This document shows positions 1 to 64,000 of a DNA stretch of 64,000 bases, piece by piece. The position numbers and the translations under genes are program-made. This stretch comes from a virus. The notes beneath the pieces are model-generated. The model saw nothing but the letters and a program-made list of their open reading frames with translations. It was not told the origin of the DNA and made no database searches. The DNA lies in the IMG/VR virus record IMGVR_UViG_3300042890_001842, positions 48,012 to 112,011 of that record, one strand, 5' to 3'. How positions within the stretch are numbered: the first letter of the stretch is position 1; the number at the start of each line of letters is the position of its first letter.

Positions 1-371
1 TCTGATTCTTCACTACCTACTTCAATAACCTTAGATCTGTCTAGACCATAATTATCAAATACGTCTGGGCTGGTAATGTGACGTCTTTTATTCTGTGATA
101 TTAAATATATTTTACCATCTGATATATCCTTTATCAAAGTGCCATCACGAAACCCAAGCTTGCCAACAACTTTATACTTTGACAATGCTGATTCTGCAGC
201 ATCAACTGTTGTAAAAGACCATGAGCTTGCAGCCCTATTTGAAATAAGCCTGTAAAGCTTTCCATCTTTAACCCAGTAAGTATTCTTATCTGTTTTTACA
301 GCAATTCCAGAAGGAAAGCTAGTTGATTTTACTATTAAGCTCTTCTTTGTATTCTTGAATAGCTTGTTCAC
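1..371 (-). CDS. Hypothetical phage protein, 3'-truncated by the window edge (not in ORF track)
   Basis: GTG at 371 preceded by AAGGG. The frame VNKLFKNTKKSLIVKSTSFPSGIAVKTDKNTYWVKDGK... stays open to the window end. Confidence 0.7.
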   Translation of the reverse strand, partial: MNKLFKNTKKSLIVKSTSFPSGIAVKTDKNTYWVKDGKLYRLISNRAASSWSFTTVDAAESALSKYKVVGKLGFRDGTLIKDISDGKIYLISQNKRRHITSPDVFDNYGLDRSKVIEVGSEES

Positions 372-501
372 GCTGTCCCTTTTCATTTATTAGCTCTGTA
401 ACCTCTGCACGAAGTACTGCTATCTGTGTCTCATAATTTGAAACAAGTTCACCAATTCTTTGTTGGAGTGCTGTTACAATAAGTTCAATCTTTTCTGTCA
501 C
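319..501 (-). CDS. Small coiled-coil hypothetical protein
   Basis: 60 aa with heptad pattern; GTG start overlaps the upstream stop. Confidence 0.7.
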   Translation of the reverse strand: MTEKIELIVTALQQRIGELVSNYETQIAVLRAEVTELINEKGQREQAIQEYKEELNSKIN

Positions 502-716
502 TCAGGTAGCCCTTCTATTTCATTCATCAAAGCATCTATTTGAGCTTGACGAGTTGCAACTTCAGCATTTATTTCTGAAATTTTTGTTGCATTAGGAACA
601 GCTACAGCATTTTCAACAATTAGCTGAACTTCTGACGAATACTTATTATAAGTTAGTTGACGAATCTGTCCTCTTATAATATCTATCTTTTCTGCTCTTG
701 TTAGGTCATATATCAT
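498..716 (-). CDS. Small helical-hairpin protein, possibly a fibre chaperone; paralog of 772-987 and 32783-33013
   Basis: GGAGG SD; shared M.YDLT..EK..II motif. Confidence 0.7.
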   Translation of the reverse strand: MIYDLTRAEKIDIIRGQIRQLTYNKYSSEVQLIVENAVAVPNATKISEINAEVATRQAQIDALMNEIEGLPE

Positions 717-771
717 TTTATTCCTCCTTTCATATTATAGCATAAACATTAAAAATTTTGTATACCCTATT

Positions 772-987
772 TTAATCAATTTCATTTAATTTTATCGACA
801 ACGCCTCTATTCTTAGGCTACAGTCATTTATTTGATTTTGAAGATCCGTAATTATTGATTCTTTTGGATTAGAAACAGAAGATTCTTCAATCATTAAAAG
901 CTCAATATTGAATTTATGATTAGATAGACGCTTTAGGCTGCTACCTATAATTTCCTTTTTTTCATCATTTGTTAGATCATATGTCAT
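772..987 (-). CDS. Small helical-hairpin protein; paralog of 498-716
   Basis: AAGGAG SD; MTYDLTNDEKKEII versus MIYDLTRAEKIDII. Confidence 0.7.
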   Translation of the reverse strand: MTYDLTNDEKKEIIGSSLKRLSNHKFNIELLMIEESSVSNPKESIITDLQNQINDCSLRIEALSIKLNEID

Positions 988-1004
988 TTTTTACTCCTTT
1001 CATT

Positions 1005-4000
1005 TTATGTATAGGATGTCTCACTTGGAACCCATGCTGAATAAGCTGAGGATAGTCCACCAGTATTAGCTCTTACTCTTACTCTAGCATAGTTATTAGG
1101 AGATGCATATGGAGTAGTAAGCTGGTAAGAACCGTTAACAGTGGTAGACTGTGTATACGGTCCAGCCACAGTGGAAACTCCATTAGTAAAGCCAGTAGCA
1201 CTTTGTGCAGTATAGAATTCTATTGTAAATGTACTAGCTCCAGGATGAGACCATCCTACAGCTCCAATTCCACTAAATGTAACATTTGTTGGAGTAGCTG
1301 GCGCAGTTCCACCAAAGGTTGGGAAGTAAGGGAAGTAAGGTGGGAAGAATGGGAAGAACGGTGGGAAGAATGGGAAGAATGGATTAACAGCTGGACTTCC
1401 AGTATTTGCAGTAATAATTGTTGTTTGTCCAATATCATAATCTACTACACCAGTTGATGTTCTTATTGGATTTGGAGCAAGAAACATGTTTGCAGTAGCT
1501 CTTGGTGTATATCCTCCAGGAAGGCTAGTTGGGCCAGTTGTATTAAAATTGACACGGTATCTGCTATTATTAGATAGTGTAATTGGATAACTAGTTACAG
1601 CAGATCCACCACTAAGATAGGCAAAATTATTAGCTGCAGTAACAGCCATATTTATAATAAAAATATCAGCATACTGTTGTCCTGGATAAAACTTTGCTTC
1701 ATATTCCATTACATTTGTTGTAATTCCATACTGATGTCCTCTCCATCTTACAACATATGAAGATGAATCTCCAAAATAATGAAGTGAGGTTTGCTGCAGA
1801 TCTCTTGGCATTACGGCAAGGACTAATCCAGTTGTATTAGTTACTGAATCACTATCATTTCCAGTTACTTCAGTAGATGTTCCCAAACTTATATAACCAT
1901 TGGTAGATACGCTTATTCTATTACCAAGTGCAAATGTGTATGATGGGGTTGTCCATATAGCAGCAAAATTTGTATTTTGAGTAGGGGTATAAGTTTGACC
2001 AGGTTGTCTTGTAGCAACTAATTCTCCAACTGCAGGAGTTCTCCAAAAAGAAAATTGAAAACCTGCTCTGGTTCCAGGATCTGGTGCTGTATGAGCTGTT
2101 CCTGAAACAAATGGACCTGTTGTTTGAATCCCATTAGTTCCTCCAGCAGCATCCCAAGTTATACTATAAGATAAAAGTGTTGTTATTTCATTAGTAATAA
2201 CAACTTGATTTGGTAATACTCCGTTTGACCATGTAACTTCTGCACGTATTTTATAACCAATATCTGCAGCTTGAACTGTATATGTTGTGCCATTTGTTTG
2301 AACTATTGTACCACCAGCAAAAGTACCACCACTAGTGCCTCCGTCGTTTCTTCTCCAAACCCAAGTAGCTGTCGTAGCAGGGTTTCCAGTAGCATCTGTC
2401 TTTGAAAGAGTAAGATTAGATGATTGTGCACCTGTTCCAGAAATTGAGGCTGAACCTCCAGAAGGTGCTGTAGCAGTATAAGTAACAAATGTGCTAGACC
2501 AATTTGTAAATGTATTTAATGTGGCATTTCCATTTAAAGTTGTATTTCCTAAATTTTGATTTGAAGACCTAAGCCAAAAATTCCAAGATCCTGGTGAAGT
2601 GACAGGCAAAGATTCAAAAATGCTTCCAAGACTTGTTGATGCTGCATCGTAATACGTAGTATTTGCTGGAGCAAATCCTGATTGATTCCAGTATAACTGA
2701 TAATACGGACCTGTGCCAGTGGCAGAAAATGTAACATTAAAAATTTGTGTTCCTGAATTATATGTAACTCCAGATGGAGTTGGTATTGAGCCAAGAAGTG
2801 GATTTACGGTAACAGTTGTTGTTGACTGTACATTTCCAGGTTGAGCTGTTATAGTAATAGTTTTTGATCCAGTTGTAGCATAAGTATGTGCTCTACTTTG
2901 AGAAATAGTATTACCTGAAAATGAAGAATATGTTTCCGCGCTTGTGCCATCTCCCCAGTTTATTGTATATTGAGTAGGGTATCCAGATATTGAAAAATTG
3001 TAGGTTTTAGAAACGGTGGCCTGAACAAGAGGTGGAGAAACTCCATCAACACTAATAGCTCCTATTGAAACTGCAGGATCAACATTTGTATTAAGGTCTC
3101 CCCAGGTTGCAAATGCTTCTACTCCTGGGTCTGTTCCATTTTTTGCAGTTACTCTACATCTTACTTTAGTGGCATAAGTTGATGATGTAGGAATAACAAA
3201 TATATTTGAAGTGTTCCCAGACTCCGTCATGTTCCTATACCCGCTAAGAACTCCAGCGTCCTCATAATATTGCCATTGATATGAATATACAGTACTAGCA
3301 TTTACATTTGTCCAAGTTCCAGTGCTACATGTAAGCTGTACTCCTCTTGGCGCATATCCTCTACTGTTTAATGGTGTAACTGTAGGAGCAATTGTATTGA
3401 CTGGTAATACTCCTGTTGTTTGAAATGTTACGTTCCTTACTTGAAGTGTTGGGTTCGTAGATGTTTTCCAACCATCATTTGCTACCACTTCAATTCTTCC
3501 GTAATAAGTAGTATTTGTAGATAGGCCAGGACTGTCAGTTACTGTATAAACTCTAGTATTTACTGAGGGTATTGTTATTGGAGAAATTACATCAGGGCCA
3601 GTTGTGCTACCAGACCTTATTTTTAAAGTTTGACTATGTATATAAGTAGAATCAGTTATTCCTCCAACGGACCAAGTAAAAGTAACATCGTTATCCGTTA
3701 CGTTTGAAGTTGTTAATGAATCAACTGTATGTGATACTTTAGATAATCTAGCTGCGCTTACTATTGGAAAATTATAAATAGGAGAGTTTATATCTGAGGG
3801 GTCGGTATCTACTCTTATTCTTCCTCCAATATAATATCCTCCTTTTGCATCATCGTCAGTAACTGTGTAGGTAATTCCTGTAGATGCGTTTGAAGTATTG
3901 CCATAAAAAATAGTTGGTCCAGAAACTATTTCCCAATTTGCAATGCTGGTTTCAAGATTAATACTTCTAACTATCTGCATAGTATATTTTGTATTAGCAT

Positions 4001-4334
4001 CTCCAGTTGTATTTGTGTAACTTCCTCTAGTAAGAGTAACTACATTTCCGCCTTTAAATAAAGACGCTTCAATTGCAGAATCAGGTTCTGTATTTGTTGC
4101 ATTTCTTAAAGTTGGGAGAGTGCTAACTTCTGGACGAGGGATTGCACTATGTACTTTTCTCCACTCTGGAATTCCATCATTGCTGTATCCATTGGCATCA
4201 TATCGCCAAATTGATTTTACTGTTTGCCATTTAGCCGCTATAGAATTATTAAATCTGTAAAAATTTCTTACAGCTCTCCATTCTGGAGTTCCATCATTTG
4301 CATATCCGTTGCTATCGTATCTATAGATTGGCAT
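1005..4334 (-). CDS. Tail fibre / receptor-binding protein with Ig-like, FN3 and PKD-type domains and a short Pro-Phe repeat
   Basis: 1109 aa, T/S/G-rich. PKD-like INWGDG...HTYATTG; Ig-like TCSTGTW...YQWQ; PFFPFFPPFFPFFPPYFPYFP near the C-terminus; last large gene of the tail module. Confidence 0.75.
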   Translation of the reverse strand: MPIYRYDSNGYANDGTPEWRAVRNFYRFNNSIAAKWQTVKSIWRYDANGYSNDGIPEWRKVHSAIPRPEVSTLPTLRNATNTEPDSAIEASLFKGGNVVTLTRGSYTNTTGDANTKYTMQIVRSINLETSIANWEIVSGPTIFYGNTSNASTGITYTVTDDDAKGGYYIGGRIRVDTDPSDINSPIYNFPIVSAARLSKVSHTVDSLTTSNVTDNDVTFTWSVGGITDSTYIHSQTLKIRSGSTTGPDVISPITIPSVNTRVYTVTDSPGLSTNTTYYGRIEVVANDGWKTSTNPTLQVRNVTFQTTGVLPVNTIAPTVTPLNSRGYAPRGVQLTCSTGTWTNVNASTVYSYQWQYYEDAGVLSGYRNMTESGNTSNIFVIPTSSTYATKVRCRVTAKNGTDPGVEAFATWGDLNTNVDPAVSIGAISVDGVSPPLVQATVSKTYNFSISGYPTQYTINWGDGTSAETYSSFSGNTISQSRAHTYATTGSKTITITAQPGNVQSTTTVTVNPLLGSIPTPSGVTYNSGTQIFNVTFSATGTGPYYQLYWNQSGFAPANTTYYDAASTSLGSIFESLPVTSPGSWNFWLRSSNQNLGNTTLNGNATLNTFTNWSSTFVTYTATAPSGGSASISGTGAQSSNLTLSKTDATGNPATTATWVWRRNDGGTSGGTFAGGTIVQTNGTTYTVQAADIGYKIRAEVTWSNGVLPNQVVITNEITTLLSYSITWDAAGGTNGIQTTGPFVSGTAHTAPDPGTRAGFQFSFWRTPAVGELVATRQPGQTYTPTQNTNFAAIWTTPSYTFALGNRISVSTNGYISLGTSTEVTGNDSDSVTNTTGLVLAVMPRDLQQTSLHYFGDSSSYVVRWRGHQYGITTNVMEYEAKFYPGQQYADIFIINMAVTAANNFAYLSGGSAVTSYPITLSNNSRYRVNFNTTGPTSLPGGYTPRATANMFLAPNPIRTSTGVVDYDIGQTTIITANTGSPAVNPFFPFFPPFFPFFPPYFPYFPTFGGTAPATPTNVTFSGIGAVGWSHPGASTFTIEFYTAQSATGFTNGVSTVAGPYTQSTTVNGSYQLTTPYASPNNYARVRVRANTGGLSSAYSAWVPSETSYT
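1320..1382 (-). repeat. Short copy (21 codons) of the Pro/Phe/Tyr repeat
   Basis: Same 9/12-bp units as 39073-39789; 1313-1335 is identical to 39066-39088. Confidence 0.9.
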
Positions 4335-4344
4335 AGTTATCTAA

Positions 4345-7300
4345 TTATACTAAACTCATGTATAAATCACCAGTAGAAAAATTCCCTGGATTTGTAGATG
4401 TATATCTTGGAACACCACCAACAAAACCTTGTGTTGATCCTGGGTTAGCGGCATTAAATGCATATCTTGAAGTAATTGTTGAGTTTGGAGTAGTGCTGCC
4501 TCCGTACCAAATTGCTCTACCTGTAACTATTTTTCCATCTGGAATACCGCCAACAACTGCTGGATTAATAATTCTAGTAACTGTTGGGTCTCCAGCAGTA
4601 CCATCATCTCCTCCAGTTGTGTCTGCAAGAACAAGATTTGTTCCAGATATAGTTGTCGTACCTCCAGTTGGATTTGAAATGCTTAAATTTGTGCCATTAT
4701 ATAATAATGCTCCTTTTCCAAATTTAAAGTTTCCAGTGTCATAAATATAATCTGTTGTTGATCCAATATATAATCCATTTAGACCTGTGCCGCCTGCTGC
4801 CTGTCCGAAGGACATGGTTCCTCCGCCTGTAACTGTAATCTTTCCAACAATGTTAGCATTAGTTGCAGTTAAAGCTCCGTCTGCAGTAACTCTAAATGCT
4901 GCTGAGCTTCTTGTAGCAAATGCTTGTTGTCCAGACCACAAAACAACATCGCTTGCAGAAGTTGGAACTGTCATTCCAGTGCTGTACGCCAATGAAGATA
5001 TTGTAGTAGAAATAGCAATATAGTTAGATGATGAGTTTAAATCTATTACAGATCCGCTAGTGCTTTTATTTAGACCAGTTGATGAAATTGTCCATCCGCC
5101 AATAAATCCAGTTTTAAACATTGCAACACCATTTCTAGTTAATGCAAAGTTTGCTGTACCAAAAGCAGCTTGAGTAGCCTCTGTTCCAGTAAGTCCAGAA
5201 GTTGCTGCATCAGAATTTGGATATGCGCCAATTCCTCCAGCATTGAAAATCATTCTATCGCCAGATAATACTGTTGGAATTGCAGCATTTGATATGTACA
5301 AAGATGCTGAATCTATATTTATGTTACCAATTTTGCCACTACTTGCAGTAATCTTACCAGTTATATCAGCACTTGTAGCAGTTAATTTTCCATCTTGTGT
5401 TACCTTAAATAATCCACTGCCTGCGTTTATGAAATCTGCCGTTGTTCCAGAACCAACAAGAGATATATTGCTTGCTCTTACGGATCCATCTGGTTTTACC
5501 CAGAATGGAGCAACATCTGCTCCTCCACTTGTTGTACTGCCTGCCCAAAATGTATGGTTTCCAGTTGAAGATATTCCAGCATACAGATTGCCTGTTGCTC
5601 CAGTTCCTCTTTGTAATTTTGAAGAATCAACTGTCCATCCGCCAATGCTTGCAGATATTGTTGTAATTCTTCCAGTTGCAGCATCAATTATAGTATTGTT
5701 TCCAAATGTTAAACCTTTAGTATTTAATATATATCCAGCGGAAACGTTTAATAGAGCACCTGATTGTGCAGTTTGTTGTGCTTGAACTGGAATTGTATTA
5801 GTTGATGTTTGTGGATTTGCAACAATAGTAGATGCTGTTGTTCCAGTCTGTGTAATGAATGTTCCGTTAAATGCTGAAGAGTTAGCTCCAGTTAAACCAG
5901 ATACAGTTATTACAACTCCAGTTCCTAATCCATGTGCTGCTGATGTGGTGTATGTAGCCTGACCTGATGCACCACTATATGCGGTAACTGTAGGAGTAAT
6001 TTCTGTTCCGCTATATACAGAGCCATCAGTTACTTTAACGTTGCCTTGAAAATTACCACTTCGTGCATTTATTGCACCCGTTACAGTTAATGCATTTCCG
6101 TTCCAAGTTACAGTATTATTTGCAGCACCTACAGAAAATAATCCATTTGAAAACCAATAATTATTTGTACCTATATATATACCATCTAAAGATCCTGCTG
6201 TTGTTGGATTTACAGGAACATTAACAGGATTTACGCCTTTACCTATTAACATTGTTCCGCTATTTACTTTTACTGCTCCCTTAAAATCTCCATCAAAAGC
6301 ATTTATAGTTCCATTAACTGTCAAAGTTGATCCGTCAAAGTATAGTCTATCTCTTAAAGAAAATTTTCCATTAGTATCTAGATAAAAAGGAGTTCCTGGA
6401 TTTGTTCCAGCATCTGCATATGTACCAACTCCACTATAGAATTTAAATGGGTTGGCAGAAAGACCTGTTCCAGTAGCATCAATTTTAATAGCAGTATTTG
6501 AAGTTGATGTAGCTGATCCTGCCACTGGTGCTGTCGCTGATGTGTTGGCTGTAAGTCCAGTACCAGAAGCAAGAACTGTAAATGTATTTGAAGTTACAGA
6601 TTGTATTGACCTATCAGTTATATTAAATCCTAATGGAGTTAAGAATCTAGCAGTTACTAATGTCCCTGCAGCAAAACCATGATTTCCAGAAGTTGTATAA
6701 GTAATATTTGTTGCTGTTCCGTCAACAACTGCATTTATTACTACTGCAGATCTTGCTCCTACTGTAATAACATTATTTGAAAGAAGTCCACCAGCATTTA
6801 TCTGATCTCCTGTTATTTCTCCTCCCCTAATTACGTTTGCACGAACTGCGCCTGGGGCGATATCTCCATTATCTACTTTTAATGTTACTGCAGATCCTTC
6901 TGTTCCTAATGTAGCCGCTTCTCCGTCTGCATCTGTAGCTCTTATTCTTACGTAATATGTTGTGCCATATGTTAAAGGAGTTTGTGTTCCTGGCAATGTA
7001 TCTATAATTGCAAAAGTTCCTGTAACTCTTAAGGCTAAGTTAGCTGGAACTACAGATGTTATAGGGCTTGTTGACAGATAAACTTCATAATTTACTGGAT
7101 CTGCGTTTGAAATTGCTGTCCATTTAACTTCTAGGGCACCATACAAAGGATTTACAATTGCTGCTGGTGATGAGGCTGGAGGATTTCCGTCAGATGTGCC
7201 AACACCAGTAACAGAAACTGTCGATGAAGTTCTTGCTGTGCTAGATACACCATTAGAATCTTCAGCATAAACGTTTACATAATATGAACCAGCAGCAAGT

Positions 7301-9309
7301 CCGCCAAACGACATATTTGTACTAAATGAATATTCTGTAGAAACTAAAACATTTGGAGTTCCAGTTCTATATAATTCAACCTTGTATCTAGATATCGGTG
7401 CTCTTATTACAGATGGTGCTGTCCATGAAGCAACGGCTCCTGCTGTAGAAGCAGTTAGGGTAGCGGTTGCTGGAGGGTCTACTGCTAATGATCCAGTAGT
7501 AAAATTAACATCAGTAGAGTATGCGCTAGTATTATTTGCTGCATCTACTGATGCAACTGAAATATTGTATGTGGTTGAAGGGTTTAAGTCAAAGATTGTA
7601 TGCGTTGTACTTGTTGATACATATTTAACCAATTCTGTTGTGTATACAGATGATGCGCTTGGTTTATATCTTAAACGATATTCTTTTGTGTCACTTCCAG
7701 CTGACTGTGTTATGGTAGCCACTGCTTGATACTTTGATCCAGAAAGTGTTGGAGTTGCAACAGTCACTGTTGGTACTGGCGGTGGGGTTGTATCTAGGGT
7801 TACTGGATTTTGAGCTATCGTGGTTAATTCATTTGAATACAGTGATAAATCTCCGCAATCATTTGAAAATGCTAATCTAACATATATAGTTGTATATGTT
7901 GTATCTGCAACGTATACAGGAGTTACTCCAGATCCGCCAATCTCTGCAGCTGTTGGAGTTGTTGTTGGTTGTCCACTTGGATTTCCCCAGCTAGTTGCCC
8001 TCTTGTAAACTTTTGCATGTGTTGCTCCTGTTGGCAAAGTAAATTTAATGCTGAATCCGTCAGCCAATGCAGTTATATCAGATGCGCTTATCGTTGGTGT
8101 GACTCCAGATAGTGCACTAGTTCTTGTTGGTGTTGAAAAAGCTGTACCAGTATTGATATTGTCAGCTTTATCTGCTGATTTCCAAGTTCCAGTAAATGAT
8201 GTGTAAGCACATGAGCCAAATCTATTATATATATCAAGTGCAGATAATGTTAGTTTGCCTGCTACTAAATCACTTCTCCATACAAAGAATGTTCTTGTTG
8301 TAGTTACAGAATTTAGGACTCCAGTTAAATCAATTAAAAATCTTACGCTGTCATCACCAGTTGCAAATGTTGGAGTTAGTTCTAATGATGCACCATTCCA
8401 TGCTGAAGCAACTGAAACTACATTTGGCGGAGGAGTGACATCTATAGCATCAAAAATAGGATCAATTGGAGTAACTGAAACTGCATTACTGTAACCTGTT
8501 TGTTGACCATTTGTGCTAACAAAATAAGCTCTCACCCATCTTTTTTGAGCAGTTGCTGGAACTAATACTGGATTATCTGTAGACTTTTTAACAAAAGCCC
8601 AGCCAGTTGTCGGAGCAGTCAAACTGTTACTTACCACTTCTTCTATATATATTGCTTCGCAAAGCGTCATATCTTGAGCATTCCAAGACACTAAGTATGA
8701 AAAGTCATCTCCTACTACAGTTATAACTGGCGGATCAAGTGGGTTTGGTGCAACATCTGAAGTTATTGTAACTGGGTCGCTCTCAGTTTTATTTAAAGTA
8801 TCTATTGCAATTACTGTAACTGTAAATTGGCTCCTAAAAAATCCACCAAACTTCGCTTTATTATCTGCGCTTGTAAGTGTCCAAACTTGTGAACTTCCAG
8901 TTTTATTTATTCCAGTATGATAGAAATCTATTGGATTTGCACCATTTGTTATTGGTGTAAGTCTTATTAAATACTTATCTACGCCAGTATTGTTATTAGT
9001 TCCGTTATTTAATGTTGTATCATGATTAAATCTTACATGCAGTGTACCAGTTTTTTTACCAGTATCGTCAAGCCAAGTTCCAGTCAAATTTGTTACTGGT
9101 GAAGGCTTGGCTGCAGACTTTGACAAATACTCATATGTTGCAGACCAATTGTCTCCAACCAAATCATTTAACTTTTGATCTTCAAAAATCCATTGAAATT
9201 GAAATTTATATGGTGTTCCAACTTTTAACGGGCTAATATCAATAAAAATATATTCATTATTTTTATCTGGCTCACTTGGATTAAACTTTAAATCTTGTGG
9301 TCCTGCCAT
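4345..9309 (-). CDS. Central tail fibre / tail tip protein with fibronectin type III repeats
   Basis: 1654 aa. FN3 signatures (LNPSTTYNISVASVD, YYVRIRATD), then repeated G.I.A.SG.IGGW.I beta-helix-type motifs. Confidence 0.75.
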   Translation of the reverse strand: MAGPQDLKFNPSEPDKNNEYIFIDISPLKVGTPYKFQFQWIFEDQKLNDLVGDNWSATYEYLSKSAAKPSPVTNLTGTWLDDTGKKTGTLHVRFNHDTTLNNGTNNNTGVDKYLIRLTPITNGANPIDFYHTGINKTGSSQVWTLTSADNKAKFGGFFRSQFTVTVIAIDTLNKTESDPVTITSDVAPNPLDPPVITVVGDDFSYLVSWNAQDMTLCEAIYIEEVVSNSLTAPTTGWAFVKKSTDNPVLVPATAQKRWVRAYFVSTNGQQTGYSNAVSVTPIDPIFDAIDVTPPPNVVSVASAWNGASLELTPTFATGDDSVRFLIDLTGVLNSVTTTRTFFVWRSDLVAGKLTLSALDIYNRFGSCAYTSFTGTWKSADKADNINTGTAFSTPTRTSALSGVTPTISASDITALADGFSIKFTLPTGATHAKVYKRATSWGNPSGQPTTTPTAAEIGGSGVTPVYVADTTYTTIYVRLAFSNDCGDLSLYSNELTTIAQNPVTLDTTPPPVPTVTVATPTLSGSKYQAVATITQSAGSDTKEYRLRYKPSASSVYTTELVKYVSTSTTHTIFDLNPSTTYNISVASVDAANNTSAYSTDVNFTTGSLAVDPPATATLTASTAGAVASWTAPSVIRAPISRYKVELYRTGTPNVLVSTEYSFSTNMSFGGLAAGSYYVNVYAEDSNGVSSTARTSSTVSVTGVGTSDGNPPASSPAAIVNPLYGALEVKWTAISNADPVNYEVYLSTSPITSVVPANLALRVTGTFAIIDTLPGTQTPLTYGTTYYVRIRATDADGEAATLGTEGSAVTLKVDNGDIAPGAVRANVIRGGEITGDQINAGGLLSNNVITVGARSAVVINAVVDGTATNITYTTSGNHGFAAGTLVTARFLTPLGFNITDRSIQSVTSNTFTVLASGTGLTANTSATAPVAGSATSTSNTAIKIDATGTGLSANPFKFYSGVGTYADAGTNPGTPFYLDTNGKFSLRDRLYFDGSTLTVNGTINAFDGDFKGAVKVNSGTMLIGKGVNPVNVPVNPTTAGSLDGIYIGTNNYWFSNGLFSVGAANNTVTWNGNALTVTGAINARSGNFQGNVKVTDGSVYSGTEITPTVTAYSGASGQATYTTSAAHGLGTGVVITVSGLTGANSSAFNGTFITQTGTTASTIVANPQTSTNTIPVQAQQTAQSGALLNVSAGYILNTKGLTFGNNTIIDAATGRITTISASIGGWTVDSSKLQRGTGATGNLYAGISSTGNHTFWAGSTTSGGADVAPFWVKPDGSVRASNISLVGSGTTADFINAGSGLFKVTQDGKLTATSADITGKITASSGKIGNINIDSASLYISNAAIPTVLSGDRMIFNAGGIGAYPNSDAATSGLTGTEATQAAFGTANFALTRNGVAMFKTGFIGGWTISSTGLNKSTSGSVIDLNSSSNYIAISTTISSLAYSTGMTVPTSASDVVLWSGQQAFATRSSAAFRVTADGALTATNANIVGKITVTGGGTMSFGQAAGGTGLNGLYIGSTTDYIYDTGNFKFGKGALLYNGTNLSISNPTGGTTTISGTNLVLADTTGGDDGTAGDPTVTRIINPAVVGGIPDGKIVTGRAIWYGGSTTPNSTITSRYAFNAANPGSTQGFVGGVPRYTSTNPGNFSTGDLYMSLV

Positions 9310-10184
9310 CAGAAGTTAATACCCAACTTGTATTCTATATCTAATGGCCTTCCAGATAGCTTTACTATCTCAGATACAGTTGATCTTGCAATAATTCCAA
9401 ATGTTGGATCAAAACTATCTTCATCATTAATTCTAATTCCATCAAAGTAAACTGTTGTTGCTCCGCCTGCCTTTGCAGCAACAAATACAGAAACTTTTGA
9501 AATCAGTTGTCCAGGACTATTTACTGAAGTCATAGTTGATAAATTTCTAACTAAAATTTTATTTCCTGTGCCAGAATCAATATCTGCGCCGTCAAATGAA
9601 ACTTGATAGTATGAAGTATCTGAAGAATAGAATCTGACATTGATATAGTCTAGATTCAGGTCAGCTTGATTTATTGCAAGCGTTAGACTGTCATTTCCAC
9701 TGTATCCAGAAATATCTATAAAAGGAATTGACGATTTAAATTCTTTTGTTGTATTGGCTGTACATGTTACCTGTACCATAGATACTCCAATTCTTGGAGT
9801 TGGGGTTGATACTAATGCAGGATTTGCGCTTGATGAATCTGTCCATAACAAATTATCTTCAAAGTCTGCTATAAATTGGCTATCGTAATTATTTACAGAT
9901 GTTCTAGAACTTGGGTACAATCCAATCTCTCTAATCACGCCAGCGACATCTTGAGGAATTGTAGTTTTATAAACAACAGAATATGTAGTGTTCCCGCCAA
10001 CTGTTTGAATATCGATTCCGCCAAATGAAACTGGTAGGCGGTAGAATTCAAATCCTAACCTTGTATCATTTCCACTTACGTTTGGAGTTGTAGAGTCAAT
10101 GCCTATTGCAATACTCTGCTTATTAAATGAGTTCATTCCAGCAATACAGGAAGTTAAAAACCTTTTACCAAATTTAGTTATCAT
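9309..10184 (-). CDS. Virion structural (baseplate/tail collar-type) protein
   Basis: 291 aa in the tail operon; MITKFGKRF...IAIG...IREIGLY pattern; overlapping stop/start. Confidence 0.6.
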   Translation of the reverse strand: MITKFGKRFLTSCIAGMNSFNKQSIAIGIDSTTPNVSGNDTRLGFEFYRLPVSFGGIDIQTVGGNTTYSVVYKTTIPQDVAGVIREIGLYPSSRTSVNNYDSQFIADFEDNLLWTDSSSANPALVSTPTPRIGVSMVQVTCTANTTKEFKSSIPFIDISGYSGNDSLTLAINQADLNLDYINVRFYSSDTSYYQVSFDGADIDSGTGNKILVRNLSTMTSVNSPGQLISKVSVFVAAKAGGATTVYFDGIRINDEDSFDPTFGIIARSTVSEIVKLSGRPLDIEYKLGINF

Positions 10185-10537
10185 TGTGGGATTCTACCTC
10201 TTATTCCTTTTATTACTGAATCAGTTCTATCAATAATCTTTAATTTTAACTTAATTGTAGCAGGAACTGTGGAGTAGTCAAATTCTTCTGATACTATTGA
10301 TATATCTGAAAGCTGTGGTAGATACTTAGAAATTGATGGATCTTCTTCTCCACCATCATCTCCACCGTCAGATCCTCCAGGCAATCCATTAAACGAAAAT
10401 GCCGCTCTTCCAAGGCTGTTGCTGTACCTTAATTCGGTTGGATCTATTGTTGATGTTCTTGGATCTCCATAGGTAGCAAAAAGAGGAGGGTTCTTGTCTA
10501 CCTCATTTTTAGATATTTTTTTCTTATCCGTTGCCAT
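10181..10537 (-). CDS. Hypothetical tail-module protein, probably leaderless
   Basis: 118 aa; TGG-TATAAT lies 6 nt before the ATG. Confidence 0.65.
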   Translation of the reverse strand: MATDKKKISKNEVDKNPPLFATYGDPRTSTIDPTELRYSNSLGRAAFSFNGLPGGSDGGDDGGEEDPSISKYLPQLSDISIVSEEFDYSTVPATIKLKLKIIDRTDSVIKGIRGRIPQ

Positions 10538-10553
10538 TTTTTTATTATACCAT

Positions 10554-11786
10554 TTAAGCCACTATAGATCTAGCGGTTATGGTAGTCTCCAATCCATCAT
10601 TCCATGAATGACTGATACTAGTAATAACAAATTTTTGATTTGGGTCTATTTCATTAAAAGAGTGGCTTACAGTTATAATATCATAAATAGAAAGTAGCGG
10701 GTTCCCAAAAACTTCTATTTCAAGAACAGTATTATTTTTGCTCCATTGAGATTTAATAAAGTTGGAAAGCTCTATGGCATCACTTTGGTCTTGTAGCCAT
10801 TCTGAAGTAAATGTTATGGGCTCTTGAGAAGCATATTTATTTATTTGATCATCTTGATATACTATGCCAGCCGTTTTAATTAAATTATTGCCGATTACAT
10901 TTATCTGTGTTCCCAGTGAAGAGTCAACAAGCGTAGACATTCCAGAATTATTAATTAGATACAACTCAGTTTCAAATGGCATTAAGTTAGCATATAATAC
11001 CTTTACGCTTGAATTTAAATTTTCGTATGTAAATTTAGGAATTGATGGTGCGGTGTCATATCGCTTTTTGACATATCTAATTTCTCTTGCGATAGACCCA
11101 AATTCTTCAATGTACTTTTCTTTAGTTGCAGCAGCCACTCTCTCAATGCCATTTGCAAAAAATTCACCATAAGCCAAACTTATAATGCTTTTTGAAAATT
11201 GAGATTCATAAATATCTGTTAAAGATGGGGAATTAAATTCTTTTGCTGTAATTTTGAGTGCGTATGCATAATCAAAATATGCAGATCCAAGATTTGCAAA
11301 CAATGACATTCTTGAGCTCTTGGCTATAACTGAACTGCTATCTATTGCTTGAATTAAAAATCCATTTACGTATGCATTTATAGTTACTACACTGCCAGTA
11401 TGTCTTGCAAATATATCGATCTTGTAAGACTTTCCCTCTTGTATTCCAATAGTATCTTTTTGTAAATTTATATTGTCATTAAAAACTTTTACTACTGCTC
11501 CATTAACAACTTTTATAATTCTAAATTCATCTCCATACAAGCCAGCAGTTTGTGATGTTTTTGCTCTAACAAAATATCCAGTATTTGATGTAGCGTTTGT
11601 AAAAATGCCCACTCCACCTGACTGTCTTGTTGTTGATGCTTTTGGCTGAAAGTACATTGTTGTTCCAAATGAAAAGTACTGGCCAGTTATATCTATACCA
11701 GTATCCTTAACAGCCCCAGAAAAACTATTTGGACTTGTTGAGTTTGATGTTGTAACTAAAAATGATTTAGAAAGATTAGATGGCAT
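10554..11786 (-). CDS. Minor tail / baseplate hub protein, C-terminal-type part
   Basis: Start chosen at MPSNL after GGGAGG; ends with hub-like GNPLL...DIITV...VITSISH. Confidence 0.6.
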   Translation of the reverse strand: MPSNLSKSFLVTTSNSTSPNSFSGAVKDTGIDITGQYFSFGTTMYFQPKASTTRQSGGVGIFTNATSNTGYFVRAKTSQTAGLYGDEFRIIKVVNGAVVKVFNDNINLQKDTIGIQEGKSYKIDIFARHTGSVVTINAYVNGFLIQAIDSSSVIAKSSRMSLFANLGSAYFDYAYALKITAKEFNSPSLTDIYESQFSKSIISLAYGEFFANGIERVAAATKEKYIEEFGSIAREIRYVKKRYDTAPSIPKFTYENLNSSVKVLYANLMPFETELYLINNSGMSTLVDSSLGTQINVIGNNLIKTAGIVYQDDQINKYASQEPITFTSEWLQDQSDAIELSNFIKSQWSKNNTVLEIEVFGNPLLSIYDIITVSHSFNEIDPNQKFVITSISHSWNDGLETTITARSIVA

Positions 11787-13809
11787 AGAGTCCCTCCCGA
11801 TAATCATTTCCTCCAAAAGATCCAGATCCTGAATTAGTAGAGACTACATTGCTTGTATTTAATATTCCATCAGTAAAAGGTATCCATCCATTTGGAACTC
11901 CAGTTTGTACATAATGTGTTGCTAGCTCTGTACCAAATTTTGCTCTAGCTTTAATTCTATATTTTTCAGTTGGGATGAACCCAACTAGTGATCCTAATAC
12001 AGCTGCTGATCCTCTATACTTAGCAAAATCTGCTGGTCCAGTGATATCTACCTGAACTCTTGATCCACCAGTTATAGGCTGATATTCATACTGAATGGCG
12101 TCATACTCTATAACTTCTTCATCAATCAGCAGGTATCCAGAAAAACTTTGCAATGCTTCAATTGTTCTATCTTCTGCAGGCTTTATAGAAATTACTGCAA
12201 GGCTAACATATCCACCTGCTCCAGTTGAGCTAAGTAATGTTTCTTTTAAAGCTGCTGATGAGAAGGAAGTTTTATCTACATCTACTATAGACTTATTACT
12301 TTGCTCATAACCAGCAACATAAGCACTATTATAAAATACTTTAATATTATTTGAAGATGCTATATTGTCTGCTCTTAAAGAAATTATATTTGGCAAGCTA
12401 CTTCCACTAGCAGTATTTCTAAATGTCCAGTCTTTAGTCAATGAGGCTTTTTTGGTAAATATAAAATCTCTACTGTAAAATTGCAATACATTGTTTTCAT
12501 CAAATAATGCTGACATCTGAGTATCTGAACATAACTCTTGTATAGCTGACCATACTGTTTTTGTACCGTCGCTCCACCACCATCTAAAAGATATTACAGA
12601 TTTGTCTGCATCTGCCAGATTAAAATTATATGTTGTAAATCCTATTGAATCCAATATTCTTCTTATTACTGCAGTAGCTGAATAGTCGTCACAAAGAATA
12701 TCTGGGCATATGGTTTCTTGTAAAAACTTAGCTGCATCTAATGCAAAAAATTCAAGCTCTCCATTCTCGCCTATCTTCCAGTTGTCTAAATAATAAGATC
12801 CTTGAAGTACTTTAAAATATGTTCCATTTGAATCAGAAAGATTACCAGCAGCATCATATATTTTATAAAAAGGTTTAACCTCTGCCTTTTTAGACATATA
12901 AATATATGCATTATTTATTGCAATGCTTTCTTGAAAATTATAATTTCTAAACAATATGTTTGCATTTCCGTATGAATTAAGCTCCATGTCTAATGAATTT
13001 GCTGTTGCTAATCCAATTGGAAGGATATCGTTTGTTTCTGAGGATGCTTCTTTTTGTATTCCAAAAGATACAATTCTGTCAGTTAAATCTTTTATCCAGT
13101 GTGGAGCAACTTCAATCAATCCGATATACTTATCTCCGCCTGGATTTGTAGCAGTTACCCTTAAGTTATTTACTGTTACTTGAGAATTATAGTTAATGCT
13201 TGACTCAGTAGTTGTCCAAGTAGTGCCGTTATAATAAATAGCAACAATACCATTCGAGTCTATTGTTTTTGTCATACCAGATGTTACATCTGTACCATTA
13301 ATAAATATAGACCAAGAGCTTGGTGTGCAATGTGATAATTCAAATTTTAAAACAATTTTATTTGCTGGCACGGCCTTGTTCTCGTATGAGATTGGCGATG
13401 TGCCATCATAATATCTAATAGATACATCAAGGTTTGTATTCTTCTGTGTAACATAATATTTATAATTTGTATTTTTTGATGGAGAGTAAGTCCTATATGT
13501 TACTGGAGTCTGTGTTGTGTATGTAGTGTTTCTTGGATTATTATAAGTACCAGTCAGTAGGTCTCCAATTATTCCATACTTAATTCCAAATTTTTCTGGT
13601 CTGAATGGCTTTACAACTGAATCCAGCGGAAACAATAATTTAAATGGCTGAGCTCCGTCTGGAGATGTATAGTAATTAGCTCCAGTAAAATCATTTTCAG
13701 AAAATGATACTAACGTGTTACAATTTATATCAAGAGTTGCGCCAAGTCCAATATTAATACTTGTGCTTTGATCAAACTTATTAGTAACTTGTGAAGGTGC
13801 CTGTATCAT
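11776..13809 (-). CDS. Minor tail / baseplate hub protein
   Basis: Start MIQAP is coupled (TAATG) to the upstream gene; second gene after the tape measure. Confidence 0.6.
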   Translation of the reverse strand: MIQAPSQVTNKFDQSTSINIGLGATLDINCNTLVSFSENDFTGANYYTSPDGAQPFKLLFPLDSVVKPFRPEKFGIKYGIIGDLLTGTYNNPRNTTYTTQTPVTYRTYSPSKNTNYKYYVTQKNTNLDVSIRYYDGTSPISYENKAVPANKIVLKFELSHCTPSSWSIFINGTDVTSGMTKTIDSNGIVAIYYNGTTWTTTESSINYNSQVTVNNLRVTATNPGGDKYIGLIEVAPHWIKDLTDRIVSFGIQKEASSETNDILPIGLATANSLDMELNSYGNANILFRNYNFQESIAINNAYIYMSKKAEVKPFYKIYDAAGNLSDSNGTYFKVLQGSYYLDNWKIGENGELEFFALDAAKFLQETICPDILCDDYSATAVIRRILDSIGFTTYNFNLADADKSVISFRWWWSDGTKTVWSAIQELCSDTQMSALFDENNVLQFYSRDFIFTKKASLTKDWTFRNTASGSSLPNIISLRADNIASSNNIKVFYNSAYVAGYEQSNKSIVDVDKTSFSSAALKETLLSSTGAGGYVSLAVISIKPAEDRTIEALQSFSGYLLIDEEVIEYDAIQYEYQPITGGSRVQVDITGPADFAKYRGSAAVLGSLVGFIPTEKYRIKARAKFGTELATHYVQTGVPNGWIPFTDGILNTSNVVSTNSGSGSFGGNDYREGLYAI

Positions 13810-14255
13810 TATACCTCTTCCAAAGTTATAGATACATTCCACAATTCTTGAGGCGTATCCCCAGTGTTCATTTTAGCATTTCTTCTTATAATTTCAAAAC
13901 TACATGATGTAAAAATCATAGTCAAATTTTCAGCATTAGCTGTATTGCCATATTTTACAGTAACTGGAAATGACGCCTTTCCAGTTGCACCTTCATAAAA
14001 ATCTTTAATGTCTCTAGCTCCATAGAATCCATCTACAGTATATGTTGCTCTTGAAGGAAGTGCATCCCAAGATACACTAATTTCTTTCTTGTCTGCAATA
14101 AAAAACTTTCTCATTGTTCCGTTAGACATTCTTTGTGTCTTTTCAATTCTATTAATAGATATAGAAACTGGTGAACGGTTATGCTCTGATAGGCTAAATC
14201 CGCCAACTGTTATAAGGGCTCCTACTGGCAATGTTATTGGGTATGATGTTGGCAT
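13809..14255 (-). CDS. Distal tail protein-like
   Basis: 148 aa directly after the tape measure; RMSNGTMR...W..SITLEEV pattern. Confidence 0.6.
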   Translation of the reverse strand: MPTSYPITLPVGALITVGGFSLSEHNRSPVSISINRIEKTQRMSNGTMRKFFIADKKEISVSWDALPSRATYTVDGFYGARDIKDFYEGATGKASFPVTVKYGNTANAENLTMIFTSCSFEIIRRNAKMNTGDTPQELWNVSITLEEV

Positions 14256-17200
14256 TATTTACTCCTATTGTATCCGATTCTCTTTAATTCTTTTACTTCA
14301 AGGTCAACAATGTATCTTCCGATTTCTTCCTTTGTAAGACTTTGAGGTATGTTATATGTATTCTGCATAACAACATTGCTTCCAAATATTGGAGCCTGTC
14401 CTCCGCTAGCCATAGATACTCTATTTGATGTTCTGCTTGGAACAGAGTACTTTGTTGCTAATCCTCCCATTGCCATTCCATTAATTTTATCAAGCAATGG
14501 TACTCCAACATTTTGAACTGATTGAGCTCTTATTACATACTCTCCACTTGAAAGCATTGCTGGTATGGAATCAGAAGTTCCGCTTCCTGGACCTCTTATA
14601 ATACCACCCATGGCTTTACCCTGCGCTCTTGTCTCCCATGAGTTTGGATCCATATTTCCTTGTGGACCGTAGATCTTATACTTAACTCCCTTGTATTCAA
14701 GAAAGTCTCCAGGTTTTAATCCTTTATCTTGAATTAATTGCTTTCCGCCCTTTGTGCTTAGGGTACCTCTTTCGTTTAATTCGTAAGATCTAAATCCAGC
14801 ACCACTATTAACTTTAAGAGGATTATTAGCTCCGTATTGAGGTGCACCTTCTTTACTCATGTCCAACTTCTTGCCATTTATATAAATGTCGCCAGTTGTA
14901 CTAATTCCTTCTTTAGACAAAGCCTCTGAAAGACCCTTGTCCAGTCCACTCAAAAGATTCATTGCAGTTGTAGCGATATCTTCTGGTCCCAATTTTCCGT
15001 TAACAACATCTGGAAGTCTGGCAGTTCCTACTGGCAATCCAGCCTTTTGAACCGCATTAATAAAATCAGCAGCAAGACCCTTAAACTCAGCAGTTGTTTT
15101 AAACTTTGCTAAATCATCTTTATTGGCAAGTAGTGCAAGCTTAAGTCTAGACATTGCACCATTTACGCCATCAATTTCTGTTTTTTGTTTTGCAATTTTT
15201 GAAGTTAGTGCGTCTAAGCTTTCTCCAGCAAGTGCTGCTTTGTCAGCTAACTTTTCATTTTTATTTTGAATAGCTTCTCTTTGTGCTTCTAAAGGCTTGA
15301 CCTGTTTATCTCTGTCAGCATCGATCTTATTCATTGCAAGAGTAGTTTGTCTACCAGATACAAGCTCACGCATTCTTAATTGTGCTTGTGCGGCAGCTTG
15401 CATATCTCCAGTTGCTATATTTTGCTGATATTCTAATTGAGCTTTTTGTAACTCAAGTTGATAATTTTCTCCTGCTGCTTGATCTTGCAACGCTTTCTTT
15501 CTTGCATCAGCCTCTTCATTAATTTTTTTAATCTTTTTATCAATTGCTCTTATTGCATCACGATCTTTAATCTGTTCAGCTACCGTCTGTCCCTTGGTAG
15601 CCTTAAGCAATTCTTTTTGTCTTGCTGTAAGTTTATCTAGGTTTTCATACTGCTTTTTTAATAGCCCCGTTTTATTTGTTTCAACTACAGCTTTTTGAAC
15701 TGCAACTGATAGCTTGTATAATTGATCTACTTGATCAGTATTTAACTGTGTTAAATCTCCAGCAAATCCAGCAGCTTGAATTCTTAACTTTTGCCAAATG
15801 CTTAATATGGTATCTGAAGATGTAGCAAACTTCTTAACTTCTGGGTTTTGCTTAATTAGGTTTTGTAAAACAGCATCTCCAATTGGTTTCTGTTCTTTAA
15901 CCTTAGCATTAATCATAGAGATCTGCTTATTCTCTGCTTCGTATAAACTTAACTTTTGAGTCTTTCCAGTCTTATCTTTTTTAGCAGCTTCTTCGCTGGT
16001 CTTCATTATATTTTCTACACCTGCGTCAATTGCAGTTAAAGCAGTATTTAATTGAGCTGCCTGATCTCTTGTATTCTGGAAATCCTTAGCCAAGTTAAAT
16101 GTTCCAACTGCACTAACTGCTGCTGTTTCTTGATTACGAATTTCTCCAAAACCCTTTGAACCAATTGCAGATACTGCTGACATTGGCTTATTTGAAAGCT
16201 TAAACAATACGTATATCTTCTTAGTAGCCTCTTCAGCAGACATGCCAGCTGCAACAAATTGCTCCTTCAACTGAATTGCAACTTGATTTATATCTTTAGA
16301 CTTTGTAGCGCTAATTAGATCTATTTGATCCTTCATTGTTGTTTTTACTTCTTTTTGAAGTTTCTTATATTCTTCAATAGTAAGCTTAAAAGGAGTTCCA
16401 GCAGACTGCAGGCTTTCGTAAATAAGTTTATTCTTATCCAATAATAACTTTACTGAATCTATTGAATCTTTTATTTTTGAAGTATAGCTTGTATATTTTA
16501 GTCCAGCCTTTTCTGCAGATTCAGCAGTTAATCCAAATGCTGCAGCTGATAATCTTTGTGTTTCGTTATAGTTTTGCCAAGCCTTATATGCTCCAGCTAC
16601 TATTGTAGTTCCAGCTGCCAAAGCAAGATTTGTTCTTGTAATTCCAAGTAAAACTTTTCCTGATATCTTTGCAAATGTGTTGGAAGATGTTGCTATTTTT
16701 TCAACACCTCCAGCATATTTTCCAAGTACTGGTGTTCCTTGTGCGAATATAGACTGTCTTCCTTTTGAGATCTGCTCAATAGGAGTATTGAATGCTAGCG
16801 GAACTCCCTCTTGCATAGGTTTTCCAAAAGCGGCTAAGTTGGGAGTTAATGTTGAAGTTCTTCCAAGTCTTTGTTGAGGGGTTATACCAGATCCTCTAGA
16901 ACCAAACATTCCAGGCAAAAGGATTGATCCAAGGATACCACCAATCATAGATCCACCACTTCCGCCAAATTTAGAACCTAATGCTTGTCCTGCTGAGCCT
17001 CCCAAAATTGATGCTAACAATTGAACAATCATTCCACCTTTATTGTATCCCTTAACCATACCTCCCATGGCATATCCTGGAATTATTCCACCAGAGTTTT
17101 TAGGAACAAATACTTCTGGTCCATCTTCTCCGACTAGATATGGTCTTCCGCCACTTACTGGTCCGCCATTTTTACGTGCACCATCAACTACTGTTTCTAC

Positions 17201-20200
17201 TTGTAGTTTGCCTTTATCAAATCCTACTACTCTAAACTTTCCGCCAAATATTGCTTCTTGTTCTGATCTATATTGACCTCCGAACTTGCTACCAGCACTC
17301 CAATCTTGTCCATATGGAGCTAAGAATTTTTTATCTGGGAACATGTCTCCAGCTGGTAAGATGTTTCTATTTTTTATAGCCGCTTCGATTACAACATTAT
17401 TTGGATCTACTCCAGAACCTGGTGCAAAGAAGTTGGCGATCTGTGGACTCTTGCTCCATGAAGATCGGCGCATAATAAATTCTTTGCCAATTAGTCCAGA
17501 TAAATCACCAGTAGATCTTGCAATACCTATAGCTTCTATTAAATCTTGAGGAAGTCCCTTAAAAGTTTTATCAAGTCTTATTCCTCTAAATAACTTACCA
17601 GTAAATTTTCTTTGAAGAGTTTTCATTGCAGCTATTGGACCCAAAGGATGATTTCCAAGTCTCTGCATCTGACTCATTATGTCTAAGTTGCCTGACATAT
17701 ACTGTGCTGTGGCATACTTGCCACGCTCTTCCATATTTCCAGTTAAAAATTGTGGAAGCATTGCTTGTCTTGCAAATCTGTCATCCTTATAAAGAACTTC
17801 TTTTAGAAAATCAGGATCATTTTGGAAATTTTTTGGAGTCATAGATCTACCAATTTGAAGTGGACCATGTAATGGATCTTGGTTTCCTAATGTATATTGA
17901 TATCCTGGCATTCTAAACTGCTGTTGAGGTTTCCATCTTGCAGTTATTTTATCAACTATTGTTTTTGATAATGGCTTTACAATTCTTCCAGCAATATTAC
18001 TTCCAAAGTATTGAACTCCTGGAACCATGCCGCCCTTGTTAAATGAAATATCTGAATTATCTTTATTATATACCGCTGGGCCTGAGCCAGAAATTTGAGA
18101 ACCACGAAGATTTCCCAATTGTCTCATTTCATCAAAATAATTGCTGCTAGATCCTTGAATTTTAAGTTTTGCTAAATGTCTTCTAAGAATTTTTTCCATA
18201 AATTCTTCAAATGTATTTGTATCTTTACCAAAAGGAATTCTTCTTGATGTCAACTGACTTTGTGCATCTTCCCATGCATCTGCAAAAACTTTATTTATTT
18301 TTTTAGAAGGATATCCAAGCATTCTTGCAGATGACATCATTGTTGAGAATGGATGCATCAATCCGCCTCTTAAAGCTTCAAGAATTAATTTTGGATTACC
18401 ACCTGTAATTAATGAAAGGTTCCCTCCCTCACCAAATCTAGTTTGTGGTCCAAACAGTGCTGGCATAATATACTGTCCAGTATCTGTTTTATGTACAGGA
18501 GTAGAGAAATGACTCCTATCTATTCCAGACCATAAATTATTAACTTCATTGTCATTTAAATTTTGTAACTGATCCTTTGTATAATAGGCTCCTGTTTTTG
18601 GATCTTTTATCTTCCATCCAGCATCATGACTTTGAATTAAATCAATTCTTCTAGAGCCAGAATGTGCACCAGTTCCTGTTGAAAAGTAATGTCTATGTAA
18701 CGGCTTTCCTCTTACATTTAAAGTTCTTCTTGGAACTGCTCTGCTCCATGGAGAATTGGAGAGCATTGAACTAATCATTGATAGTGTTGGTCTTGGTCCG
18801 TATCCTCCTCTATTTGAAGATACAATTCCTCCGCCTAATATTGATCCACCTAAATTTCTTCCCTGTAGAGGAACAACCATTGCTCTTCCTTCATTAAGAG
18901 CTCTCATTCCATCTGGATCTTGTTGTGCAATACCTCTACGAATTACAAACTCTCCTGGAGTAAGCATTGCTGGAACAACATCTGCATCTACATTCGGGCC
19001 AGGAACTTGGTCTCCATTATTGTAGAATACATTTCCTCCAGAATTTAATCCTTGTGGCCTTGTTGTTTCAATACTATAAGGACCACCCATTGTTCTTGTT
19101 CTTGTTGCTTTTCCAACAGCAGCCATGACATCTGCAAATATTCCTTGACGGAACATTCCACGAGTATTTGGTTTACCCTTAGCATCAACAACTGGTTGAT
19201 CTATAAGTGGTGCTTTTGTTAAATCTATTGTTCTTCCACGAGATGCGGCATATGCTGATACTTCGATACCCATCATTCTTTCAAGCTCAGCATTTGAGGC
19301 AATAATTGCTGCACGAGCCTGCTGAATATTTATCTTTCCAGCTTTAAGCTCTCCAACAATTTGAGCAGATTGTGCAGCAGCATTTGCTGTAAGTCTTTGT
19401 GTAATTGGCAGAATGTCATCAAATGTATCAATAAACTCTTTTGAAACTTGTCCGCCCATTCCAATAAGCTTTTTCAAATTATCTATTTCTGCTTTGCTTT
19501 GTACGCCCAATGCTCCCATTAATGCTGTATATCTTGCATGCTGTGAGGCAACTACTCCAGTAGAAACTCCATTTATAGTTGTAAGTCCTGAAACATCTGG
19601 AAGTCTTTCATTCATTAATATTTGAGGATTAGCGCCAATATTTCTGTTTACTGGGACTGGTTGTAATGTTAATCCAAATATTGAAGTTGGATTATCTGGG
19701 TCTCTTGGATTTAAATGTGCTGCTGCTCTTGAAGTTCCGCCAAGCAATGGATGATCTTTGTCTACAACTCTTTGTCCTGAAGCACCAAAATTCATTACTG
19801 GTGTGCCAGCTGCAGTTGTCATTACGCTGCCTAGGGTAGCAGTTGATGCTGTCGCCTTTCTTGCATTTGCTTCCAATAAAACTAAGTCTTCGCTTAGTTT
19901 TTTAATAGCTAGGCTTAAGGTTGCTGCTGCCTTTGAATCACTATAAAATTCATTTCCAAGTTTCTTGCTTGCATCTTGTGCAGCCATTATTTCTGGTGTT
20001 AATAATTTAAATCCTTCTGCGCCTTTAAATAAAGCTTTAAAGTGTCCAAGTCCTTTAATAATATATCCAAAGAAGTTTGCCAAAACACCAGTAAGCATAA
20101 TTACTGGTCCTAGAATTGCTGTAAATGCACCGCCAAATGTCATAAGCTTTTTAATTGGATCTGGTAACTTCTGTGCAAAATCTATAATGCCACCTAGTAC

Positions 20201-21757
20201 GTTCAAAAGCTTTGTGCCTATATCTAAGAAGTCTTCTCCAACTCCAGCAAGATCAGCCTTTAATCCTTCTATGGCTCTCTTATATCTACCTGCTGCAGAG
20301 TCAGTTACTGCTGCTAATTCTCTAGTAGCAACTGCTTCAAGATCGCTAGTACTTGCCTTCATTAAATCTAAAACCTTTAATGTCTGGCTTCCTTCACGAC
20401 CAAGGTTTTCAAATAAAGCATTTAGTCTTGAAAACTGGAACTTTCCAAAAAGCTGTTCAATTGCTTGTTGCTTTTGCAGTGGATCTAATCTATCTAGAGA
20501 AGCCTGTAACGCCATTAATGTTTCTGTTACGTTACCAGCGTTATTATTTACAATACCTAGAAGATCAATTCCAAATGATTTAAATTTGTCTACCGCTACA
20601 CCAGTTGGATTAATTAAAGAAGCAAGTGCTGACTTTAATGCATTTGCGCCTTCTGACGCATTAATTCCACCTTCACGCATAGCTGTCATATACAAAGCTA
20701 AATCTTGAACATCTCCTCCAAGACCCTTAATTACTGGACCAGCCTTTGGAATTGCTTCAACCAAGTCTTGCAGTGTTGTTGAAGTTTGGTTTTCAACTGC
20801 GTTTAAGAAGTTAATTGATTGAGCTAATTCTTCTGTATTAGACTTGAAAGCAGATTGTATTGCTAAGGTTGCCTTCATTGCTTCTTGACGATCTACTTCA
20901 CCAAGTACTGCCAATCTTGTAGTTTCTGAAACAGATGATAGAAGTTCATTTCCTGTTTTTCCAGTTGCTGCAATATCAGCAGCCAAACTAATTGTTTCTG
21001 CAAAATTTACACCCATTGCTGAAGAAAGTTCTTTTGCTGTAGCAGATACTTCTTTTCTTACCTTGGAGAGTTCTTCTGCTGATGTACCAGCAACTTCTCC
21101 ATATACCTTTGTTAATCTTGTTAATTCTTGATCTGCTACTTTAAATGCATCTGCAGCAGCTTTTCCAAATGCTGCAAGTGGTAGAGTTAAACCAACAGTT
21201 AACTGACGACCAGCCCATTGAGTATTCTTACCCCAGTTGATAAGCTGAACTCCACCATCTTGAATAACCTTATTCATTATTTGCAGCTCTTGCTTAAGTA
21301 AGGACGCCTTATTCTTTGTTAAATCTAATCCTCTTGGAATATGAACATTGTACTGCATTAACCCCTGTGAATTTCTTCCAAGTGGTTGCAGTACTGAGTT
21401 TTGTAATTGAGTCTGTTGTTTTGCTAAATCTCTTATCAGACCGCCAGTGGTTCTTGTGTGATCTTGATATACCCTAAAGTAGTCTTTAAGTTTTAGTCTT
21501 CCGCTATCTAGGTTTCTACCAAACTTTTCAACATCTGATGTAAGGCTAACAAAGTGTGTAGAGAATTGCCCAGTCTTGAGCATTGTCTCTTTAAACATTG
21601 CATTAGTTGCACCTATTTGACCAGCTAATGCTCTGTTAGATCCAGCAAATTGTTGCTGTAGTTTTGAAAGGCTGTTTGTAACTCTTTGCACATCTGCGAT
21701 GAGATTTGAGAAATCAGATTTAGCAACGATATTCGTTACTATTTGTTGATCAGCCAT
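14255..21757 (-). CDS. Tape measure protein with inserted enzymatic cassettes
   Basis: 2500 aa, helical, TP901-type core region; follows the frameshifting chaperone; (A/N)xGG and PAMLTPGEFV repeats. Confidence 0.92.
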   Translation of the reverse strand: MADQQIVTNIVAKSDFSNLIADVQRVTNSLSKLQQQFAGSNRALAGQIGATNAMFKETMLKTGQFSTHFVSLTSDVEKFGRNLDSGRLKLKDYFRVYQDHTRTTGGLIRDLAKQQTQLQNSVLQPLGRNSQGLMQYNVHIPRGLDLTKNKASLLKQELQIMNKVIQDGGVQLINWGKNTQWAGRQLTVGLTLPLAAFGKAAADAFKVADQELTRLTKVYGEVAGTSAEELSKVRKEVSATAKELSSAMGVNFAETISLAADIAATGKTGNELLSSVSETTRLAVLGEVDRQEAMKATLAIQSAFKSNTEELAQSINFLNAVENQTSTTLQDLVEAIPKAGPVIKGLGGDVQDLALYMTAMREGGINASEGANALKSALASLINPTGVAVDKFKSFGIDLLGIVNNNAGNVTETLMALQASLDRLDPLQKQQAIEQLFGKFQFSRLNALFENLGREGSQTLKVLDLMKASTSDLEAVATRELAAVTDSAAGRYKRAIEGLKADLAGVGEDFLDIGTKLLNVLGGIIDFAQKLPDPIKKLMTFGGAFTAILGPVIMLTGVLANFFGYIIKGLGHFKALFKGAEGFKLLTPEIMAAQDASKKLGNEFYSDSKAAATLSLAIKKLSEDLVLLEANARKATASTATLGSVMTTAAGTPVMNFGASGQRVVDKDHPLLGGTSRAAAHLNPRDPDNPTSIFGLTLQPVPVNRNIGANPQILMNERLPDVSGLTTINGVSTGVVASQHARYTALMGALGVQSKAEIDNLKKLIGMGGQVSKEFIDTFDDILPITQRLTANAAAQSAQIVGELKAGKINIQQARAAIIASNAELERMMGIEVSAYAASRGRTIDLTKAPLIDQPVVDAKGKPNTRGMFRQGIFADVMAAVGKATRTRTMGGPYSIETTRPQGLNSGGNVFYNNGDQVPGPNVDADVVPAMLTPGEFVIRRGIAQQDPDGMRALNEGRAMVVPLQGRNLGGSILGGGIVSSNRGGYGPRPTLSMISSMLSNSPWSRAVPRRTLNVRGKPLHRHYFSTGTGAHSGSRRIDLIQSHDAGWKIKDPKTGAYYTKDQLQNLNDNEVNNLWSGIDRSHFSTPVHKTDTGQYIMPALFGPQTRFGEGGNLSLITGGNPKLILEALRGGLMHPFSTMMSSARMLGYPSKKINKVFADAWEDAQSQLTSRRIPFGKDTNTFEEFMEKILRRHLAKLKIQGSSSNYFDEMRQLGNLRGSQISGSGPAVYNKDNSDISFNKGGMVPGVQYFGSNIAGRIVKPLSKTIVDKITARWKPQQQFRMPGYQYTLGNQDPLHGPLQIGRSMTPKNFQNDPDFLKEVLYKDDRFARQAMLPQFLTGNMEERGKYATAQYMSGNLDIMSQMQRLGNHPLGPIAAMKTLQRKFTGKLFRGIRLDKTFKGLPQDLIEAIGIARSTGDLSGLIGKEFIMRRSSWSKSPQIANFFAPGSGVDPNNVVIEAAIKNRNILPAGDMFPDKKFLAPYGQDWSAGSKFGGQYRSEQEAIFGGKFRVVGFDKGKLQVETVVDGARKNGGPVSGGRPYLVGEDGPEVFVPKNSGGIIPGYAMGGMVKGYNKGGMIVQLLASILGGSAGQALGSKFGGSGGSMIGGILGSILLPGMFGSRGSGITPQQRLGRTSTLTPNLAAFGKPMQEGVPLAFNTPIEQISKGRQSIFAQGTPVLGKYAGGVEKIATSSNTFAKISGKVLLGITRTNLALAAGTTIVAGAYKAWQNYNETQRLSAAAFGLTAESAEKAGLKYTSYTSKIKDSIDSVKLLLDKNKLIYESLQSAGTPFKLTIEEYKKLQKEVKTTMKDQIDLISATKSKDINQVAIQLKEQFVAAGMSAEEATKKIYVLFKLSNKPMSAVSAIGSKGFGEIRNQETAAVSAVGTFNLAKDFQNTRDQAAQLNTALTAIDAGVENIMKTSEEAAKKDKTGKTQKLSLYEAENKQISMINAKVKEQKPIGDAVLQNLIKQNPEVKKFATSSDTILSIWQKLRIQAAGFAGDLTQLNTDQVDQLYKLSVAVQKAVVETNKTGLLKKQYENLDKLTARQKELLKATKGQTVAEQIKDRDAIRAIDKKIKKINEEADARKKALQDQAAGENYQLELQKAQLEYQQNIATGDMQAAAQAQLRMRELVSGRQTTLAMNKIDADRDKQVKPLEAQREAIQNKNEKLADKAALAGESLDALTSKIAKQKTEIDGVNGAMSRLKLALLANKDDLAKFKTTAEFKGLAADFINAVQKAGLPVGTARLPDVVNGKLGPEDIATTAMNLLSGLDKGLSEALSKEGISTTGDIYINGKKLDMSKEGAPQYGANNPLKVNSGAGFRSYELNERGTLSTKGGKQLIQDKGLKPGDFLEYKGVKYKIYGPQGNMDPNSWETRAQGKAMGGIIRGPGSGTSDSIPAMLSSGEYVIRAQSVQNVGVPLLDKINGMAMGGLATKYSVPSRTSNRVSMASGGQAPIFGSNVVMQNTYNIPQSLTKEEIGRYIVDLEVKELKRIGYNRSK

Positions 21758-21767
21758 ATACTATATG

Positions 21768-22423
21768 TTACTCCCTAGAATAGCCCAATCCCATTCCGAC
21801 TCCGAATCCAGCTTCTTGAGCAAATGCTCCTTGTAATGAAACTATGTCATCACCACTAGCATTTATTCCCATTGCTCTTCTTCTTACATCTTCAAAGGTA
21901 GGACCTTTGTTTTCTTCGCTTCTTTCTAAAGTTTTATCTTGTAGTGAAGCTAAGAATATTCTTTTTTCCTCTTCCACCTTTTGCATTGCTGAAAAGGTTT
22001 CAAGTAGTTCTGGTAAAGATAAATTTTCCTCTAAATCTTGGTAACTTTTCCAACTACCAATAAGAAAAACTTGTCCCTCTAAAGCAGCTAAGTCTAGTTC
22101 TGACCAGCCAGAACCGCCGCCATTAGGTTTGGGTCGTCAAGCTTGATCCCGCCGCATACTTCAAGAATCCTATTGATTGTTGGAATATCTAGCGCTTCTT
22201 CTAGCAAGTCTTTATCTTTAACTAGTTCTGGAAGTTGTGTTTCTAGAGCAATTCCGCATGCTTCAATTAGAACTCCCAATGACTCATCTTCTGTTGTAGC
22301 TTCTTGAGCTTTATTAATAACAGCCATGAACTTACGAAGCTGTTTGATTGATAGCGGCTTTAACTGAACTGTGTTGCCGTCTTGTAGTTTAATTTCTTCT
22401 ACATCGTATACCGTAGTGGCCAA
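21768..22423 (-). CDS. Tail assembly chaperone, -1 frameshift product (gpGT-like)
   Basis: The -1 frame is open from the heptamer (PNGGGSGWSELDLAALEGQVFLIGSW...) into ORF 21768-21986. Confidence 0.8.
22094..22423 (-). CDS. Tail assembly chaperone (gpG-like)
   Basis: TTG start with GGAGG SD; lies between the major tail and tape measure genes. Confidence 0.85.
   Translation of the reverse strand: MATTVYDVEEIKLQDGNTVQLKPLSIKQLRKFMAVINKAQEATTEDESLGVLIEACGIALETQLPELVKDKDLLEEALDIPTINRILEVCGGIKLDDPNLMAAVLAGQN
22127..22133 (-). other. Programmed -1 frameshift heptamer C CCA AAC
   Basis: X XXY YYZ form in the correct frame; the -1 frame is closed by TGA just upstream of it. Confidence 0.8.
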
Positions 22424-22484
22424 TTTATCCTCCTTTAGGATTATAAATCATTATAACAAAAGAAATATATTAATACAAGCAGAA

Positions 22485-22504
22485 AGCCCTCATTTCTGAG
22501 GGCT
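22485..22504 (-). terminator. Hairpin terminator after the major tail gene
   Basis: AGCCCTCA-N4-TGAGGGCT inverted repeat. Confidence 0.65.
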
Positions 22505-22529
22505 TCTGTTAATAATTAAATAAATTTAA

Positions 22530-23285
22530 TTATGCGTAAACACGGTCAATAATCTTACCGTATTCTTGACCAGCATATGTCGCATTTCCTGATGGAAGGA
22601 GACGGAATGTTACTGGGAATGTTGTTGGGGTATTACGTGCAAGTGAGAACTGTGACTGTTGTACAGATAGAACACGACGTGCGTAGTATACTCTCTCCTG
22701 CTTTGTGAAGCTTGTGACGTTGTACTCTGGTGCTGGACCGACAGCAACTAGCTGACGCTCAACTGGAGCAGAAAGCAAAGCTCCTGCTGCCAAACCAAGA
22801 ACCTGTGGTGTGCCTGAATCTCCTGGGCCTGTTGGCTCTGCTGTTGTTAGAGTATCATCTCCGTCAAAAGCTCCTGCTCCTGATCCTGCCTCAGTAATTC
22901 CTGTTGCTCCTCCTGGCTGACCAAATACAACTAGAAGATTCTCTAGAGTACCTTCTGTCATTTCTGTTGCTAGCATAACTTCCATTGACTCCTTGAAAAG
23001 CTTTGCTGTATCAAGAAGCTGATCTACAGTTACTGAACCGTATGTTGGGTTGTATGTAATCTGAAGACCGTTGTTTGTGTAACCTACGTTACGGAACTTT
23101 GCTGTTGATGGTGAAGCTGTGTAAGCTGCATTTAGTGTGTCTGTGTATGAACCAGTACCAAATGCTACCTTACCTGCACCCTTTGTTGGATCCAAATCCA
23201 CTGCGTCTCCAGCTTTTGTGCTGATGAATAGTGGTGATGCACCCACGATAATATTTTTGGCTGAGTTGTATAATTCTTTTGCCAT
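22530..23285 (-). CDS. Major tail tube protein
   Basis: 251 aa; VGYTNNGLQITY...VDQ motif; GGAGG SD; synteny. Confidence 0.85.
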   Translation of the reverse strand: MAKELYNSAKNIIVGASPLFISTKAGDAVDLDPTKGAGKVAFGTGSYTDTLNAAYTASPSTAKFRNVGYTNNGLQITYNPTYGSVTVDQLLDTAKLFKESMEVMLATEMTEGTLENLLVVFGQPGGATGITEAGSGAGAFDGDDTLTTAEPTGPGDSGTPQVLGLAAGALLSAPVERQLVAVGPAPEYNVTSFTKQERVYYARRVLSVQQSQFSLARNTPTTFPVTFRLLPSGNATYAGQEYGKIIDRVYA

Positions 23286-23374
23286 TTTTTGACCTCCATG
23301 TTAAAAATAATATTTGCTGGCTAGGCTCTTTTCCTCTATGTCCAATTTTAGATTAAAATAGGTTATAAAGCAAC

Positions 23375-23914
23375 CTATAGGAAACGGCCCTGTATATTCG
23401 AATGTCTTGAGTATTTAAGCTCTAATACTATCTCTTCTGATAGGAATCCCTGAATTTCTTGAGATGGTTGAGTAGGGGATATATCTGCAATATGGATACT
23501 GTGGAATTTAAATTCGCTTGACTTATCTGGCCATGCATTTACTTCTTTGGCTGAATCGTCCATTCTTCTAAATAGATCCATCATAAAGTTTCTCATAATT
23601 GTTATCTTGTTGTAATCTATTGCATATACTGTAAATACAACTTGCTCACAGCATATGGCCCAGTTCTCTTCATATGATATTCCTATTTTATCGTATACGA
23701 TATGAGTTTTATTATCTTCATTTGCTGTAGTTGGTCCAAGGAAGAAGGTTGTCATTTCTGGAACTTGTTGTACTGGGATGATAGGAACTATTGTATTTCC
23801 ATTCCCGTCCAAATAATCATTTGAAGATAAAACACCTTCTTGCTTTAGCTTATACCAAAGATAATTTCTTATCTCTACAACTGCATCTTTTGAGTAATTG
23901 ACCATGTTATCCAC
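23375..23914 (-). CDS. Tail terminator-like protein
   Basis: Position immediately upstream of the major tail gene. Confidence 0.55.
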   Translation of the reverse strand: MDNMVNYSKDAVVEIRNYLWYKLKQEGVLSSNDYLDGNGNTIVPIIPVQQVPEMTTFFLGPTTANEDNKTHIVYDKIGISYEENWAICCEQVVFTVYAIDYNKITIMRNFMMDLFRRMDDSAKEVNAWPDKSSEFKFHSIHIADISPTQPSQEIQGFLSEEIVLELKYSRHSNIQGRFL

Positions 23915-24677
23915 TAAACGCTGCTGACACAGCGGCCTTTGCTTGTGATCTTATAGCGTTAGGGCTAAAGCTATATTTAACAGTTCTAATATTGTTTGGC
24001 AAATCTAAAGCTTTTGATAATGATGAATTAAATAAATTTTGAAACCCTGACCTTTTGATTGATTCATTTACTAAATTACCTTTAAAGAAATGCGAATATG
24101 CCATTTGAAACGAGTTCTTTACTCCAGGTCCTCCTGGCCTTCTAACGGTCACAGAGGCTCCTTTAGGCATGTATACAGTATAACCATTAACTTCGAATAC
24201 TAAGCGCTGAGAATGGCGTGGGGCTATTTTAAGAGGCATCCCAGCTTCCATCACAGAAGCTTTATTTGTAAATACATGTCTTCTCTTTGAAGAAGATTTT
24301 GCAAATGACTTAGATGGCAAAAAATCATATAAAACTTTAAATGATAATTGATCTGTATTTAATCTATTTAACTTAAATAATCTTGCAGATTTTTCTCCAA
24401 CCCTATTCCATTCATAAACATGATGAAGTGATCTAGGATTAGTTCTTGCTTTTGCATCAATATAGTTTCCAAAATCTTTTTCTATCTGAGTATAAATCAT
24501 AGAATTGAATTTATTCTTAAATCCTGGATCGTCCATGACATTTGCCATTACTTGTGAATTGTAATAAACAAAAGCGGAAATTTGTGAGACTACGCTATTT
24601 TTAATAATTCCAGCAGATGGCTCAACCATTAAAGGCTGTAGTTTGCTTGATGCTTGTACTAGTACGTTAGAGTCCAA
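23907..24677 (-). CDS. Neck / tail completion protein
   Basis: Basic 256-aa protein in the head-tail block; function from synteny only. Confidence 0.5.
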   Translation of the reverse strand: MDSNVLVQASSKLQPLMVEPSAGIIKNSVVSQISAFVYYNSQVMANVMDDPGFKNKFNSMIYTQIEKDFGNYIDAKARTNPRSLHHVYEWNRVGEKSARLFKLNRLNTDQLSFKVLYDFLPSKSFAKSSSKRRHVFTNKASVMEAGMPLKIAPRHSQRLVFEVNGYTVYMPKGASVTVRRPGGPGVKNSFQMAYSHFFKGNLVNESIKRSGFQNLFNSSLSKALDLPNNIRTVKYSFSPNAIRSQAKAAVSAAFSG

Positions 24678-25095
24678 TTCCCTGATTCTCCGATCTCTTT
24701 AAAGAAGAGTTATATCCTAATGTGCGTCCAAATGGATCTGTTAATGGGGTTGTTCCAACTACTTCAAATACTGTTGGAGTTTCTTCTGGGAAGTTTAATT
24801 CTGTCCAAATTTGAACACCGTCTGCATTTCTAATATTAGTAACTTTTTCTTTTGCAGTAATTTTTTCAACTGTTCTAACCTGAATCATTTGATCATTAAT
24901 ATATCTGTTATCAAAAATCTGCTTATCGCTACTTCTTGTTGTTGCTGAGTTACTAATAACTCCTTTAGCATGGCAGTCTATTGTCTTGTAGTACATCCAT
25001 TGACGCTTGATAGCACCAGTGTAGCTATCTTGATCTTCTTTTTGTCTGTAGACATCCATTTTCATGGAAAGGATAGAGTCGATAAGATCATTCAT
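24667..25095 (-). CDS. Head-tail stopper / head closure protein
   Basis: 142 aa, beta-rich; follows the adaptor. Confidence 0.55.
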   Translation of the reverse strand: MNDLIDSILSMKMDVYRQKEDQDSYTGAIKRQWMYYKTIDCHAKGVISNSATTRSSDKQIFDNRYINDQMIQVRTVEKITAKEKVTNIRNADGVQIWTELNFPEETPTVFEVVGTTPLTDPFGRTLGYNSSLKRSENQGIGL

Positions 25096-26081
25096 TATAC
25101 TACGACCATATTAGTAATTACATATGGAGATAGTAGTTGATCGGCATAAAGATTTCCCGTTCCGCTTGTGGCTCCATCAGAGTACTCAAACTGCCAGTCA
25201 AATGTTTGAATATTCTTTATATACTTGTTTTTCCAAATCTTATCTTTTGCAAAGTAATCCTTCATCAATTCAATGCATGCTAGCTCAACATTGTCTGGGA
25301 CTTTATCCCAACCAAATCTTCCATGAACTTTATATGTTGCGTTATTCTTAAACACTCCATGCGAGTAATCTGTTGCTGAAGGTGGAACCATTCCGTTTGC
25401 AGTATAGACTGTATTGTCTAGCATGCTAGCCTTGTTTACTCTGATTCCAAATCCGCTTTCAGATATCTGAGTATCGTAATTCCAGTTGTTAACATTGTTT
25501 AGGTTATCTATAAGTAGATAATCATTTACATATAGTTCATGTAAATCATTTATTCTATATGGGAGTGGAAGTACATCTGATCCAGAGCCATAAACAATAA
25601 ATGTATCATCATAAAGGAAAAAATCCTGTCCAGTATAATCTTCAATTATTTTTCTGGCATATTTTTCAGCAGCTTTTAAATCTTTATACGAAACATAATT
25701 AGGGTCAGTGTTATCTATGCTTAACCCTAATTCTTCTGATGACTGAGTTAGGTCTGTATAAGGTGTAACAACAAATACGTTGTGTGATTTTGTTACTGTA
25801 ACCCCGCCTACAACATACTCCCATTCCAACTTTAAAGTCTTATTTCTATTTGTTAAAGAATAGGGAATATTTATATAATACAAGCCAACGTTTGTTTCAT
25901 CTTTTACTGATGTTAGTGTTGCTAAGATTGTAGAAGGATTAACGGCTGGGACAACTAGGGGGTCCGCCGTAATATCATAAATTCTAACTGAAGGGAGTGT
26001 TGAATCTACGTCAGATGCAACTCCCTGCCAAAATATTTGATGAGTTATTGGTGAACTTGAATTAGTGTATACCTCTGCCAT
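25095..26081 (-). CDS. Head-tail adaptor with an extra N-terminal Ig-like domain
   Basis: A..IIE.YTG and FGW..VP..V..A motifs. Confidence 0.7.
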   Translation of the reverse strand: MAEVYTNSSSPITHQIFWQGVASDVDSTLPSVRIYDITADPLVVPAVNPSTILATLTSVKDETNVGLYYINIPYSLTNRNKTLKLEWEYVVGGVTVTKSHNVFVVTPYTDLTQSSEELGLSIDNTDPNYVSYKDLKAAEKYARKIIEDYTGQDFFLYDDTFIVYGSGSDVLPLPYRINDLHELYVNDYLLIDNLNNVNNWNYDTQISESGFGIRVNKASMLDNTVYTANGMVPPSATDYSHGVFKNNATYKVHGRFGWDKVPDNVELACIELMKDYFAKDKIWKNKYIKNIQTFDWQFEYSDGATSGTGNLYADQLLSPYVITNMVVV

Positions 26082-26091
26082 TTAATAGGCT

Positions 26092-26490
26092 TTAGTTGTA
26101 AAACTCCTGAACTTCTTTAGGAGTTGCCAATCTAAAACCTTCCTCCTTATCAAAAATTGCCTGAGCGTTTTCATCGCTCATAGCCACAAACGGATGCTCT
26201 TTTGTAAACGTATGTCCCATAATATCATATCTAAAATTATCTCTAGTCATTCTAACCAGAACATTATCTTTTGCTAATTGCTTTTTTGCATCAAATCTTG
26301 GTAGGACTTCTTGCGACATATCGTCTTCTTCCTCATTCTTTTCTAAGGTCTTGCTATAAATAGACCATGTAACGCCTTCCTCTGACAAGGCGGCAATAAT
26401 ACTTGCTTTGTTTTTTAGACCATCTGTATCAACGGCAAAATCTTCCGCTATTTTCTTTAACTCAGATACCTTAAGTGTCTCAAATGACAT
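26092..26490 (-). CDS. Protein with N-terminal Rho-N/HeH-like domain
   Basis: LKVSELKKIAEDF...KASIIAAL motif. Confidence 0.6.
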   Translation of the reverse strand: MSFETLKVSELKKIAEDFAVDTDGLKNKASIIAALSEEGVTWSIYSKTLEKNEEEDDMSQEVLPRFDAKKQLAKDNVLVRMTRDNFRYDIMGHTFTKEHPFVAMSDENAQAIFDKEEGFRLATPKEVQEFYN

Positions 26491-26544
26491 TTTATCTCCT
26501 TAACTAGGTAATGCAATTATATCACTAAGAAATTTAAATGAAAA

Positions 26545-26566
26545 GCCCCTAAATTTAATTAGGGGC
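26545..26566 (-). terminator. Intrinsic terminator after the capsid gene
   Basis: GCCCCTAA-N6-TTAGGGGC followed by TTTT on the minus strand. Confidence 0.75.
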
Positions 26567-26596
26567 CTTTCTTGCAAGTCTTCTTAATAAATTAAA

Positions 26597-27649
26597 TTAT
26601 GAAGCGACCTTAACGTTCTTAACAACTACCCAAGCATCTGCTTGCTCAATCTGGACACCAACACGAGTATACATTGTGTACTCAATTGCGTCCTTCTTTG
26701 GCCAGAAGAAGCGGTAAACAGTTACATCACGCTTGATACCAATAACTACGTTATTTGGGAATGTCAAGTGGATATCTCCGTGATTACCAGTCTCTCCTGA
26801 GTAATCGCCATCCTGTGCTTCAGGAAGTAGTGGAACTTCAACGATTGGAATACCAAATGCGAATGGAGCTACATAACCTGCTGGACCACCTAGTGGCTGT
26901 ACACCTTGTCCACGGATTACGCTTGAAGCGATATCCTGTGGGATAGTGTTGTTTGTTCCAATGCTGTTAGCATATAGGAAATCTTGGATTAGGTTTGAAC
27001 CTGCCAAGAAGCGAAGATCTGAACGGCGCTGCTTGTACTTACGTGGAAGTGCCTTCAATGCAGAATTAAATACTGCACGAGAAACAGCTGCTCCACCAGC
27101 ATCAACAACGTGACCGTTTGCCTTAGCCTTCTTAACTACACCATCAAATGCCTTGTAAAGATTGTCTCCTGTTAGTGAAACGTTTCCGTTTAGAAGAACA
27201 TCTTCAATATCGTTACCTGCCTGTGTTGCCATCATGCGGGCGATATGGTCTTCAAGATCAGCACCTTCAATATTGTCTTCTAGAGACTCTGTTGAAAGCT
27301 CCCAATCTAGACGAAGCTTCTTTGTTGTTAGCGAGATCTTTGAGAAAGATACCGCTGAGTTTGAACCTGTATTGTCTGCTTCAGTTGCGAGAACCATAAG
27401 CTTCTCACCTACTGACATGCGATCAATTTCGGTTGTATCAGATCTCATTCTGACTGTACGGGCGACCTTACCAATTACGGTTGCGTCGAACATATAATCT
27501 AGAAAGCGGGCTGATTGTTCTGCATTGAGAAGTCCACCTTCTCCTTCAGAACCAACGTGAATACCAGTTGTAGCTACTGCTGCACCTGTCATGTTAGCTG
27601 TAACGTGTGTGTTAGCCGCTACTGCTTTTTCTAATGTTTCATTGCTCAT
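26597..27649 (-). CDS. Major capsid protein (HK97 fold)
   Basis: 350 aa; GGLL..EQ..RF, ELSTESLEDNIEG and GIPIVEVP motifs; follows the protease. Confidence 0.92.
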   Translation of the reverse strand: MSNETLEKAVAANTHVTANMTGAAVATTGIHVGSEGEGGLLNAEQSARFLDYMFDATVIGKVARTVRMRSDTTEIDRMSVGEKLMVLATEADNTGSNSAVSFSKISLTTKKLRLDWELSTESLEDNIEGADLEDHIARMMATQAGNDIEDVLLNGNVSLTGDNLYKAFDGVVKKAKANGHVVDAGGAAVSRAVFNSALKALPRKYKQRRSDLRFLAGSNLIQDFLYANSIGTNNTIPQDIASSVIRGQGVQPLGGPAGYVAPFAFGIPIVEVPLLPEAQDGDYSGETGNHGDIHLTFPNNVVIGIKRDVTVYRFFWPKKDAIEYTMYTRVGVQIEQADAWVVVKNVKVAS

Positions 27650-27668
27650 TATATTTTCACCTACCTTT

Positions 27669-28988
27669 TTATTTTAAAAGTTCATTTACGGAACCGAGGA
27701 AAGAACCGTTCCATTTTGATTTCTTGATTGTTACTTCCTGAGACCCGCCAAGGTCTGAGGACTTCTTAATTGCAGTCTCTGATTCTACTGCGTCGACACG
27801 CTTTTCAACATTATCAATCGTGTTCTTGATATTCTCTACAGCCTTTGATAGTGCTGCATGCTGTTCTGCCAATTCTGAAATCTTAACATCTACGCTCTTG
27901 CTAAAAGTCTCAACGGTATCTTTAATACCTGTAACTTGTAAAGCATTTGCCTCAGACGCCTTATTCAGAGTCTCAGAGAAAAAGCCCTTTAGATCGCCAA
28001 GCATCTTTGCAAAATCAGGTTCATCAACCTCAACTTCGGATACGTCGGCTGCTTTTTCCAGAGTTTCGGCAGGAGCGTCTGCTACTGCGTCTGCAGGAGC
28101 TTCAGCTGGTGCTTCTTCAGCAACAACTGATGTTTCTTCTACGGCTGCTTCTGACACTACTGCATCTTCTGCAACTACGTTTTCTGTATTTTCTGACACT
28201 TCATTACCTCCTTCTGCGTTTGCCTGTTTTGCAATTGTTTGTGTATCAGGCAACGTCAATCTTGATTGCTTGTGTGAATCAAGAATTTTATTTATTTCTT
28301 TTGACTTGTTAATGTCGTTAGACTCTACCCAGCCAATTAAAGATGCTGGCTTTCCAGAAACTGGAGAGGTGTATTCTTTTTCTGTTGACATGAATACGGT
28401 GTCGCTTTCTTCACAATAAAAAATATTTTCCATTTTTGTTTCTGCTGCAATACCCTTGAACATTAGCTGTCCGTTCATCTTTTGGATAGAAAGAATGTTG
28501 CATAATTCATTTGCAGGTGAATCAACTACTGAAAGCTCCATCAAAGAATACTCCTTGATAAATCTTACTGGCTTTCCTGTTGACTTGTTAACTTCATTTT
28601 CTGAATCAATAATCTTTCCGCCGATTGAAAATCCTTGAAGAGTTCCGTCTAAAATTTTTTCCCATGTATCTTGTGCGCCTTTTGAAATGTAAGCATCTAC
28701 ATAAACGCCATTGAAGAACTCGCCAGTCTTTGCATCGAAGTAAGTTTCTGGCTTAAATGAAACCATCTTACCTACAGATATAGAACCATGCATCTCACGA
28801 ATGTTTCCACGGAAATTTTCAAATGCTTTCATGCTAGCTTCTGACGTTACTACGTCACCAGTCTGATCAAGATTGTCTAGTGTTGCAAATCCTGAGACTG
28901 TACGCTTTTCACGGTTGACCTTTGTAAATGGGACAGATAAATTAATATTATCGCCATTTGATGACCATAGTGATTTTTCAATATTCAT
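27669..28988 (-). CDS. Prohead protease fused to an acidic/coiled-coil scaffold
   Basis: IREMH, GFSIGG and ELSVVDSPAN motifs of HK97-type proteases. Confidence 0.9.
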   Translation of the reverse strand: MNIEKSLWSSNGDNINLSVPFTKVNREKRTVSGFATLDNLDQTGDVVTSEASMKAFENFRGNIREMHGSISVGKMVSFKPETYFDAKTGEFFNGVYVDAYISKGAQDTWEKILDGTLQGFSIGGKIIDSENEVNKSTGKPVRFIKEYSLMELSVVDSPANELCNILSIQKMNGQLMFKGIAAETKMENIFYCEESDTVFMSTEKEYTSPVSGKPASLIGWVESNDINKSKEINKILDSHKQSRLTLPDTQTIAKQANAEGGNEVSENTENVVAEDAVVSEAAVEETSVVAEEAPAEAPADAVADAPAETLEKAADVSEVEVDEPDFAKMLGDLKGFFSETLNKASEANALQVTGIKDTVETFSKSVDVKISELAEQHAALSKAVENIKNTIDNVEKRVDAVESETAIKKSSDLGGSQEVTIKKSKWNGSFLGSVNELLK

Positions 28989-29042
28989 ATGCTTTATTAT
29001 ATTTATTTATGTATAAAAAGGCAAATAAACAGTTGAGTAGTA

Positions 29043-30635
29043 TTAGTCAACTTGTCTGCCTTCTCCTTGAGGATTTCTAGATTCTCCAGAAGTGTCTGGT
29101 GAATTGTTGCTTCTTTCTTGACCCCTAGCCCTAGTATTACCAGCCTGTGATCTAATTTCTGCTTGGGCTTCTGGCTTCAAAACAACAACTTCATCTCCTC
29201 CATCGAGTGGCACCATGCCTCTTCTAATACGTACTTCATTAGGAGTTATTACCTGCATTCTCAAATATCTTTCATCAATCTTAGACTGAGTATCCTCATC
29301 TGTCAGGCTTAGCTCATTGAATTTTAATTGCAGGGCATCTGTCATTTCCTGAATTATTTTATTTAGCTTCTTTTCTAATATATCCTGAATTGGCTTACAT
29401 ACTTGCTCTTTAAATGTCTTATCTGCATCACGAGCATTTGCAAGAGATATTCCCTGTGGACTACCAATTTTAGAAATTGGTACACGATGAGCCATCAAGA
29501 TTTCATCTCTATTTGACTGTCTGTAAACATTAAATGATGATTCCTGAGTCCCAGCCTCAATTGGCTCCATTTTAAATTCAACCTTTGAGTCTGGTGAGTC
29601 TGCTGGAAGCGGGATATAAAGTGAGCGGTGATTTTTTCCTTTAAGACCGACTTGGAAAAATTCCAAAAGTTTACGCTCTGAATCTGGGGAAAGCTTTGCT
29701 CCTTTTACTGTAATAATATAACGTGGAACAGCCTTGTTCTCAAAGTAATCAAGATTATACTTACCAGCGAATTCATTTCCAGTCATAGCGTTTTGTGCAG
29801 CAATAATGTCTGGGATTCCGTAGTAGTTATTCTTGGGAGTGTACTTCTTAAAGTGAATAATTTCATTTGGTCTATCTAGGCCACCAGCAATTGGATTTAC
29901 CGTCTCTTGATCTCCAAGGTTGCGGAAGAATACTGCCTTGCCATAAAGCAATTGAATAAAGCCATCACGCAGACGACGAACACGCATTGTCTTAGCTGGG
30001 ATATGACCAATGTATCCAATCTTTCCAGAAGTAGTTCTACCTATTTCAAGATAACCATTTCCTGTTGCTTCAACATCTGTATAGAATTTAATAAGTGTTT
30101 CTTTGAATGTCTCTTCATCGTTACATTCTTCTAGCCACTGATGTAGGTCTTGTCTTAGTCTATCAAGCTTTCTACGAGCCCTCTGAAGTTGTGCATCATT
30201 GCTTATCTCATCTATAGCGTCTAAAGTTTTTCTTGTCTCAATAAAATCAAATCCAAGTCCCACAATATTAGAAACTTTTGCGTTAATTGCAGAATAGTTG
30301 TATGGAGAAATTTCGTAAATTGTAGATAAATATTCTAGGTTGTAAGGTGGCTCAACAAGATCAAACATCGCATATCCAGTAACAGCCTGCTGCAATAAGT
30401 TTTGTTGTGTTGCTGTGCCATCTATTCCTGTGAATCGTTTCTGCAAGTCTCTATTCATCTTACGACGAAATGTTGAGCTTAAGCCAGAGACTTTAGATAG
30501 GTCATCTCCTTCAATTTTAAATGGGTCATTACTAACAACATTTTCAGGAGCACTGAATCTCATCCAGTCGTCTAAATTTGAAACCTGAAGGCTTTCTGTA
30601 TTTGACTCTTCTTCGTGTATCATATTATTTTCCAC
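29043..30635 (-). CDS. Portal protein
   Basis: TGNGYLE, EIIHF...YYGIP, YFEN.A.P and TPNEVR motifs. Confidence 0.92.
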   Translation of the reverse strand: MENNMIHEEESNTESLQVSNLDDWMRFSAPENVVSNDPFKIEGDDLSKVSGLSSTFRRKMNRDLQKRFTGIDGTATQQNLLQQAVTGYAMFDLVEPPYNLEYLSTIYEISPYNYSAINAKVSNIVGLGFDFIETRKTLDAIDEISNDAQLQRARRKLDRLRQDLHQWLEECNDEETFKETLIKFYTDVEATGNGYLEIGRTTSGKIGYIGHIPAKTMRVRRLRDGFIQLLYGKAVFFRNLGDQETVNPIAGGLDRPNEIIHFKKYTPKNNYYGIPDIIAAQNAMTGNEFAGKYNLDYFENKAVPRYIITVKGAKLSPDSERKLLEFFQVGLKGKNHRSLYIPLPADSPDSKVEFKMEPIEAGTQESSFNVYRQSNRDEILMAHRVPISKIGSPQGISLANARDADKTFKEQVCKPIQDILEKKLNKIIQEMTDALQLKFNELSLTDEDTQSKIDERYLRMQVITPNEVRIRRGMVPLDGGDEVVVLKPEAQAEIRSQAGNTRARGQERSNNSPDTSGESRNPQGEGRQVD

Positions 30636-30966
30636 CTCTTAGTTTTTTCATTTCGTCTTTATGGTTTCCAATATCTAATGGATCTGGTATTAGGCCCCAC
30701 TCAAGTCTTTTTGACTGATGCTCAAATTCTTCATCATCTATCTTCCTACGACCAGCTAAAAATTTTGGCTTTCCGTCATAAATTCCATAAGAGCGAACCT
30801 CTCTAGCCAAAGCATCTACTTTAGAGCGATTTCCTTTTGTAGAGGTTACTGATAAAAAGTTGCCATCGTCGTCACCAATCCAGCGTCCGTCTGGCATTTC
30901 CCAGACATATATTCCAAGTCTGGTAACATCTTCTACAACTTGAGAGTTTATCTTATTGATATCCAT
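30625..30966 (-). CDS. Hypothetical protein upstream of the portal
   Basis: 113 aa; TGG-TAAAAT close to the ATG. Confidence 0.7.
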   Translation of the reverse strand: MDINKINSQVVEDVTRLGIYVWEMPDGRWIGDDDGNFLSVTSTKGNRSKVDALAREVRSYGIYDGKPKFLAGRRKIDDEEFEHQSKRLEWGLIPDPLDIGNHKDEMKKLRGGK

Positions 30967-31028
30967 AGGTTATCCATTTTACCATTCTTTACAGCCAAAG
31001 TCCATATTTTGTCAGTCAGATTGACAAA

Positions 31029-32762
31029 CTATCTTGTTGAAATAACTATCCATTCACTATTTGCATAATTTATGCCATTATCTGTCATCGTCATGACAGA
31101 ATCTGATGACGCCAGAACTGGTCTAGCTGTGTACTCAGAGTAGTGACGTTGGGCCTCTGTAATAGTTAAAGCCTTCTGATATATAGCAATATTATTAAAA
31201 CCGTTTGATGGCCCACCAGAAGTATTATAATTAAATTTGATATCCCCAGTTATTGCAGAGGTAAATCTAATAACAACATGATGAATTTGACCAGAGCTAA
31301 ATATTGATGACACTGAGGTGGATGAAGATCTGTCGACTCCATTTACATAGATCGCCGCAATATTTGTTTTAGATATTACACCTGATCCATTCCATGAGAA
31401 ATTGGCAGAAGTATTGTTAATAAGAGTGCTTGCTGTCAATGCGGAAGGATTATAGAAAAACTCTAAAGTATTTATATTTGAATCACAGTTTATTTTAAAT
31501 CCTCCTGAAGATGAAGTCTGTATGCCGTCCCTATCCATTCTAATAAGTGTTGGATAATTAAAAGATGCTATATCATATTCACTGGAAGAGGTTATGAAAT
31601 ATTTACTGTTATCGCTATATATATCTTTTGTATCATAAAATTTTACTCTAAGATTTAAAAATTTAGGAAAATATTTTGAGGCATCTAAAGTTGTAAAAGT
31701 TACCTTTAAATAGATAATTCTATTTCCAAGAGTTTCTGATTTATTATACAAAGGCAAAGATGAGTTATTTGTTAAAGTATAAGGATATGTGGTCCCATCT
31801 GTTCCCATTTGTACTACTATGTTTTTATCAGCCTGCCATTCTATTTTTGAAGAAACAACACTTAAAGTAGAAGGTAACATTATCGTATCAAAAAGTATTA
31901 AAGACTTTTCTCCAGTGGACTTATTAAATCCTATATATTTTCTATTGTTCTCATAGTATGTGTCAGTAGTCATTCCAAGCTCAATTTGTTCTGGGCTAAA
32001 TTCATGAACATAAGAAGGCTTTAAATTTTCTTCGTGTGTTGAAAAGAAAAATCCATTGTCCTGATTTACAATTTGAAATGCGTTTACATGATAAATGCCA
32101 TATGAATAATGAGACTCAACTTTTTTATCTGAAAGAGCGTATCTATAAACAGCTGGTGACTCTACTAAAAAAGAATCTGCTACATTGAGTGTTGGGCCAA
32201 TCTTAAAAGGGCCTGTAGTAGAGTTTGTAAATTTAAAATTAGAAATTGATTTTGATGAGGCTAAAAGACCATCGACAAAAATTTGCATTGAACTTGTAGA
32301 ATATGTTGCAACTACGTGAAATACTTTATTTCTACTATTCAAATTATAATAGAGCTCTTCGCTATTCAATCTAAAAAGGATATTACTATTTTCATAATAT
32401 ATTCCAATTCCATTTGTTTCATCAGCAAATATCGTTGTCCTATTAGATGTTGTTATATTTGGGCGAAACCATACTTCTAAGGAAAAATCATTATCTGAAG
32501 TTTTTATATTTCCAAATCCGCCACCTGAAACCGCCGTTCCATAAAAGTTTTTTGTTATTGGAAGAGATATTGATCCAAGATTATTTATGTTTACAGAGTA
32601 GGTTCCACCCATAACTAATGGAACAAGGTTTTGTAAAGTTACGCTAGTATATGTACCGTCGTTACCACAGCCAGATGAATCAACTGCAGTGGTTCCAGAA
32701 GATTCATCTAGTGGCCAAAATCCTATTGGATTATCCTTTAAAACTTTTACTCTATAAGACAT
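31029..32762 (-). CDS. LamG / concanavalin A-like lectin-fold virion protein
   Basis: GFWPLDESSGTTAVDSSG, FSLEVWF and HVVATY motifs. Confidence 0.8.
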   Translation of the reverse strand: MSYRVKVLKDNPIGFWPLDESSGTTAVDSSGCGNDGTYTSVTLQNLVPLVMGGTYSVNINNLGSISLPITKNFYGTAVSGGGFGNIKTSDNDFSLEVWFRPNITTSNRTTIFADETNGIGIYYENSNILFRLNSEELYYNLNSRNKVFHVVATYSTSSMQIFVDGLLASSKSISNFKFTNSTTGPFKIGPTLNVADSFLVESPAVYRYALSDKKVESHYSYGIYHVNAFQIVNQDNGFFFSTHEENLKPSYVHEFSPEQIELGMTTDTYYENNRKYIGFNKSTGEKSLILFDTIMLPSTLSVVSSKIEWQADKNIVVQMGTDGTTYPYTLTNNSSLPLYNKSETLGNRIIYLKVTFTTLDASKYFPKFLNLRVKFYDTKDIYSDNSKYFITSSSEYDIASFNYPTLIRMDRDGIQTSSSGGFKINCDSNINTLEFFYNPSALTASTLINNTSANFSWNGSGVISKTNIAAIYVNGVDRSSSTSVSSIFSSGQIHHVVIRFTSAITGDIKFNYNTSGGPSNGFNNIAIYQKALTITEAQRHYSEYTARPVLASSDSVMTMTDNGINYANSEWIVISTR

Positions 32763-32782
32763 AAATAGATTATATCAGAATA

Positions 32783-33013
32783 TTAACCTTCTGATGGAAG
32801 TGAATCTAGCTCTGCCTTGTATACTGTTATGGCAGCTTCTAGAATTTGCAATGACTTCTCTGAATTTTCTGCACCTTGAAGATCTTCTAGTCCTTCAGAA
32901 GTCTTCTTGTTAAGAGAATGCTGGTACGCCTCTGCAGCAAACTGTGAGATTCTCTGCTCTAGAATAGCTTTCTTTTGTTCTACTGTAAGTAGTGCTGTAT
33001 AGTCAATTGACAT
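32783..33013 (-). CDS. Small helical-hairpin protein; distant paralog of 498-716 and 772-987
   Basis: LLT.EQK..IL..RI pattern. Confidence 0.65.
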   Translation of the reverse strand: MSIDYTALLTVEQKKAILEQRISQFAAEAYQHSLNKKTSEGLEDLQGAENSEKSLQILEAAITVYKAELDSLPSEG

Positions 33014-33173
33014 TTTTATTCTTTCTCATAATAAACGCTATAAGTTTTTTATAACGCTGTTCTATCTTTTCTTCTAAACCTAGATGACTCTCTTTGTAAT
33101 TTTCTGTTTGAAAATACGGAGAGTACATTTGATTACAAAAATGCTTTCCTGGTTTTCTTTGATATGGAGCCAT
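33003..33173 (-). CDS. 56-aa leaderless hypothetical protein (not in ORF track)
   Basis: TGA-TATAAT-N6-ATG; MAPYQRKPGKHFCNQMYSPYFQ...; its stop overlaps the next gene. Confidence 0.6.
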   Translation of the reverse strand: MAPYQRKPGKHFCNQMYSPYFQTENYKESHLGLEEKIEQRYKKLIAFIMRKNKNVN

Positions 33174-33217
33174 AATATAATTATATCAAAGTTATATTAT
33201 AGAGCTTTTTGCAAACC

Positions 33218-33907
33218 TTATGCATCTATATTTTTAAACATCCAGTGGCTTGGAACCATATACTTAAACCCACTTTTAACTAGATGTGCTGTATGGTGAT
33301 ATGGTGGAGATGATGGGAAGATAACAATACTGCCAGCCTTTGGCTTAATTGAAACAGTAAGCGCTTCTTTATTTTCTTTAGCGGCAACATCAAAATCTTC
33401 AGAAGGCTTGCCTTCAATAATGGGAGCATCTGGAGATTTGATTGTGAATGAAAGCTCTCCACCCTCATAATCGTCATTCAAATACATTACCATAGAATAC
33501 TTTAATCTTTTATCGCCCTCTTGCTGGTCATAATGTGCTCCCATAAACGTCCCAGCTTTATACTTTTTGATTGGAAAAACTGGGTAGAAATTTGGTTCTT
33601 CTTGATCTCCTTGTGCCAAGGCGTAGTCTTTGCATGCTTCATAGAATGCATTATTTATAGCATGAAAAATATAACTTACATCATTAGAATCTGCTGGCTG
33701 AGATTTCTCATCTTCATTAGCATAAATAATTTTTTCTGTTCCGTAGTTATACATTTGACCACTACATGAGTCCCAGCTAGACCATTTTGATATAGAGCTA
33801 CCAAAGTCTTTAAACTCAGTTGACTCAATAACCTCTAATAGCTTTTTTGGATCCTCAAAAACATCTGTATAGTAATAAATCTTTTCTTCTAACACTTCTC
33901 TATTCAT
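33218..33907 (-). CDS. Prolyl-4-hydroxylase-like 2OG-Fe(II) oxygenase
   Basis: HYD...YLNDDYEGGEL...H...K; start chosen at MNREV. Confidence 0.88.
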   Translation of the reverse strand: MNREVLEEKIYYYTDVFEDPKKLLEVIESTEFKDFGSSISKWSSWDSCSGQMYNYGTEKIIYANEDEKSQPADSNDVSYIFHAINNAFYEACKDYALAQGDQEEPNFYPVFPIKKYKAGTFMGAHYDQQEGDKRLKYSMVMYLNDDYEGGELSFTIKSPDAPIIEGKPSEDFDVAAKENKEALTVSIKPKAGSIVIFPSSPPYHHTAHLVKSGFKYMVPSHWMFKNIDA

Positions 33908-34646
33908 TATCGTCTCCTTTAAATTTATACTTTTGTCCATCTAAATCAAGCTTGTATCCTTCTTTTAATAGCTCTTGCCATTCTGATCTTTCAACTTCTT
34001 GAGCCTCTCTAATCTTCTTCATTTCTTCAGCCCAAGCATCTCTAACTTCTTGAGGATAATCTGATTCTGCTCTATCATCCCAGAAAGATCCAATCGTATA
34101 CCTTGTTCCTTTTGTAATTATAGTAACCTCATGCATATTTTCAAAACCTCCGTCAAATGCCGCAAGCATCCCTACCTTTGGTTTAATTGTTAAATTCTGA
34201 GAAGGAAAGCTTAGTAGTCCGCCTTCAAAATCATCATTAAGATATAAAAATGCTGCGTATCTACTTCTAGCAAAAGGACCTGTATTTCCCTTTTCATCAG
34301 TATTGTCTGAGTGTATTCTGGCATATGCGCCTGGCTCCCATTTTTGAGTATGAAAACCTATTTCGAAAATACTAGACACGTCCTTATTTCCAACCTCTGC
34401 AATTGACTCTATAAATTTATTCTTTAAATTAGAAAAAAAGTTAGAAGGCAGCCCAAATTCCTCTAACTCTGAGTCTTTATCTTGTGGCGTAACTGAAGAG
34501 TATGACTCGTAAAAAGAAATTGGCATCCAAGAAATCTTTCCATTAGACGCTTGCTTATCCAATACTTTTATTACAGCAGAACATTCTTCTGGCGAAAGAA
34601 AATCTTCATAAACAAAAATATTATTAGTATGTTTAATTAAATTCAT
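33900..34646 (-). CDS. Prolyl-4-hydroxylase-like 2OG-Fe(II) oxygenase
   Basis: HSD...YLNDDFEGG...HEV...R; ATGA coupling to the upstream gene. Confidence 0.88.
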   Translation of the reverse strand: MNLIKHTNNIFVYEDFLSPEECSAVIKVLDKQASNGKISWMPISFYESYSSVTPQDKDSELEEFGLPSNFFSNLKNKFIESIAEVGNKDVSSIFEIGFHTQKWEPGAYARIHSDNTDEKGNTGPFARSRYAAFLYLNDDFEGGLLSFPSQNLTIKPKVGMLAAFDGGFENMHEVTIITKGTRYTIGSFWDDRAESDYPQEVRDAWAEEMKKIREAQEVERSEWQELLKEGYKLDLDGQKYKFKGDDNE

Positions 34647-35314
34647 GGCTTGTTGTCTCCAGTGTGCTCTATAATTGTCCAAAAAAATGGACATGTGTAT
34701 CTAATACCACTTTTAATTTCAGTTACTCCATGGATAAAATTCTTATCTCCTGGGAAGAAGTAGGCTGCTCCACGCTTTGGCTTAAACTGAATTCCTTGTA
34801 ATGGAAAATATAACTCTCCGCCTTCGTAGTCATCATTTAAGTAAAATAAACTTGCTATGTCATAGTAAGGAAAATCATTTGGCAATCCAGCATCAGGTCC
34901 ATCATGAAGTTCTTTATCTGCATGCGGATTTTGCAACTGTCCTGGCAGCCATCTAACTATTGTTTGTCCTGTTGGAACTGCCACTACATTATAAAAATTT
35001 TCAATTACTGGCTTAAGCTTTTTAAATAATCCTTCTATTACTGGGCCTATCTCTGGGTCATTCTTATCTAACGAAGGTCTGCTAGCCACTCTATCTTTCC
35101 AATAATCTGCATCATAGATAACTGTTCCATTTTCATTCGTATGACTTTCAGTAACATCCCAAATTTTAATATTTCTAGCAGAGTTTTCTAAAAAGTTAAT
35201 CTCATCCTCAGTCATGAAGTTTTCTAGCTCGACTATCATATCTTTACTATTTCCAAAAAATCCAGACGGGGTGATTGACTTTCTTTCTTCGTGGCTCATA
35301 TTCATTATATCCAT
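34643..35314 (-). CDS. Prolyl-4-hydroxylase-like 2OG-Fe(II) oxygenase
   Basis: HAD...YLNDDYEGGEL...HGV...R. Confidence 0.88.
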   Translation of the reverse strand: MDIMNMSHEERKSITPSGFFGNSKDMIVELENFMTEDEINFLENSARNIKIWDVTESHTNENGTVIYDADYWKDRVASRPSLDKNDPEIGPVIEGLFKKLKPVIENFYNVVAVPTGQTIVRWLPGQLQNPHADKELHDGPDAGLPNDFPYYDIASLFYLNDDYEGGELYFPLQGIQFKPKRGAAYFFPGDKNFIHGVTEIKSGIRYTCPFFWTIIEHTGDNKP

Positions 35315-35316
35315 AA

Positions 35317-36042
35317 TTACATTATACCATTTCTCTTTTTGGTATTGTCTAGCACTGAAAGTCTTATTACTTTTGTTTCATGAGAACCAAGGCTTTCACC
35401 CTTTTCATTGACAGCATCTCTATACCAATCTGTCCATTTTCCCTGTTGATTTATTTCTTGAGCTGCATTTCCATAGGATCTATGTGCGTTTTCTCTTTTT
35501 CTATCAGGATCAGAATAATCAAAAACATTAATTTCTGTGTCATTCATAGAAGTTAATGATATGGGAATAATTGTTGCTAACGGAGTACCAGACTTTATAA
35601 CTATATTTTTATTTGCTGACCTGGCCTTGATTGCCAACGGTAAAGATACATCAAGCCAAGATGTACTTATCAATGAAGACATTGTTTCAAAGTCTTCATT
35701 AAAATAATTAACTGGGTTTATAGTCATAAGGCTAATATTCTTATCTGTTCTAAAAGTTAATCCAGTATTAAAACTTACAGTAGACTGCCCTCTTCCAGAA
35801 TAAGTAAATTCTATCCCTTTTGTAATCTGGACATTGTCTGAACTTGTGTCGTTAATTCCATTCCAAGTAAACTCAACATCTTTTTCTGAATATAAATACC
35901 ATCCAACCATATTTGCCTGTGTTACTGGAAAGCATCTATAAGCATGCTTTTCTGGTGTATCGTCCATCCAATCTCTTTTGATTGACATTGGTGCTATAGA
36001 TATAACAGAGTCCATAGACTTTTCAACAGATATATTAAGCAT
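35317..36042 (-). CDS. DUF6065-like protein
   Basis: R.WMD.T...AYRC.P...AN..GW and GTP...IIP motifs. Confidence 0.7.
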   Translation of the reverse strand: MLNISVEKSMDSVISIAPMSIKRDWMDDTPEKHAYRCFPVTQANMVGWYLYSEKDVEFTWNGINDTSSDNVQITKGIEFTYSGRGQSTVSFNTGLTFRTDKNISLMTINPVNYFNEDFETMSSLISTSWLDVSLPLAIKARSANKNIVIKSGTPLATIIPISLTSMNDTEINVFDYSDPDRKRENAHRSYGNAAQEINQQGKWTDWYRDAVNEKGESLGSHETKVIRLSVLDNTKKRNGIM

Positions 36043-36698
36043 TAGTCCTCGTCTGGTCGATACATCTCAGGGGTATGAAACTTTTTATTGTAGTCAAGCA
36101 TTGTTACAATTGAATACTTTGTACCGCTATGGACTGGCATCGCTCTGTGTGGGTACATGAAATTTGATGGGAATATATATAGATCTCCAGCTTTTGGTTT
36201 AATGCTTAAATCTTGAAGTCTAAAGTAAAGTTCTCCACCTTCGTAATCATCATTAGGATAAGCAACTAAAGAAACAGTACAGTTGTAAGAAAAACCATGA
36301 TCATGGTGCTCTTGAAAGTGTTGTCCTGGACCATACTTAATAAAATTAAATGCTTCCCAGTATTTTAACTCCATAATATTATAGTCTCGTCTATAATCAT
36401 CAACTGCAGCAGATTGAGCATCATATACATCCTGCCACAAATTTTGTAGTTGTAAAGAAGTCTCACTTTTATCAAACTGTAAGTCAGTCTTTTTAAATTT
36501 AAAATCTGTGCAGTCTCTATAGTCTGGCATCAATTCTTTATACCCAACATATGCTGGCTGCCAAGCATATCTATTTGTTGTTCCAACTGGTGCTAACAAA
36601 TTATTTAAACGATTTATTACATCAAACTCTGGCTTGATGACATTTGAATAGCGAACAATACCATTTCCAAGATTTTCTTTATCTGTCCATGTTTTCAT
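36042..36698 (-). CDS. Prolyl-4-hydroxylase-like 2OG-Fe(II) oxygenase
   Basis: HHD...NDDYEGGEL...H...K; start chosen at MKTWT. Confidence 0.88.
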   Translation of the reverse strand: MKTWTDKENLGNGIVRYSNVIKPEFDVINRLNNLLAPVGTTNRYAWQPAYVGYKELMPDYRDCTDFKFKKTDLQFDKSETSLQLQNLWQDVYDAQSAAVDDYRRDYNIMELKYWEAFNFIKYGPGQHFQEHHDHGFSYNCTVSLVAYPNDDYEGGELYFRLQDLSIKPKAGDLYIFPSNFMYPHRAMPVHSGTKYSIVTMLDYNKKFHTPEMYRPDED

Positions 36699-36702
36699 AA
36701 CA

Positions 36703-37485
36703 TTACCTATATTCTCTTCTAGACCAAACTTTGTCCTTATAGACTCCACCATCTGGAACCCTATATTTTTTAGCGTTATTAAAAAATTCTAATTGTATTT
36801 CTCTTTCAGACAACAACTGTTTCTCATGATACCAGTTTTCTCTTTTAAATGGAAGTACTTGCATATATGGGGTTCCTGCTGGTATTGTTCCTTCCCAATC
36901 TTTTATAACAAAAAATGGAAATGATCCAGAAAGATTAACCTTATCATTATCAACAACGCCAGTTGTATTTAAAAATGGCAAGTCAAATCTATTCATTGGA
37001 GTCATGTATAAACAACTATATCCTTCTGGAACAACTAAACCCCAGTCTGGAAACCATGAGAAGTGGTCTTCATAATATCCTGTTGGATGCTTAAATTGTG
37101 GCATTGGAGGACGTTTAGTGCAAAAAGATTTATATCTTTCGTCTTCAACTTTTACATCTATCTTTCCATAGTCATTTTTAAAAAATGTAATATCGCAAGG
37201 AGTTTTTAAAACATACCCAGTCATAAATGCATCTAGAATAGCTGGACATGCTTTCCAGGTTGGAATCATGCCATAGTCATTAGTTGTACCTTCTTTTGGA
37301 AATGGACAGACTGCTTGCGGAGCTTTATAATATTCTCCATTTGGCATCTTTGCAAATCTATCTGCCTCTTTATACCAATCTGGAATCTCTGATTGTGTTG
37401 GAGATGGTACTGATGGACTATTTTCTGTCAACGAAGGATTAGTCCCTCTAAATAAAATTAAATGGCTTGAATCTTCATTTTGCAT
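36703..37485 (-). CDS. DUF6065-related beta-rich protein
   Basis: K.CP...D....GY, PEGYS, GVVD.D and AGTP..Q..PFKRE motifs. Confidence 0.6.
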   Translation of the reverse strand: MQNEDSSHLILFRGTNPSLTENSPSVPSPTQSEIPDWYKEADRFAKMPNGEYYKAPQAVCPFPKEGTTNDYGMIPTWKACPAILDAFMTGYVLKTPCDITFFKNDYGKIDVKVEDERYKSFCTKRPPMPQFKHPTGYYEDHFSWFPDWGLVVPEGYSCLYMTPMNRFDLPFLNTTGVVDNDKVNLSGSFPFFVIKDWEGTIPAGTPYMQVLPFKRENWYHEKQLLSEREIQLEFFNNAKKYRVPDGGVYKDKVWSRREYR

Positions 37486-38192
37486 TAATGAGACCTACTG
37501 CTTAAATCAGTCATAACGACTACACAGTATTTAGTACCACTCTTCATTGGTAAAGAGGCATGTTCATAAATATAGTTTGAAGGAAATACTGCTATGTCGC
37601 CAGACTTTGGAGTATAAACCAAATTATCTAGTCGTGGAAACTGAAGCTCTCCTCCTTCATAGTCATCATTTATATATATAACAGCTGAAACTGTGCAGTT
37701 GTAAGCTGGACCATGGTCTGCGTGTATTCTGAAATGCTTTCCTTCTCCTTCATACTTTACAAAGTTAAAAGCTTCGTAATACGTGATATTAATTCCCCAG
37801 TATCTACAGTAGTCGTCTATACACAACTTAAGCTTTTCATAAATCTCTTGATGCAAATCAATTAGCTCTGCATTGTTATCATTCCTTGGACCAAGGTTTT
37901 CTTGCTTATATCTAAAATCAACACAGTCTCTGGCTTTTTTAATTGGAGTTGTTGAGTTTGTTACTTGAGCCTCAGACCATGTATAAAATTTTCCGTCTGT
38001 CAAATTTGACTCAAGAGTAGAAATATATCTTGTTGCATCTTCTGTTGAAAAAACATTATGATAAATATTTAGACCTAGACCAGGGTTTGTTGTTGTTATT
38101 GAACTGTTAACCTGTCTTTCAGTCATTCTGTTTGCAGCTGTTTCTGATCTATCTTTGTTGAACCAATGATCTTGTTGGTCTGGGTATTCCAT
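37485..38192 (-). CDS. Prolyl-4-hydroxylase-like 2OG-Fe(II) oxygenase; close paralog of 36042-36698
   Basis: HAD...NDDYEGGEL...H...K; shares EAFNF.KY and YNCTVS with the paralog. Confidence 0.88.
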   Translation of the reverse strand: MEYPDQQDHWFNKDRSETAANRMTERQVNSSITTTNPGLGLNIYHNVFSTEDATRYISTLESNLTDGKFYTWSEAQVTNSTTPIKKARDCVDFRYKQENLGPRNDNNAELIDLHQEIYEKLKLCIDDYCRYWGINITYYEAFNFVKYEGEGKHFRIHADHGPAYNCTVSAVIYINDDYEGGELQFPRLDNLVYTPKSGDIAVFPSNYIYEHASLPMKSGTKYCVVVMTDLSSRSH

Positions 38193-38242
38193 TAAATTAT
38201 TCCTGTCTCTATAAGTAAATTATACAATATTTTGTTAATTTT

Positions 38243-38485
38243 TTAAAGTGGTTCTTTTTTCCATTTTTTAATTGGACATTCAGCATCTGCAAGCATTGTT
38301 TTTGCAGGCATGAAACAACCACACAATTTACACTGTTTTGTTATTTGAATAAAATTTTCACAAGACATACACGTGTCAAGTCTACTTTTAATAATAGACT
38401 GATCTTCTATACGCTTCCCTGAATCTAATATGTGCCATGGTCTTGAGTCACCAAGAGATTTTTTCCACTCTTCCCATTTTGACAT
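38243..38485 (-). CDS. DUF6171-like Cys-rich small protein
   Basis: R...CxxC...CxxCGC...CP..KW. Confidence 0.7.
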   Translation of the reverse strand: MSKWEEWKKSLGDSRPWHILDSGKRIEDQSIIKSRLDTCMSCENFIQITKQCKLCGCFMPAKTMLADAECPIKKWKKEPL

Positions 38486-38487
38486 AC

Positions 38488-38925
38488 TTATTCTGGTCCT
38501 CTGAAGCTAGAACCGTTCCAAATATCTCCTTTTGATACAAACTGATCATCTTGTATCTTTAAGAAAACAATATCCTGTGCAAATGCTGCCTCAAACATAT
38601 CGTCATTTAAAGTTTCTTTTGTTTGAAAAAATGTCAAAAATATTTTATTATCACATAAAATAGAGTAAGTTCTTGTAAAATCCCAATTTAAATTCATTGG
38701 TTCAAAAGAATCTCCTCCTGAAAAAGAATTACCATCCCAAACTGCATTAGTACACGCAGCATTTTGAAATGGAGAAGTGTTCATTCCAGTAATAGGGAGA
38801 CCACTATTAATTGCATTTTCGCATCTTTCTATAAATGGTGCTGGTGGGTTTGAGTGATCTGTTTGAACCTTAAATATTTCATATTCAGTTTCATTTATTT
38901 TAGTACCAATAGCATATCTATACAT
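38488..38925 (-). CDS. Hypothetical protein with duplicated WDG..F motif (fibre-associated accessory)
   Basis: AVWDGNSFS and DIWNGSSFR; GAGG SD. Confidence 0.6.
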   Translation of the reverse strand: MYRYAIGTKINETEYEIFKVQTDHSNPPAPFIERCENAINSGLPITGMNTSPFQNAACTNAVWDGNSFSGGDSFEPMNLNWDFTRTYSILCDNKIFLTFFQTKETLNDDMFEAAFAQDIVFLKIQDDQFVSKGDIWNGSSFRGPE

Positions 38926-38988
38926 ATATCCTCTTTTCTAAACTAATAATATCATATAAAAATAAACATTTCAATAGCAAATAACTAT

Positions 38989-39870
38989 TTAAACTGCACA
39001 GTCACAATTACAACCAGGTCCAAAACTTCCAGGATAACATCCACCACAGTTTGCTCCACAGCTTGCAAAGGTTGGGAAGTAAGGGAAGAACGGGAAGTAC
39101 GGGAAGTACGGTGGGAAGAACGGGAAGAACGGTGGGAAGAACGGGAAGAACGGGAAGAACGGGAAGAACGGGAAGTACGGGAAGTACGGTGGGAAGAACG
39201 GGAAGAACGGTGGGAAGAACGGGAAGAACGGGAAGAATGGGAAGTACGGGAAGTACGGGAAGTACGGTGGGAAGAACGGGAAGAACGGTGGGAAGAACGG
39301 GAAGAATGGGAAGAACGGGAAGTACGGGAAGTAAGGGAAGAATGGTGGGAAGAATGGGAAGAACGGTGGGAAGAACGGGAAGAACGGTGGGAAGAACGGG
39401 AAGAACGGGAAGAATGGGAAGTACGGGAAGTAAGGGAAGAATGGTGGGAAGAATGGGAAGAACGGTGGGAAGAACGGGAAGAACGGTGGGAAGAACGGGA
39501 AGAACGGGAAGAATGGGAAGTACGGGAAGTAAGGGAAGAATGGTGGGAAGAATGGGAAGTACGGTGGGAAGAATGGGAAGTAAGGTGGGAAGAACGGGAA
39601 GAATGGGAAGTACGGGAAGTAAGGGAAGTACGGGAAGAAAGGTGGGAAGAATGGGAAGTACGGTGGGAAGAACGGGAAGAACGGTGGGAAGAACGGGAAA
39701 AATGGGAAGTAAGGTGGGAAGAAAGGAAAATAAGGAGGAAAGAACGGAAAGAAGGGAGGAAAGAACGGAAAGTAAGGTGGGAAGAACGGTGCAGAAACAA
39801 TAGTAGCCATAGTAACTCCTGTGGCTTTTTTATTTTTTTTGTCTTTGCTATCGTTTCCTCTTGATGCCAT
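38989..39870 (-). CDS. Pro/Phe/Tyr-repeat protein with basic N-terminus and 6-Cys C-terminus (293 aa)
   Basis: ATG at 39870 is coupled (TAATG) to the upstream fibre gene; DNA variation falls at Pro third positions and F/Y swaps in this frame. Confidence 0.8.
   Translation of the reverse strand: MASRGNDSKDKKNKKATGVTMATIVSAPFFPPYFPFFPPFFPFFPPYFPFFPPYFPFFPFFPPFFPFFPPYFPFFPPFFPYFPYFPYFPFFPFFPPYFPFFPPYFPFFPPFFPYFPYFPFFPFFPFFPPFFPFFPPFFPFFPPFFPYFPYFPFFPFFPFFPPFFPFFPPFFPFFPPFFPYFPYFPFFPFFPFFPPFFPFFPPYFPYFPYFPFFPFFPFFPPFFPFFPPYFPYFPFFPFFPFFPFFPPFFPFFPPYFPYFPFFPYFPTFASCGANCGGCYPGSFGPGCNCDCAV
39073..39789 (-). repeat. 717-bp coding tandem repeat of 9- and 12-bp units encoding P[F/Y]F and PP[F/Y]F
   Basis: GGGAAGAAC / GGGAAGTAC / GGTGGGAAGAAC units on the + strand; exact 99-bp duplication at 39331-39429 and 39430-39528. 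Confidence 0.95.
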
Positions 39871-40562
39871 TATGAGATTCCATTTCCTCCGATAAGCCAC
39901 TCAGTAGTATTTATTTTTACGAGTGTACACATTCCATTTGAGGCAAGTGTTCTTCCAGATCCAGTGGTTGCAGTATTTGCTAATCTTAATGTATCAGTAG
40001 TTATATTTATAGTTGTAGAAATACCATTACCATTAATAATAACAATCGATGTACCAATTGGAAATGCTGTAGCACTATTTGCTGGAATTGTTATTGTTTG
40101 TCCAGATGTTGTGGTCATATAAATATGCTTGCCAGCATCTGAGGCAGCTAATGTTCTTCCGCCAGATGTTACTGCAACTTGTGGCATACCCATATATCCT
40201 GCACTAGCTGCAGCTGTGGAAGTAGTACCATCTGCAGGAAATGCAGTAGTTTTAATTGTAGAAGATCCAAGAGTAATACCAGTAACAGTTGATGTAAATA
40301 TACTTGCTGCAGATGCGTTATTTGATCCAATTGTAGGGGATGCGTAGTTAAGGTTTACTGCACCAGTAAAAGATGCTCCAGATAGTGCCGCATAAGTAGA
40401 AGAAGCTGTTCCAGTTGTTAAGTAGGTTGAAGAGTCTACAGATCCATTAGCTTTAAGAAATTGAGAGGCGGTGCCTCCAGTAATAGCAAGAGAGGTGCCA
40501 GTAATAGTACCACCTGCATCAATACCGTTCTTTACTCTAAAGTTTTTATCTTGTGTTGCCAC
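39870..40562 (-). CDS. Fibre protein
   Basis: MATQDKNFRVKNG N-terminus; FPIGT...W...G C-terminal domain. Confidence 0.7.
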   Translation of the reverse strand: MATQDKNFRVKNGIDAGGTITGTSLAITGGTASQFLKANGSVDSSTYLTTGTASSTYAALSGASFTGAVNLNYASPTIGSNNASAASIFTSTVTGITLGSSTIKTTAFPADGTTSTAAASAGYMGMPQVAVTSGGRTLAASDAGKHIYMTTTSGQTITIPANSATAFPIGTSIVIINGNGISTTINITTDTLRLANTATTGSGRTLASNGMCTLVKINTTEWLIGGNGIS

Positions 40563-40599
40563 AGAAGTTCACCTATCCCTTCTTAATATATAGTATGTA

Positions 40600-42798
40600 C
40601 TATGCTGCTATTAAAGTTCTCATTGCTTTTGCTACTAGCCCACCATTTCCTGTAGTTGGAGTAACTGTAATAGTTACCGTTCCAGCTGTGAGAGTTGCAG
40701 TAATTGTGAATAAATCTGTAGATGTCATAACGTTACCATATTCTGAAATATGAACATCTGCAGCATTAACGGTAACTAGTAGTTCTGTTAATTCACGCTC
40801 ATTTCCGCTTTTTCCTTGAATCAGATACTTTCCAGAAGTAAATGATGCTACTGCAAATGTATCCAAGGTATAACCAGTTCCAGCAGTCGCACATGTGACT
40901 GTTACAGAAGAGTCTTGTGAGTTTGCATATGCTACAGATGTTGCTGTAGCTGCTCCTATAGTTGGAGTTGTTAGTGTTGGGGAGTTTGCGAATACTAGAC
41001 CACCAGATGATCCTTGCTCATCAGTTATGGCTGCTGCTAGGTTTGCTGAAGATGGAGTTGTCAAGAATGTTGCAATTCCTGATCCCATTTGAGTAACGCT
41101 TAGAGTACCGTCTCCACCAGATGTAGTTACAAGACCATTTGTTGTTAATGAGCCTAGCTTCTTATTGGTTAAGCTTTCTGTTCCAGCCAAAGTAGCAAGT
41201 GTTCCAGTAGTTGGAAGAGTTACGCTTGTATTTCCAGTTGCTGTAAATGTTTGTGTAAATGAACCAGAGTGTGTAACGTTTCCTGCCAAAGTAATTGTAT
41301 TTGAACCATTATTTACTCCAGTACCACCGTATGTTGAACCAATTACTGATCCTTGCCAAGTGCCTGTTCCAATTGTTCCAAGTGTTGTAATTGATGTTTG
41401 TCCAACATATGTTGATGCAATATCAATGCTATCTGAATTTACGGTAATTCTATTTGAAGTTCCGCCTACATCATATGCATTTCCATTTTTTACAAGACCA
41501 GCTCCAGCTGTTGCTGTAGATGCTCCTGAGAACTGTGTCCATGTTACTGCGTCTGTTCCAATTGTTGTAACTTTTGCAGTTTGAACCCATAAAGTTGTTC
41601 CGTTCGTTGTACCTGATGCTACATAAACAAGATCTCCTGATCCCATTTCTGGTGTAGTGTTTTGATCTTCAGCACGTGTAAGTACCCAAGCTACTGCTCC
41701 TGTACCAAGAGTTGTAATAGTATAAATACCATTTTGCAATGCTGTTGTTTGGTTCTTAACAAGCACTCTGTCATTTAGTACTGGTGTCTGACCATCGATT
41801 GTAAATGCTGCCAGTGTTCCAGAGTTTGTAAGTGTTGCTCCAACTCCAGATGTTCCATTGCTATATGTTGCAGTTAAGTTAGCAGTTGTTGATGCTACTA
41901 CTGCTGCGTGAGCATTTAATCCTGCTGCTGCATTATCAACATATTGCTTTGTTGCTGCTTGTAGTGCAGATGAAGGATCTTGAGCTAATGTTACTGTTCC
42001 AGTAAATGTTGGATTATTCAGAGGAGCTCTAGATGTATCAGTTGGGTGAACGTGATCTTGTCTTGCTACTGTTGTTGAAGTTCCAACTGCAGCCGTTCCA
42101 TTCATTGGTGAAGTTGCGCTTGCAAGTGCTGTTATGCTATTAAAAGATGTACCAGTTGCAACGCCAATATTTGGAGTTGTAAGAGTTGGAGATGTTGCAA
42201 ATACTAATGCGCCAGATCCAGTTTCATCTGAAATAATTCCAGCCAACTGTGAAGATGTAGTTGATGAAAATGCGCTTAGGTTATTTGATGTATATGCTAC
42301 TGTTCCGCCTGCGCCAAATGCTACAGAAGAAGCATCAGTTCCTGTAAATGTTAATGTATTGCTTGCTGTAAGAGTTTTTCCGTCTGCAATTGTTAATGTT
42401 GACCCTGTAGCAGGAGCAGTAAATGCAACTTTGTTGATAGATGTTGCTGTAGCTATGCCTAGAGTTGGAGTTATAAGAGTTGGGCTTGATGCAAATACGA
42501 GAGATCCGCTACCAGTCTCATCAGAAATTATTCCAGCTAATTGTGAAGAAGTTGTTGATGAAAAGAATCCAAGATTGTTAGAGCTGAGTGCTAGCGTTCC
42601 AGCAGCATCTTGAATAGTAATTGCTCTTGATGCAGTAAGCGTAGTTGGGCTAATTGTAGCAGCATATGTTCCGCTTCCACCTGCCCTACCAGTAATGATG
42701 ACCGCATCTTGTGTATCCGCTGGTCTTACAATAATTCCAGAGGAGCCCTCTACTACCGCTCCACTTTTTACTCTAAAAGACTTATCTATTGTTGCCAT
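40600..42798 (-). CDS. Long fibre protein with internal repeats
   Basis: Three copies of SS..LA.IISDE.GSG.LVFA.SPTL.TP; AATKQYVD and DRVLV...QNGIY module. Confidence 0.75.
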   Translation of the reverse strand: MATIDKSFRVKSGAVVEGSSGIIVRPADTQDAVIITGRAGGSGTYAATISPTTLTASRAITIQDAAGTLALSSNNLGFFSSTTSSQLAGIISDETGSGSLVFASSPTLITPTLGIATATSINKVAFTAPATGSTLTIADGKTLTASNTLTFTGTDASSVAFGAGGTVAYTSNNLSAFSSTTSSQLAGIISDETGSGALVFATSPTLTTPNIGVATGTSFNSITALASATSPMNGTAAVGTSTTVARQDHVHPTDTSRAPLNNPTFTGTVTLAQDPSSALQAATKQYVDNAAAGLNAHAAVVASTTANLTATYSNGTSGVGATLTNSGTLAAFTIDGQTPVLNDRVLVKNQTTALQNGIYTITTLGTGAVAWVLTRAEDQNTTPEMGSGDLVYVASGTTNGTTLWVQTAKVTTIGTDAVTWTQFSGASTATAGAGLVKNGNAYDVGGTSNRITVNSDSIDIASTYVGQTSITTLGTIGTGTWQGSVIGSTYGGTGVNNGSNTITLAGNVTHSGSFTQTFTATGNTSVTLPTTGTLATLAGTESLTNKKLGSLTTNGLVTTSGGDGTLSVTQMGSGIATFLTTPSSANLAAAITDEQGSSGGLVFANSPTLTTPTIGAATATSVAYANSQDSSVTVTCATAGTGYTLDTFAVASFTSGKYLIQGKSGNERELTELLVTVNAADVHISEYGNVMTSTDLFTITATLTAGTVTITVTPTTGNGGLVAKAMRTLIAA

Positions 42799-42810
42799 AT
42801 TCTATCTCCC

Positions 42811-43629
42811 TTAAAACTTTATTCCAGTTCTAAAAAATCTTACCGTTATAGGGGATTTTCCAGATACTGGCGTAATCTTTAAACTAATTATACCACTTGT
42901 TTTTTCTGCTGATACCGTGGCTAGCTCAGTACTTGAGTATACATCTCCATACTGAGAAATCAATAAATTTGAGCCATCATTGGCTACAATTACCTCTGTA
43001 ACATGAACTTCATTAGAATATACAAATTGAAGCAAATACTTTAAAGTTCGCCATTCTGTGTCTGAGGTGGTATCTACCGTTGTCTGATTTTCTATACCAG
43101 ACACTATAGATTCTAAATTATTTGTCTTTATACCTACATTAGATATACTATTAGTAACATCTGAGGTTAAAGCAACTGTTCCAGTATTATCTGGCAGTGT
43201 TATTGTTCTGTCCGCCGTAGGATCTAAAAGTGTTAGTATGGTCTCAAATTCATTTGCTGTTAGCCCCTCGAAAATAATATTGTCACTGATTATAGGACTA
43301 GTTAGGGTTTTATTTGTTAAAGTTTGCGTTCCAGAATTTGTTGTTACCGTAGAATCTATATCTAAAGTTATAGTATTGGTACCATCATCGTATGTTTTGT
43401 CAAGACCAGTTCCAGCCACTAGAGCATTATTTACTGCATCTTGAGACAATTCGTCTAAATCAGAAGGTAGAATTGATGCATAAGAAAGAGATGTCCAATT
43501 TGATGAACCATTTCCTATTTTAAACTTTCCAGTATTAGTCTCAAAACCAATTTCGCCTGCTGATAAAACTGTATTACTGGAAGTCCAGTTTGATGATGTA
43601 TCTCTTCTTACTTGAATCTTCGTTGCCAT
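42811..43629 (-). CDS. Fibre protein with Mtd_N / hyaluronidase-N-like N-terminus
   Basis: IQVRR....W...N.VL..GEIGFE..TGKFKIG.G...W..L.Y motif. Confidence 0.8.
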   Translation of the reverse strand: MATKIQVRRDTSSNWTSSNTVLSAGEIGFETNTGKFKIGNGSSNWTSLSYASILPSDLDELSQDAVNNALVAGTGLDKTYDDGTNTITLDIDSTVTTNSGTQTLTNKTLTSPIISDNIIFEGLTANEFETILTLLDPTADRTITLPDNTGTVALTSDVTNSISNVGIKTNNLESIVSGIENQTTVDTTSDTEWRTLKYLLQFVYSNEVHVTEVIVANDGSNLLISQYGDVYSSTELATVSAEKTSGIISLKITPVSGKSPITVRFFRTGIKF

Positions 43630-43648
43630 TTTACCTCCCTATTAATTA

Positions 43649-44053
43649 TCATACATTATAATATGCATTGATAAAGGTTCCTTCTGTTGAATAGCCGCCA
43701 TCCAAAACTAAATCAAAACTCATTGTTGAAGCTCCACCGCCATCTATTGGACTTTGAGCTTCAGATCTATAAGCTATTTCGTTCCATATATTATTATAAG
43801 CAATAGCAAAACTATTTGTAACTGTGTTAAATGCTATTGTACCATTAACTGGTGACGATGCATATTCATTTACAATCTGAACAGAATTTGCTGTTGCTGC
43901 CGATGTTGTCGATGCAAGAGCAATCCATGTCGATCCGTTATAAAGCTTTAAAAGATTTAAAGAAGTATTAAAATAAATAGCACCAACTGTTCCACCCGCT
44001 GGATCTGAATCTAAAGAGGGCGGAACAATAGGCGTTAAATATTTTCTTGCCAC
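43649..44053 (-). CDS. Short fibre connector protein
   Basis: Two P..G.I.FN repeats; C-terminal DGG motifs. Confidence 0.65.
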   Translation of the reverse strand: MARKYLTPIVPPSLDSDPAGGTVGAIYFNTSLNLLKLYNGSTWIALASTTSAATANSVQIVNEYASSPVNGTIAFNTVTNSFAIAYNNIWNEIAYRSEAQSPIDGGGASTMSFDLVLDGGYSTEGTFINAYYNV

Positions 44054-44055
44054 TT

Positions 44056-45564
44056 TTAACCAACTACTACTACTCTATATTGATTTGCAGATGGTGCTGT
44101 TGCAAATTTAATTGTAACTGTATTTACTCCTGTATGTTCAACATCTGGAAAGACCTCAGCATATGGTGAGTTATTATCATAAACAGCAACGGTAACATCT
44201 CTTGTATTAAAATTGTGAGTTACTGTGTGTGAAGTTGCTGATGAAATATCTTCTGAGTGCTTACGAACTCCATAACCTGAAGCAAATCCAAGTACTCCAG
44301 TTGAAAATTGCAATCCAGTTCCAGCATTTATTCCTAGACCATTTATGTCTACAGATAAGCCACGAGATGTATCAGTCTTTACTTCAATTGCACCACCAGT
44401 ATTTGTAAGAGATGCATTTCCGCTGCTTGGAGTTACATCTGCACTAAATACTGTGCCAGTTAAAGTTAGTCCTGATCCAGCTGTATAAGTTCCAGCTCCT
44501 GAAAATTGAGTAAAGCTAATTGCATCTGTACCTATTGTTGCTGGCTTTAAAGTTTGAACCCAGCCAGTAGAAGCATAAGTGGTACCTTCTGATACATATA
44601 TAAAGTCTCCAGATGCTACTTCTAATGCTGTATCAAAATCTGTTGCACGAACTGCTGATCCAGAAGATTGAACAACATAAATACCATTTTGTGATCCTGT
44701 AGTTTGTGCATTAACAAGTACTCTATCTCCTGCGACAAGAGTTACTCCATCAATTATATCTCCAGCTTCAAGTGCTGTAGACAAATCAATATTTGATGCT
44801 ACATAAACTCTGGCTGCAGCATGGATATGAAGTCCTTCTGAAACTGCATCCACATAGCCCTTTGTTGCTGCATCAGCTGAATTAACAGGTGTTGCAAGAT
44901 TTGTAATTGTTTGGCTATTCATTGAGAATGAAGAGCTTGGGGCTGTTAAATCTGTTACCTTATTTGTTGTTAAAATTACAGTTCCAGATAAATCAGGAAG
45001 TGAAATTGTTCTATCATCTGTTGGATCTATAACTTGCAAATTAGTTTCAAAATTATTTGCTGTCGAACCCTCAAACACTATAGTGGAATCACTTAAAGAT
45101 AGTCCGCTAACTATTGGGGAGCCAATCGTTTTGTTTGTAAGTGTTTCTGCTCCAGATAATGTTGCAAAGTCCCCATCAGTCAGTGCTGTATTAAACTCTG
45201 CTATGGTTCCAGAAACTGTATTTGAGCCAAGTGCAATAGTCTTATTTGTAAGAGTTTGCGTTCCGCTATTTGTTGTTACTGCCGAATCGATCTGTAAAGT
45301 TAAAGTTCCATTATTATCATCGTATAGTTTATTAAGACCAGTTCCATTTATAATCATTGTAGAAACTACGTCTTGAATTACTTCTGCAGCACCTGATGCT
45401 GGAATCCATGCGGTTCCGTTGTAAAAGTATAAAATATTATCAGTAGTATCAAAATAAATTTGACCAGCTACTGGACTTGATGGTGCTGTACTTAAATTTT
45501 GAACTCTAGCATTCTGAAGCTCGTTCTTATTCAGATTTATGCTGGTTACAAATAATCTTGCCAT
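44056..45564 (-). CDS. Fibre protein
   Basis: QTLTNKT repeats; DAATKGYVD and GDRVLV...QNGIY module; C-terminal HN domain. Confidence 0.75.
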   Translation of the reverse strand: MARLFVTSINLNKNELQNARVQNLSTAPSSPVAGQIYFDTTDNILYFYNGTAWIPASGAAEVIQDVVSTMIINGTGLNKLYDDNNGTLTLQIDSAVTTNSGTQTLTNKTIALGSNTVSGTIAEFNTALTDGDFATLSGAETLTNKTIGSPIVSGLSLSDSTIVFEGSTANNFETNLQVIDPTDDRTISLPDLSGTVILTTNKVTDLTAPSSSFSMNSQTITNLATPVNSADAATKGYVDAVSEGLHIHAAARVYVASNIDLSTALEAGDIIDGVTLVAGDRVLVNAQTTGSQNGIYVVQSSGSAVRATDFDTALEVASGDFIYVSEGTTYASTGWVQTLKPATIGTDAISFTQFSGAGTYTAGSGLTLTGTVFSADVTPSSGNASLTNTGGAIEVKTDTSRGLSVDINGLGINAGTGLQFSTGVLGFASGYGVRKHSEDISSATSHTVTHNFNTRDVTVAVYDNNSPYAEVFPDVEHTGVNTVTIKFATAPSANQYRVVVVG

Positions 45565-45576
45565 TTTCTTTGCTCC

Positions 45577-46023
45577 TTAAGACAGGTACGCTGTCCCTGC
45601 GAATGGTTGAGCCATTGTCAGTGTTAATATATAGTCATTATTATAGTATATTCCCGTTTCTAATACATCTTCAGCACTATTAATTACTGTTACGTTTGGC
45701 TTGAAGCCAAGGTTATGAATAATTAACACTGAAAATATACCATTAAACGGTCCATCTACTTGAGAAACTTCCCAGGACATTTCGTATGAAATTACGCCAG
45801 CATTTAAAAGAAAGCTGTTTGCTCCAACCCATGATAAGTCCGATAGCTTTGGACCATAAAACCTTGTAGTCTGGGTATCGTAAAAAAAATCACCAGATAC
45901 TCCAAGATTTGCAGCTGGGGCTCCAACTCCATTTAATATCGTTCTTCCAGCAGGACCTTGAACTCCTGATGACGAGACGATTACATCATTGACTGTTTCA
46001 TTTATTACTATGGTTTCTGTCAT
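45577..46023 (-). CDS. Fibre-base protein
   Basis: GVQGPAG...G..GDFFYD motif; C-terminal HNLG..P.V domain. Confidence 0.65.
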   Translation of the reverse strand: MTETIVINETVNDVIVSSSGVQGPAGRTILNGVGAPAANLGVSGDFFYDTQTTRFYGPKLSDLSWVGANSFLLNAGVISYEMSWEVSQVDGPFNGIFSVLIIHNLGFKPNVTVINSAEDVLETGIYYNNDYILTLTMAQPFAGTAYLS

Positions 46024-46370
46024 TATATTGTCACCGATCTGCTTAAAGTAATAAATCCTTCAATTAGCTTTGTCTTAACAGTATTTGAATCTGTTATCAT
46101 TAGGTCATAAGAGGACTTTGGATAGAACAATTTATTTGTTTGAGTCGGAGTCATTCTAACAGTTAGCTTACCAAGTAGAGGATCTATTGTTATTCCACTA
46201 GCTGGTGACGTAAGGGTAAATGCCAACTTGCTTCCACCCTTTGTATCACGAACTTGCAATTTAGCTGATGCACCAGTTAAATTTATAGGTGTACCAGTTG
46301 GATCTTTATATTCGATTACAAAGGTAAAAGTAGTATTTTGATCTATTTCAAAATTCTTTTGTGTTGCCAT
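46023..46370 (-). CDS. BppU-N-like Ig-fold virion attachment protein
   Basis: PINLTG..A..QVR...YDL pattern; AGGAG SD. Confidence 0.65.
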   Translation of the reverse strand: MATQKNFEIDQNTTFTFVIEYKDPTGTPINLTGASAKLQVRDTKGGSKLAFTLTSPASGITIDPLLGKLTVRMTPTQTNKLFYPKSSYDLMITDSNTVKTKLIEGFITLSRSVTI

Positions 46371-46395
46371 TTTCAAAATCTCCTAAATAGGAAAA

Positions 46396-46421
46396 CTCCT
46401 ATGCTTATTTTAGCATAGGAG
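46396..46421 (-). terminator. Hairpin after the holin-like gene, overlapping a TGC-TAAAAT promoter
   Basis: CTCCTATGCT...AGCATAGGAG inverted repeat with a T-run on the minus strand. Confidence 0.6.
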
Positions 46422-46442
46422 TCGTCCTAACTACTTATTTAA

Positions 46443-46670
46443 TTATGACTTCTTTGTAAATCCAAAAGCTGGCTCATTAGTATTGAGAGCCTTTAGAATC
46501 ACTGGAAGTACCGCTGCGATTCCGCCCTTAACTAAATCTCCTGGATCAGTATTTCCTGTCATGTATAGAGCTATCGATGCACCTAAAAAGTGACGTCCAT
46601 AGCTTGCTAACGCTGCTAGAATCTTTTCCTGCATTGTTACTTTCCCGTCTTTGTTTAGATCTTTATTCAT
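46443..46670 (-). CDS. Holin-like small membrane protein
   Basis: 75 aa, two hydrophobic segments, basic tail, strong SD. Confidence 0.55.
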   Translation of the reverse strand: MNKDLNKDGKVTMQEKILAALASYGRHFLGASIALYMTGNTDPGDLVKGGIAAVLPVILKALNTNEPAFGFTKKS

Positions 46671-46739
46671 TAGATCCTCCTATTTCTGAGCGGTGTGCCC
46701 AGGAATTTTGGGTTTTACCCCAATCCTATTATTGTACCA

Positions 46740-48686
46740 CTATGCTGAAATATCTACAATTTCACAATTGCCGTCAGAAGTACAGGCTAGAGTTTGTGTG
46801 CCAGAAGTTCCATCTTCTGTTTCATAAAAAGACAAATCCTCCCAACGAATATTTTTTGGCATTTTTGCAACAAGTGCTTCGTATTCTTCTCTTGTTACTT
46901 CTTGGTATGGAGCTTGCTTATATGAATGGTCTGAGTGAGGCAAAAATGAAATACCTGATACCTCATCAAAGTGCTTATAGACCCATGCTCCAACTTCCAT
47001 CCATTCGTCTTCTTTTACAGAAACTGTAATTGAAGGCTTATGTTCACACCATGCACGTTGGTAAACTAACCAAGTATTTAAATGTTCTATTGCTGTTAAA
47101 TCATTTCTAGTAATTGCACCTTCTGGAGCTTTTACTGGGAATGAGAATACGTGAGTATCATTTGGCTTCATCACATCGTCTTCAACTGGAATTCCAACTT
47201 CCTTTAGAAATGTTGATAGCGGATCTTTCTTGTCGCCACGAACTGTACGAATATAATAATCTGAATGCCAAGCATGCATTCCTGAAGAAACGCCAACCAG
47301 CTGAGAAACTGTTCCAGAAGGTTTTACACATGTAATAGCTGCAGACTCAGGGATACCAATCTTTCCAGCAATGTCTGAATTAACCTCTCTTGCTTTTTCT
47401 CTTAGTGTCATTAGAAATGCTTCTAGAGAAACAAGGTCTTCTTTACCTGACATAAACTTATGCCCAAATTGTCCAGTCAAAGAAACTCCTAGTAGTCTTT
47501 CTTCTTCTGTGTTGTCCTTCCAAATTTTACGAAGGTACTTAAAGTCTGTTAGCGTTGACTGCCACGTTCCAAGAATAGTTGCAAGTTCAACTTTCCTTTC
47601 AATATCTTTCTTTGTATCACTTTCACGTAATACGACTTCTGAAAGATTACAAAACTGATAAGGACGTAGAATAATTTCGGAACATGGGTTTGTTCCATAA
47701 TGTACTTCTGGATCTCTGCGTCCAAACTTTGCCGCTTGCTTTTGCGCTGCTGCAACATTATAAATTCCACGTTCGCCTGACTTTGAGTCATATAATGATT
47801 TCCATTCTGCAATAAATTGTTCCATCTCTGGTTTTCTAGAATAAGCAACAGAGTTGTTTGAAAGTGCACGTTGTGAGTTATTCTCCCACCAGTTACCTGA
47901 TTTAGCTTGAGCCATCTCGATGTCATTGATGTTTGAAAGAGAAATCATTGCAGAGCGGCGAACTCCTCCGACAACAACAACTTCACCAATCTTACACATT
48001 AAATCATGAGCTTCAATTGGCTTTAATTGACGACCTGATGCCGACTTAAACTTTGCAACTGTAAAATCAAATAAATTGATTAATGGTTGAGGGCCTGATG
48101 AACGTCCGCCCATTGTCTTAAGACGTGCACCTGCTGGACGCAACTTACTTACATCAATTGCTGGAACTTGTCCTGCCCACAACATTGCAAGTAGTTCACG
48201 ATAAGCTTTTGCCCAACCAGTTTTTGAATCTTCAACAACAATGACTGTTGTAGACTTTTCAAATGACTCTGGGACGGAAGGAAGCTTATTAACATACTTA
48301 TACTCAACAGAGAATCCAACACCAGTACCACACATTAGAATATACATAGTCTCATCAAATGATCTTGGTGAATCAACTGGCACAAATGAACAATTATATC
48401 CAGCAACATGATCTCTATCTAATGCAGCTCCTGCAGTCATTACTGATCGCATCGATGGCATTACGTTTCTGTCATATACTGCTTGCTTAAGTTCTTCTAC
48501 TAATTTTGATTCTGGCTTATATGAGTGTTCCTTGAAAAGGTGATTCAGCATAAAATTAAAATATCGATCTACTGTCTCTCCCCATGTTTCACGACGATTT
48601 TCTTCTTGTAGCCATCTTGCATATCGTGATAGTGCAATAAAGTTTTCATACGGGTTTTCAATAGTTCTTGACATTTTCAGTGACAC
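46740..48686 (-). CDS. nrdJ: Class II (adenosylcobalamin-dependent) ribonucleotide reductase
   Basis: YNCSF, GGVRRSA, TNPCSEI, CNLSE, CVKPSGTVS and C-terminal CxxxxxC motifs; no beta-subunit gene alongside. Start may be 48674. Confidence 0.93.
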   Translation of the reverse strand: MSLKMSRTIENPYENFIALSRYARWLQEENRRETWGETVDRYFNFMLNHLFKEHSYKPESKLVEELKQAVYDRNVMPSMRSVMTAGAALDRDHVAGYNCSFVPVDSPRSFDETMYILMCGTGVGFSVEYKYVNKLPSVPESFEKSTTVIVVEDSKTGWAKAYRELLAMLWAGQVPAIDVSKLRPAGARLKTMGGRSSGPQPLINLFDFTVAKFKSASGRQLKPIEAHDLMCKIGEVVVVGGVRRSAMISLSNINDIEMAQAKSGNWWENNSQRALSNNSVAYSRKPEMEQFIAEWKSLYDSKSGERGIYNVAAAQKQAAKFGRRDPEVHYGTNPCSEIILRPYQFCNLSEVVLRESDTKKDIERKVELATILGTWQSTLTDFKYLRKIWKDNTEEERLLGVSLTGQFGHKFMSGKEDLVSLEAFLMTLREKAREVNSDIAGKIGIPESAAITCVKPSGTVSQLVGVSSGMHAWHSDYYIRTVRGDKKDPLSTFLKEVGIPVEDDVMKPNDTHVFSFPVKAPEGAITRNDLTAIEHLNTWLVYQRAWCEHKPSITVSVKEDEWMEVGAWVYKHFDEVSGISFLPHSDHSYKQAPYQEVTREEYEALVAKMPKNIRWEDLSFYETEDGTSGTQTLACTSDGNCEIVDISA

Positions 48687-48765
48687 CTTTTCTTCCGCCT
48701 AACGGATTGATTAAATTTTAGATAGAGTCCTATTCTAGCAAACTTTATTTATAGTGGGAAGTCTT

Positions 48766-49764
48766 TTAAGAAAACTTTTTAAAAATGTGTTCAAAAGCAT
48801 TATTAGTCAACTGTAACCAATTGTAATCCTTATGTAGTCTACTTGACTGTGCATAATAATATCCTGACATTGCTTTAAAGTTTTTTGCAACAAAAAGCAT
48901 ATGCTCTTCTAAGTTTTCTTTATCTGGTTTAAACATTTGTCCAAGATGTATGCTTTTAATTGTATTTGGTATTGCTTCATCTGTAAGTGTTGAGTTAAGC
49001 TTTAGAGGCCCAAGATAATCTTTGTAATGTGCCCAGGCTTCTGTGCAAATTGTAGGCATACCAGTTGCTAAAGCCTGAAAAGGAATAAGTCCAAAACCTT
49101 CTCCCCATCCTGGATATATCAAAACATGATGTGAGTTATATAAATCTACTAGTTGACTTAAATTTAACTCATCTGTTATAATCTTTATATTATTATATAT
49201 ATTAGGAGTAGATATCTTATTATCATTAATATGTACTCTAGTACTATTACTATAATGTCCTTTAATAGTTAAAGAATAACGTTCATCCCCAGCAAAATAT
49301 TTTACAAAAGCATCAAGAGCCATTTGCCCACCTTTTCTAGGTGCAGGTTCTCCAACATGTAAAAACTTTAATGGTCTGTCTTCAGCAACAACTCTTCTAA
49401 CTGGAGACCAAACATCTTCTATTCCATGTGGAAAAACTTTTATGTTAACCTTAACTCCGTTTTCTTGAAAAACATTTGCACACCAATCAGATGTTGTCCA
49501 CACTTCATCACATCTGTTAAATAATGCAACCCATTCTTTTTTTATTACAGTAGATTCCCATGGTGTATATCCAATTTGATATTGATTTTTATTAAAGTCA
49601 AAATAATCTGGTTGACAAAAGTTTAATTGAACTTTTGCAGTTTTATCATCTACATTAACTTCATGACCAAGTTCTTTTAATGATCTTACTATATTCCCGC
49701 CAGCATAACCATATCCAATTGCTGGATTTAATGATTGTTTAGCTGTGTGATAAGATATTTTCAT
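48766..49764 (-). CDS. GT4 (GT-B) glycosyltransferase
   Basis: RKG and EGFGL...A.A.G.P motifs; start chosen at MKISY. Confidence 0.85.
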   Translation of the reverse strand: MKISYHTAKQSLNPAIGYGYAGGNIVRSLKELGHEVNVDDKTAKVQLNFCQPDYFDFNKNQYQIGYTPWESTVIKKEWVALFNRCDEVWTTSDWCANVFQENGVKVNIKVFPHGIEDVWSPVRRVVAEDRPLKFLHVGEPAPRKGGQMALDAFVKYFAGDERYSLTIKGHYSNSTRVHINDNKISTPNIYNNIKIITDELNLSQLVDLYNSHHVLIYPGWGEGFGLIPFQALATGMPTICTEAWAHYKDYLGPLKLNSTLTDEAIPNTIKSIHLGQMFKPDKENLEEHMLFVAKNFKAMSGYYYAQSSRLHKDYNWLQLTNNAFEHIFKKFS

Positions 49765-49842
49765 TTTAACTTTCTGGTTGACTAGCTTGACAGTTATTAT
49801 CAAACAATGTTATTATTATAGTTCGTTATCTCTAAAGGAGGA

Positions 49843-50409
49843 ATGCCAATGGAGAATATAAAAGAAAAACTGAGCAGCGTTGTTCATGGATGGACTGTAG
49901 TAGGAATGATAACATTATTTCTATTCGGAGTCCAGCCAAAGCCAATGCAATCAGCAGAAGCACTGGTTGTTAAACCAGAAGTTTCTATACAACAAGAAGC
50001 ACAACTGAAGAAAGAATCGCTGGAAAAGTTCAGCAATACTGTGTACAAACCTTCAGAAATGCTTACAGACAAAGAGTTGCTGCAACTTCTCAAGTCTGTA
50101 GGTTTTGAAGGACAAGCCCTTAAAATGGCTTGGGCTGTAGCTAAGAAGGAGTCCAATGGACGCCCAATGGCTTATAACGGCAACAGGAATACTGGAGACA
50201 GTTCCTACGGAATTTTTCAGATCAATATGCTAGGTACTCTTGGCGAAGATCGTAAAGAGAAATTCAATTTGAGATCGAATGTACTATTGTTCGATCCAGT
50301 AATAAACGCAGAGATAACGTACTATATGACTGATGGCGGTAAAAACTGGTCATCCTGGAAAGGCTTAACGCCAAATACAAAAAAGTGGCTAAAAGAATTT
50401 CCAAATTAG
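49843..50409 (+). CDS. Membrane-anchored lysozyme-like / lytic transglycosylase
   Basis: N-terminal TM segment; A..ES.G...A.N and YGIFQIN motifs; GGAGG SD; upstream TTGACA...TATTAT. Confidence 0.82.
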   Translation: MPMENIKEKLSSVVHGWTVVGMITLFLFGVQPKPMQSAEALVVKPEVSIQQEAQLKKESLEKFSNTVYKPSEMLTDKELLQLLKSVGFEGQALKMAWAVAKKESNGRPMAYNGNRNTGDSSYGIFQINMLGTLGEDRKEKFNLRSNVLLFDPVINAEITYYMTDGGKNWSSWKGLTPNTKKWLKEFPN

Positions 50410-50422
50410 TTAGGAGATAAGT

Positions 50423-50638
50423 ATTAAGATACAAGTTGTTTCAAAATATTTATCAATGGCAAAAGAGGGCCTTGTTCAAGAAATGGATTGCCCAATAGAT
50501 CAAGGCCTTCTTTTCCCTAACATAGATGTTGAAGATAAAATATATTTATATTGCATATCTTGCAATTATAAGAGTTATATCGGAACAGATTTATATTCCG
50601 ACATGAAAAGAGCGGTGGATGGAAAGCACATACAATAG
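50423..50638 (+). CDS. Small zinc-ribbon-like protein (ATT start proposed; first ATG at 50456)
   Basis: CP.D...CxxC; AGGAG lies 6 nt before an in-frame ATT. Confidence 0.55.
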   Translation: MKIQVVSKYLSMAKEGLVQEMDCPIDQGLLFPNIDVEDKIYLYCISCNYKSYIGTDLYSDMKRAVDGKHIQ

Positions 50639-50813
50639 AGATCTATTGATGAAAATTGCCATGGTTATACCCTGTGCACATATTCCAAGAGATCTAATAG
50701 CTGATCGAACAATTAAGGGATTTGTCGAGTATTTAGATGAATCTTTATCTAAGGGCAAAAATTTAAATGATGTCCTTTTTGAAATAACTTCCGATGGAAA
50801 ATATAGTGTCTGA
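50619..50813 (+). CDS. Hypothetical protein
   Basis: 64 aa; overlaps both neighbours in an operon. Confidence 0.55.
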   Translation: MESTYNRDLLMKIAMVIPCAHIPRDLIADRTIKGFVEYLDESLSKGKNLNDVLFEITSDGKYSV

Positions 50814-51012
50814 AGAAAGCGTTGAAAGTGCTATAGAAGATAACCTGCCAATGGTTAACTACATAATGTTGCATAGAATATATGACATATTATTCCTTAT
50901 GGCAAAGCAAACTGTATCTAGCCAAGAGTTAGAAAAAATGATAGAATATCATAAAGAGGGATTTCTACTGGGCCCCTCCCCAGCATTTAGAGCAAAGGAA
51001 GAAAATGAGTAA
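50794..51012 (+). CDS. Hypothetical protein
   Basis: 72 aa; operonic. Confidence 0.65.
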   Translation: MENIVSEESVESAIEDNLPMVNYIMLHRIYDILFLMAKQTVSSQELEKMIEYHKEGFLLGPSPAFRAKEENE

Positions 51013-51190
51013 AGAAGAAGTTGTAAAGATGATGCTTGAGTCATTCTTAAGTGATAATAGAATGATGGCTCAAGGTTCTGGTATGCCTGAAGATGAACTT
51101 GAAAAGATGGAAGAAAAAAGCAGACCTTCAATCGAATACATGCTTGGAAACGTATACGACCTATTAGTTACAAAGCAGCTTATTAACTAA
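51005..51190 (+). CDS. Hypothetical protein
   Basis: 61 aa; AAGGA SD. Confidence 0.65.
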   Translation: MSKEEVVKMMLESFLSDNRMMAQGSGMPEDELEKMEEKSRPSIEYMLGNVYDLLVTKQLIN

Positions 51191-51200
51191 TCAAATAGTA

Positions 51201-51229
51201 TTGACTTTGAATTTTCTCTGTTTTATACT
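51201..51229 (+). promoter_or_regulatory. Housekeeping-sigma promoter
   Basis: TTGACT-17 bp-TATACT. Confidence 0.75.
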
Positions 51230-51234
51230 AATTT

Positions 51235-51333
51235 GGTATGGGTTGTAGCATCCCACCATTTGTTCCCCATACTTAACGCTTCGGCGTAGCAAATCCCAAT
51301 CGGATCCGCCTCTGGTTGGGATTTGTACTTTTT
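51235..51333 (+). ncRNA. Candidate ~100-nt structured small RNA
   Basis: Own promoter; three hairpins (8-bp outer stem, cUUCGg tetraloop, 15-bp stem followed by a U-run); no credible ORF. Confidence 0.6.
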
Positions 51334-51350
51334 AGCGGTATAATAATAGT

Positions 51351-51635
51351 ATGTTCAGAACTAAACTTGTGACCTTAAATAATACTCCTCAAGAGCTTAG
51401 CTTTTCAGATGTAGTAGATTCACACTATACAATAATTATGACAAATACTAGTTCTAATAAGCATGCGCTAGTTGGAGATATAAATGTCTCTATAACAAAT
51501 TATGGTCTGAGGGTAGAGCACGATGGCCCACCAATAATTTTAGAAAATATAAATTTTAAAGATCGATTCTACGGTATATCAGAAGACCCAAATACTACAA
51601 CATCTGTTGCAGTAACTGTTATTGAAAGAAACTAA
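51351..51635 (+). CDS. Hypothetical beta-rich protein, leaderless
   Basis: TATAAT-N6-ATG. Confidence 0.65.
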   Translation: MFRTKLVTLNNTPQELSFSDVVDSHYTIIMTNTSSNKHALVGDINVSITNYGLRVEHDGPPIILENINFKDRFYGISEDPNTTTSVAVTVIERN

Positions 51636-51636
51636 G

Positions 51637-51709
51637 TCTCTTCGGCAGGAGTCGAACCTGCGACCAGTCGGGTAGAAACCGAATGCTCTGTCCTCTGAGC
51701 TACGAAGAG
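51637..51709 (-). tRNA. tRNA-Arg (UCU)
   Basis: Acceptor CTCTTCG/CGAAGAG, anticodon loop TTTCTAC, T-arm GCAGG-TTCGACT-CCTGC; CCA not encoded. Confidence 0.88.
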
Positions 51710-51713
51710 TTTG

Positions 51714-51786
51714 CTGGACCACTAGGATTCGAACCTAGGACCTAGAAGTTAACAGCTTCCCGCTCTGCCTGCTGAGCTATGGTCCA
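51714..51786 (-). tRNA. tRNA-Asn (GUU)
   Basis: Acceptor TGGACCA/TGGTCCA, anticodon loop CTGTTAA, T-arm CTAGG-TTCGAAT-CCTAG; CCA not encoded. Confidence 0.92.
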
Positions 51787-51861
51787 ATAAATATATTATA
51801 CTAAATAAAGCAGTATTTGTGAATACTGGATTGTTAAAATTATATTTGATACAATGTATAC

Positions 51862-52515
51862 ATGACATTCTTAAAGCAAGAGCTAATTGATGCTGGTTTC
51901 GATCCAAAAGAACCAGTTGAGGGAATTCTTATTGTAGAAAACTTTATAACAAGTTCAGAGTTGTCAGAGTTTTGGGATATCATTAACAGCACCCCTGAAG
52001 AACAATGGTTTGTTCACTACAGAGATCATCTAGCAAAATTTTGCATGGAAAAGTTTGGAAGAGATGATGTTGAAAATCTTGTAGCCGAAGGCAAGTATGA
52101 GATAACACGAGGCTGGGATGACAAGAATCTTTTAGTTATAAGCTATCCAGTTTCACAAAAAGTTACAACTAGACTTACAGATTTAATTGCTAAATCAGAT
52201 CCCAACCTTCATTTATCTTTTGGCATCTTTCAAAGAATGCAAAAAGGTGTAGAGCTTAAAGCTCACACTGATCAGCACACGGATCCAAGCATTAAATATG
52301 CAGCAGTTCTTTATCTAAATGAAGACTACACAGACGGAGAAATTTTTTGGCCTAACAAGGATTTTGAAATAAAACCTAAAACTGGATCACTTATAATGTT
52401 TCCTGGAACAGATGAGTTTAACCACGGAGTTAAGCATGTTGGAGATGGGCCAATAAGATATGTTATGCCAGGATTTATTAAGGTTGCAGATTTTTACGAA
52501 AAAAATAAATATTGA
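51862..52515 (+). CDS. Prolyl-4-hydroxylase-like 2OG-Fe(II) oxygenase (sixth copy)
   Basis: HTD...YLNEDY.DGEI...HGV...R; leaderless-type promoter. Confidence 0.87.
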   Translation: MTFLKQELIDAGFDPKEPVEGILIVENFITSSELSEFWDIINSTPEEQWFVHYRDHLAKFCMEKFGRDDVENLVAEGKYEITRGWDDKNLLVISYPVSQKVTTRLTDLIAKSDPNLHLSFGIFQRMQKGVELKAHTDQHTDPSIKYAAVLYLNEDYTDGEIFWPNKDFEIKPKTGSLIMFPGTDEFNHGVKHVGDGPIRYVMPGFIKVADFYEKNKY

Positions 52516-53675
52516 TGAACATCTCTTGCGAAAGCATAGAGTATATCCCATTTAGCCTAGAAGTAGAATGTCATTATAAAAAAACACACTCTGTAGAAAT
52601 TATTAAATTCAAGAACTTAAAAATTGATAACGGTGGAGGTCTCACAGTAGTTGAAGGAAAGTCTTATCCTTTTTTATTAGGCTACTACAATCAGTTTCAT
52701 ACCATACCAGATCTATGTGGACAGTTTGAAGCACTTAACACTTTTGATAGCGACATACTTCCATTCTTTATTTCTGAAGGACAAAGAGGAAGTCTTATAA
52801 TTAAAGACCACAGCATTCAAGAATTTATTCCGTATGTATATTCAAATCATTACCCTATAACACAAACCGAATGTTTTAACATTTTGTCTTCAAGTGTTAT
52901 GTTTAAAGAAGCATACGTTATTGTAGACTTGCATAAGATGATTCCAGAAGAAGTTTACATAAATGCAAAGTCAAGCCTACCAGAATGGTACAAAGATTCA
53001 GAAAAACAAAAATGGGAAGCTAACTCTGCTTGTTTAAAAATTCAACCTCTTGTAAAACAAGAAAGTTTAAAAAATGATAAAAGATACCAAACTCAGATAT
53101 TATCTGATTACAGCTATAATTATGATTACTTTATAAGATATGGAATTGAAAAGTTTAAAGAAAAAGTTTTATCTTGTTTAAATAGAAAAGAAAATAAATC
53201 TAAAGGTGTTTATATATCTAGGACAAAAACTACTAAGGCGTATTTTGAGAACCTAAAAAATGCAACTGATCCTGAAGACATTGAGGCAAGACATAAAACT
53301 TTTATTAATAGAAGTTACCATAAAGAAGAATTTTTTGAAAACCATTTTAAAGACATTGGATATGAAGTTGTTTACATGGAAGAGCTAGACTACATAAATC
53401 AACTAGAGATACTGCTAAATACTAAAAACGTAGTTGCATTACATGGTTCTGGTTTAGTGAATACCTTTGTCTGTGATAAAGATACAAATGTTTACGAGAT
53501 CATGCTTCCAGTTGCACAAGATGGATGGTGGCAAAACTTTTTCTTTTTATTTAGTCCTATTGCAGGCTGTATGGATGATAAAACTTTGCCTTTATCTTGT
53601 ATTGAAGATAGAAAATGGAAACAGATATATGAAGAAAAAAATGCAATGAATATTAATAGCTGGCTTACAGACTAA
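52512..53675 (+). CDS. GT61 / DUF563-like glycosyltransferase
   Basis: YISR...GYEVVYMEELDYINQ...HGSGLVN. Confidence 0.75.
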   Translation: MMNISCESIEYIPFSLEVECHYKKTHSVEIIKFKNLKIDNGGGLTVVEGKSYPFLLGYYNQFHTIPDLCGQFEALNTFDSDILPFFISEGQRGSLIIKDHSIQEFIPYVYSNHYPITQTECFNILSSSVMFKEAYVIVDLHKMIPEEVYINAKSSLPEWYKDSEKQKWEANSACLKIQPLVKQESLKNDKRYQTQILSDYSYNYDYFIRYGIEKFKEKVLSCLNRKENKSKGVYISRTKTTKAYFENLKNATDPEDIEARHKTFINRSYHKEEFFENHFKDIGYEVVYMEELDYINQLEILLNTKNVVALHGSGLVNTFVCDKDTNVYEIMLPVAQDGWWQNFFFLFSPIAGCMDDKTLPLSCIEDRKWKQIYEEKNAMNINSWLTD

Positions 53676-53953
53676 GAGGTTTTATTTATTTTTCTTAAGT
53701 GAGTCCTAATTCGGTGACAATTAGAGCAGACTACTTCACACTTTGCTATCTCTTCGTCTACTTTAGACTTAGATAAGGTTGGAACAATCTCCATAACATT
53801 TTTATGTTTTTTGCCACGAACATGATCAAAGTCCATAACATAATAAGGGTACTGTATCTTACAGTCAGCGCAAGGATGTTTTTCCTTATATTCTCTTATG
53901 TACTTATACAAAGAGGCTTTCTGTTTAGCGATTGAGACTTTTTCAGTCTTCAT
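53672..53953 (-). CDS. Small HNH endonuclease
   Basis: CADC...DFDH...C..VCSNCH. Confidence 0.85.
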   Translation of the reverse strand: MKTEKVSIAKQKASLYKYIREYKEKHPCADCKIQYPYYVMDFDHVRGKKHKNVMEIVPTLSKSKVDEEIAKCEVVCSNCHRIRTHLRKINKTS

Positions 53954-53981
53954 ATAGCTAAATTATATCAAATGTTTTTTA

Positions 53982-54647
53982 TCAAATGCTTTTTAAAACT
54001 TTTTTGTAAGCTTTTAAAGCTGGGTCAATTTCTTTTTTAGATTCTTTAACCAAAGCAGAAAATGTATTTCTAAAAGGATCCTTCTTCTCTGGCATAAAAC
54101 TTACTTCTACAGGACCCCTTGTTTCAGAAGATAGTTGACCAGAACCAATCATCTGTTGTTTAACTAATAGAATAAGGTCTTCATTTGAAATCTTAGATAT
54201 ATTATTTCTATATATATTAAATTTATTAATAATTCTTTCGCACACCTCAGATGGATTTTCTATCATCTCATTAAAATCTATTGCGATAAAATTTTCAGAA
54301 CCGTTCATTTTTTCAATTGCAGTTGTAAATTCTAAATACAAATTAGAATAATATGCTATATCGCTTTGTCTAAATTCTTGCATTCCAATATGCCTATATT
54401 TTGTATACAATAAAGAAGTTATTGCGTCATACGGATCTCTCAATATTGAGATCGTTTTAATTGATGGATTTTCAACTATATGTGAAATAGACGCAGTATG
54501 TAGTTGACAGTATCTATCAATATAGTCTTCATCTTCTGCAACAAATGTAAATTGACCATGGTACTTATCTAGTGCGGAGTGCAAAAAAGTAGAACCAGAT
54601 CTAGGAAAACTATTTATTAGTGCATATTGTGATTTTGAAGGTATCAT
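53982..54647 (-). CDS. Sulfotransferase-like P-loop protein
   Basis: FPRSGSTFL and LRDPYDAITS PAPS-binding-type motifs; start chosen at MIPSK. Confidence 0.75.
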   Translation of the reverse strand: MIPSKSQYALINSFPRSGSTFLHSALDKYHGQFTFVAEDEDYIDRYCQLHTASISHIVENPSIKTISILRDPYDAITSLLYTKYRHIGMQEFRQSDIAYYSNLYLEFTTAIEKMNGSENFIAIDFNEMIENPSEVCERIINKFNIYRNNISKISNEDLILLVKQQMIGSGQLSSETRGPVEVSFMPEKKDPFRNTFSALVKESKKEIDPALKAYKKVLKSI

Positions 54648-54685
54648 AGTACTAACATTATACCATAATATGCTATAATTCTTAA

Positions 54686-55993
54686 ATGTCATTTGATCAA
54701 AAGCCTTTTCATAAAGAAAAGCATTTTGTCGTAACTTTTGCAGGTAAAGTTTTATTTATTACAAAAAATTATGAAAAAATTGAACAGTACTTTGCCTCCC
54801 CTAATACTTGCCCACATCATCAAAACGATATAGTCCCAAATATACATAATGATTGTTGGGAACAGTATGAAAAAGTGCAGTATAAGCATGTAAAAATATT
54901 GTCTAATGATGTAAAGTATTTTTTGAGTCAGCCAGCTAATTTCCTAATATCACAATTTGGACATATCTGGCATCAATATTACTATAGGCTATTTAATGTG
55001 CTGTTTCATATAAAAGACAAGGGCTTAAAAAATTCAAGCATTTTTTTGCTTGGCTCTCACATAGATGGAAATTTTACTCCGCAAAATCCATACTATAAAA
55101 ATTTTACAGAAGGCCTTATGAATGATTTTGGCATCAAAGATTATTATTTTAATGACGAACCAACAATATATGAGGTTGATAATTTTTGGGCAACCAACGG
55201 AGACTATGGTTACGATATAAAAAGAATAAATGAATATTTGTTTAAAGGAACCGTAGAACCATGGAGAAAAGTTTACGCAACTAAAAGCTTGTGGTTTGGC
55301 AAATGGAAGACCCCAAGATACTTGCTTAGAAGTACAAATACCCCTATAGTCTCTTTGCATATGCCTAGAGAGGTCATGTACTCAGATAAAGGATACGACA
55401 GTATATTTGAGGCCTTGATTGAGCAAGATGTATTAACTAAAAGAATCTATAACGAAAACGAGCTAGAAGAATTCTTACAGTCATATGGTTTTGAGTGTAT
55501 AGACCCAGCATTTCAATTTCATAAAGAAGAATGTATAGAGTATACTCTTCTACATAATGATAATTTAGCACACAAGAGGGTCAAGTGCGTCGGCGGGTGC
55601 TCAATAGAAGAGAACATTAAATATTTTAGTGAAGTTAAGACATTAGTATCAATATCCAGCAGTGCCTTGCAGAATATGATATTTATGGATCCACATAAGT
55701 CCAATATAATAGAACTTGAAACCAAATTCTCACAAGTAAATGGTCTGGATGTAAACCAAAAATTTATGGATATTGGAGCAGATCTAGAGTCTGGTGCTAT
55801 AAGCCCAGATACCTTCTCAGAGGCCTGTAACCAGGTTTTAAGAAACTTTGGGGAGTATCACCCATGGCATCCAGCAATGGCTCATGAGCTGGGCATAGGA
55901 TACAGTCAGATACAAAATATTGATTTAAATAGCCGAACCCTAATTAATAAAATAAAGCGGGATCCGAAGGTACTAGACATAATCTCCCAATAG
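54686..55993 (+). CDS. GT61 / DUF563-like glycosyltransferase
   Basis: FGH, RIYNE.ELE..L..YGF and SSALQNMIFM motifs. Confidence 0.65.
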   Translation: MSFDQKPFHKEKHFVVTFAGKVLFITKNYEKIEQYFASPNTCPHHQNDIVPNIHNDCWEQYEKVQYKHVKILSNDVKYFLSQPANFLISQFGHIWHQYYYRLFNVLFHIKDKGLKNSSIFLLGSHIDGNFTPQNPYYKNFTEGLMNDFGIKDYYFNDEPTIYEVDNFWATNGDYGYDIKRINEYLFKGTVEPWRKVYATKSLWFGKWKTPRYLLRSTNTPIVSLHMPREVMYSDKGYDSIFEALIEQDVLTKRIYNENELEEFLQSYGFECIDPAFQFHKEECIEYTLLHNDNLAHKRVKCVGGCSIEENIKYFSEVKTLVSISSSALQNMIFMDPHKSNIIELETKFSQVNGLDVNQKFMDIGADLESGAISPDTFSEACNQVLRNFGEYHPWHPAMAHELGIGYSQIQNIDLNSRTLINKIKRDPKVLDIISQ

Positions 55994-55995
55994 AT

Positions 55996-57069
55996 CTATA
56001 TAAGCTTAATATGTAGAGTTTTTAACTGGTTAAATGCCCCCATAAATAGCTGATCCTTAGACTGCCCATAAATTATTTCATTATTCTTTGCATAGTGTCT
56101 AATGATATAGTCGAAAGCAAAGAAATGGAAAGTATATGGGTTAAAGTAGATGAATCTACTTTTATCCCCGCCCCACATTGAATGAATAGCATTACTACTA
56201 GGTACTGTAAGTATTTCCTCAGCATTTCTTGCATGAAGAACCTGTTGTTTAAATGTCAGTTCCCATGGATTAATTACTGTAAATCCATTTGATACAGCAT
56301 ACTCTAAAATTGTATCGTAATCTTCCTGCTTTAAGTATGTTTTAAGATGTGGTTGATCATATCCATGTTTAACCTCTGGAATATTTAAAAATATTTTTTT
56401 AGGATATATATTATCATCTTGAGTAATATTCTGGTCAACTGCTTTTTTAATGTAATCCAATATCTTTAATGTAAATCCAATAGCTGAGATACCTGTTGTA
56501 TTTCTAGCTGTATCAGGATCACGAGGAAGTTCTTCCTGCCGATTTCCTGTAATAGCGTGAGCAAGAAAATCATTCTGATCTGGATTAAAAAAGTACAAGT
56601 TATCAAAACTTAATTCATTACACTTAGATGCAGCTATAATATTACTAATGTCGACATTTAATATCTCAGCAATCTCTTTTGTAATCATAGAAGTCTCATC
56701 AGTAGATATTTCAGTCAACTGCAATATTGGTATAATGTTTAGATCTGGGATTATCTCTTTCATATAGAGAGCTTGTCCATATGCATCTGCTAGTATGTGA
56801 AATATATTGTGATGTGCTAGCCATAGTATATATGAGTTCCCAGAAAAATGTATTTTCTTATCTTCCCCGCCTGATTTTTGATTTACAAACTTGATATCCT
56901 TCAGATGAAATATATCATGCTGATAAGTTTTGTTATCTGTAGTGTAATAATCTTTTCTTGTTATCGTTGAGTTCTCTTTTAGATCTGGATAGCCTTTTAA
57001 CTTATTGTGTTCTATCCACCCGCCATTTTTTAAATAGTGTAGCTTGTAATCTAATTTGAAATCCAGCAT
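55996..57069 (-). CDS. Divergent GT61 / DUF563-like glycosyltransferase
   Basis: NIFHILAD and GF.VINP.ELTFKQQV...NAE motifs. Confidence 0.6.
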   Translation of the reverse strand: MLDFKLDYKLHYLKNGGWIEHNKLKGYPDLKENSTITRKDYYTTDNKTYQHDIFHLKDIKFVNQKSGGEDKKIHFSGNSYILWLAHHNIFHILADAYGQALYMKEIIPDLNIIPILQLTEISTDETSMITKEIAEILNVDISNIIAASKCNELSFDNLYFFNPDQNDFLAHAITGNRQEELPRDPDTARNTTGISAIGFTLKILDYIKKAVDQNITQDDNIYPKKIFLNIPEVKHGYDQPHLKTYLKQEDYDTILEYAVSNGFTVINPWELTFKQQVLHARNAEEILTVPSSNAIHSMWGGDKSRFIYFNPYTFHFFAFDYIIRHYAKNNEIIYGQSKDQLFMGAFNQLKTLHIKLI

Positions 57070-57271
57070 TTCTAAAGTATAGCATATTCAGTTTTTAGTC
57101 GACTAGTATTTAGGATTTATAAAAATGTTAATAAATTTTTATTTTGTATGATACAGGATATTTAAATGTCCGATTTATCTATTTAGTGCGCCCATATGTG
57201 TCCTATCTCACACAATTAACCTGTGATTTAACTCACAATGTCCGAATTGTACTAACTTTCGAATTGCTATT

Positions 57272-57293
57272 TGTCAGACCCCCCCTGTATAGT
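57272..57293 (+). promoter_or_regulatory. PafBC / RecA-independent-type promoter 1
   Basis: TGTCAG-N10-TATAGT. Confidence 0.8.
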
Positions 57294-57332
57294 TATTACT
57301 ATAAAGATAAACAATGAAAGGTAGGTCAATAA

Positions 57333-57530
57333 ATGACTACACTAACTACTACACAGGTATTCGATTACCTAGATGCTAAAGGCATCTGCGCTATGGATAA
57401 CATCTGCGTATTCTGCTCAATCCGTATGGATGGATGGGATAGGACATGCCGTAGATGCCGTGAGCATAAGGGCGTTATGTCCGTCACGGATGCCGTTCAA
57501 CAGTACGGAATAGACATCCTAGGCATGTGA
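57333..57530 (+). CDS. Small zinc-finger protein
   Basis: CVFC...CRRC; SD present. Confidence 0.7.
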   Translation: MTTLTTTQVFDYLDAKGICAMDNICVFCSIRMDGWDRTCRRCREHKGVMSVTDAVQQYGIDILGM

Positions 57531-57569
57531 TGTAAACCACACGCTTCCGACAGCGTGTCGTCTTGATAA

Positions 57570-57591
57570 TGTCGGCGCCCCATGATAGTAT
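57570..57591 (+). promoter_or_regulatory. PafBC-type promoter 2
   Basis: TGTCGG-N10-TAGTAT. Confidence 0.8.
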
Positions 57592-57624
57592 TCCATTATT
57601 AGAAACTAACGAAAGGACATAACA

Positions 57625-57825
57625 ATGTCAGCTAATGTATACTCAATTCAATCTATCCTAATCGGCAAGGCTTATCGTAGCCGTTCAATTCAAGGTATCA
57701 TAGAGGACGCTGAGCCTCGCCCTAATGTCTACTACGCAGACGCTGAGGCGTATGCCGTCCGTGTCCGTCCTACTAATGGCGGGCGTGATGAATGGCGCAC
57801 CTTAGCGGTAGCCGATGTGAGGTAA
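57625..57825 (+). CDS. Small beta-barrel-like protein; paralog of 60120-60329
   Basis: MSANVY.I.S.L.GK.YRS.S..G.I.DAE shared. Confidence 0.75.
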   Translation: MSANVYSIQSILIGKAYRSRSIQGIIEDAEPRPNVYYADAEAYAVRVRPTNGGRDEWRTLAVADVR

Positions 57826-57859
57826 CTCACATACACGCTACGGCGTGTCGTCTTGATAA

Positions 57860-57881
57860 TGTCGGTCAAGTCTGATAGTCT
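57860..57881 (+). promoter_or_regulatory. PafBC-type promoter 3
   Basis: TGTCGG-N10-TAGTCT. Confidence 0.8.
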
Positions 57882-57957
57882 TACAGACATAACAATTAAA
57901 TAAGGGTATGAGCCTAGCAAATAAGACCCTGTAACTACTAACGAAAGAAGAAAACTA

Positions 57958-58074
57958 ATGAACCTAGACGAATTCAAGGCGCATGTCCTAGCGACACGCC
58001 AAGCAAGCAAAAGCGAGGCTTTGTCAGCCCTATCCGCTACAATTACAACAACAACAACGAAAGAAGGTAAATAA
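57958..58074 (+). CDS. 38-aa peptide overlapping promoter 4 (not in ORF track)
   Basis: ACGAAAG leader; MNLDEFKAHVLATRQASKSEALSALSATITTTTTKEGK; stop abuts the next ATG. Confidence 0.55.
   Translation: MNLDEFKAHVLATRQASKSEALSALSATITTTTTKEGK
58022..58043 (+). promoter_or_regulatory. PafBC-type promoter 4
   Basis: TGTCAG-N10-TACAAT. Confidence 0.78.
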
Positions 58075-58260
58075 ATGACTAAATGGGATACTATTCAAGC
58101 AGACATAGCAGATGCTTACACACACTTTGATGAGGAAGATGCTTACAATCAAATGCTAGATGATGAAGAAGATACTTTTGGTTTTATCAAGGCTATCAAC
58201 ATAGACCACCTAACAGATGAACAATTAGATGAAGTATTCGACATGTTTGGAGATAAATAA
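58075..58260 (+). CDS. Highly acidic small protein
   Basis: 19 D/E in 61 aa; GAAGG SD. Confidence 0.7.
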   Translation: MTKWDTIQADIADAYTHFDEEDAYNQMLDDEEDTFGFIKAINIDHLTDEQLDEVFDMFGDK

Positions 58261-58416
58261 ATGAAGATAACATACTCACTTTGGCAAGGTACTCAATTAC
58301 TAAGCACAAATAATAAGGCAGATAAGCCAGAAGAGATTCTGGCGATAATGAAAGAATTAGAAAAACTAGGTAATGGGTTTTCATTTATCGTTAGAGAAGT
58401 AGAGATAAACAAATAA
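58261..58416 (+). CDS. 51-aa hypothetical protein (not in ORF track)
   Basis: GGAG SD; MKITYSLWQG... Confidence 0.6.
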   Translation: MKITYSLWQGTQLLSTNNKADKPEEILAIMKELEKLGNGFSFIVREVEINK

Positions 58417-58556
58417 TGACACTAAGAATAAATGACTATGGCTTAGAGTTTGATACCTATGTTTGCTACATAGCGTTATCGTGGCAGGTACTTATTCCCG
58501 CTACCATTGCCCTAATTGCTTACAAGATTTACAAGAGAAAGAAGATAACTAAATGA
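58416..58556 (+). CDS. 46-aa single-TM peptide (not in ORF track)
   Basis: TAATG coupling; hydrophobic stretch then KIYKRKK. Confidence 0.55.
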   Translation: MTLRINDYGLEFDTYVCYIALSWQVLIPATIALIAYKIYKRKKITK

Positions 58557-58681
58557 CTATGAATAGACTACTAACTAGCCTAGTCCAATTGGCTATCGCT
58601 ATTCCCGCCCTGTATCTAGGGCGTATGGCGTGGCACATGTTCAAGGAAGATGTGAGAGAACTCACAAAAGATTTTCGCTAA
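58553..58681 (+). CDS. 42-aa single-TM peptide (not in ORF track)
   Basis: ATGA coupling; LLTSLVQLAIAIPALYLG. Confidence 0.55.
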   Translation: MTMNRLLTSLVQLAIAIPALYLGRMAWHMFKEDVRELTKDFR

Positions 58682-58794
58682 TCTACGGCGTGTCGGCTTG
58701 ACAAAGTCAAGCTGGCCCGCAAAGGAGTGGGGGCCCCAATGTGTTTAAGATCACATTAAAAAATCCCCTGAATTTTCGGCGTGTCGTAGAAATT

Positions 58795-58816
58795 TGTCAG
58801 TCTGTTATGGTAGTAT
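58795..58816 (+). promoter_or_regulatory. PafBC-type promoter 5
   Basis: TGTCAG-N10-TAGTAT. Confidence 0.8.
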
Positions 58817-58845
58817 TCCAATATCTACTAACGAAAGGTCTACTC

Positions 58846-58938
58846 ATGAACAAATGTTCTTCATGCGGTCAAGACACTACTCAGTTTATTACTGATGATG
58901 GTGAATACTACTATCCAATGTGCGGGGAGTGCTACTAA
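58846..58938 (+). CDS. 30-aa micro zinc finger
   Basis: ACGAAAGG leader; CSSC...CGEC. Confidence 0.6.
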   Translation: MNKCSSCGQDTTQFITDDGEYYYPMCGECY

Positions 58939-59126
58939 TGACTAAAATTTTCTGCGGTAATCGTAACTGTACCGAATTTATTCTTGATGATGCTACTTAT
59001 GACTATCAGTCTTGGGTCTGTAATGAATGCTACGATAAATCAGAAATGGAATTTTTTGGCTGGCGTGATATTGATTCCGACCATATGAATACACGCATGG
59101 CGGATGCAGAAATGGGGGATTTATAA
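58938..59126 (+). CDS. Small zinc-finger / acidic protein
   Basis: TAATG coupling; CGNRNC...CNEC. Confidence 0.6.
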   Translation: MTKIFCGNRNCTEFILDDATYDYQSWVCNECYDKSEMEFFGWRDIDSDHMNTRMADAEMGDL

Positions 59127-59875
59127 TGTCAGACGTCTTAGATATAATCTACCCCATGAAACTAAAACGCTCAAATGATCGTAAAGTTGCCAACCTTGTA
59201 ACTAAGAATGGCAAGCAGGCTGCAATTGCTAATACTTTCGGCCTGCCCGCTGGTAAAGAATTCTCATGCCCTGGCGCTACTAGCATATGCGAAAGCGTAT
59301 GCTATGCAGGGAAATTGGAAAAGCTCTTCAAGGGTGTTAAAACTAATCTTCTGCACAATTGGGAATTGTTACGCAATGCGGATATGGATACCATGCTCGT
59401 ATTGCTTGACGATATGATTATTGAATTTATCAATGATTGTGAAAAGAAAGACGCACCTAAATTATTCCGTATCCACTGGGACGGAGATTTCTTTAACGAT
59501 ACTTATACATATGCGTGGAAATCTGTTATTGCTAATCATCCTGATGTTCAATTTTGGGTTTATACACGTGTTAAGTCTGCGGCTCTTATTCTAAAAGATA
59601 TTTCTAATCTATCACTGTATTACTCTACTGATGATGATAATAAAGAAATTGCTCATGACTTAAAACTAAATTCTGGTATCCGCCTTGCTTATCTGGGAAA
59701 GACTTTCGCTGTTACTGAAAACACAATGAAAGAATTAACTGGAAAGCCTGGCGCTAAATGTCCTGAGAATATGAAAAGTATTCCGCTAATTTCTTCCGCT
59801 GGATCCGCATGTGTATCATGTGGGTTATGTGTTTATGGAAAAGCAGATATTAGATTTTCTGCGAGTAAAAAATAA
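59126..59875 (+). CDS. GP88-family (radical-SAM-like Fe-S) phage protein
   Basis: CPGA...C...CYA, FRIHWDGDF, FWVYTR and C-terminal C..C..C motifs. Confidence 0.75.
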   Translation: MSDVLDIIYPMKLKRSNDRKVANLVTKNGKQAAIANTFGLPAGKEFSCPGATSICESVCYAGKLEKLFKGVKTNLLHNWELLRNADMDTMLVLLDDMIIEFINDCEKKDAPKLFRIHWDGDFFNDTYTYAWKSVIANHPDVQFWVYTRVKSAALILKDISNLSLYYSTDDDNKEIAHDLKLNSGIRLAYLGKTFAVTENTMKELTGKPGAKCPENMKSIPLISSAGSACVSCGLCVYGKADIRFSASKK

Positions 59876-59936
59876 TCTAAAAGGTACGGCGTGTCGACTT
59901 GACAAATCGGCATGCCGCCCGCATATATGTGGGGGC

Positions 59937-59987
59937 TGTGGATAACTTACGAGAAGCTGTGGAAAACCCTGAAAATTCTGTGGACGA
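59937..59987 (-). promoter_or_regulatory. Three DnaA-box-like 9-mers at 21-bp spacing
   Basis: TGTGGATAA at 59937 (perfect), TGTGGAAAA at 59958, TGTGGACGA at 59979. Confidence 0.65.
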
Positions 59988-60065
59988 CACGCCCGAAATC
60001 TTGTGAGTTTTATCACATGGCTTGAGCGTCTCATATCGTGGAATTACTGGCTAGTAATATGAAAA

Positions 60066-60087
60066 TGTCAGTGGGTTTTGGTACAAT
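60066..60087 (+). promoter_or_regulatory. PafBC-type promoter 6
   Basis: TGTCAG-N10-TACAAT. Confidence 0.8.
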
Positions 60088-60119
60088 ACTCTTATTCAAC
60101 AAACGAAAGGCGGACTTAA

Positions 60120-60329
60120 ATGTCAGCAAATGTCTATACAATCGAAAGCCTACTAGTAGGAAAAACCTATCGCTCAAAGTCTCTAACTGGAGAAATCATT
60201 GATGCAGAAAAAACAAATGATGTCTGGTATGCAGACTGCGATACATACAGGGTGCAAGTTAGACCTCATTACTCAGCACCGCTAAATCTTAAAGATACAT
60301 ACCGCTATTTAGCAGTTAAAACCTCATAA
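60120..60329 (+). CDS. Small beta-barrel-like protein; paralog of 57625-57825
   Basis: Shared N-terminal half; ACGAAAGG leader. Confidence 0.75.
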   Translation: MSANVYTIESLLVGKTYRSKSLTGEIIDAEKTNDVWYADCDTYRVQVRPHYSAPLNLKDTYRYLAVKTS

Positions 60330-60402
60330 ATAAATAATCGAAACAGGGGCAGTTTAGAGGGAGTCCTCGCCCAATGTCGTAAGTAAGAACCCTCACACAA
60401 TT

Positions 60403-60424
60403 TGTCAGTGGTAACTGATACAAT
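60403..60424 (+). promoter_or_regulatory. PafBC-type promoter 7
   Basis: TGTCAG-N10-TACAAT. Confidence 0.8.
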
Positions 60425-60457
60425 AACTAAACAAACAAACGAAAGGGAAAACCTAAA

Positions 60458-60607
60458 ATGGGAAACATACTAGATGAAATGAGCGGAACAATTTCCGTTG
60501 TAACATGCGAGGATTGCTTAGGGTTTGGAGCAATTTTTTGGGGTAATGATGAGGATTACCATGTCGAGCCTTGCGATTGCGTAAATGATGAGATTGGAGA
60601 TTACTAA
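60458..60607 (+). CDS. 49-aa acidic zinc-binding peptide (not in ORF track)
   Basis: CEDCLGFG...CDC; ACGAAAGG leader. Confidence 0.6.
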   Translation: MGNILDEMSGTISVVTCEDCLGFGAIFWGNDEDYHVEPCDCVNDEIGDY

Positions 60608-60608
60608 G

Positions 60609-60812
60609 ATGTATCAGATTACTTTATCTTATGACGGAAAGCCACTTCATTGGAATAAAAACTATGTAGATGCCTTAGAAGCATTTGAGGCATTTGCTAA
60701 GTTTACAGATGTTGGATTTGCTAACGAATACTCAACGATTAACCTATCAATGCCAACAGGCAAAATGTACACAAAAGTAATTGACCGCATGGGAAAGGTA
60801 ACAATTAAATGA
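60609..60812 (+). CDS. Hypothetical protein
   Basis: GGAG SD before MYQIT. Confidence 0.65.
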   Translation: MYQITLSYDGKPLHWNKNYVDALEAFEAFAKFTDVGFANEYSTINLSMPTGKMYTKVIDRMGKVTIK

Positions 60813-61000
60813 TGACACGAAAAGACTATGTAGCAACCGCAGAAATTCTAAAGTATGCTAGCGATAAATCGCACCCCGCTTTATTTTCTAAAATCGTAAA
60901 TGATTTTGCTGAAATGTTTGCGAAAGATAATCCACGATTTGATGTAACGAGATTTCATGAAGCGAGTGGATACAATGTTCCAAAATTCACTTCGAGATAA
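60809..61000 (+). CDS. Hypothetical phage protein
   Basis: MTRKDY...A..F..DNPRFD..RF..A pattern typical of small phage proteins. Confidence 0.7.
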   Translation: MMTRKDYVATAEILKYASDKSHPALFSKIVNDFAEMFAKDNPRFDVTRFHEASGYNVPKFTSR

Positions 61001-61112
61001 AGTAAAGCGAATTCAGGAGTTGCGGAGATCAAATGCCGCAACCCCTGTACGCAATAAGAAAAAATATTCAAGAAAAACAAAACATAAGCGGCGTGTCGAT
61101 TTGACAGATTGA
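60975..61112 (+). CDS. 45-aa basic peptide with ArfA-like KKKYSRK.KH motif (not in ORF track)
   Basis: MFQNSLRDKVKRIQELRRSNAATPVRNKKKYSRKTKHKRRVDLTD. Confidence 0.55.
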   Translation: MFQNSLRDKVKRIQELRRSNAATPVRNKKKYSRKTKHKRRVDLTD

Positions 61113-61231
61113 TCAGCTGCCCGCAATAGTGTGGGGGCATAGAGGCTTTTAAGTCAAGCACCAAAACTCCCTGAAAATTGTGAGGTTTATCACAAAATAA
61201 ATCTGCGACACGCCGAAGGTGAATTAGTAAA

Positions 61232-61253
61232 TGTCAGTAGGCCATGCTAAAAT
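61232..61253 (+). promoter_or_regulatory. PafBC-type promoter 8
   Basis: TGTCAG-N10-TAAAAT. Confidence 0.8.
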
Positions 61254-61282
61254 ACTCTTATTCCAACAACGAAAGGTATCAA

Positions 61283-61486
61283 ATGAAAATCGAACACAAC
61301 CTAAAGTTTGTAACAGAGTTTGCAGACAATCACCCAGTAACAGCACAAATGCTAAACATGCCTGAACCTATGCGTGTATTGCTATTAGAGTCAATGCTAA
61401 AAGAATTACTTGCACCACGCTTGCAACCTCTATTAGATGAAATCAATGCAGGTGGGTCATACGCAATTCTAAAGGTGGCTGAATAA
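61283..61486 (+). CDS. Hypothetical protein
   Basis: ACGAAAGG leader before MKIEH. Confidence 0.7.
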   Translation: MKIEHNLKFVTEFADNHPVTAQMLNMPEPMRVLLLESMLKELLAPRLQPLLDEINAGGSYAILKVAE

Positions 61487-61761
61487 TGGGATACACAACA
61501 GCATTAGCACTTGCAGATGACCTATCATTAGAGGCAGGGTTAGCCTATCACTTACAGGCTAATCATTACCCACCCGTTCCCGTTGCTATGGTGCAACCTT
61601 GCATAGATGCTATTGATGCATACTATGATGAGGACTATGGTCGTGAAGTATCTTTACCTGAAGGTATCTCATGGCGTGGGCAGGTAACTGCACCAGCACA
61701 TGCAATAATTGATGCACACCACTTAGATGCTTGGCTAGTAAGCGAGGACTACGATGAGTAA
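61486..61761 (+). CDS. Hypothetical protein
   Basis: 91 aa; HL..NHYPPVP...HHL motif; TAATG coupling. Confidence 0.7.
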   Translation: MGYTTALALADDLSLEAGLAYHLQANHYPPVPVAMVQPCIDAIDAYYDEDYGREVSLPEGISWRGQVTAPAHAIIDAHHLDAWLVSEDYDE

Positions 61762-61894
61762 TCTTTATTCTATCTTATCTACTTGGTATCCTGAAGGAGA
61801 CTTCAACGAAGCTGAATTGTGGGATGCTATCGCTGAAAACGAAGGCGTTGATGTAAATGAGATCATGGATGGCGATCTAACAGACTACCTGTGA
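61754..61894 (+). CDS. 46-aa acidic peptide with no Lys or Arg (not in ORF track)
   Basis: GAGG SD; MSNLYSILSTWYPEGDFNEAELWDAIAENEGVDVNEIMDGDLTDYL. Confidence 0.6.
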   Translation: MSNLYSILSTWYPEGDFNEAELWDAIAENEGVDVNEIMDGDLTDYL

Positions 61895-61933
61895 TGTATC
61901 TCACACGACACTCCCCTCAGAAATGAGGGGAAA

Positions 61934-61955
61934 TGTCAGTGGGCTATTGTATAAT
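61934..61955 (+). promoter_or_regulatory. PafBC-type promoter 9
   Basis: TGTCAG-N10-TATAAT. Confidence 0.82.
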
Positions 61956-61985
61956 ACTACCAACAACAAAACGAAAGGAAACAAA

Positions 61986-62135
61986 ATGACAACACTAGAA
62001 ATCGGACAGACATACACCACTTCAACAAGCGGTGTAACAGGAACAATCGTGGCGGTAGATAATCACCCAAGCGGTGTAAATCGTGTCTTGCTTGATGTCA
62101 ATGGCAAAGAGCGTTGGACAAGCGTTCCAAACTAA
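61986..62135 (+). CDS. 49-aa SH3-like beta protein
   Basis: ACGAAAGG leader before MTTLEIG. Confidence 0.65.
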   Translation: MTTLEIGQTYTTSTSGVTGTIVAVDNHPSGVNRVLLDVNGKERWTSVPN

Positions 62136-62185
62136 TTCCTGATAAGGAAAAGTCCTGAGCATGACTACTAAAACTGCTCACAATT

Positions 62186-62207
62186 TGTCAGACCCCTATG
62201 CTATACT
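62186..62207 (+). promoter_or_regulatory. PafBC-type promoter 10
   Basis: TGTCAG-N10-TATACT. Confidence 0.8.
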
Positions 62208-62242
62208 AACCAACCAACCAACCAAACGAAAGAGGAAAATAA

Positions 62243-62668
62243 ATGGCTAGAAACGGAAAATCTATTAGCGTGAAAATCGCTACACCAAAGGTAATCAAGG
62301 CACTAGAAACACGCCTTGCTGAATTAGAAAAGAACTACGCTACACAGGGCGAGAACGAAGCAAAGTATCAGAAAGCCCGTGATAAGTGGCAAAAAGAAAT
62401 TGGCAAGTGGGCTATGTCTAACTTCTCAAAGGCTGAGAACCTTCGTACAAACTATCGTAATTGGAACAAAACTCTCAATGTAGATTTTGACCTTACAGTA
62501 AATGAGAGCGACTTCCCTAAAGAACCTGAAAAGGATTTTGAGACAATTCACCAGCACACATACAATGAGCAGAAAGAGGAAATCACGAACGCAATTCGTA
62601 TCCTCAAGATGACAGATGAGGAAACAGTAAATACCTCAACCTATAACGCTATTGCTCGTTATCTGTAA
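62243..62668 (+). CDS. Hypothetical protein
   Basis: 141 aa; GAGG SD. Confidence 0.75.
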   Translation: MARNGKSISVKIATPKVIKALETRLAELEKNYATQGENEAKYQKARDKWQKEIGKWAMSNFSKAENLRTNYRNWNKTLNVDFDLTVNESDFPKEPEKDFETIHQHTYNEQKEEITNAIRILKMTDEETVNTSTYNAIARYL

Positions 62669-62678
62669 ATAAATAGTG

Positions 62679-62705
62679 GGAGGGCTAGACACACTCTAGC
62701 CCTCC
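62679..62705 (+). terminator. GC-rich hairpin, followed by a TGC-TATAAT promoter
   Basis: GGAGGGCTAGA-CACAC-TCTAGCCCTCC. Confidence 0.55.
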
Positions 62706-62742
62706 ATGCTATAATTCGTATCCCTACTAACAAAGGAACAAA

Positions 62743-63000
62743 ATGAAAAATCGTTATCGTATCGAAATCTATGATGATGTAAAAGCAAATGATTTGACTA
62801 TTTATTCTGAGTCAAATGTAGATAAAGAATACTTAACTGAAATGGTATTCTCTAACTTAAGACAATTCTCTGGAAACATTCGTGCATACGTATATGACAA
62901 TGTAAAGAAAAAGAAAACCACTGCACTGATTCTACCAATGGAATTGTTAGCTAAATATAGAAATTACAAACTTACTTCTGATGAAATACTAATGAATTAA
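62743..63000 (+). CDS. Hypothetical protein
   Basis: 85 aa; AAGGA SD. Confidence 0.7.
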   Translation: MKNRYRIEIYDDVKANDLTIYSESNVDKEYLTEMVFSNLRQFSGNIRAYVYDNVKKKKTTALILPMELLAKYRNYKLTSDEILMN

Positions 63001-63004
63001 TAAT

Positions 63005-63040
63005 TATGAGGCGGGATCCGTGCCCGCCTCATATTATTTT
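63005..63040 (+). terminator. Intrinsic terminator
   Basis: TATGAGGCGGG-N7-CCCGCCTCATA followed by TTATTTT. Confidence 0.7.
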
Positions 63041-63059
63041 GGCCCGCAAAGGTAAGGGG

Positions 63060-63089
63060 TTATCCACAGCTTTAAGAGAGTTATCCACA
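63060..63089 (+). promoter_or_regulatory. Two perfect DnaA boxes 21 bp apart
   Basis: TTATCCACA at 63060 and 63081. Confidence 0.75.
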
Positions 63090-63155
63090 ATCCCCGAAAT
63101 TTGTGAGATTGATCACACGAGACAATTCGGACAAATGACTAACAAGACTAGTAAA

Positions 63156-63177
63156 TGTCAGTCCCCTATGTTATACT
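63156..63177 (+). promoter_or_regulatory. PafBC-type promoter 11
   Basis: TGTCAG-N10-TATACT. Confidence 0.8.
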
Positions 63178-63209
63178 CAATCCAACAACCAATCGAAAGG
63201 AAATAAATT

Positions 63210-64000
63210 ATGGCTCACAATCTAGAAGTCGAAAACGGCGAAGTTGCTTTTGCGCTACGTGGAAAACCAGCATGGCACAATTTAGCAAATCGCATCTTTA
63301 CACAAGATGAAGAAGTAACTACACAAACAATGCTTGAAGAGGCAAAGTTAGCAAATTGGAATGTTCGTCTATCTCCAATCGCTGAGCACATTCCAGAATC
63401 ATGGAATGATGTTTCTACTGCATCTCTTGTATTGCGTGACAATCCATTCAATGGCGGAACTGATGTTCTTGCAACTGTTGGAAAGCGTTATAAGCCTGTG
63501 CAGAATGAAGAATTGTTTGCATTCGCTGATGCAATTCATGATGCAAACGCTGACTGTCGCTGGGAATCTGCTGGTTCTCTAAAGCAGGGCAAAGTTGTAT
63601 TTGGTACTGTTGATATTCCTCGCACAATGGTGCTTGACCCTAGCGGTGCTAATGATGAAACTAAGTTGTATCTAATTGTTTGGACATCTCATGACGGGTC
63701 TGTTGCTGTTCAGGCTGCTGTTACTCCTGTTCGTGTTGTATGCCAAAACACTTTGAATCTTGCAATGCGTAATGCAAAGCAATCTTTCAAGATTCGCCAC
63801 ACGCAATCTGTTGAAGGTCGCATTCAAGTTGCTCGTGAGACTCTTGGTCTTGCTCTTGGATACTTTGATGAATTTGAGAAGGAAGCGCAAGCACTCTACA
63901 CTCAATCAATTACTGATTCAGAATTCTCAAAGTTGATTCAAACAATCTACCCAAAGCCTGAGAAGGATTCAAAGGGTGCTTTGAAGAAGTGGGAAAACAA
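63210..64000 (+). CDS. DUF932 / TIGR03299-like protein, truncated by the window edge (not in ORF track)
   Basis: MAHNLE...PAWH.L, Y..VQN.E.F, ESAGSL..G, SHDGS, RVVCQNTL and IRHT motifs. Confidence 0.85.
   Translation, partial: MAHNLEVENGEVAFALRGKPAWHNLANRIFTQDEEVTTQTMLEEAKLANWNVRLSPIAEHIPESWNDVSTASLVLRDNPFNGGTDVLATVGKRYKPVQNEELFAFADAIHDANADCRWESAGSLKQGKVVFGTVDIPRTMVLDPSGANDETKLYLIVWTSHDGSVAVQAAVTPVRVVCQNTLNLAMRNAKQSFKIRHTQSVEGRIQVARETLGLALGYFDEFEKEAQALYTQSITDSEFSKLIQTIYPKPEKDSKGALKKWEN

What the first reader, a model, noticed from the sequence alone, without database searches (positions are those of the whole stretch)
33218..39870. Pro/Phe/Tyr polymer protein followed by five prolyl-hydroxylase-like enzymes: candidate phage protein-modification system
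Seen: a 293-aa protein made of a short Lys-rich N-terminus, 239 consecutive residues of only P, F and Y (units P[F/Y]F and PP[F/Y]F) and a 6-Cys tail. It is translationally coupled to the last fibre gene. Downstream on the same strand are a WDG-motif protein, a Cys-rich DUF6171-like protein, five 2OG-Fe(II) oxygenases with intact HxD...H...R/K motifs and two DUF6065-like proteins. Known: this oxygenase class includes the peptidyl prolyl hydroxylases acting on collagen and plant extensins. Inference: the repeat is the substrate, and the paralogs differ in site or residue specificity (first versus second Pro, or Phe/Tyr), producing a hydroxylated polyproline-type filament at the fibre tip. Alternative: a RiPP-like multicore precursor (FFPPFF occurs in the cyclic peptide antamanide), but no protease or cyclase gene was seen.
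Basis: partly seen in the sequence, partly recalled or inferred. Interest (0 to 1): 0.92.

Follow-up and report, generated by a model that had tools for sequence, protein, structure and literature searches.

The report
Phage Pro-Phe polymer with hydroxylase battery
An uncultured lake phage encodes, at the end of its tail-fibre genes, a protein that is almost pure proline-phenylalanine-tyrosine polymer, followed by five collagen-hydroxylase-type enzymes and two dUTPase-fold helpers; polymer and enzymes are gained, lost and exchanged together among phages, so the polymer is a testable candidate substrate for phage oxygenases whose role has been open since 2007-2010, although no chemistry is shown.

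Summary
ORF 38989-39870 (-) encodes 293 aa with 239 consecutive P/F/Y residues, a Lys-rich head and a 6-Cys tail. It is followed on the same strand by a small orphan gene, a DUF6171-like gene, five intact P4H-type 2OG-Fe(II) oxygenases and two DUF6065 proteins.

New here:
- The P(P)[F/Y]F repeat is a widespread module of uncultured actinophage-like lake phages. It is usually FN3-FN3-repeat plus a Cys-rich, Hint or S74 end. It also occurs as a linker in a 1109-aa tail protein of this genome.
- The core order ox1-DUF6065-ox2-DUF6065-ox3 follows the repeat gene in nearly all loci.
- Among 20 records sampled only by capsid similarity, repeat and array are both present (2) or both absent (17). One record has a Pro/Tyr-repeat variant with two oxygenases.
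- Cassette similarity is incongruent with capsid similarity, so the block moves as a unit.
- DUF6065 has a dUTPase fold and includes Syn9 gp43, part of the cyanophage dioxygenase array described in 2010. That array has no such repeat.
- The two small genes track the Cys-rich tail only.

The substrate link is strongly suggested by genomics but unproven. This scan has already noted the same system in at least 67 other genomes.

The parts
39870..40562 (-). Last fibre-like gene (230 aa). Its stop overlaps the start of the polymer gene.
   Evidence: The N-terminus resembles that of the 732-aa fibre protein 40600-42798, which hits tail-fibre PHROGs.
38989..39870 (-). Pro/Phe/Tyr polymer protein, 293 aa: a 27-aa Lys-rich head, a 239-aa P(P)[F/Y]F array and a 27-aa tail with 6 Cys.
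   Evidence: Close relatives L032/L129 and L131 conserve the head and the tail.
39073..39789 (-). The repeat array itself: units of 9 and 12 nt, with higher-order periods of 78 and 99 nt.
   Evidence: Array length is 115, 172 and 239 residues among close relatives.
38488..38925 (-). 145-aa orphan protein ('WDG'). It is present only where the polymer ends in a Cys-rich tail.
   Evidence: No Pfam, PHROG or Atlas hit. Contingency with tail type.
38243..38485 (-). 80-aa Cys-rich DUF6171-like protein, also tied to Cys-rich tails.
   Evidence: phrog_13558 E 2e-16. DUF6171 at 24 bits, below the cut-off. Contingency.
37485..38192 (-). Oxygenase ox1 (core).
   Evidence: PF13640 at 45.5 bits. Triad intact. 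Orthologues have median 70% identity.
36703..37485 (-). DUF6065-like protein a (core).
   Evidence: phrog_7084 E 9e-31. hhalign against the DUF6065b profile gives 93.5% probability.
36042..36752 (-). Oxygenase ox2 (core).
   Evidence: PF13640 at 55.8 bits. Best PDB match is the B. anthracis P4H.
35317..36042 (-). DUF6065 protein b (core), with a dUTPase fold and an invariant Cys.
   Evidence: PF19541 at 111 bits. Model pLDDT 72.6. VIA Z 10.6-8 to 12 dUTPases. C37 is invariant.
34643..35314 (-). Oxygenase ox3 (core).
   Evidence: PF13640 at 31.6 bits. Orthologues have median 76% identity.
33900..34694 (-). Oxygenase ox4 (variable part of the array).
   Evidence: PF13640 at 37.2 bits. Best PDB matches are P3H1 and the B. 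anthracis P4H.
33218..33940 (-). Oxygenase ox5 (variable part of the array).
   Evidence: PF13640 at 47.7 bits.
1323..1382 (-). Second, 20-residue PF repeat. It links the body of the 1109-aa tail-region protein (1005-4334) to a C-terminal FN3-like domain.
51862..52515 (+). Sixth oxygenase (ox6). Its orthologue sits inside the array in most relatives. Here it overlaps a GT61 gene (52512-53675) and lies near a sulfotransferase gene (53982-54692) and a second GT61 gene (54686-55993).

Best explanation
The polymer gene and the array form one accessory fibre module.

- The gene makes a structural, virion-associated fibre-end protein. Its P(P)[F/Y]F array acts as a long Pro/aromatic stalk or linker ending in a small disulfide-type Cys knob.
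- The downstream cassette is three ancient, non-redundant P4H-type 2OG-Fe(II) oxygenases interleaved with two dUTPase-fold DUF6065 proteins, plus variable extra oxygenases.
- The cassette is made with the structural proteins and most likely oxidises this repeat after translation, together with the shorter PF linkers in other tail proteins. Proline hydroxylation is the most likely reaction. Hydroxylation of Phe or Tyr side chains is possible.
- The two small genes (WDG, DUF6171-like) serve the Cys-rich tail, not the repeat.

Shown: the anatomy, the family assignments, intact catalytic residues, co-occurrence, joint gain and loss, and joint transfer. Inferred: virion location, the enzyme-substrate relation, and the residue attacked.
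For: 1. The repeat is a protein module. It is fused in frame to FN3, PASTA, Hint, S74 and Cys-rich ends in over 100 proteins. It is also a linker in this phage's 1109-aa tail protein. An S74 intramolecular-chaperone end is typical of trimeric fibres.
2. Adjacency is near-universal. Counting the Cys-rich, short and Hint tail classes among loci found by the repeat with at least 1.5 kb downstream, 75 of 81 have an oxygenase within 2.5 kb on the same strand. Of 40 loci found by DUF6065 alone, 39 have the repeat 2.3-4.4 kb upstream.
3. In a control sampled by capsid only (MCP 84-99% identical), 2 of 20 records have the array and both have the repeat next to it. Seventeen have neither, including two complete genomes. 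One complete genome has a Pro/Tyr repeat with a Cys tail beside one oxygenase, with a second oxygenase and a DUF6065-like gene about 5 kb on.
4. The cassette is more similar in phages with 38-39% or undetectable MCP similarity than in phages with about 80% MCP identity. The block is therefore exchanged as a unit.
5. The closest solved relatives are peptidyl prolyl and lysyl hydroxylases, and the catalytic residues are intact.
6. The array is present whatever the tail type, whereas WDG/DUF6171 follow Cys tails only (33/37 vs 4/61, p 3e-17).
7. ox1, ox2 and ox3 orthologues are 70-76% identical across loci, but the paralogues are only 16-39% identical to ox1.
8. The block lies inside the fibre-to-portal late gene run with no strong terminator.
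Against: - No mass, proteomic or enzymatic datum exists.
- Matches to P4H are weak (E 1e-5 to 4e-4).
- DUF6065 has the fold of nucleotide enzymes.
- Syn9 has a homologous dioxygenase plus DUF6065 (gp43) array after its fibre genes but no Pro/aromatic repeat nearby.
- Repeat length and Tyr content do not correlate with oxygenase number.
- Fibre modules are exchanged as blocks anyway, so joint transfer could reflect linkage to the fibre module rather than to the repeat.
- For the PBCV-1 precedent, a review's reference list cites an unpublished analysis that found no hydroxyproline in virions.
Confidence: 0.5

Rival explanations
1. The array modifies some other part of the fibre module, or the host surface: other fibre proteins, the Cys-rich knob, or Lys/Asp/Asn residues. 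The polymer gene merely rides in the same exchangeable fibre-end block.
For: Syn9 has the array after its fibre genes without a repeat. Fibre blocks move as units. A relative without the block carries two weak GT-like genes in the same slot, so the slot holds tailoring genes in general. Lysyl hydroxylases are among the best PDB matches.
Against: The array is kept with every tail type, and the only constant part of the neighbouring gene is the repeat. In capsid relatives, the upstream fibre genes are present without the array when the repeat is absent.
Confidence: 0.2
2. The cassette makes or alters a small molecule, a free peptide or a nucleotide. This is the secondary-metabolite idea of Iyer et al. 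2010 for the Syn9 array, or a nucleotide route suggested by the dUTPase fold. It would have nothing to do with the virion.
For: DUF6065 has a dUTPase fold, Z up to 10.6. Iyer et al. describe the Syn9 array with halogenases and propose metabolite synthesis (PMC2938197). ox3 has a weak Tet_JBP hit and ox4 a weak hit to a cyclophane-peptide oxygenase, both below cut-off.
Against: No dUTPase Pfam match or recognisable motif V was found. No halogenase, NRPS, ATP-grasp or nucleotide-metabolism gene lies in the block. The block sits in the late fibre-portal run and is gained and lost with the repeat gene. The best PDB relatives are protein hydroxylases.
Confidence: 0.15
3. The oxygenases are general host-takeover genes: DNA repair of the AlkB kind, or drains on the 2-oxoglutarate pool, as proposed for cyanophages.
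For: These proposals are cited in Sullivan et al. 2010 (PMC3037559). The nearest cultured homologues are cyanophage oxygenases.
Against: Five to eleven diverged, individually conserved paralogues in a fixed order with two partner proteins are not needed for a pool drain. No AlkB-type match was found. There is strict linkage to one structural gene.
Confidence: 0.05
4. The polymer is a RiPP-like multicore precursor, and the Cys-rich tail or PF units are released as small peptides.
For: The protein has a short head, a repetitive core and a Cys-rich end. In relatives a Hint domain could cleave at the end of the repeat. ox4 has a weak hit to a RiPP oxygenase family.
Against: The block contains no protease, cyclase, radical-SAM or transporter gene. 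The same repeat is an internal linker between folded domains of 900-1500-aa structural proteins.
Confidence: 0.05

Closest known systems
Tandem dioxygenase array of Synechococcus phage Syn9, gp41-gp54 (Iyer, Abhiman, de Souza, Aravind 2010, NAR 38:5261, PMC2938197)
   Same: [quoted passage not shown] Syn9 gp43 matches the DUF6065 profile built here (E 4.5e-14). The array lies directly after tail-fibre genes on the same strand. The function is untested.
   Different: Syn9 adds two tryptophan halogenases and a JmjC-type enzyme, and has a single DUF6065 gene. No Pro/aromatic repeat protein lies nearby. Its authors proposed metabolite synthesis, not virion modification.
Chlorovirus PBCV-1 prolyl 4-hydroxylase with virus-encoded Pro-rich repeats (Eriksson et al. 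1999, J Biol Chem 274:22131; cited in PMC7019647)
   Same: A virus encodes both a P4H-type enzyme and proteins with short Pro-rich tandem repeats that serve as peptide substrates in vitro (my knowledge of that paper; citation checked).
   Different: PBCV-1 has one enzyme, not an array, and no DUF6065. Its repeats are of the Pro-Ala-Pro-Lys type, not aromatic. It is a eukaryotic host system, and enzyme and substrate genes are not adjacent.
Collagen, plant extensin/PRP and mussel foot protein systems (hydroxylated Pro- and Tyr-rich structural repeats)
   Same: These are short tandem Pro-rich units in extracellular structural proteins, modified by 2OG-dependent prolyl hydroxylases. Some have aromatic residues that are oxidised or cross-linked (established knowledge).
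   Different: The repeat has no Gly-X-Y, no Ser-Pro4 and no Lys. It is two-thirds aromatic. Hydroxylation is not shown.
Bacterial operons pairing dioxygenases and sulfotransferases with collagen-like or tail-collar proteins (Iyer et al. 2010)
   Same: The predicted logic is hydroxylate a fibrous protein, then decorate the hydroxyl. This genome has an oxygenase overlapping a GT61 gene next to a sulfotransferase gene.
   Different: That island is 12 kb from the polymer gene, and its GT61 and sulfotransferase genes have no homologues in the flanks held for related loci.

Membership tests
P4H-type 2OG-Fe(II) oxygenases (Pfam PF13640) | Profile match above the curated threshold | tested here: met
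   All five score 31.6-55.8 bits against a cut-off of 27. ox6 scores 42.2 bits.
P4H-type 2OG-Fe(II) oxygenases (Pfam PF13640) | HxD...H iron triad and a basic residue for the 2OG C5 carboxylate | tested here: met
   H157, D159 and H211 are invariant, and [KR]-Y follows in all six paralogues. The triad is also invariant in 46 ox1 orthologues.
P4H-type 2OG-Fe(II) oxygenases (Pfam PF13640) | Hydroxylates peptidyl proline | not testable with these tools
   Only similarity is available: the best PDB sequences are B. anthracis P4H, P3H1 and LH3, at E 1e-5 to 6e-4.
DUF6065 / Syn9 gp43-like proteins | Pfam PF19541 match | tested here: met
   35317-36042 scores 111 bits. 36703-37485 has no Pfam match but is homologous by hhalign at 93.5% probability, E 2e-7, and by phrog_7084.
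DUF6065 / Syn9 gp43-like proteins | dUTPase-like fold with a conserved cysteine (Iyer et al. 2010) | tested here: met
   VIA gives Z 10.6-8.0 to 12 dUTPase entries, with unrelated folds below 4.5. Foldseek gives E 3e-4. C37 is invariant.
dUTPase / dCTP deaminase enzymes | Sequence motifs of the enzyme family (Pfam dUTPase match, Gly-rich motif V) | tested here: not met
   Neither DUF6065 protein has a dUTPase family match at E 0.01. Identity to dUTPases is 9-13%. The conserved columns show no motif-V-like stretch.
Collagen-like or extensin-like repeats | Gly every third residue, or Ser-Pro(3-5) blocks | tested here: not met
   The array holds only P, F and Y.
RiPP precursor with tailoring cluster | Leader/core peptide plus protease, cyclase or transporter genes in the cluster | tested here: not met
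   None are found among the ten genes. The repeat is embedded in large folded proteins elsewhere.
Syn9-type tandem dioxygenase array | Several diverged dioxygenases in tandem with a dUTPase-fold protein | tested here: met
Syn9-type tandem dioxygenase array | Tryptophan halogenases and a JmjC-type member | tested here: not met
   No such family appears among the genes 33218-39870.

The most novel reading that the evidence does not exclude
Lake phages build a so far undescribed biopolymer: a Pro/Phe/Tyr rod up to 239 residues long at the end of a fibre. A dedicated battery of three or more distinct hydroxylases, working with dUTPase-fold partner proteins, oxidises it into a hydroxylated and possibly cross-linked or glycosylated aromatic filament or adhesive. 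This would be a phage counterpart of collagen, extensin or mussel-glue chemistry. It would also assign a first substrate class to the orphan oxygenase arrays of aquatic phages.
Probability: 0.4. Interest if true: 0.85.

Novelty: new variant of a known kind. Interest (0 to 1): 0.72.

Why it matters
Tandem 2OG-Fe(II) oxygenase genes are among the commonest 'auxiliary' genes of aquatic phages. Since 2007-2010 they have been explained only by guesses: DNA repair, control of 2-oxoglutarate levels, or metabolite synthesis. Here the array has a single, simple and chemically tractable candidate substrate that is gained, lost and transferred with it. One co-expression and mass-spectrometry experiment could therefore settle the question.

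The repeat itself, two-thirds aromatic and one-third proline, is not in the searchable literature. If it is hydroxylated, it would be a new kind of structural protein polymer. The dUTPase-fold DUF6065 family would also gain its first functional context.

Tried and rejected
- blastn of the region against cultured phages found nothing. tblastn of DUF6065b against cultured phages found nothing. DUF6065a matched only HF1/HF2-type haloarchaeal viruses, where the gene is solitary beside fibre genes.
- Complex prediction on ox1 with DUF6065a (alignments A3, A4) gave 'no answer'. This is no evidence either way.
- AlphaFold2 of the polymer as a single sequence gave pLDDT 49, so no structural statement is made.
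- The protein Atlas gave nothing for the 145-aa orphan.
- A profile search of DUF6065 against PDB sequences gave nothing significant.
Relatives cannot be drawn for a virus record.
- Bacterial DUF6065 genes in Sphingomonas and Hyphobacterium have no informative neighbours.
- Repeat length and Tyr fraction do not correlate with the number of oxygenases.
- Promoter and terminator scans were at chance level.
- Literature searches for DUF6065 and for PFFPPFF-type strings returned nothing.
- L197 looked like an array without the repeat, but extra oxygenase genes run to within about 1.4 kb of the contig end there.


Full report
**What is there**

The window is the right-hand 64 kb of a 112,011-bp IMG/VR virus record with direct terminal repeats. 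On the minus strand, ORF 38989-39870 encodes 293 aa. These are a 27-residue Lys-rich head, 239 consecutive residues of only Phe (121), Pro (95) and Tyr (23), and a 27-residue tail with six Cys. The array has 72 units P(P)[F/Y]F whose last residue is always Phe.

The start ATG overlaps the stop of the preceding 230-aa fibre-like ORF as TAATG. A GTG ten codons upstream is an alternative start. So is an internal ATG (Met21) with an AGGAG five bases before it.

Three reading frames are open over the array. Only the PFF frame reads three residue types; the others read seven or eight. In the PFF frame 48 of 94 Pro codons differ silently at the third base.

The array uses TTC (95%), TAC (96%) and CCG (49%), whereas the genome prefers TTT (76%), TAT (71%) and CCA (74%). 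It has higher-order periods of 78 and 99 nt. In the three closest relatives it is 115, 115 and 172 residues long, with head and tail conserved. So the array is evolving by unit gain and loss.

**The downstream genes**

Nine genes follow on the same strand:
- a 145-aa orphan;
- an 80-aa Cys-rich protein (phrog_13558; DUF6171 at 24 bits, below the cut-off);
- then ox1, DUF6065a, ox2, DUF6065b, ox3, ox4 and ox5.

All five oxygenases pass the PF13640 threshold and keep the HxD...H triad and the [KR]Y residue. Their best solved relatives by sequence are the Bacillus anthracis prolyl 4-hydroxylase, prolyl 3-hydroxylase 1, lysyl hydroxylase LH3 and the mimivirus lysyl hydroxylase, at E 1e-5 to about 0.09. 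No AlkB-type match was found, and the only Tet/JBP hit (ox3) is weak and below cut-off.

The two DUF6065 proteins are homologous to each other (hhalign 93.5%).

**The repeat is a widespread protein module**

A search with the polymer returned 116 metagenomic proteins with the same repeat.

The usual architecture has three parts:
- about 200 aa of two FN3 domains, sometimes PASTA or Ig-like domains;
- 20-140 residues of the repeat;
- one of several ends.

The ends seen are:
- a Cys-rich tail of 25-40 aa;
- a Hint/intein-like domain starting C-x-x-G-D-T-x-I-L-T and ending T-H-N, with Intein_splicing hits below cut-off;
- a Peptidase_S74 intramolecular chaperone domain (45.9 bits), typical of trimeric phage fibres;
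- further FN3 domains;
- a short tail.

The repeat also sits inside proteins of 880-1550 aa. In this genome a 20-residue copy links the body of the 1109-aa tail-region protein (1005-4334) to a C-terminal FN3-like domain.

So the repeat is a linker or stalk element of structural proteins. This argues against a RiPP precursor. This window's protein is unusual in having no folded N-terminal domain and the longest array seen.

**Which phage**

The major capsid protein is about 60% identical to those of 126-134-kb Streptomyces phages. Related contigs come from lake metagenomes, and some are mis-binned in lake MAGs. The phage is an uncultured, actinophage-like lake phage. The host is not established.

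**Co-occurrence with the array**

Of the 120 repeat-bearing loci, 90 hold an oxygenase homologue and 81 a DUF6065 homologue. These lie downstream on the same strand, and the first oxygenase usually starts 10-830 nt after the repeat gene's stop.

Counting only loci with at least 1.5 kb of downstream sequence, the array follows 31/33 short-tailed, 34/37 Cys-tailed and 10/11 Hint-tailed genes. The exceptions are mostly second repeat proteins located elsewhere in genomes that carry the array.

In reverse, of 40 loci fetched through DUF6065b alone with 5 kb or more upstream, 39 have the repeat 2.3-4.4 kb upstream. In the fortieth, extra oxygenase genes run to within about 1.4 kb of the contig end.

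The core order ox1-DUF6065a-ox2-DUF6065b-ox3 (less often ox1-ox2-DUF6065b-DUF6065a-ox3) is conserved. Orthologue identities have medians of 64-76%, whereas the paralogues are 16-39% identical to ox1. The enzymes are therefore old and not redundant. A variable set of two to six further oxygenases follows.

**A control that does not depend on either feature**

I sampled relatives by capsid protein only (MCP 84-99% identical). I then searched the 20 records of 24 kb or more for PF13640 and for the repeat pattern.
- Two records have an array of seven oxygenases, and both have the repeat directly beside it.
- Seventeen have neither. These include two complete genomes with terminal repeats (107.5 and 104.6 kb) and one that is 84% complete.
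- One complete genome (103.7 kb) has a reduced variant. It encodes a PASTA-domain protein with a (P-Y-S-N-P-P-P-Y-D-N-T-Y)-type Pro/Tyr repeat and a Cys-rich tail. An oxygenase lies next to it, and an orphan gene and a DUF6171-like gene follow. A DUF6065a-like gene and a second oxygenase lie 5 kb on.

In the 104.6-kb relative the flanks are collinear (fibres, LamG-type protein, portal). The slot instead holds two weak GT2/GT21-like genes.

**The block moves between lineages**

Records whose capsid protein is 78-81% identical to this one have ox1 at 44-62% and DUF6065b at 39-54% identity. Records whose capsid protein is only 38-39% identical, or undetectable in a complete 100.8-kb genome, have ox1 at 70-76% and DUF6065b at 64-66%.

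Cassette and capsid histories are therefore incongruent. Repeat gene and array stay adjacent throughout. This is more than one inherited arrangement. However, fibre modules are exchanged as blocks anyway, so it ties the array to the fibre end rather than strictly to the repeat.

**The small genes belong to the Cys tail**

WDG and/or DUF6171 homologues lie between the repeat gene and ox1 in 33 of 37 Cys-tailed loci, but in only 4 of 61 others (Fisher p 2.6e-17). They probably help fold, oxidise, metallate or bind the Cys knob. The oxygenase array is independent of tail type.

**DUF6065 and the link to known work**

An AlphaFold2 model of DUF6065b (pLDDT 72.6) matches dUTPases by Foldseek (E 3e-4). 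By VIA-align, Z is 10.6-8.0 for 12 dUTPase entries and about 6 for dCTP deaminases, with unrelated folds below 4.5. There is no dUTPase sequence-family match, and one Cys is invariant.

Iyer et al. 2010 described ten tandem dioxygenases in cyanophage Syn9. [quoted passage not shown] They proposed secondary-metabolite synthesis. Syn9 gp43 matches my DUF6065 profile (E 4.5e-14, 43 bits). The Syn9 array lies directly after its tail-fibre genes. No neighbouring Syn9 protein has a Pro/aromatic repeat.

The nearest cultured homologues of ox2 are cyanophage oxygenases at 22-45% identity. So the enzyme set is a variant of a known but unexplained kind. The pairing with a Pro/aromatic polymer is what is new. 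The Syn9 case shows that the enzyme set does not strictly need such a polymer.

**A second island**

A sixth oxygenase (51862-52515) overlaps a GT61 gene. A sulfotransferase gene, another GT61 gene and a GT4 gene lie nearby. Its orthologue sits inside the array (between ox4 and ox5) in most relatives.

This fits the hydroxylate-then-decorate logic proposed for bacterial fibrous proteins. But the GT61 and sulfotransferase genes have no homologues in the relatives' flanks that I hold.

**Verdict**

The genomic case that the array and the Pro/aromatic repeat belong together is strong: adjacency in both directions, joint presence and absence in capsid-matched relatives, joint transfer, and a Pro/Tyr variant. 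The enzymes are of the peptidyl-hydroxylase type with intact active sites.

What remains unshown:
- that the repeat is modified;
- which residue would be attacked;
- whether the protein is in the virion;
- what the dUTPase-fold proteins do.

I put the substrate reading at about 0.5. The main rivals are modification of another fibre-module target (0.2) and a small-molecule or nucleotide role (0.15).

The searchable literature holds neither the repeat nor DUF6065. This scan has noted the same system in at least 67 other genomes, and follow-up agents reached similar verdicts. I re-tested their main claims here independently.

Noticed in passing
window 39073-39789: The repeat uses codons that are rare in this genome (TTC 95%, TAC 96%, CCG 49%, against genome TTT 76%, TAT 71%, CCG 5%). 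Its length is 115, 172 or 239 residues among close relatives. This suggests homogenisation by slippage or selection at the DNA or translation level.
   Followed up: partly
window 51862-57069 and 48766-49803: An oxygenase whose orthologue normally sits in the array has moved next to a GT61 gene, with overlapping stop and start. A sulfotransferase gene, a second GT61 gene and a GT4 gene lie nearby. This may be a hydroxylate-then-glycosylate or sulfate island.
   Followed up: partly
L299:6388-13939 (complete 103.7-kb capsid relative): A variant mini-system: a PASTA-(PYSNPPPYDNTY)n-Cys-tail protein with one adjacent oxygenase, an orphan gene, a DUF6171-like gene, a DUF6065a-like gene on the other strand, and a second oxygenase.
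   Followed up: partly
L297:5715-7089 (complete 104.6-kb capsid relative): The slot between the last fibre gene and the LamG/portal genes holds two weak GT2/GT21-like genes instead of the polymer and array. The slot may be a general fibre-tailoring hot spot.
   Followed up: partly
L208-L211: Phage contigs carrying the cassette are binned in lake MAGs labelled Acidimicrobiaceae, Flavobacteriales and Luteolibacter. This is probably mis-binning, so the labels are not reliable host evidence.
   Followed up: no
L128 (Halorubrum phage HF2, 48119-49003): HF1/HF2-type haloarchaeal tailed viruses carry a solitary DUF6065a-like gene (26% identity) between the ribonucleotide reductase gene and the tail-fibre genes, with no oxygenase.
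   Followed up: partly
P0001, P0004, P0032, P0048 and many loci: Many repeat proteins end in a Hint/intein-like domain (C-x-x-G-D-T-x-I-L-T ... T-H-N) with almost no C-extein. This implies self-cleavage or thioester chemistry exactly at the end of the repeat.
   Followed up: partly
window 39804-39812: An internal ATG (Met21) has an AGGAG five bases upstream. This is a better-placed ribosome site than that of the annotated ATG, so a 273-aa product with only seven residues before the array is possible.
   Followed up: no
window 46394-46423 (-): The only strong terminator-like hairpin of the region (12-bp stem plus T run) lies between the ribonucleotide reductase gene and the first fibre gene. 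None follows until past the oxygenases.
   Followed up: no

Follow-up and report, generated by a model that had tools for sequence, protein, structure and literature searches.

A one-strand array of TGTCAG promoters in a freshwater phage, possibly read by the host activator PafBC

Towards the right end of a stretch of viral DNA of 64,000 nucleotides (the window), the hexamer TGTC(A/G)G recurs upstream of short genes, each time 10 nt before a TAnnnT hexamer. What reads this box? An original prediction, made from the sequence, listed eleven such sites, matched them to the promoter consensus of the actinobacterial activator PafBC, and proposed that the phage runs its early genes from the DNA-damage sensor of its host. 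The window is part of a record of 112,011 bp that includes an exact direct terminal repeat of 3,269 bp. The genome itself, of 109 kb and 37% GC, is that of an uncultured freshwater phage with a Stanwilliamsviridae-like portal. Because it encodes WhiB, we take it to be an actinophage.

The promoter array and its conservation

We searched both strands for exact matches to TGTCRG-N10-TANNNT. All eleven predicted sites carry the exact motif on the + strand, and three further matches (51962, 59127 and 60121) bring the window to 14, all of them on the + strand. In 100 dinucleotide shuffles the window gave 0.93 +/- 1.01 matches (maximum 3), confirming that the motif is enriched. The full record holds 24 forward and 0 reverse matches, while the backward-read control gave 0 and 1. 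Once the terminal repeat is counted a single time, 20 unique sites remain, all on the forward strand. They are confined to genome positions 99,973-108,742 and 1-8,263, and all fall in a single rightward block of small genes that runs across the terminal repeat (Table 1).

Table 1. Promoter sites and gene block in the window (positions are those of the window).
Feature	Position	Strand	Context
Promoter TGTCAG-N10-TATAGT	57272..57293	+	Precedes 65-aa Cys-rich ORF (57334-57531); orthologous site kept in 11 related loci
Promoter TGTCGG-N10-TAGTAT	57570..57591	+	TTGATA -35 at 17 nt; precedes 66-aa ORF (57626-57826)
Promoter TGTCGG-N10-TAGTCT	57860..57881	+	TTGATA -35 too; leader 76 nt
Promoter TGTCAG-N10-TACAAT	58022..58043	+	Precedes five small ORFs in a row (58076-58682)
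Promoter TGTCAG-N10-TAGTAT	58795..58816	+	Precedes two small zinc-ribbon-like ORFs
Possible twelfth promoter TGTCAG-N10-TATAAT	59127..59148	+	GP88-family gene (59156-59875); absent from the earlier list
Promoter TGTCAGTGG-N7-TACAAT	60066..60087	+	Precedes 69-aa ORF (60120-60329); kept in 61 related loci
Promoter TGTCAGTGG-N7-TACAAT	60403..60424	+	Precedes four small ORFs (60459-61003)
Promoter TGTCAG-N10-TAAAAT	61232..61253	+	Precedes three small ORFs (61285-61894)
Promoter TGTCAGTGG-N7-TATAAT	61934..61955	+	Precedes 49-aa ORF (61986-62135)
Promoter TGTCAG-N10-TATACT	62186..62207	+	Precedes 141-aa ORF (62243-62668)
Promoter TGTCAG-N10-TATACT	63156..63177	+	Precedes DUF932 gene (63210 to past window end; 334 aa in genome); kept in 77 related loci
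Rightward small-gene block, window part	57272..64000	+	Runs on through terminal repeat as far as about 8,500 in the genome

As had been predicted, the distance between box and -10 is fixed while spacers vary from site to site, and the flanks vary too; a scan of the genome found 20 sites at N=10 and 0-2 at any other N within 6-14. Each of the eleven sites is followed by an A/C-rich leader, a GAAAG(G) ribosome-binding site and an ATG 23-39 nt past the -10, except for the site at 57860 with its longer leader. Among the additional matches, the one at 51962 lies within an ORF, and the one at 60121, at the start of the ORF ATGTCAGCAAATG..., looks like a chance occurrence. At 59127 an in-frame ATG lies 7 nt after the -10, at residue 11 of the ORF and at the start of its GP88 Pfam match, and this site may yield a leaderless GP88 mRNA. 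Most TGTCAG-type promoters in candidate hosts (below) are leaderless, and their -10 lies at the same distance from the ATG.

All operons of the block begin at TGTCAG promoters; the ribosome sites of the block read ACGAAAGG. The -10 boxes are near consensus, with an extended -10 (TGn) at 11 of the 17 intergenic sites of the genome. At 11 of these 17, the best sequence 16-18 nt upstream matches TTGACA at three or fewer of six positions, equal to background; three sites reach 5/6 (TTGATA or TTGAAA at 17 nt). Replication and structural genes on the minus strand have TGnTATAAT promoters lacking the box, and AGGAG ribosome sites. Predicted promoters in the rest of the genome are plain extended -10 promoters, and the TGTCAG box is specific to one gene class. 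Scanning 49-64 kb for canonical -35/-10 pairs gave counts only modestly above shuffles and did not pick up the TGTCAG promoters, and we found no LexA box in the window. We conclude that the sites are best explained, from their sequences, as real promoters for the host housekeeping RNA polymerase, and that the block, judged from its genome position only, probably holds early (host-takeover) genes.

We next compared 80 related lake-phage loci (1.32 Mb), in which the motif has 1,143 forward matches, 5 reverse matches and 8-9 matches in controls. Conservation at orthologous sites falls on the TGTCAG, TA..AT and ACGAAAGG columns, with drift in spacers and flanks. This pattern, together with the forward excess, argues for selection on the box. 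A logo built from 1,063 distinct sites reads AAW-TGTCAG-TSS-N4-TGn-TAnAAT and is flat at -35; position 5 of the box is A in 90% and G in 10%, and the two positions that match the extended -10 are G in 75% and T in 61%. The same one-strand arrays occur in distant phages, with portals about 50% identical and early proteins almost unshared, and they recur in phages with no nucleotide similarity. Because distant phages with few early proteins in common share the arrays, a conserved reader outside the early block is indicated.

The promoter array is not a family-wide trait. In the closest cultured kin by portal, the Streptomyces cluster BE phages Jay2Jay and Muntaha, the motif has 0-2 matches, as in the control, and a search at the nucleotide level found no match to the block among cultured phages. 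Streptomyces has PafBC, so a PafBC-bearing host alone does not explain the trait.

Host PafBC as the likely reader

PafBC promoters have the consensus tGTCgg(N10)tA(N3)T, in which a -26 element accompanies the -10 and a -35 is lacking (PMC8635444); the original prediction had given the consensus correctly. PafBC is activated by ssDNA, and without ssDNA it stays off RNAP-promoter complexes (PMC11804915).

Whether the host of this phage has PafBC depends on what that host is. The original prediction looked to Mycobacterium; our analysis points instead to a low-GC freshwater actinobacterium, with its exact identity given by candidates only. A search with the phage WhiB for hints of the host returned phage relatives only. 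The best genome matches to the phage PstS are freshwater Actinomycetota at just 31-37% identity, a weak host link that served as a route to genomes. All of the streamlined freshwater Actinomycetota reached in this way carry tandem WYL genes. NCBIfam has no name for these PafB- and PafC-like proteins, and it was a PDB sequence search that identified them: one candidate-host pair aligns over its full length to M. smegmatis PafB and PafC (7P5X; E 7e-36 and 3e-29) and retains the PafB R46/R50 DNA-reading motif, RMFERDK.

A host lineage without PafBC, the objection foreseen in the original prediction, is not what we found among the candidate hosts, as tandem pafB-pafC is present in 61 of 61 sampled genomes of one candidate order and the box stands at recA. 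Upstream of recA, 25 of 30 genomes have TGTCAG(tgg/ccc)-N-TAnnnT followed by a LexA box, and the other five have cGTCRGTGG-N7-TACCTT, with C at position 1. Phage and candidate hosts thus use the same variant of the box, with A at position 5 and then TGG or CCC. Raw motif counts in four candidate-host genomes were not above control; enrichment is seen order-wide only (353 vs 219), and through the genes downstream. These include carD, DEDDh exonuclease genes, DUF6504, a LysM (ChiZ-like) gene, uvrD and rmuC, as well as defence-island-like operons (a C5 methylase; an OGG-like glycosylase; a VWA / GIY-YIG / UvrD / NERD-kinase / HerA operon). The -10 boxes that follow TGTCAG in these hosts are weak (TACCTT, TAGCTT).

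We therefore asked whether the phage encodes a reader of its own. No WYL protein and no sigma-70 region 2 or region 4 scored above cut-off in the phage genome, the one sub-threshold hit being a region 4 match (E 0.002) in a 47-aa frame. Searches of the 34 early small ORFs against Pfam and PHROG found no transcription-factor family and no HTH. The proposed check for WYL and HTH genes thus came out negative for WYL and sigma genome-wide and for recognisable transcription factors in the block, while novel small proteins lie beyond family searches. A 63-aa early ORF common to distant phages was considered as the box reader and rejected: it belongs to no family, and its sole cultured homologues are in phages of the Proteobacteria Pelagibacter and Rhizobium. 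We also rejected, as a trigger of the alarm, a putative ADP-ribosyltransferase insert in the tape measure (window 17150-18019), which has no sequence match in Pfam or PDB.

We consider it likely, on this comparative evidence, that host PafBC reads the phage TGTCAG promoters and that the phage is thereby plugged into the DNA-damage switch of its host. Each phage promoter would consist of a -10 (TAyAAT, mostly extended by TGn) and, 10 nt upstream at about -26, a TGTCAG that replaces the -35. The box would be the element that the PafB-PafC heterodimer reads by 'sigma adaptation', inserted between the DNA and region 4 of sigma-A. Infection itself would supply the ssDNA signal; ssDNA-loaded PafBC would then recruit or stabilise RNAP-sigma-A on about 17-20 phage promoters, and these would drive the small, probably early genes of the rightward terminal block.

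All predictions of the PafBC reading that could be tested computationally held, but the host is not mycobacterial and 'early' is a matter of position. In actinobacteria an extended -10 can suffice without any upstream element. Since the strong extended -10 boxes could fire without PafBC, PafBC may merely boost these promoters, or the box may serve otherwise, and the three sites with a decent -35 likewise count against a need for PafBC. The reading also leaves unexplained why a lytic phage would tie its first genes to an ssDNA signal.

Other readings of the box

A second possibility, which we regard as unlikely, is that the phage itself specifies the factor that reads TGTCAG, either as a novel small early protein or as one delivered with the virion, acting on host sigma as T4 MotA/AsiA do; the box would then resemble the host PafBC box only through convergence or binding-site mimicry. 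The block does include over 30 small ORFs that fall in no known family, the absence of the motif from the Streptomyces relatives would fit a lineage-specific phage gene that sets the specificity, and T4 middle promoters share the layout of a box near -30 plus a -10 (PMC8635444). However, all operons of the block, candidate activators included, themselves begin at TGTCAG promoters, so a host reader or a virion protein would be required first. Nor do the array-bearing distant phages share more than a very few early proteins, and the cultured homologues of the one widely shared ORF, of 63 aa, point to Pelagibacter and Rhizobium phages. The lack of any WYL, HTH or sigma family and the identical box variant at recA in candidate hosts also speak against a phage factor.

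Also unlikely is that the arrays do two jobs, switching on takeover genes when the ssDNA alarm fires and serving as a PafBC decoy. At 17-20 super-consensus sites per genome copy, they would soak up PafBC and starve the host regulon, which in the candidate hosts would include DNA repair genes and defence-island-like operons.

We likewise regard it as unlikely that these are plain extended -10 sigma-A promoters in which TGTCAG is an operator for later shut-off, bound by a repressor of phage or host origin, or an idle PafBC site that activates nothing. Near-consensus -10 boxes with TGn at 11 of 17 sites, minus-strand genes driven by extended -10 promoters alone, and the frequent shut-off of early blocks in lytic phages are all in keeping with this, but a box that is one-sided and non-palindromic, in a fixed 10-nt register, points to contact with RNAP and not to a dimeric repressor. 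Moreover, in candidate hosts the box precedes weak -10 boxes that must need activation, and PafBC without ssDNA is absent from RNAP-promoter complexes (PMC11804915). Finally, although some leaders and intergenic modules are alike, it is highly improbable that the sites arose by duplication of a single cassette or match by chance, with TGTCAG under no selection, because box and -10 stay fixed while spacers and flanks vary both among sites and among orthologues, the reverse strand has no match and about 1 match is expected by chance, and the arrays recur in phages without nucleotide similarity.

Significance and comparison with known systems

To our knowledge, 'sigma adaptation' of the PafBC type has been described only in the chromosomal DNA-damage response of actinobacteria, and our literature search found no paper describing PafBC-type promoter arrays in a phage. 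If host PafBC is the reader, a whole class of genes in these abundant and diverse lake phages depends on a host activator, infection itself triggers the ssDNA alarm, and phage gene timing has a third route beside phage sigma factors and T4-type appropriation. The phage sites are also ready-made, strong natural candidates for PafBC promoters, useful in vitro. On the host side, the box sequences would extend the PafBC regulon to streamlined freshwater lineages and suggest that their defence islands are under the same control.

The closest likeness is to the PafBC-dependent (RecA-NDp, recA P1-type) promoters of Mycobacterium and other Actinobacteria, which share with the phage sites a tGTCRg at about -26, 10 nt before TAnnnT, no -35 consensus, and a G that is often followed by TG, a layout also found at recA in the candidate hosts. 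The phage sites differ from that class in belonging to a lytic-type phage, where a single block contains 17-20 of them per genome. Their -10 boxes are extended and near consensus, their leaders are long and A/C-rich, their ribosome sites are strong, and LexA boxes are absent. At PafBC-type sites in the candidate hosts the -10 boxes are weak, LexA boxes are frequent and leaders are often missing.

In T4 middle promoters, too, the -35 gives way to an activator box that lies a fixed short distance from the -10, and the promoters serve one temporal class of genes (PMC8635444). T4 differs in that a phage-encoded activator and co-activator remodel sigma region 4; here we found neither, and a host activator is the likely reader. 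Phages of the SPO1 and T5 type carry clusters of host-takeover promoters in their terminal repeats, with canonical -35/-10 elements used by the unaided host holoenzyme. The array described here resembles these clusters in its many close promoters on one strand before tiny genes, in or beside a long terminal repeat. Lastly, the WYL-regulated anti-phage systems of BrxR and CapW and the SOS-wired promoters of prophages similarly tie the sensing of DNA damage or ssDNA to phage-host conflict. In those systems the sensor is used by the host or by a prophage repressor, against phage or for induction, whereas here a virulent-type phage would use an activator for a gene block of its own.

The promoter array and its gene block

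The window, which covers positions 48,012–112,011 of the IMG/VR virus record, contains 14 copies of the motif TGTCRG-N10-TANNNT, every one on the + strand; 0.93 are expected, and 100 shuffles gave at most 3. All eleven sites of the original prediction are exact matches. Against 0 and 1 for the backward-read control, the whole record has 24 matches on the forward strand and none on the reverse. These comprise 20 unique sites, each with a 10-nt spacer; other spacers within 6–14 nt yield 0–2 matches. At the 17 intergenic sites of the genome, an A/C-rich leader comes after the promoter, then ACGAAAGG and an ATG. The -35 region is no better than background at 11 of these 17 and a 5/6 match at three, and an extended -10 TGn is present at 11. 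The site at 60121 lies across a start codon and seems to be a chance match; the coding sequence of the ORF that begins there produces the string. The one at 59127 may be the promoter of a leaderless GP88-family gene, since an in-frame ATG lies 7 nt past its -10, where the Pfam match starts.

The record is 112,011 bp long with an exact 3,269-bp direct terminal repeat, giving a phage genome of ~109 kb (37% GC) that encodes portal, capsid, tape measure, RecA, a DnaE-like polymerase, DnaG, DnaB, class II ribonucleotide reductase, PstS and many glycosyltransferases. The repeat may reflect contig assembly rather than physical ends. The phage also encodes a WhiB (above the Pfam cut-off), an Lsr2-like early protein and a protein of the GP88 family, known elsewhere from phages of Mycobacterium and Streptomyces, and its portal shares 56–58% identity with the portals of cluster BE Streptomyces phages (Stanwilliamsviridae). 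It is therefore an actinophage, though one with low GC. The tape-measure insert, proposed as an ADP-ribosyltransferase, matches nothing in Pfam or, by sequence, in the PDB.

The TGTCAG sites are confined to a single rightward block of small genes, ~12 kb long and spanning the terminal repeat, which we call early from its genome position only; nearly all other genes are on the opposite strand. The minus-strand replication and structural genes have TGnTATAAT promoters with no upstream box, and their ribosome sites read AGGAG, not GAAAGG. Thus, the box is specific to one gene class, and the two classes differ in both transcription and translation signals.

Coordinates of features in and around the promoter block
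Feature	Window	Genome	Strand	Remark
Unique box sites (20)		99,973–108,742 and 1–8,263	+	
Sites of the original prediction (11)	57272–63177		+	
Replication and structural genes	1–51,800	8,600–99,800	−	
PstS-like phosphate-binding protein		24,752–25,798		outside window
RecA		37,449–38,456		outside window
Tape-measure insert	17150–18019		−	
Terminal repeat, right copy	from 60732			starts within 75-aa ORF (60585–60812), not in an intergenic gap
Paralogous small ORFs	57626–57826 and 60120–60329			both begin MSANVY
TGTGA-N6-TCACA palindromes (10)	57197–63117			≤1 mismatch; 2.8 expected by chance
9-mer GGCGTGTCG (10 copies)	57552–61914		both	1.4 expected in whole window
GGCGTGTCG pairs	57842/57992, 59888/59985, 61090/61206			inverted repeats bracketing intergenic modules
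DnaA-box-like TTATCCACA (2)	63060–63068 and 63081–63089			21 nt apart
Inverted copy TGTGGATAA of TTATCCACA	59937–59945			
Promoter-like site	62686–62715			TAGACA-18-TATAAT with TGn

The block carries other repeated elements. All ten palindromes, which resemble the CRP/GlxR consensus, fall inside it, mostly 30–50 nt upstream of TGTCAG boxes, and could serve as a phage operator or as a second input of the cAMP type. The three DnaA-box-like sites are in long intergenic modules, adjoining GCCCGC...GGGGGC hairpins. The sole promoter-like site of the block without a TGTCAG box is directly 3' of a terminator-like hairpin, upstream of an 85-aa ORF.

Conservation in other phages

Using the block's DUF932 protein, we retrieved 310 related IMG/VR contigs. 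The best 80 of these loci (1.32 Mb) hold 1,143 forward matches versus 5 reverse matches and 8–9 in controls. Projecting orthologous regions onto the individual promoters of this genome showed conserved columns at TGTCAG, TA..AT and the ribosome site, with variation in the 10-nt spacer and the flanks. A logo of 1,063 distinct sites reads AAW-TGTCAG-TSS-N4-TGn-TAnAAT, with the -35 signal absent. Dense one-strand arrays of the same kind also turned up when IMG/VR was scanned for the motif, in contigs without nucleotide similarity and with early proteins almost unshared. These distant arrays have the layout aaa-TGTCAG-tgg-N7-TAtAAT, short leader, GAAAGG and tiny gene, and the portals of the phages bearing them are only ~50% identical to that of this phage. 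We conclude that the sites are almost certainly real promoters under selection; that the box has no function is very improbable.

PafBC and the box in candidate hosts

Through the phage PstS, at an identity of only 31–37%, we reached genomes of freshwater Actinomycetota, namely Rimov reservoir MAGs and an Aquiluna MAG. Every genome reached in this way has two adjacent WYL genes of ~310 aa each. One genome, of 1.3 Mb, has a pair that aligns full-length to M. smegmatis PafB/PafC (7P5X; E 7e-36 and 3e-29), and the PafB motif RMFERDK, with its R46 and R50, is retained. Across the candidate host order, the PafBC pair invoked by the original prediction was found in all 61 sampled genomes (1.2–2.2 Mb).

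The box itself is also in use there. Upstream of recA, 25 of 30 genomes of that order have TGTCAG(tgg/ccc)-N-TAnnnT with a LexA box immediately after, and cGTCRGTGG-N7-TACCTT occupies this place in the remaining five. Such an arrangement is the classical one of recA P1-type promoters. The phage boxes and those at candidate-host recA share one variant, with A at position 5 followed by TGG or CCC. The candidate-host recA promoters carry GCGACAC 9–10 nt upstream of TGTCAG. Other conserved sites lie upstream of carD, two DEDDh exonuclease genes, uvrD, rmuC, and the DUF6504 and LysM (ChiZ-like) genes, the last two accompanied by LexA boxes. Many of these promoters are leaderless, with 6–7 nt from -10 to ATG. 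Order-wide, the motif occurs 353 times versus 219 in the backward-read control (41 genomes), a 1.6-fold excess as expected for a small regulon. Two streamlined candidate-host genomes (G010 and G045) contain islands of 20–30 kb (L242–L244) with clusters of 6–9 TGTCAG promoters. Behind these lie genes for a C5 DNA methylase, an OGG-like glycosylase and TPR proteins, and a 15-kb operon of VWA, GIY-YIG, UvrD-like, NERD-kinase and HerA-like genes; the regulon may therefore extend to these defence-like islands.

Candidate readers of the box

The best explanation, and one we hold to be somewhat probable, is that host PafBC would read the phage promoters, because the sites are identical to a well-defined promoter class, because plausible hosts have PafBC and the same box at recA, and because no phage reader was found. 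The phage genome encodes neither a WYL domain nor sigma-70 region 2, its match to region 4 is sub-threshold, and no LexA box was found in it. Against host PafBC, the extended -10 boxes are strong and could suffice by themselves, and the trait is absent from Streptomyces relatives (0–2 motif matches in Jay2Jay and Muntaha, not above control).

A TGTCAG promoter heads every operon of the block, and therefore the first-round reader must already be in the cell or the virion. A novel phage or virion factor is an unlikely reader. Pfam and PHROGs revealed no transcription-factor family among 34 small ORFs of the block, the operon of a phage-encoded early reader would itself start at a TGTCAG promoter, and array-sharing phages have hardly any early proteins in common. 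One widely shared ORF, of 63 aa, has cultured homologues only in phages of Proteobacteria. Slightly less likely again is that the box is an operator for shut-off.

Papers searched on PafBC in connection with phage, mycobacteriophage or RecA-NDp, and on freshwater actinophages, gave no account of such promoters in phages. The PafBC motif defined in vivo is tGTCgg(N10)tA(N3)T, and such promoters lack a -35; the GTC triplet at -23 to -28 is read by the PafB HTH via R46 and R50, and the PafC HTH substitutes for the -35 contact of sigma-A region 4 (PMC8635444). PafBC joins RNAP at these promoters only once loaded with single-stranded DNA (PMC11804915). At the level of sequence, the phage sites have every feature of this PafBC-dependent promoter class.
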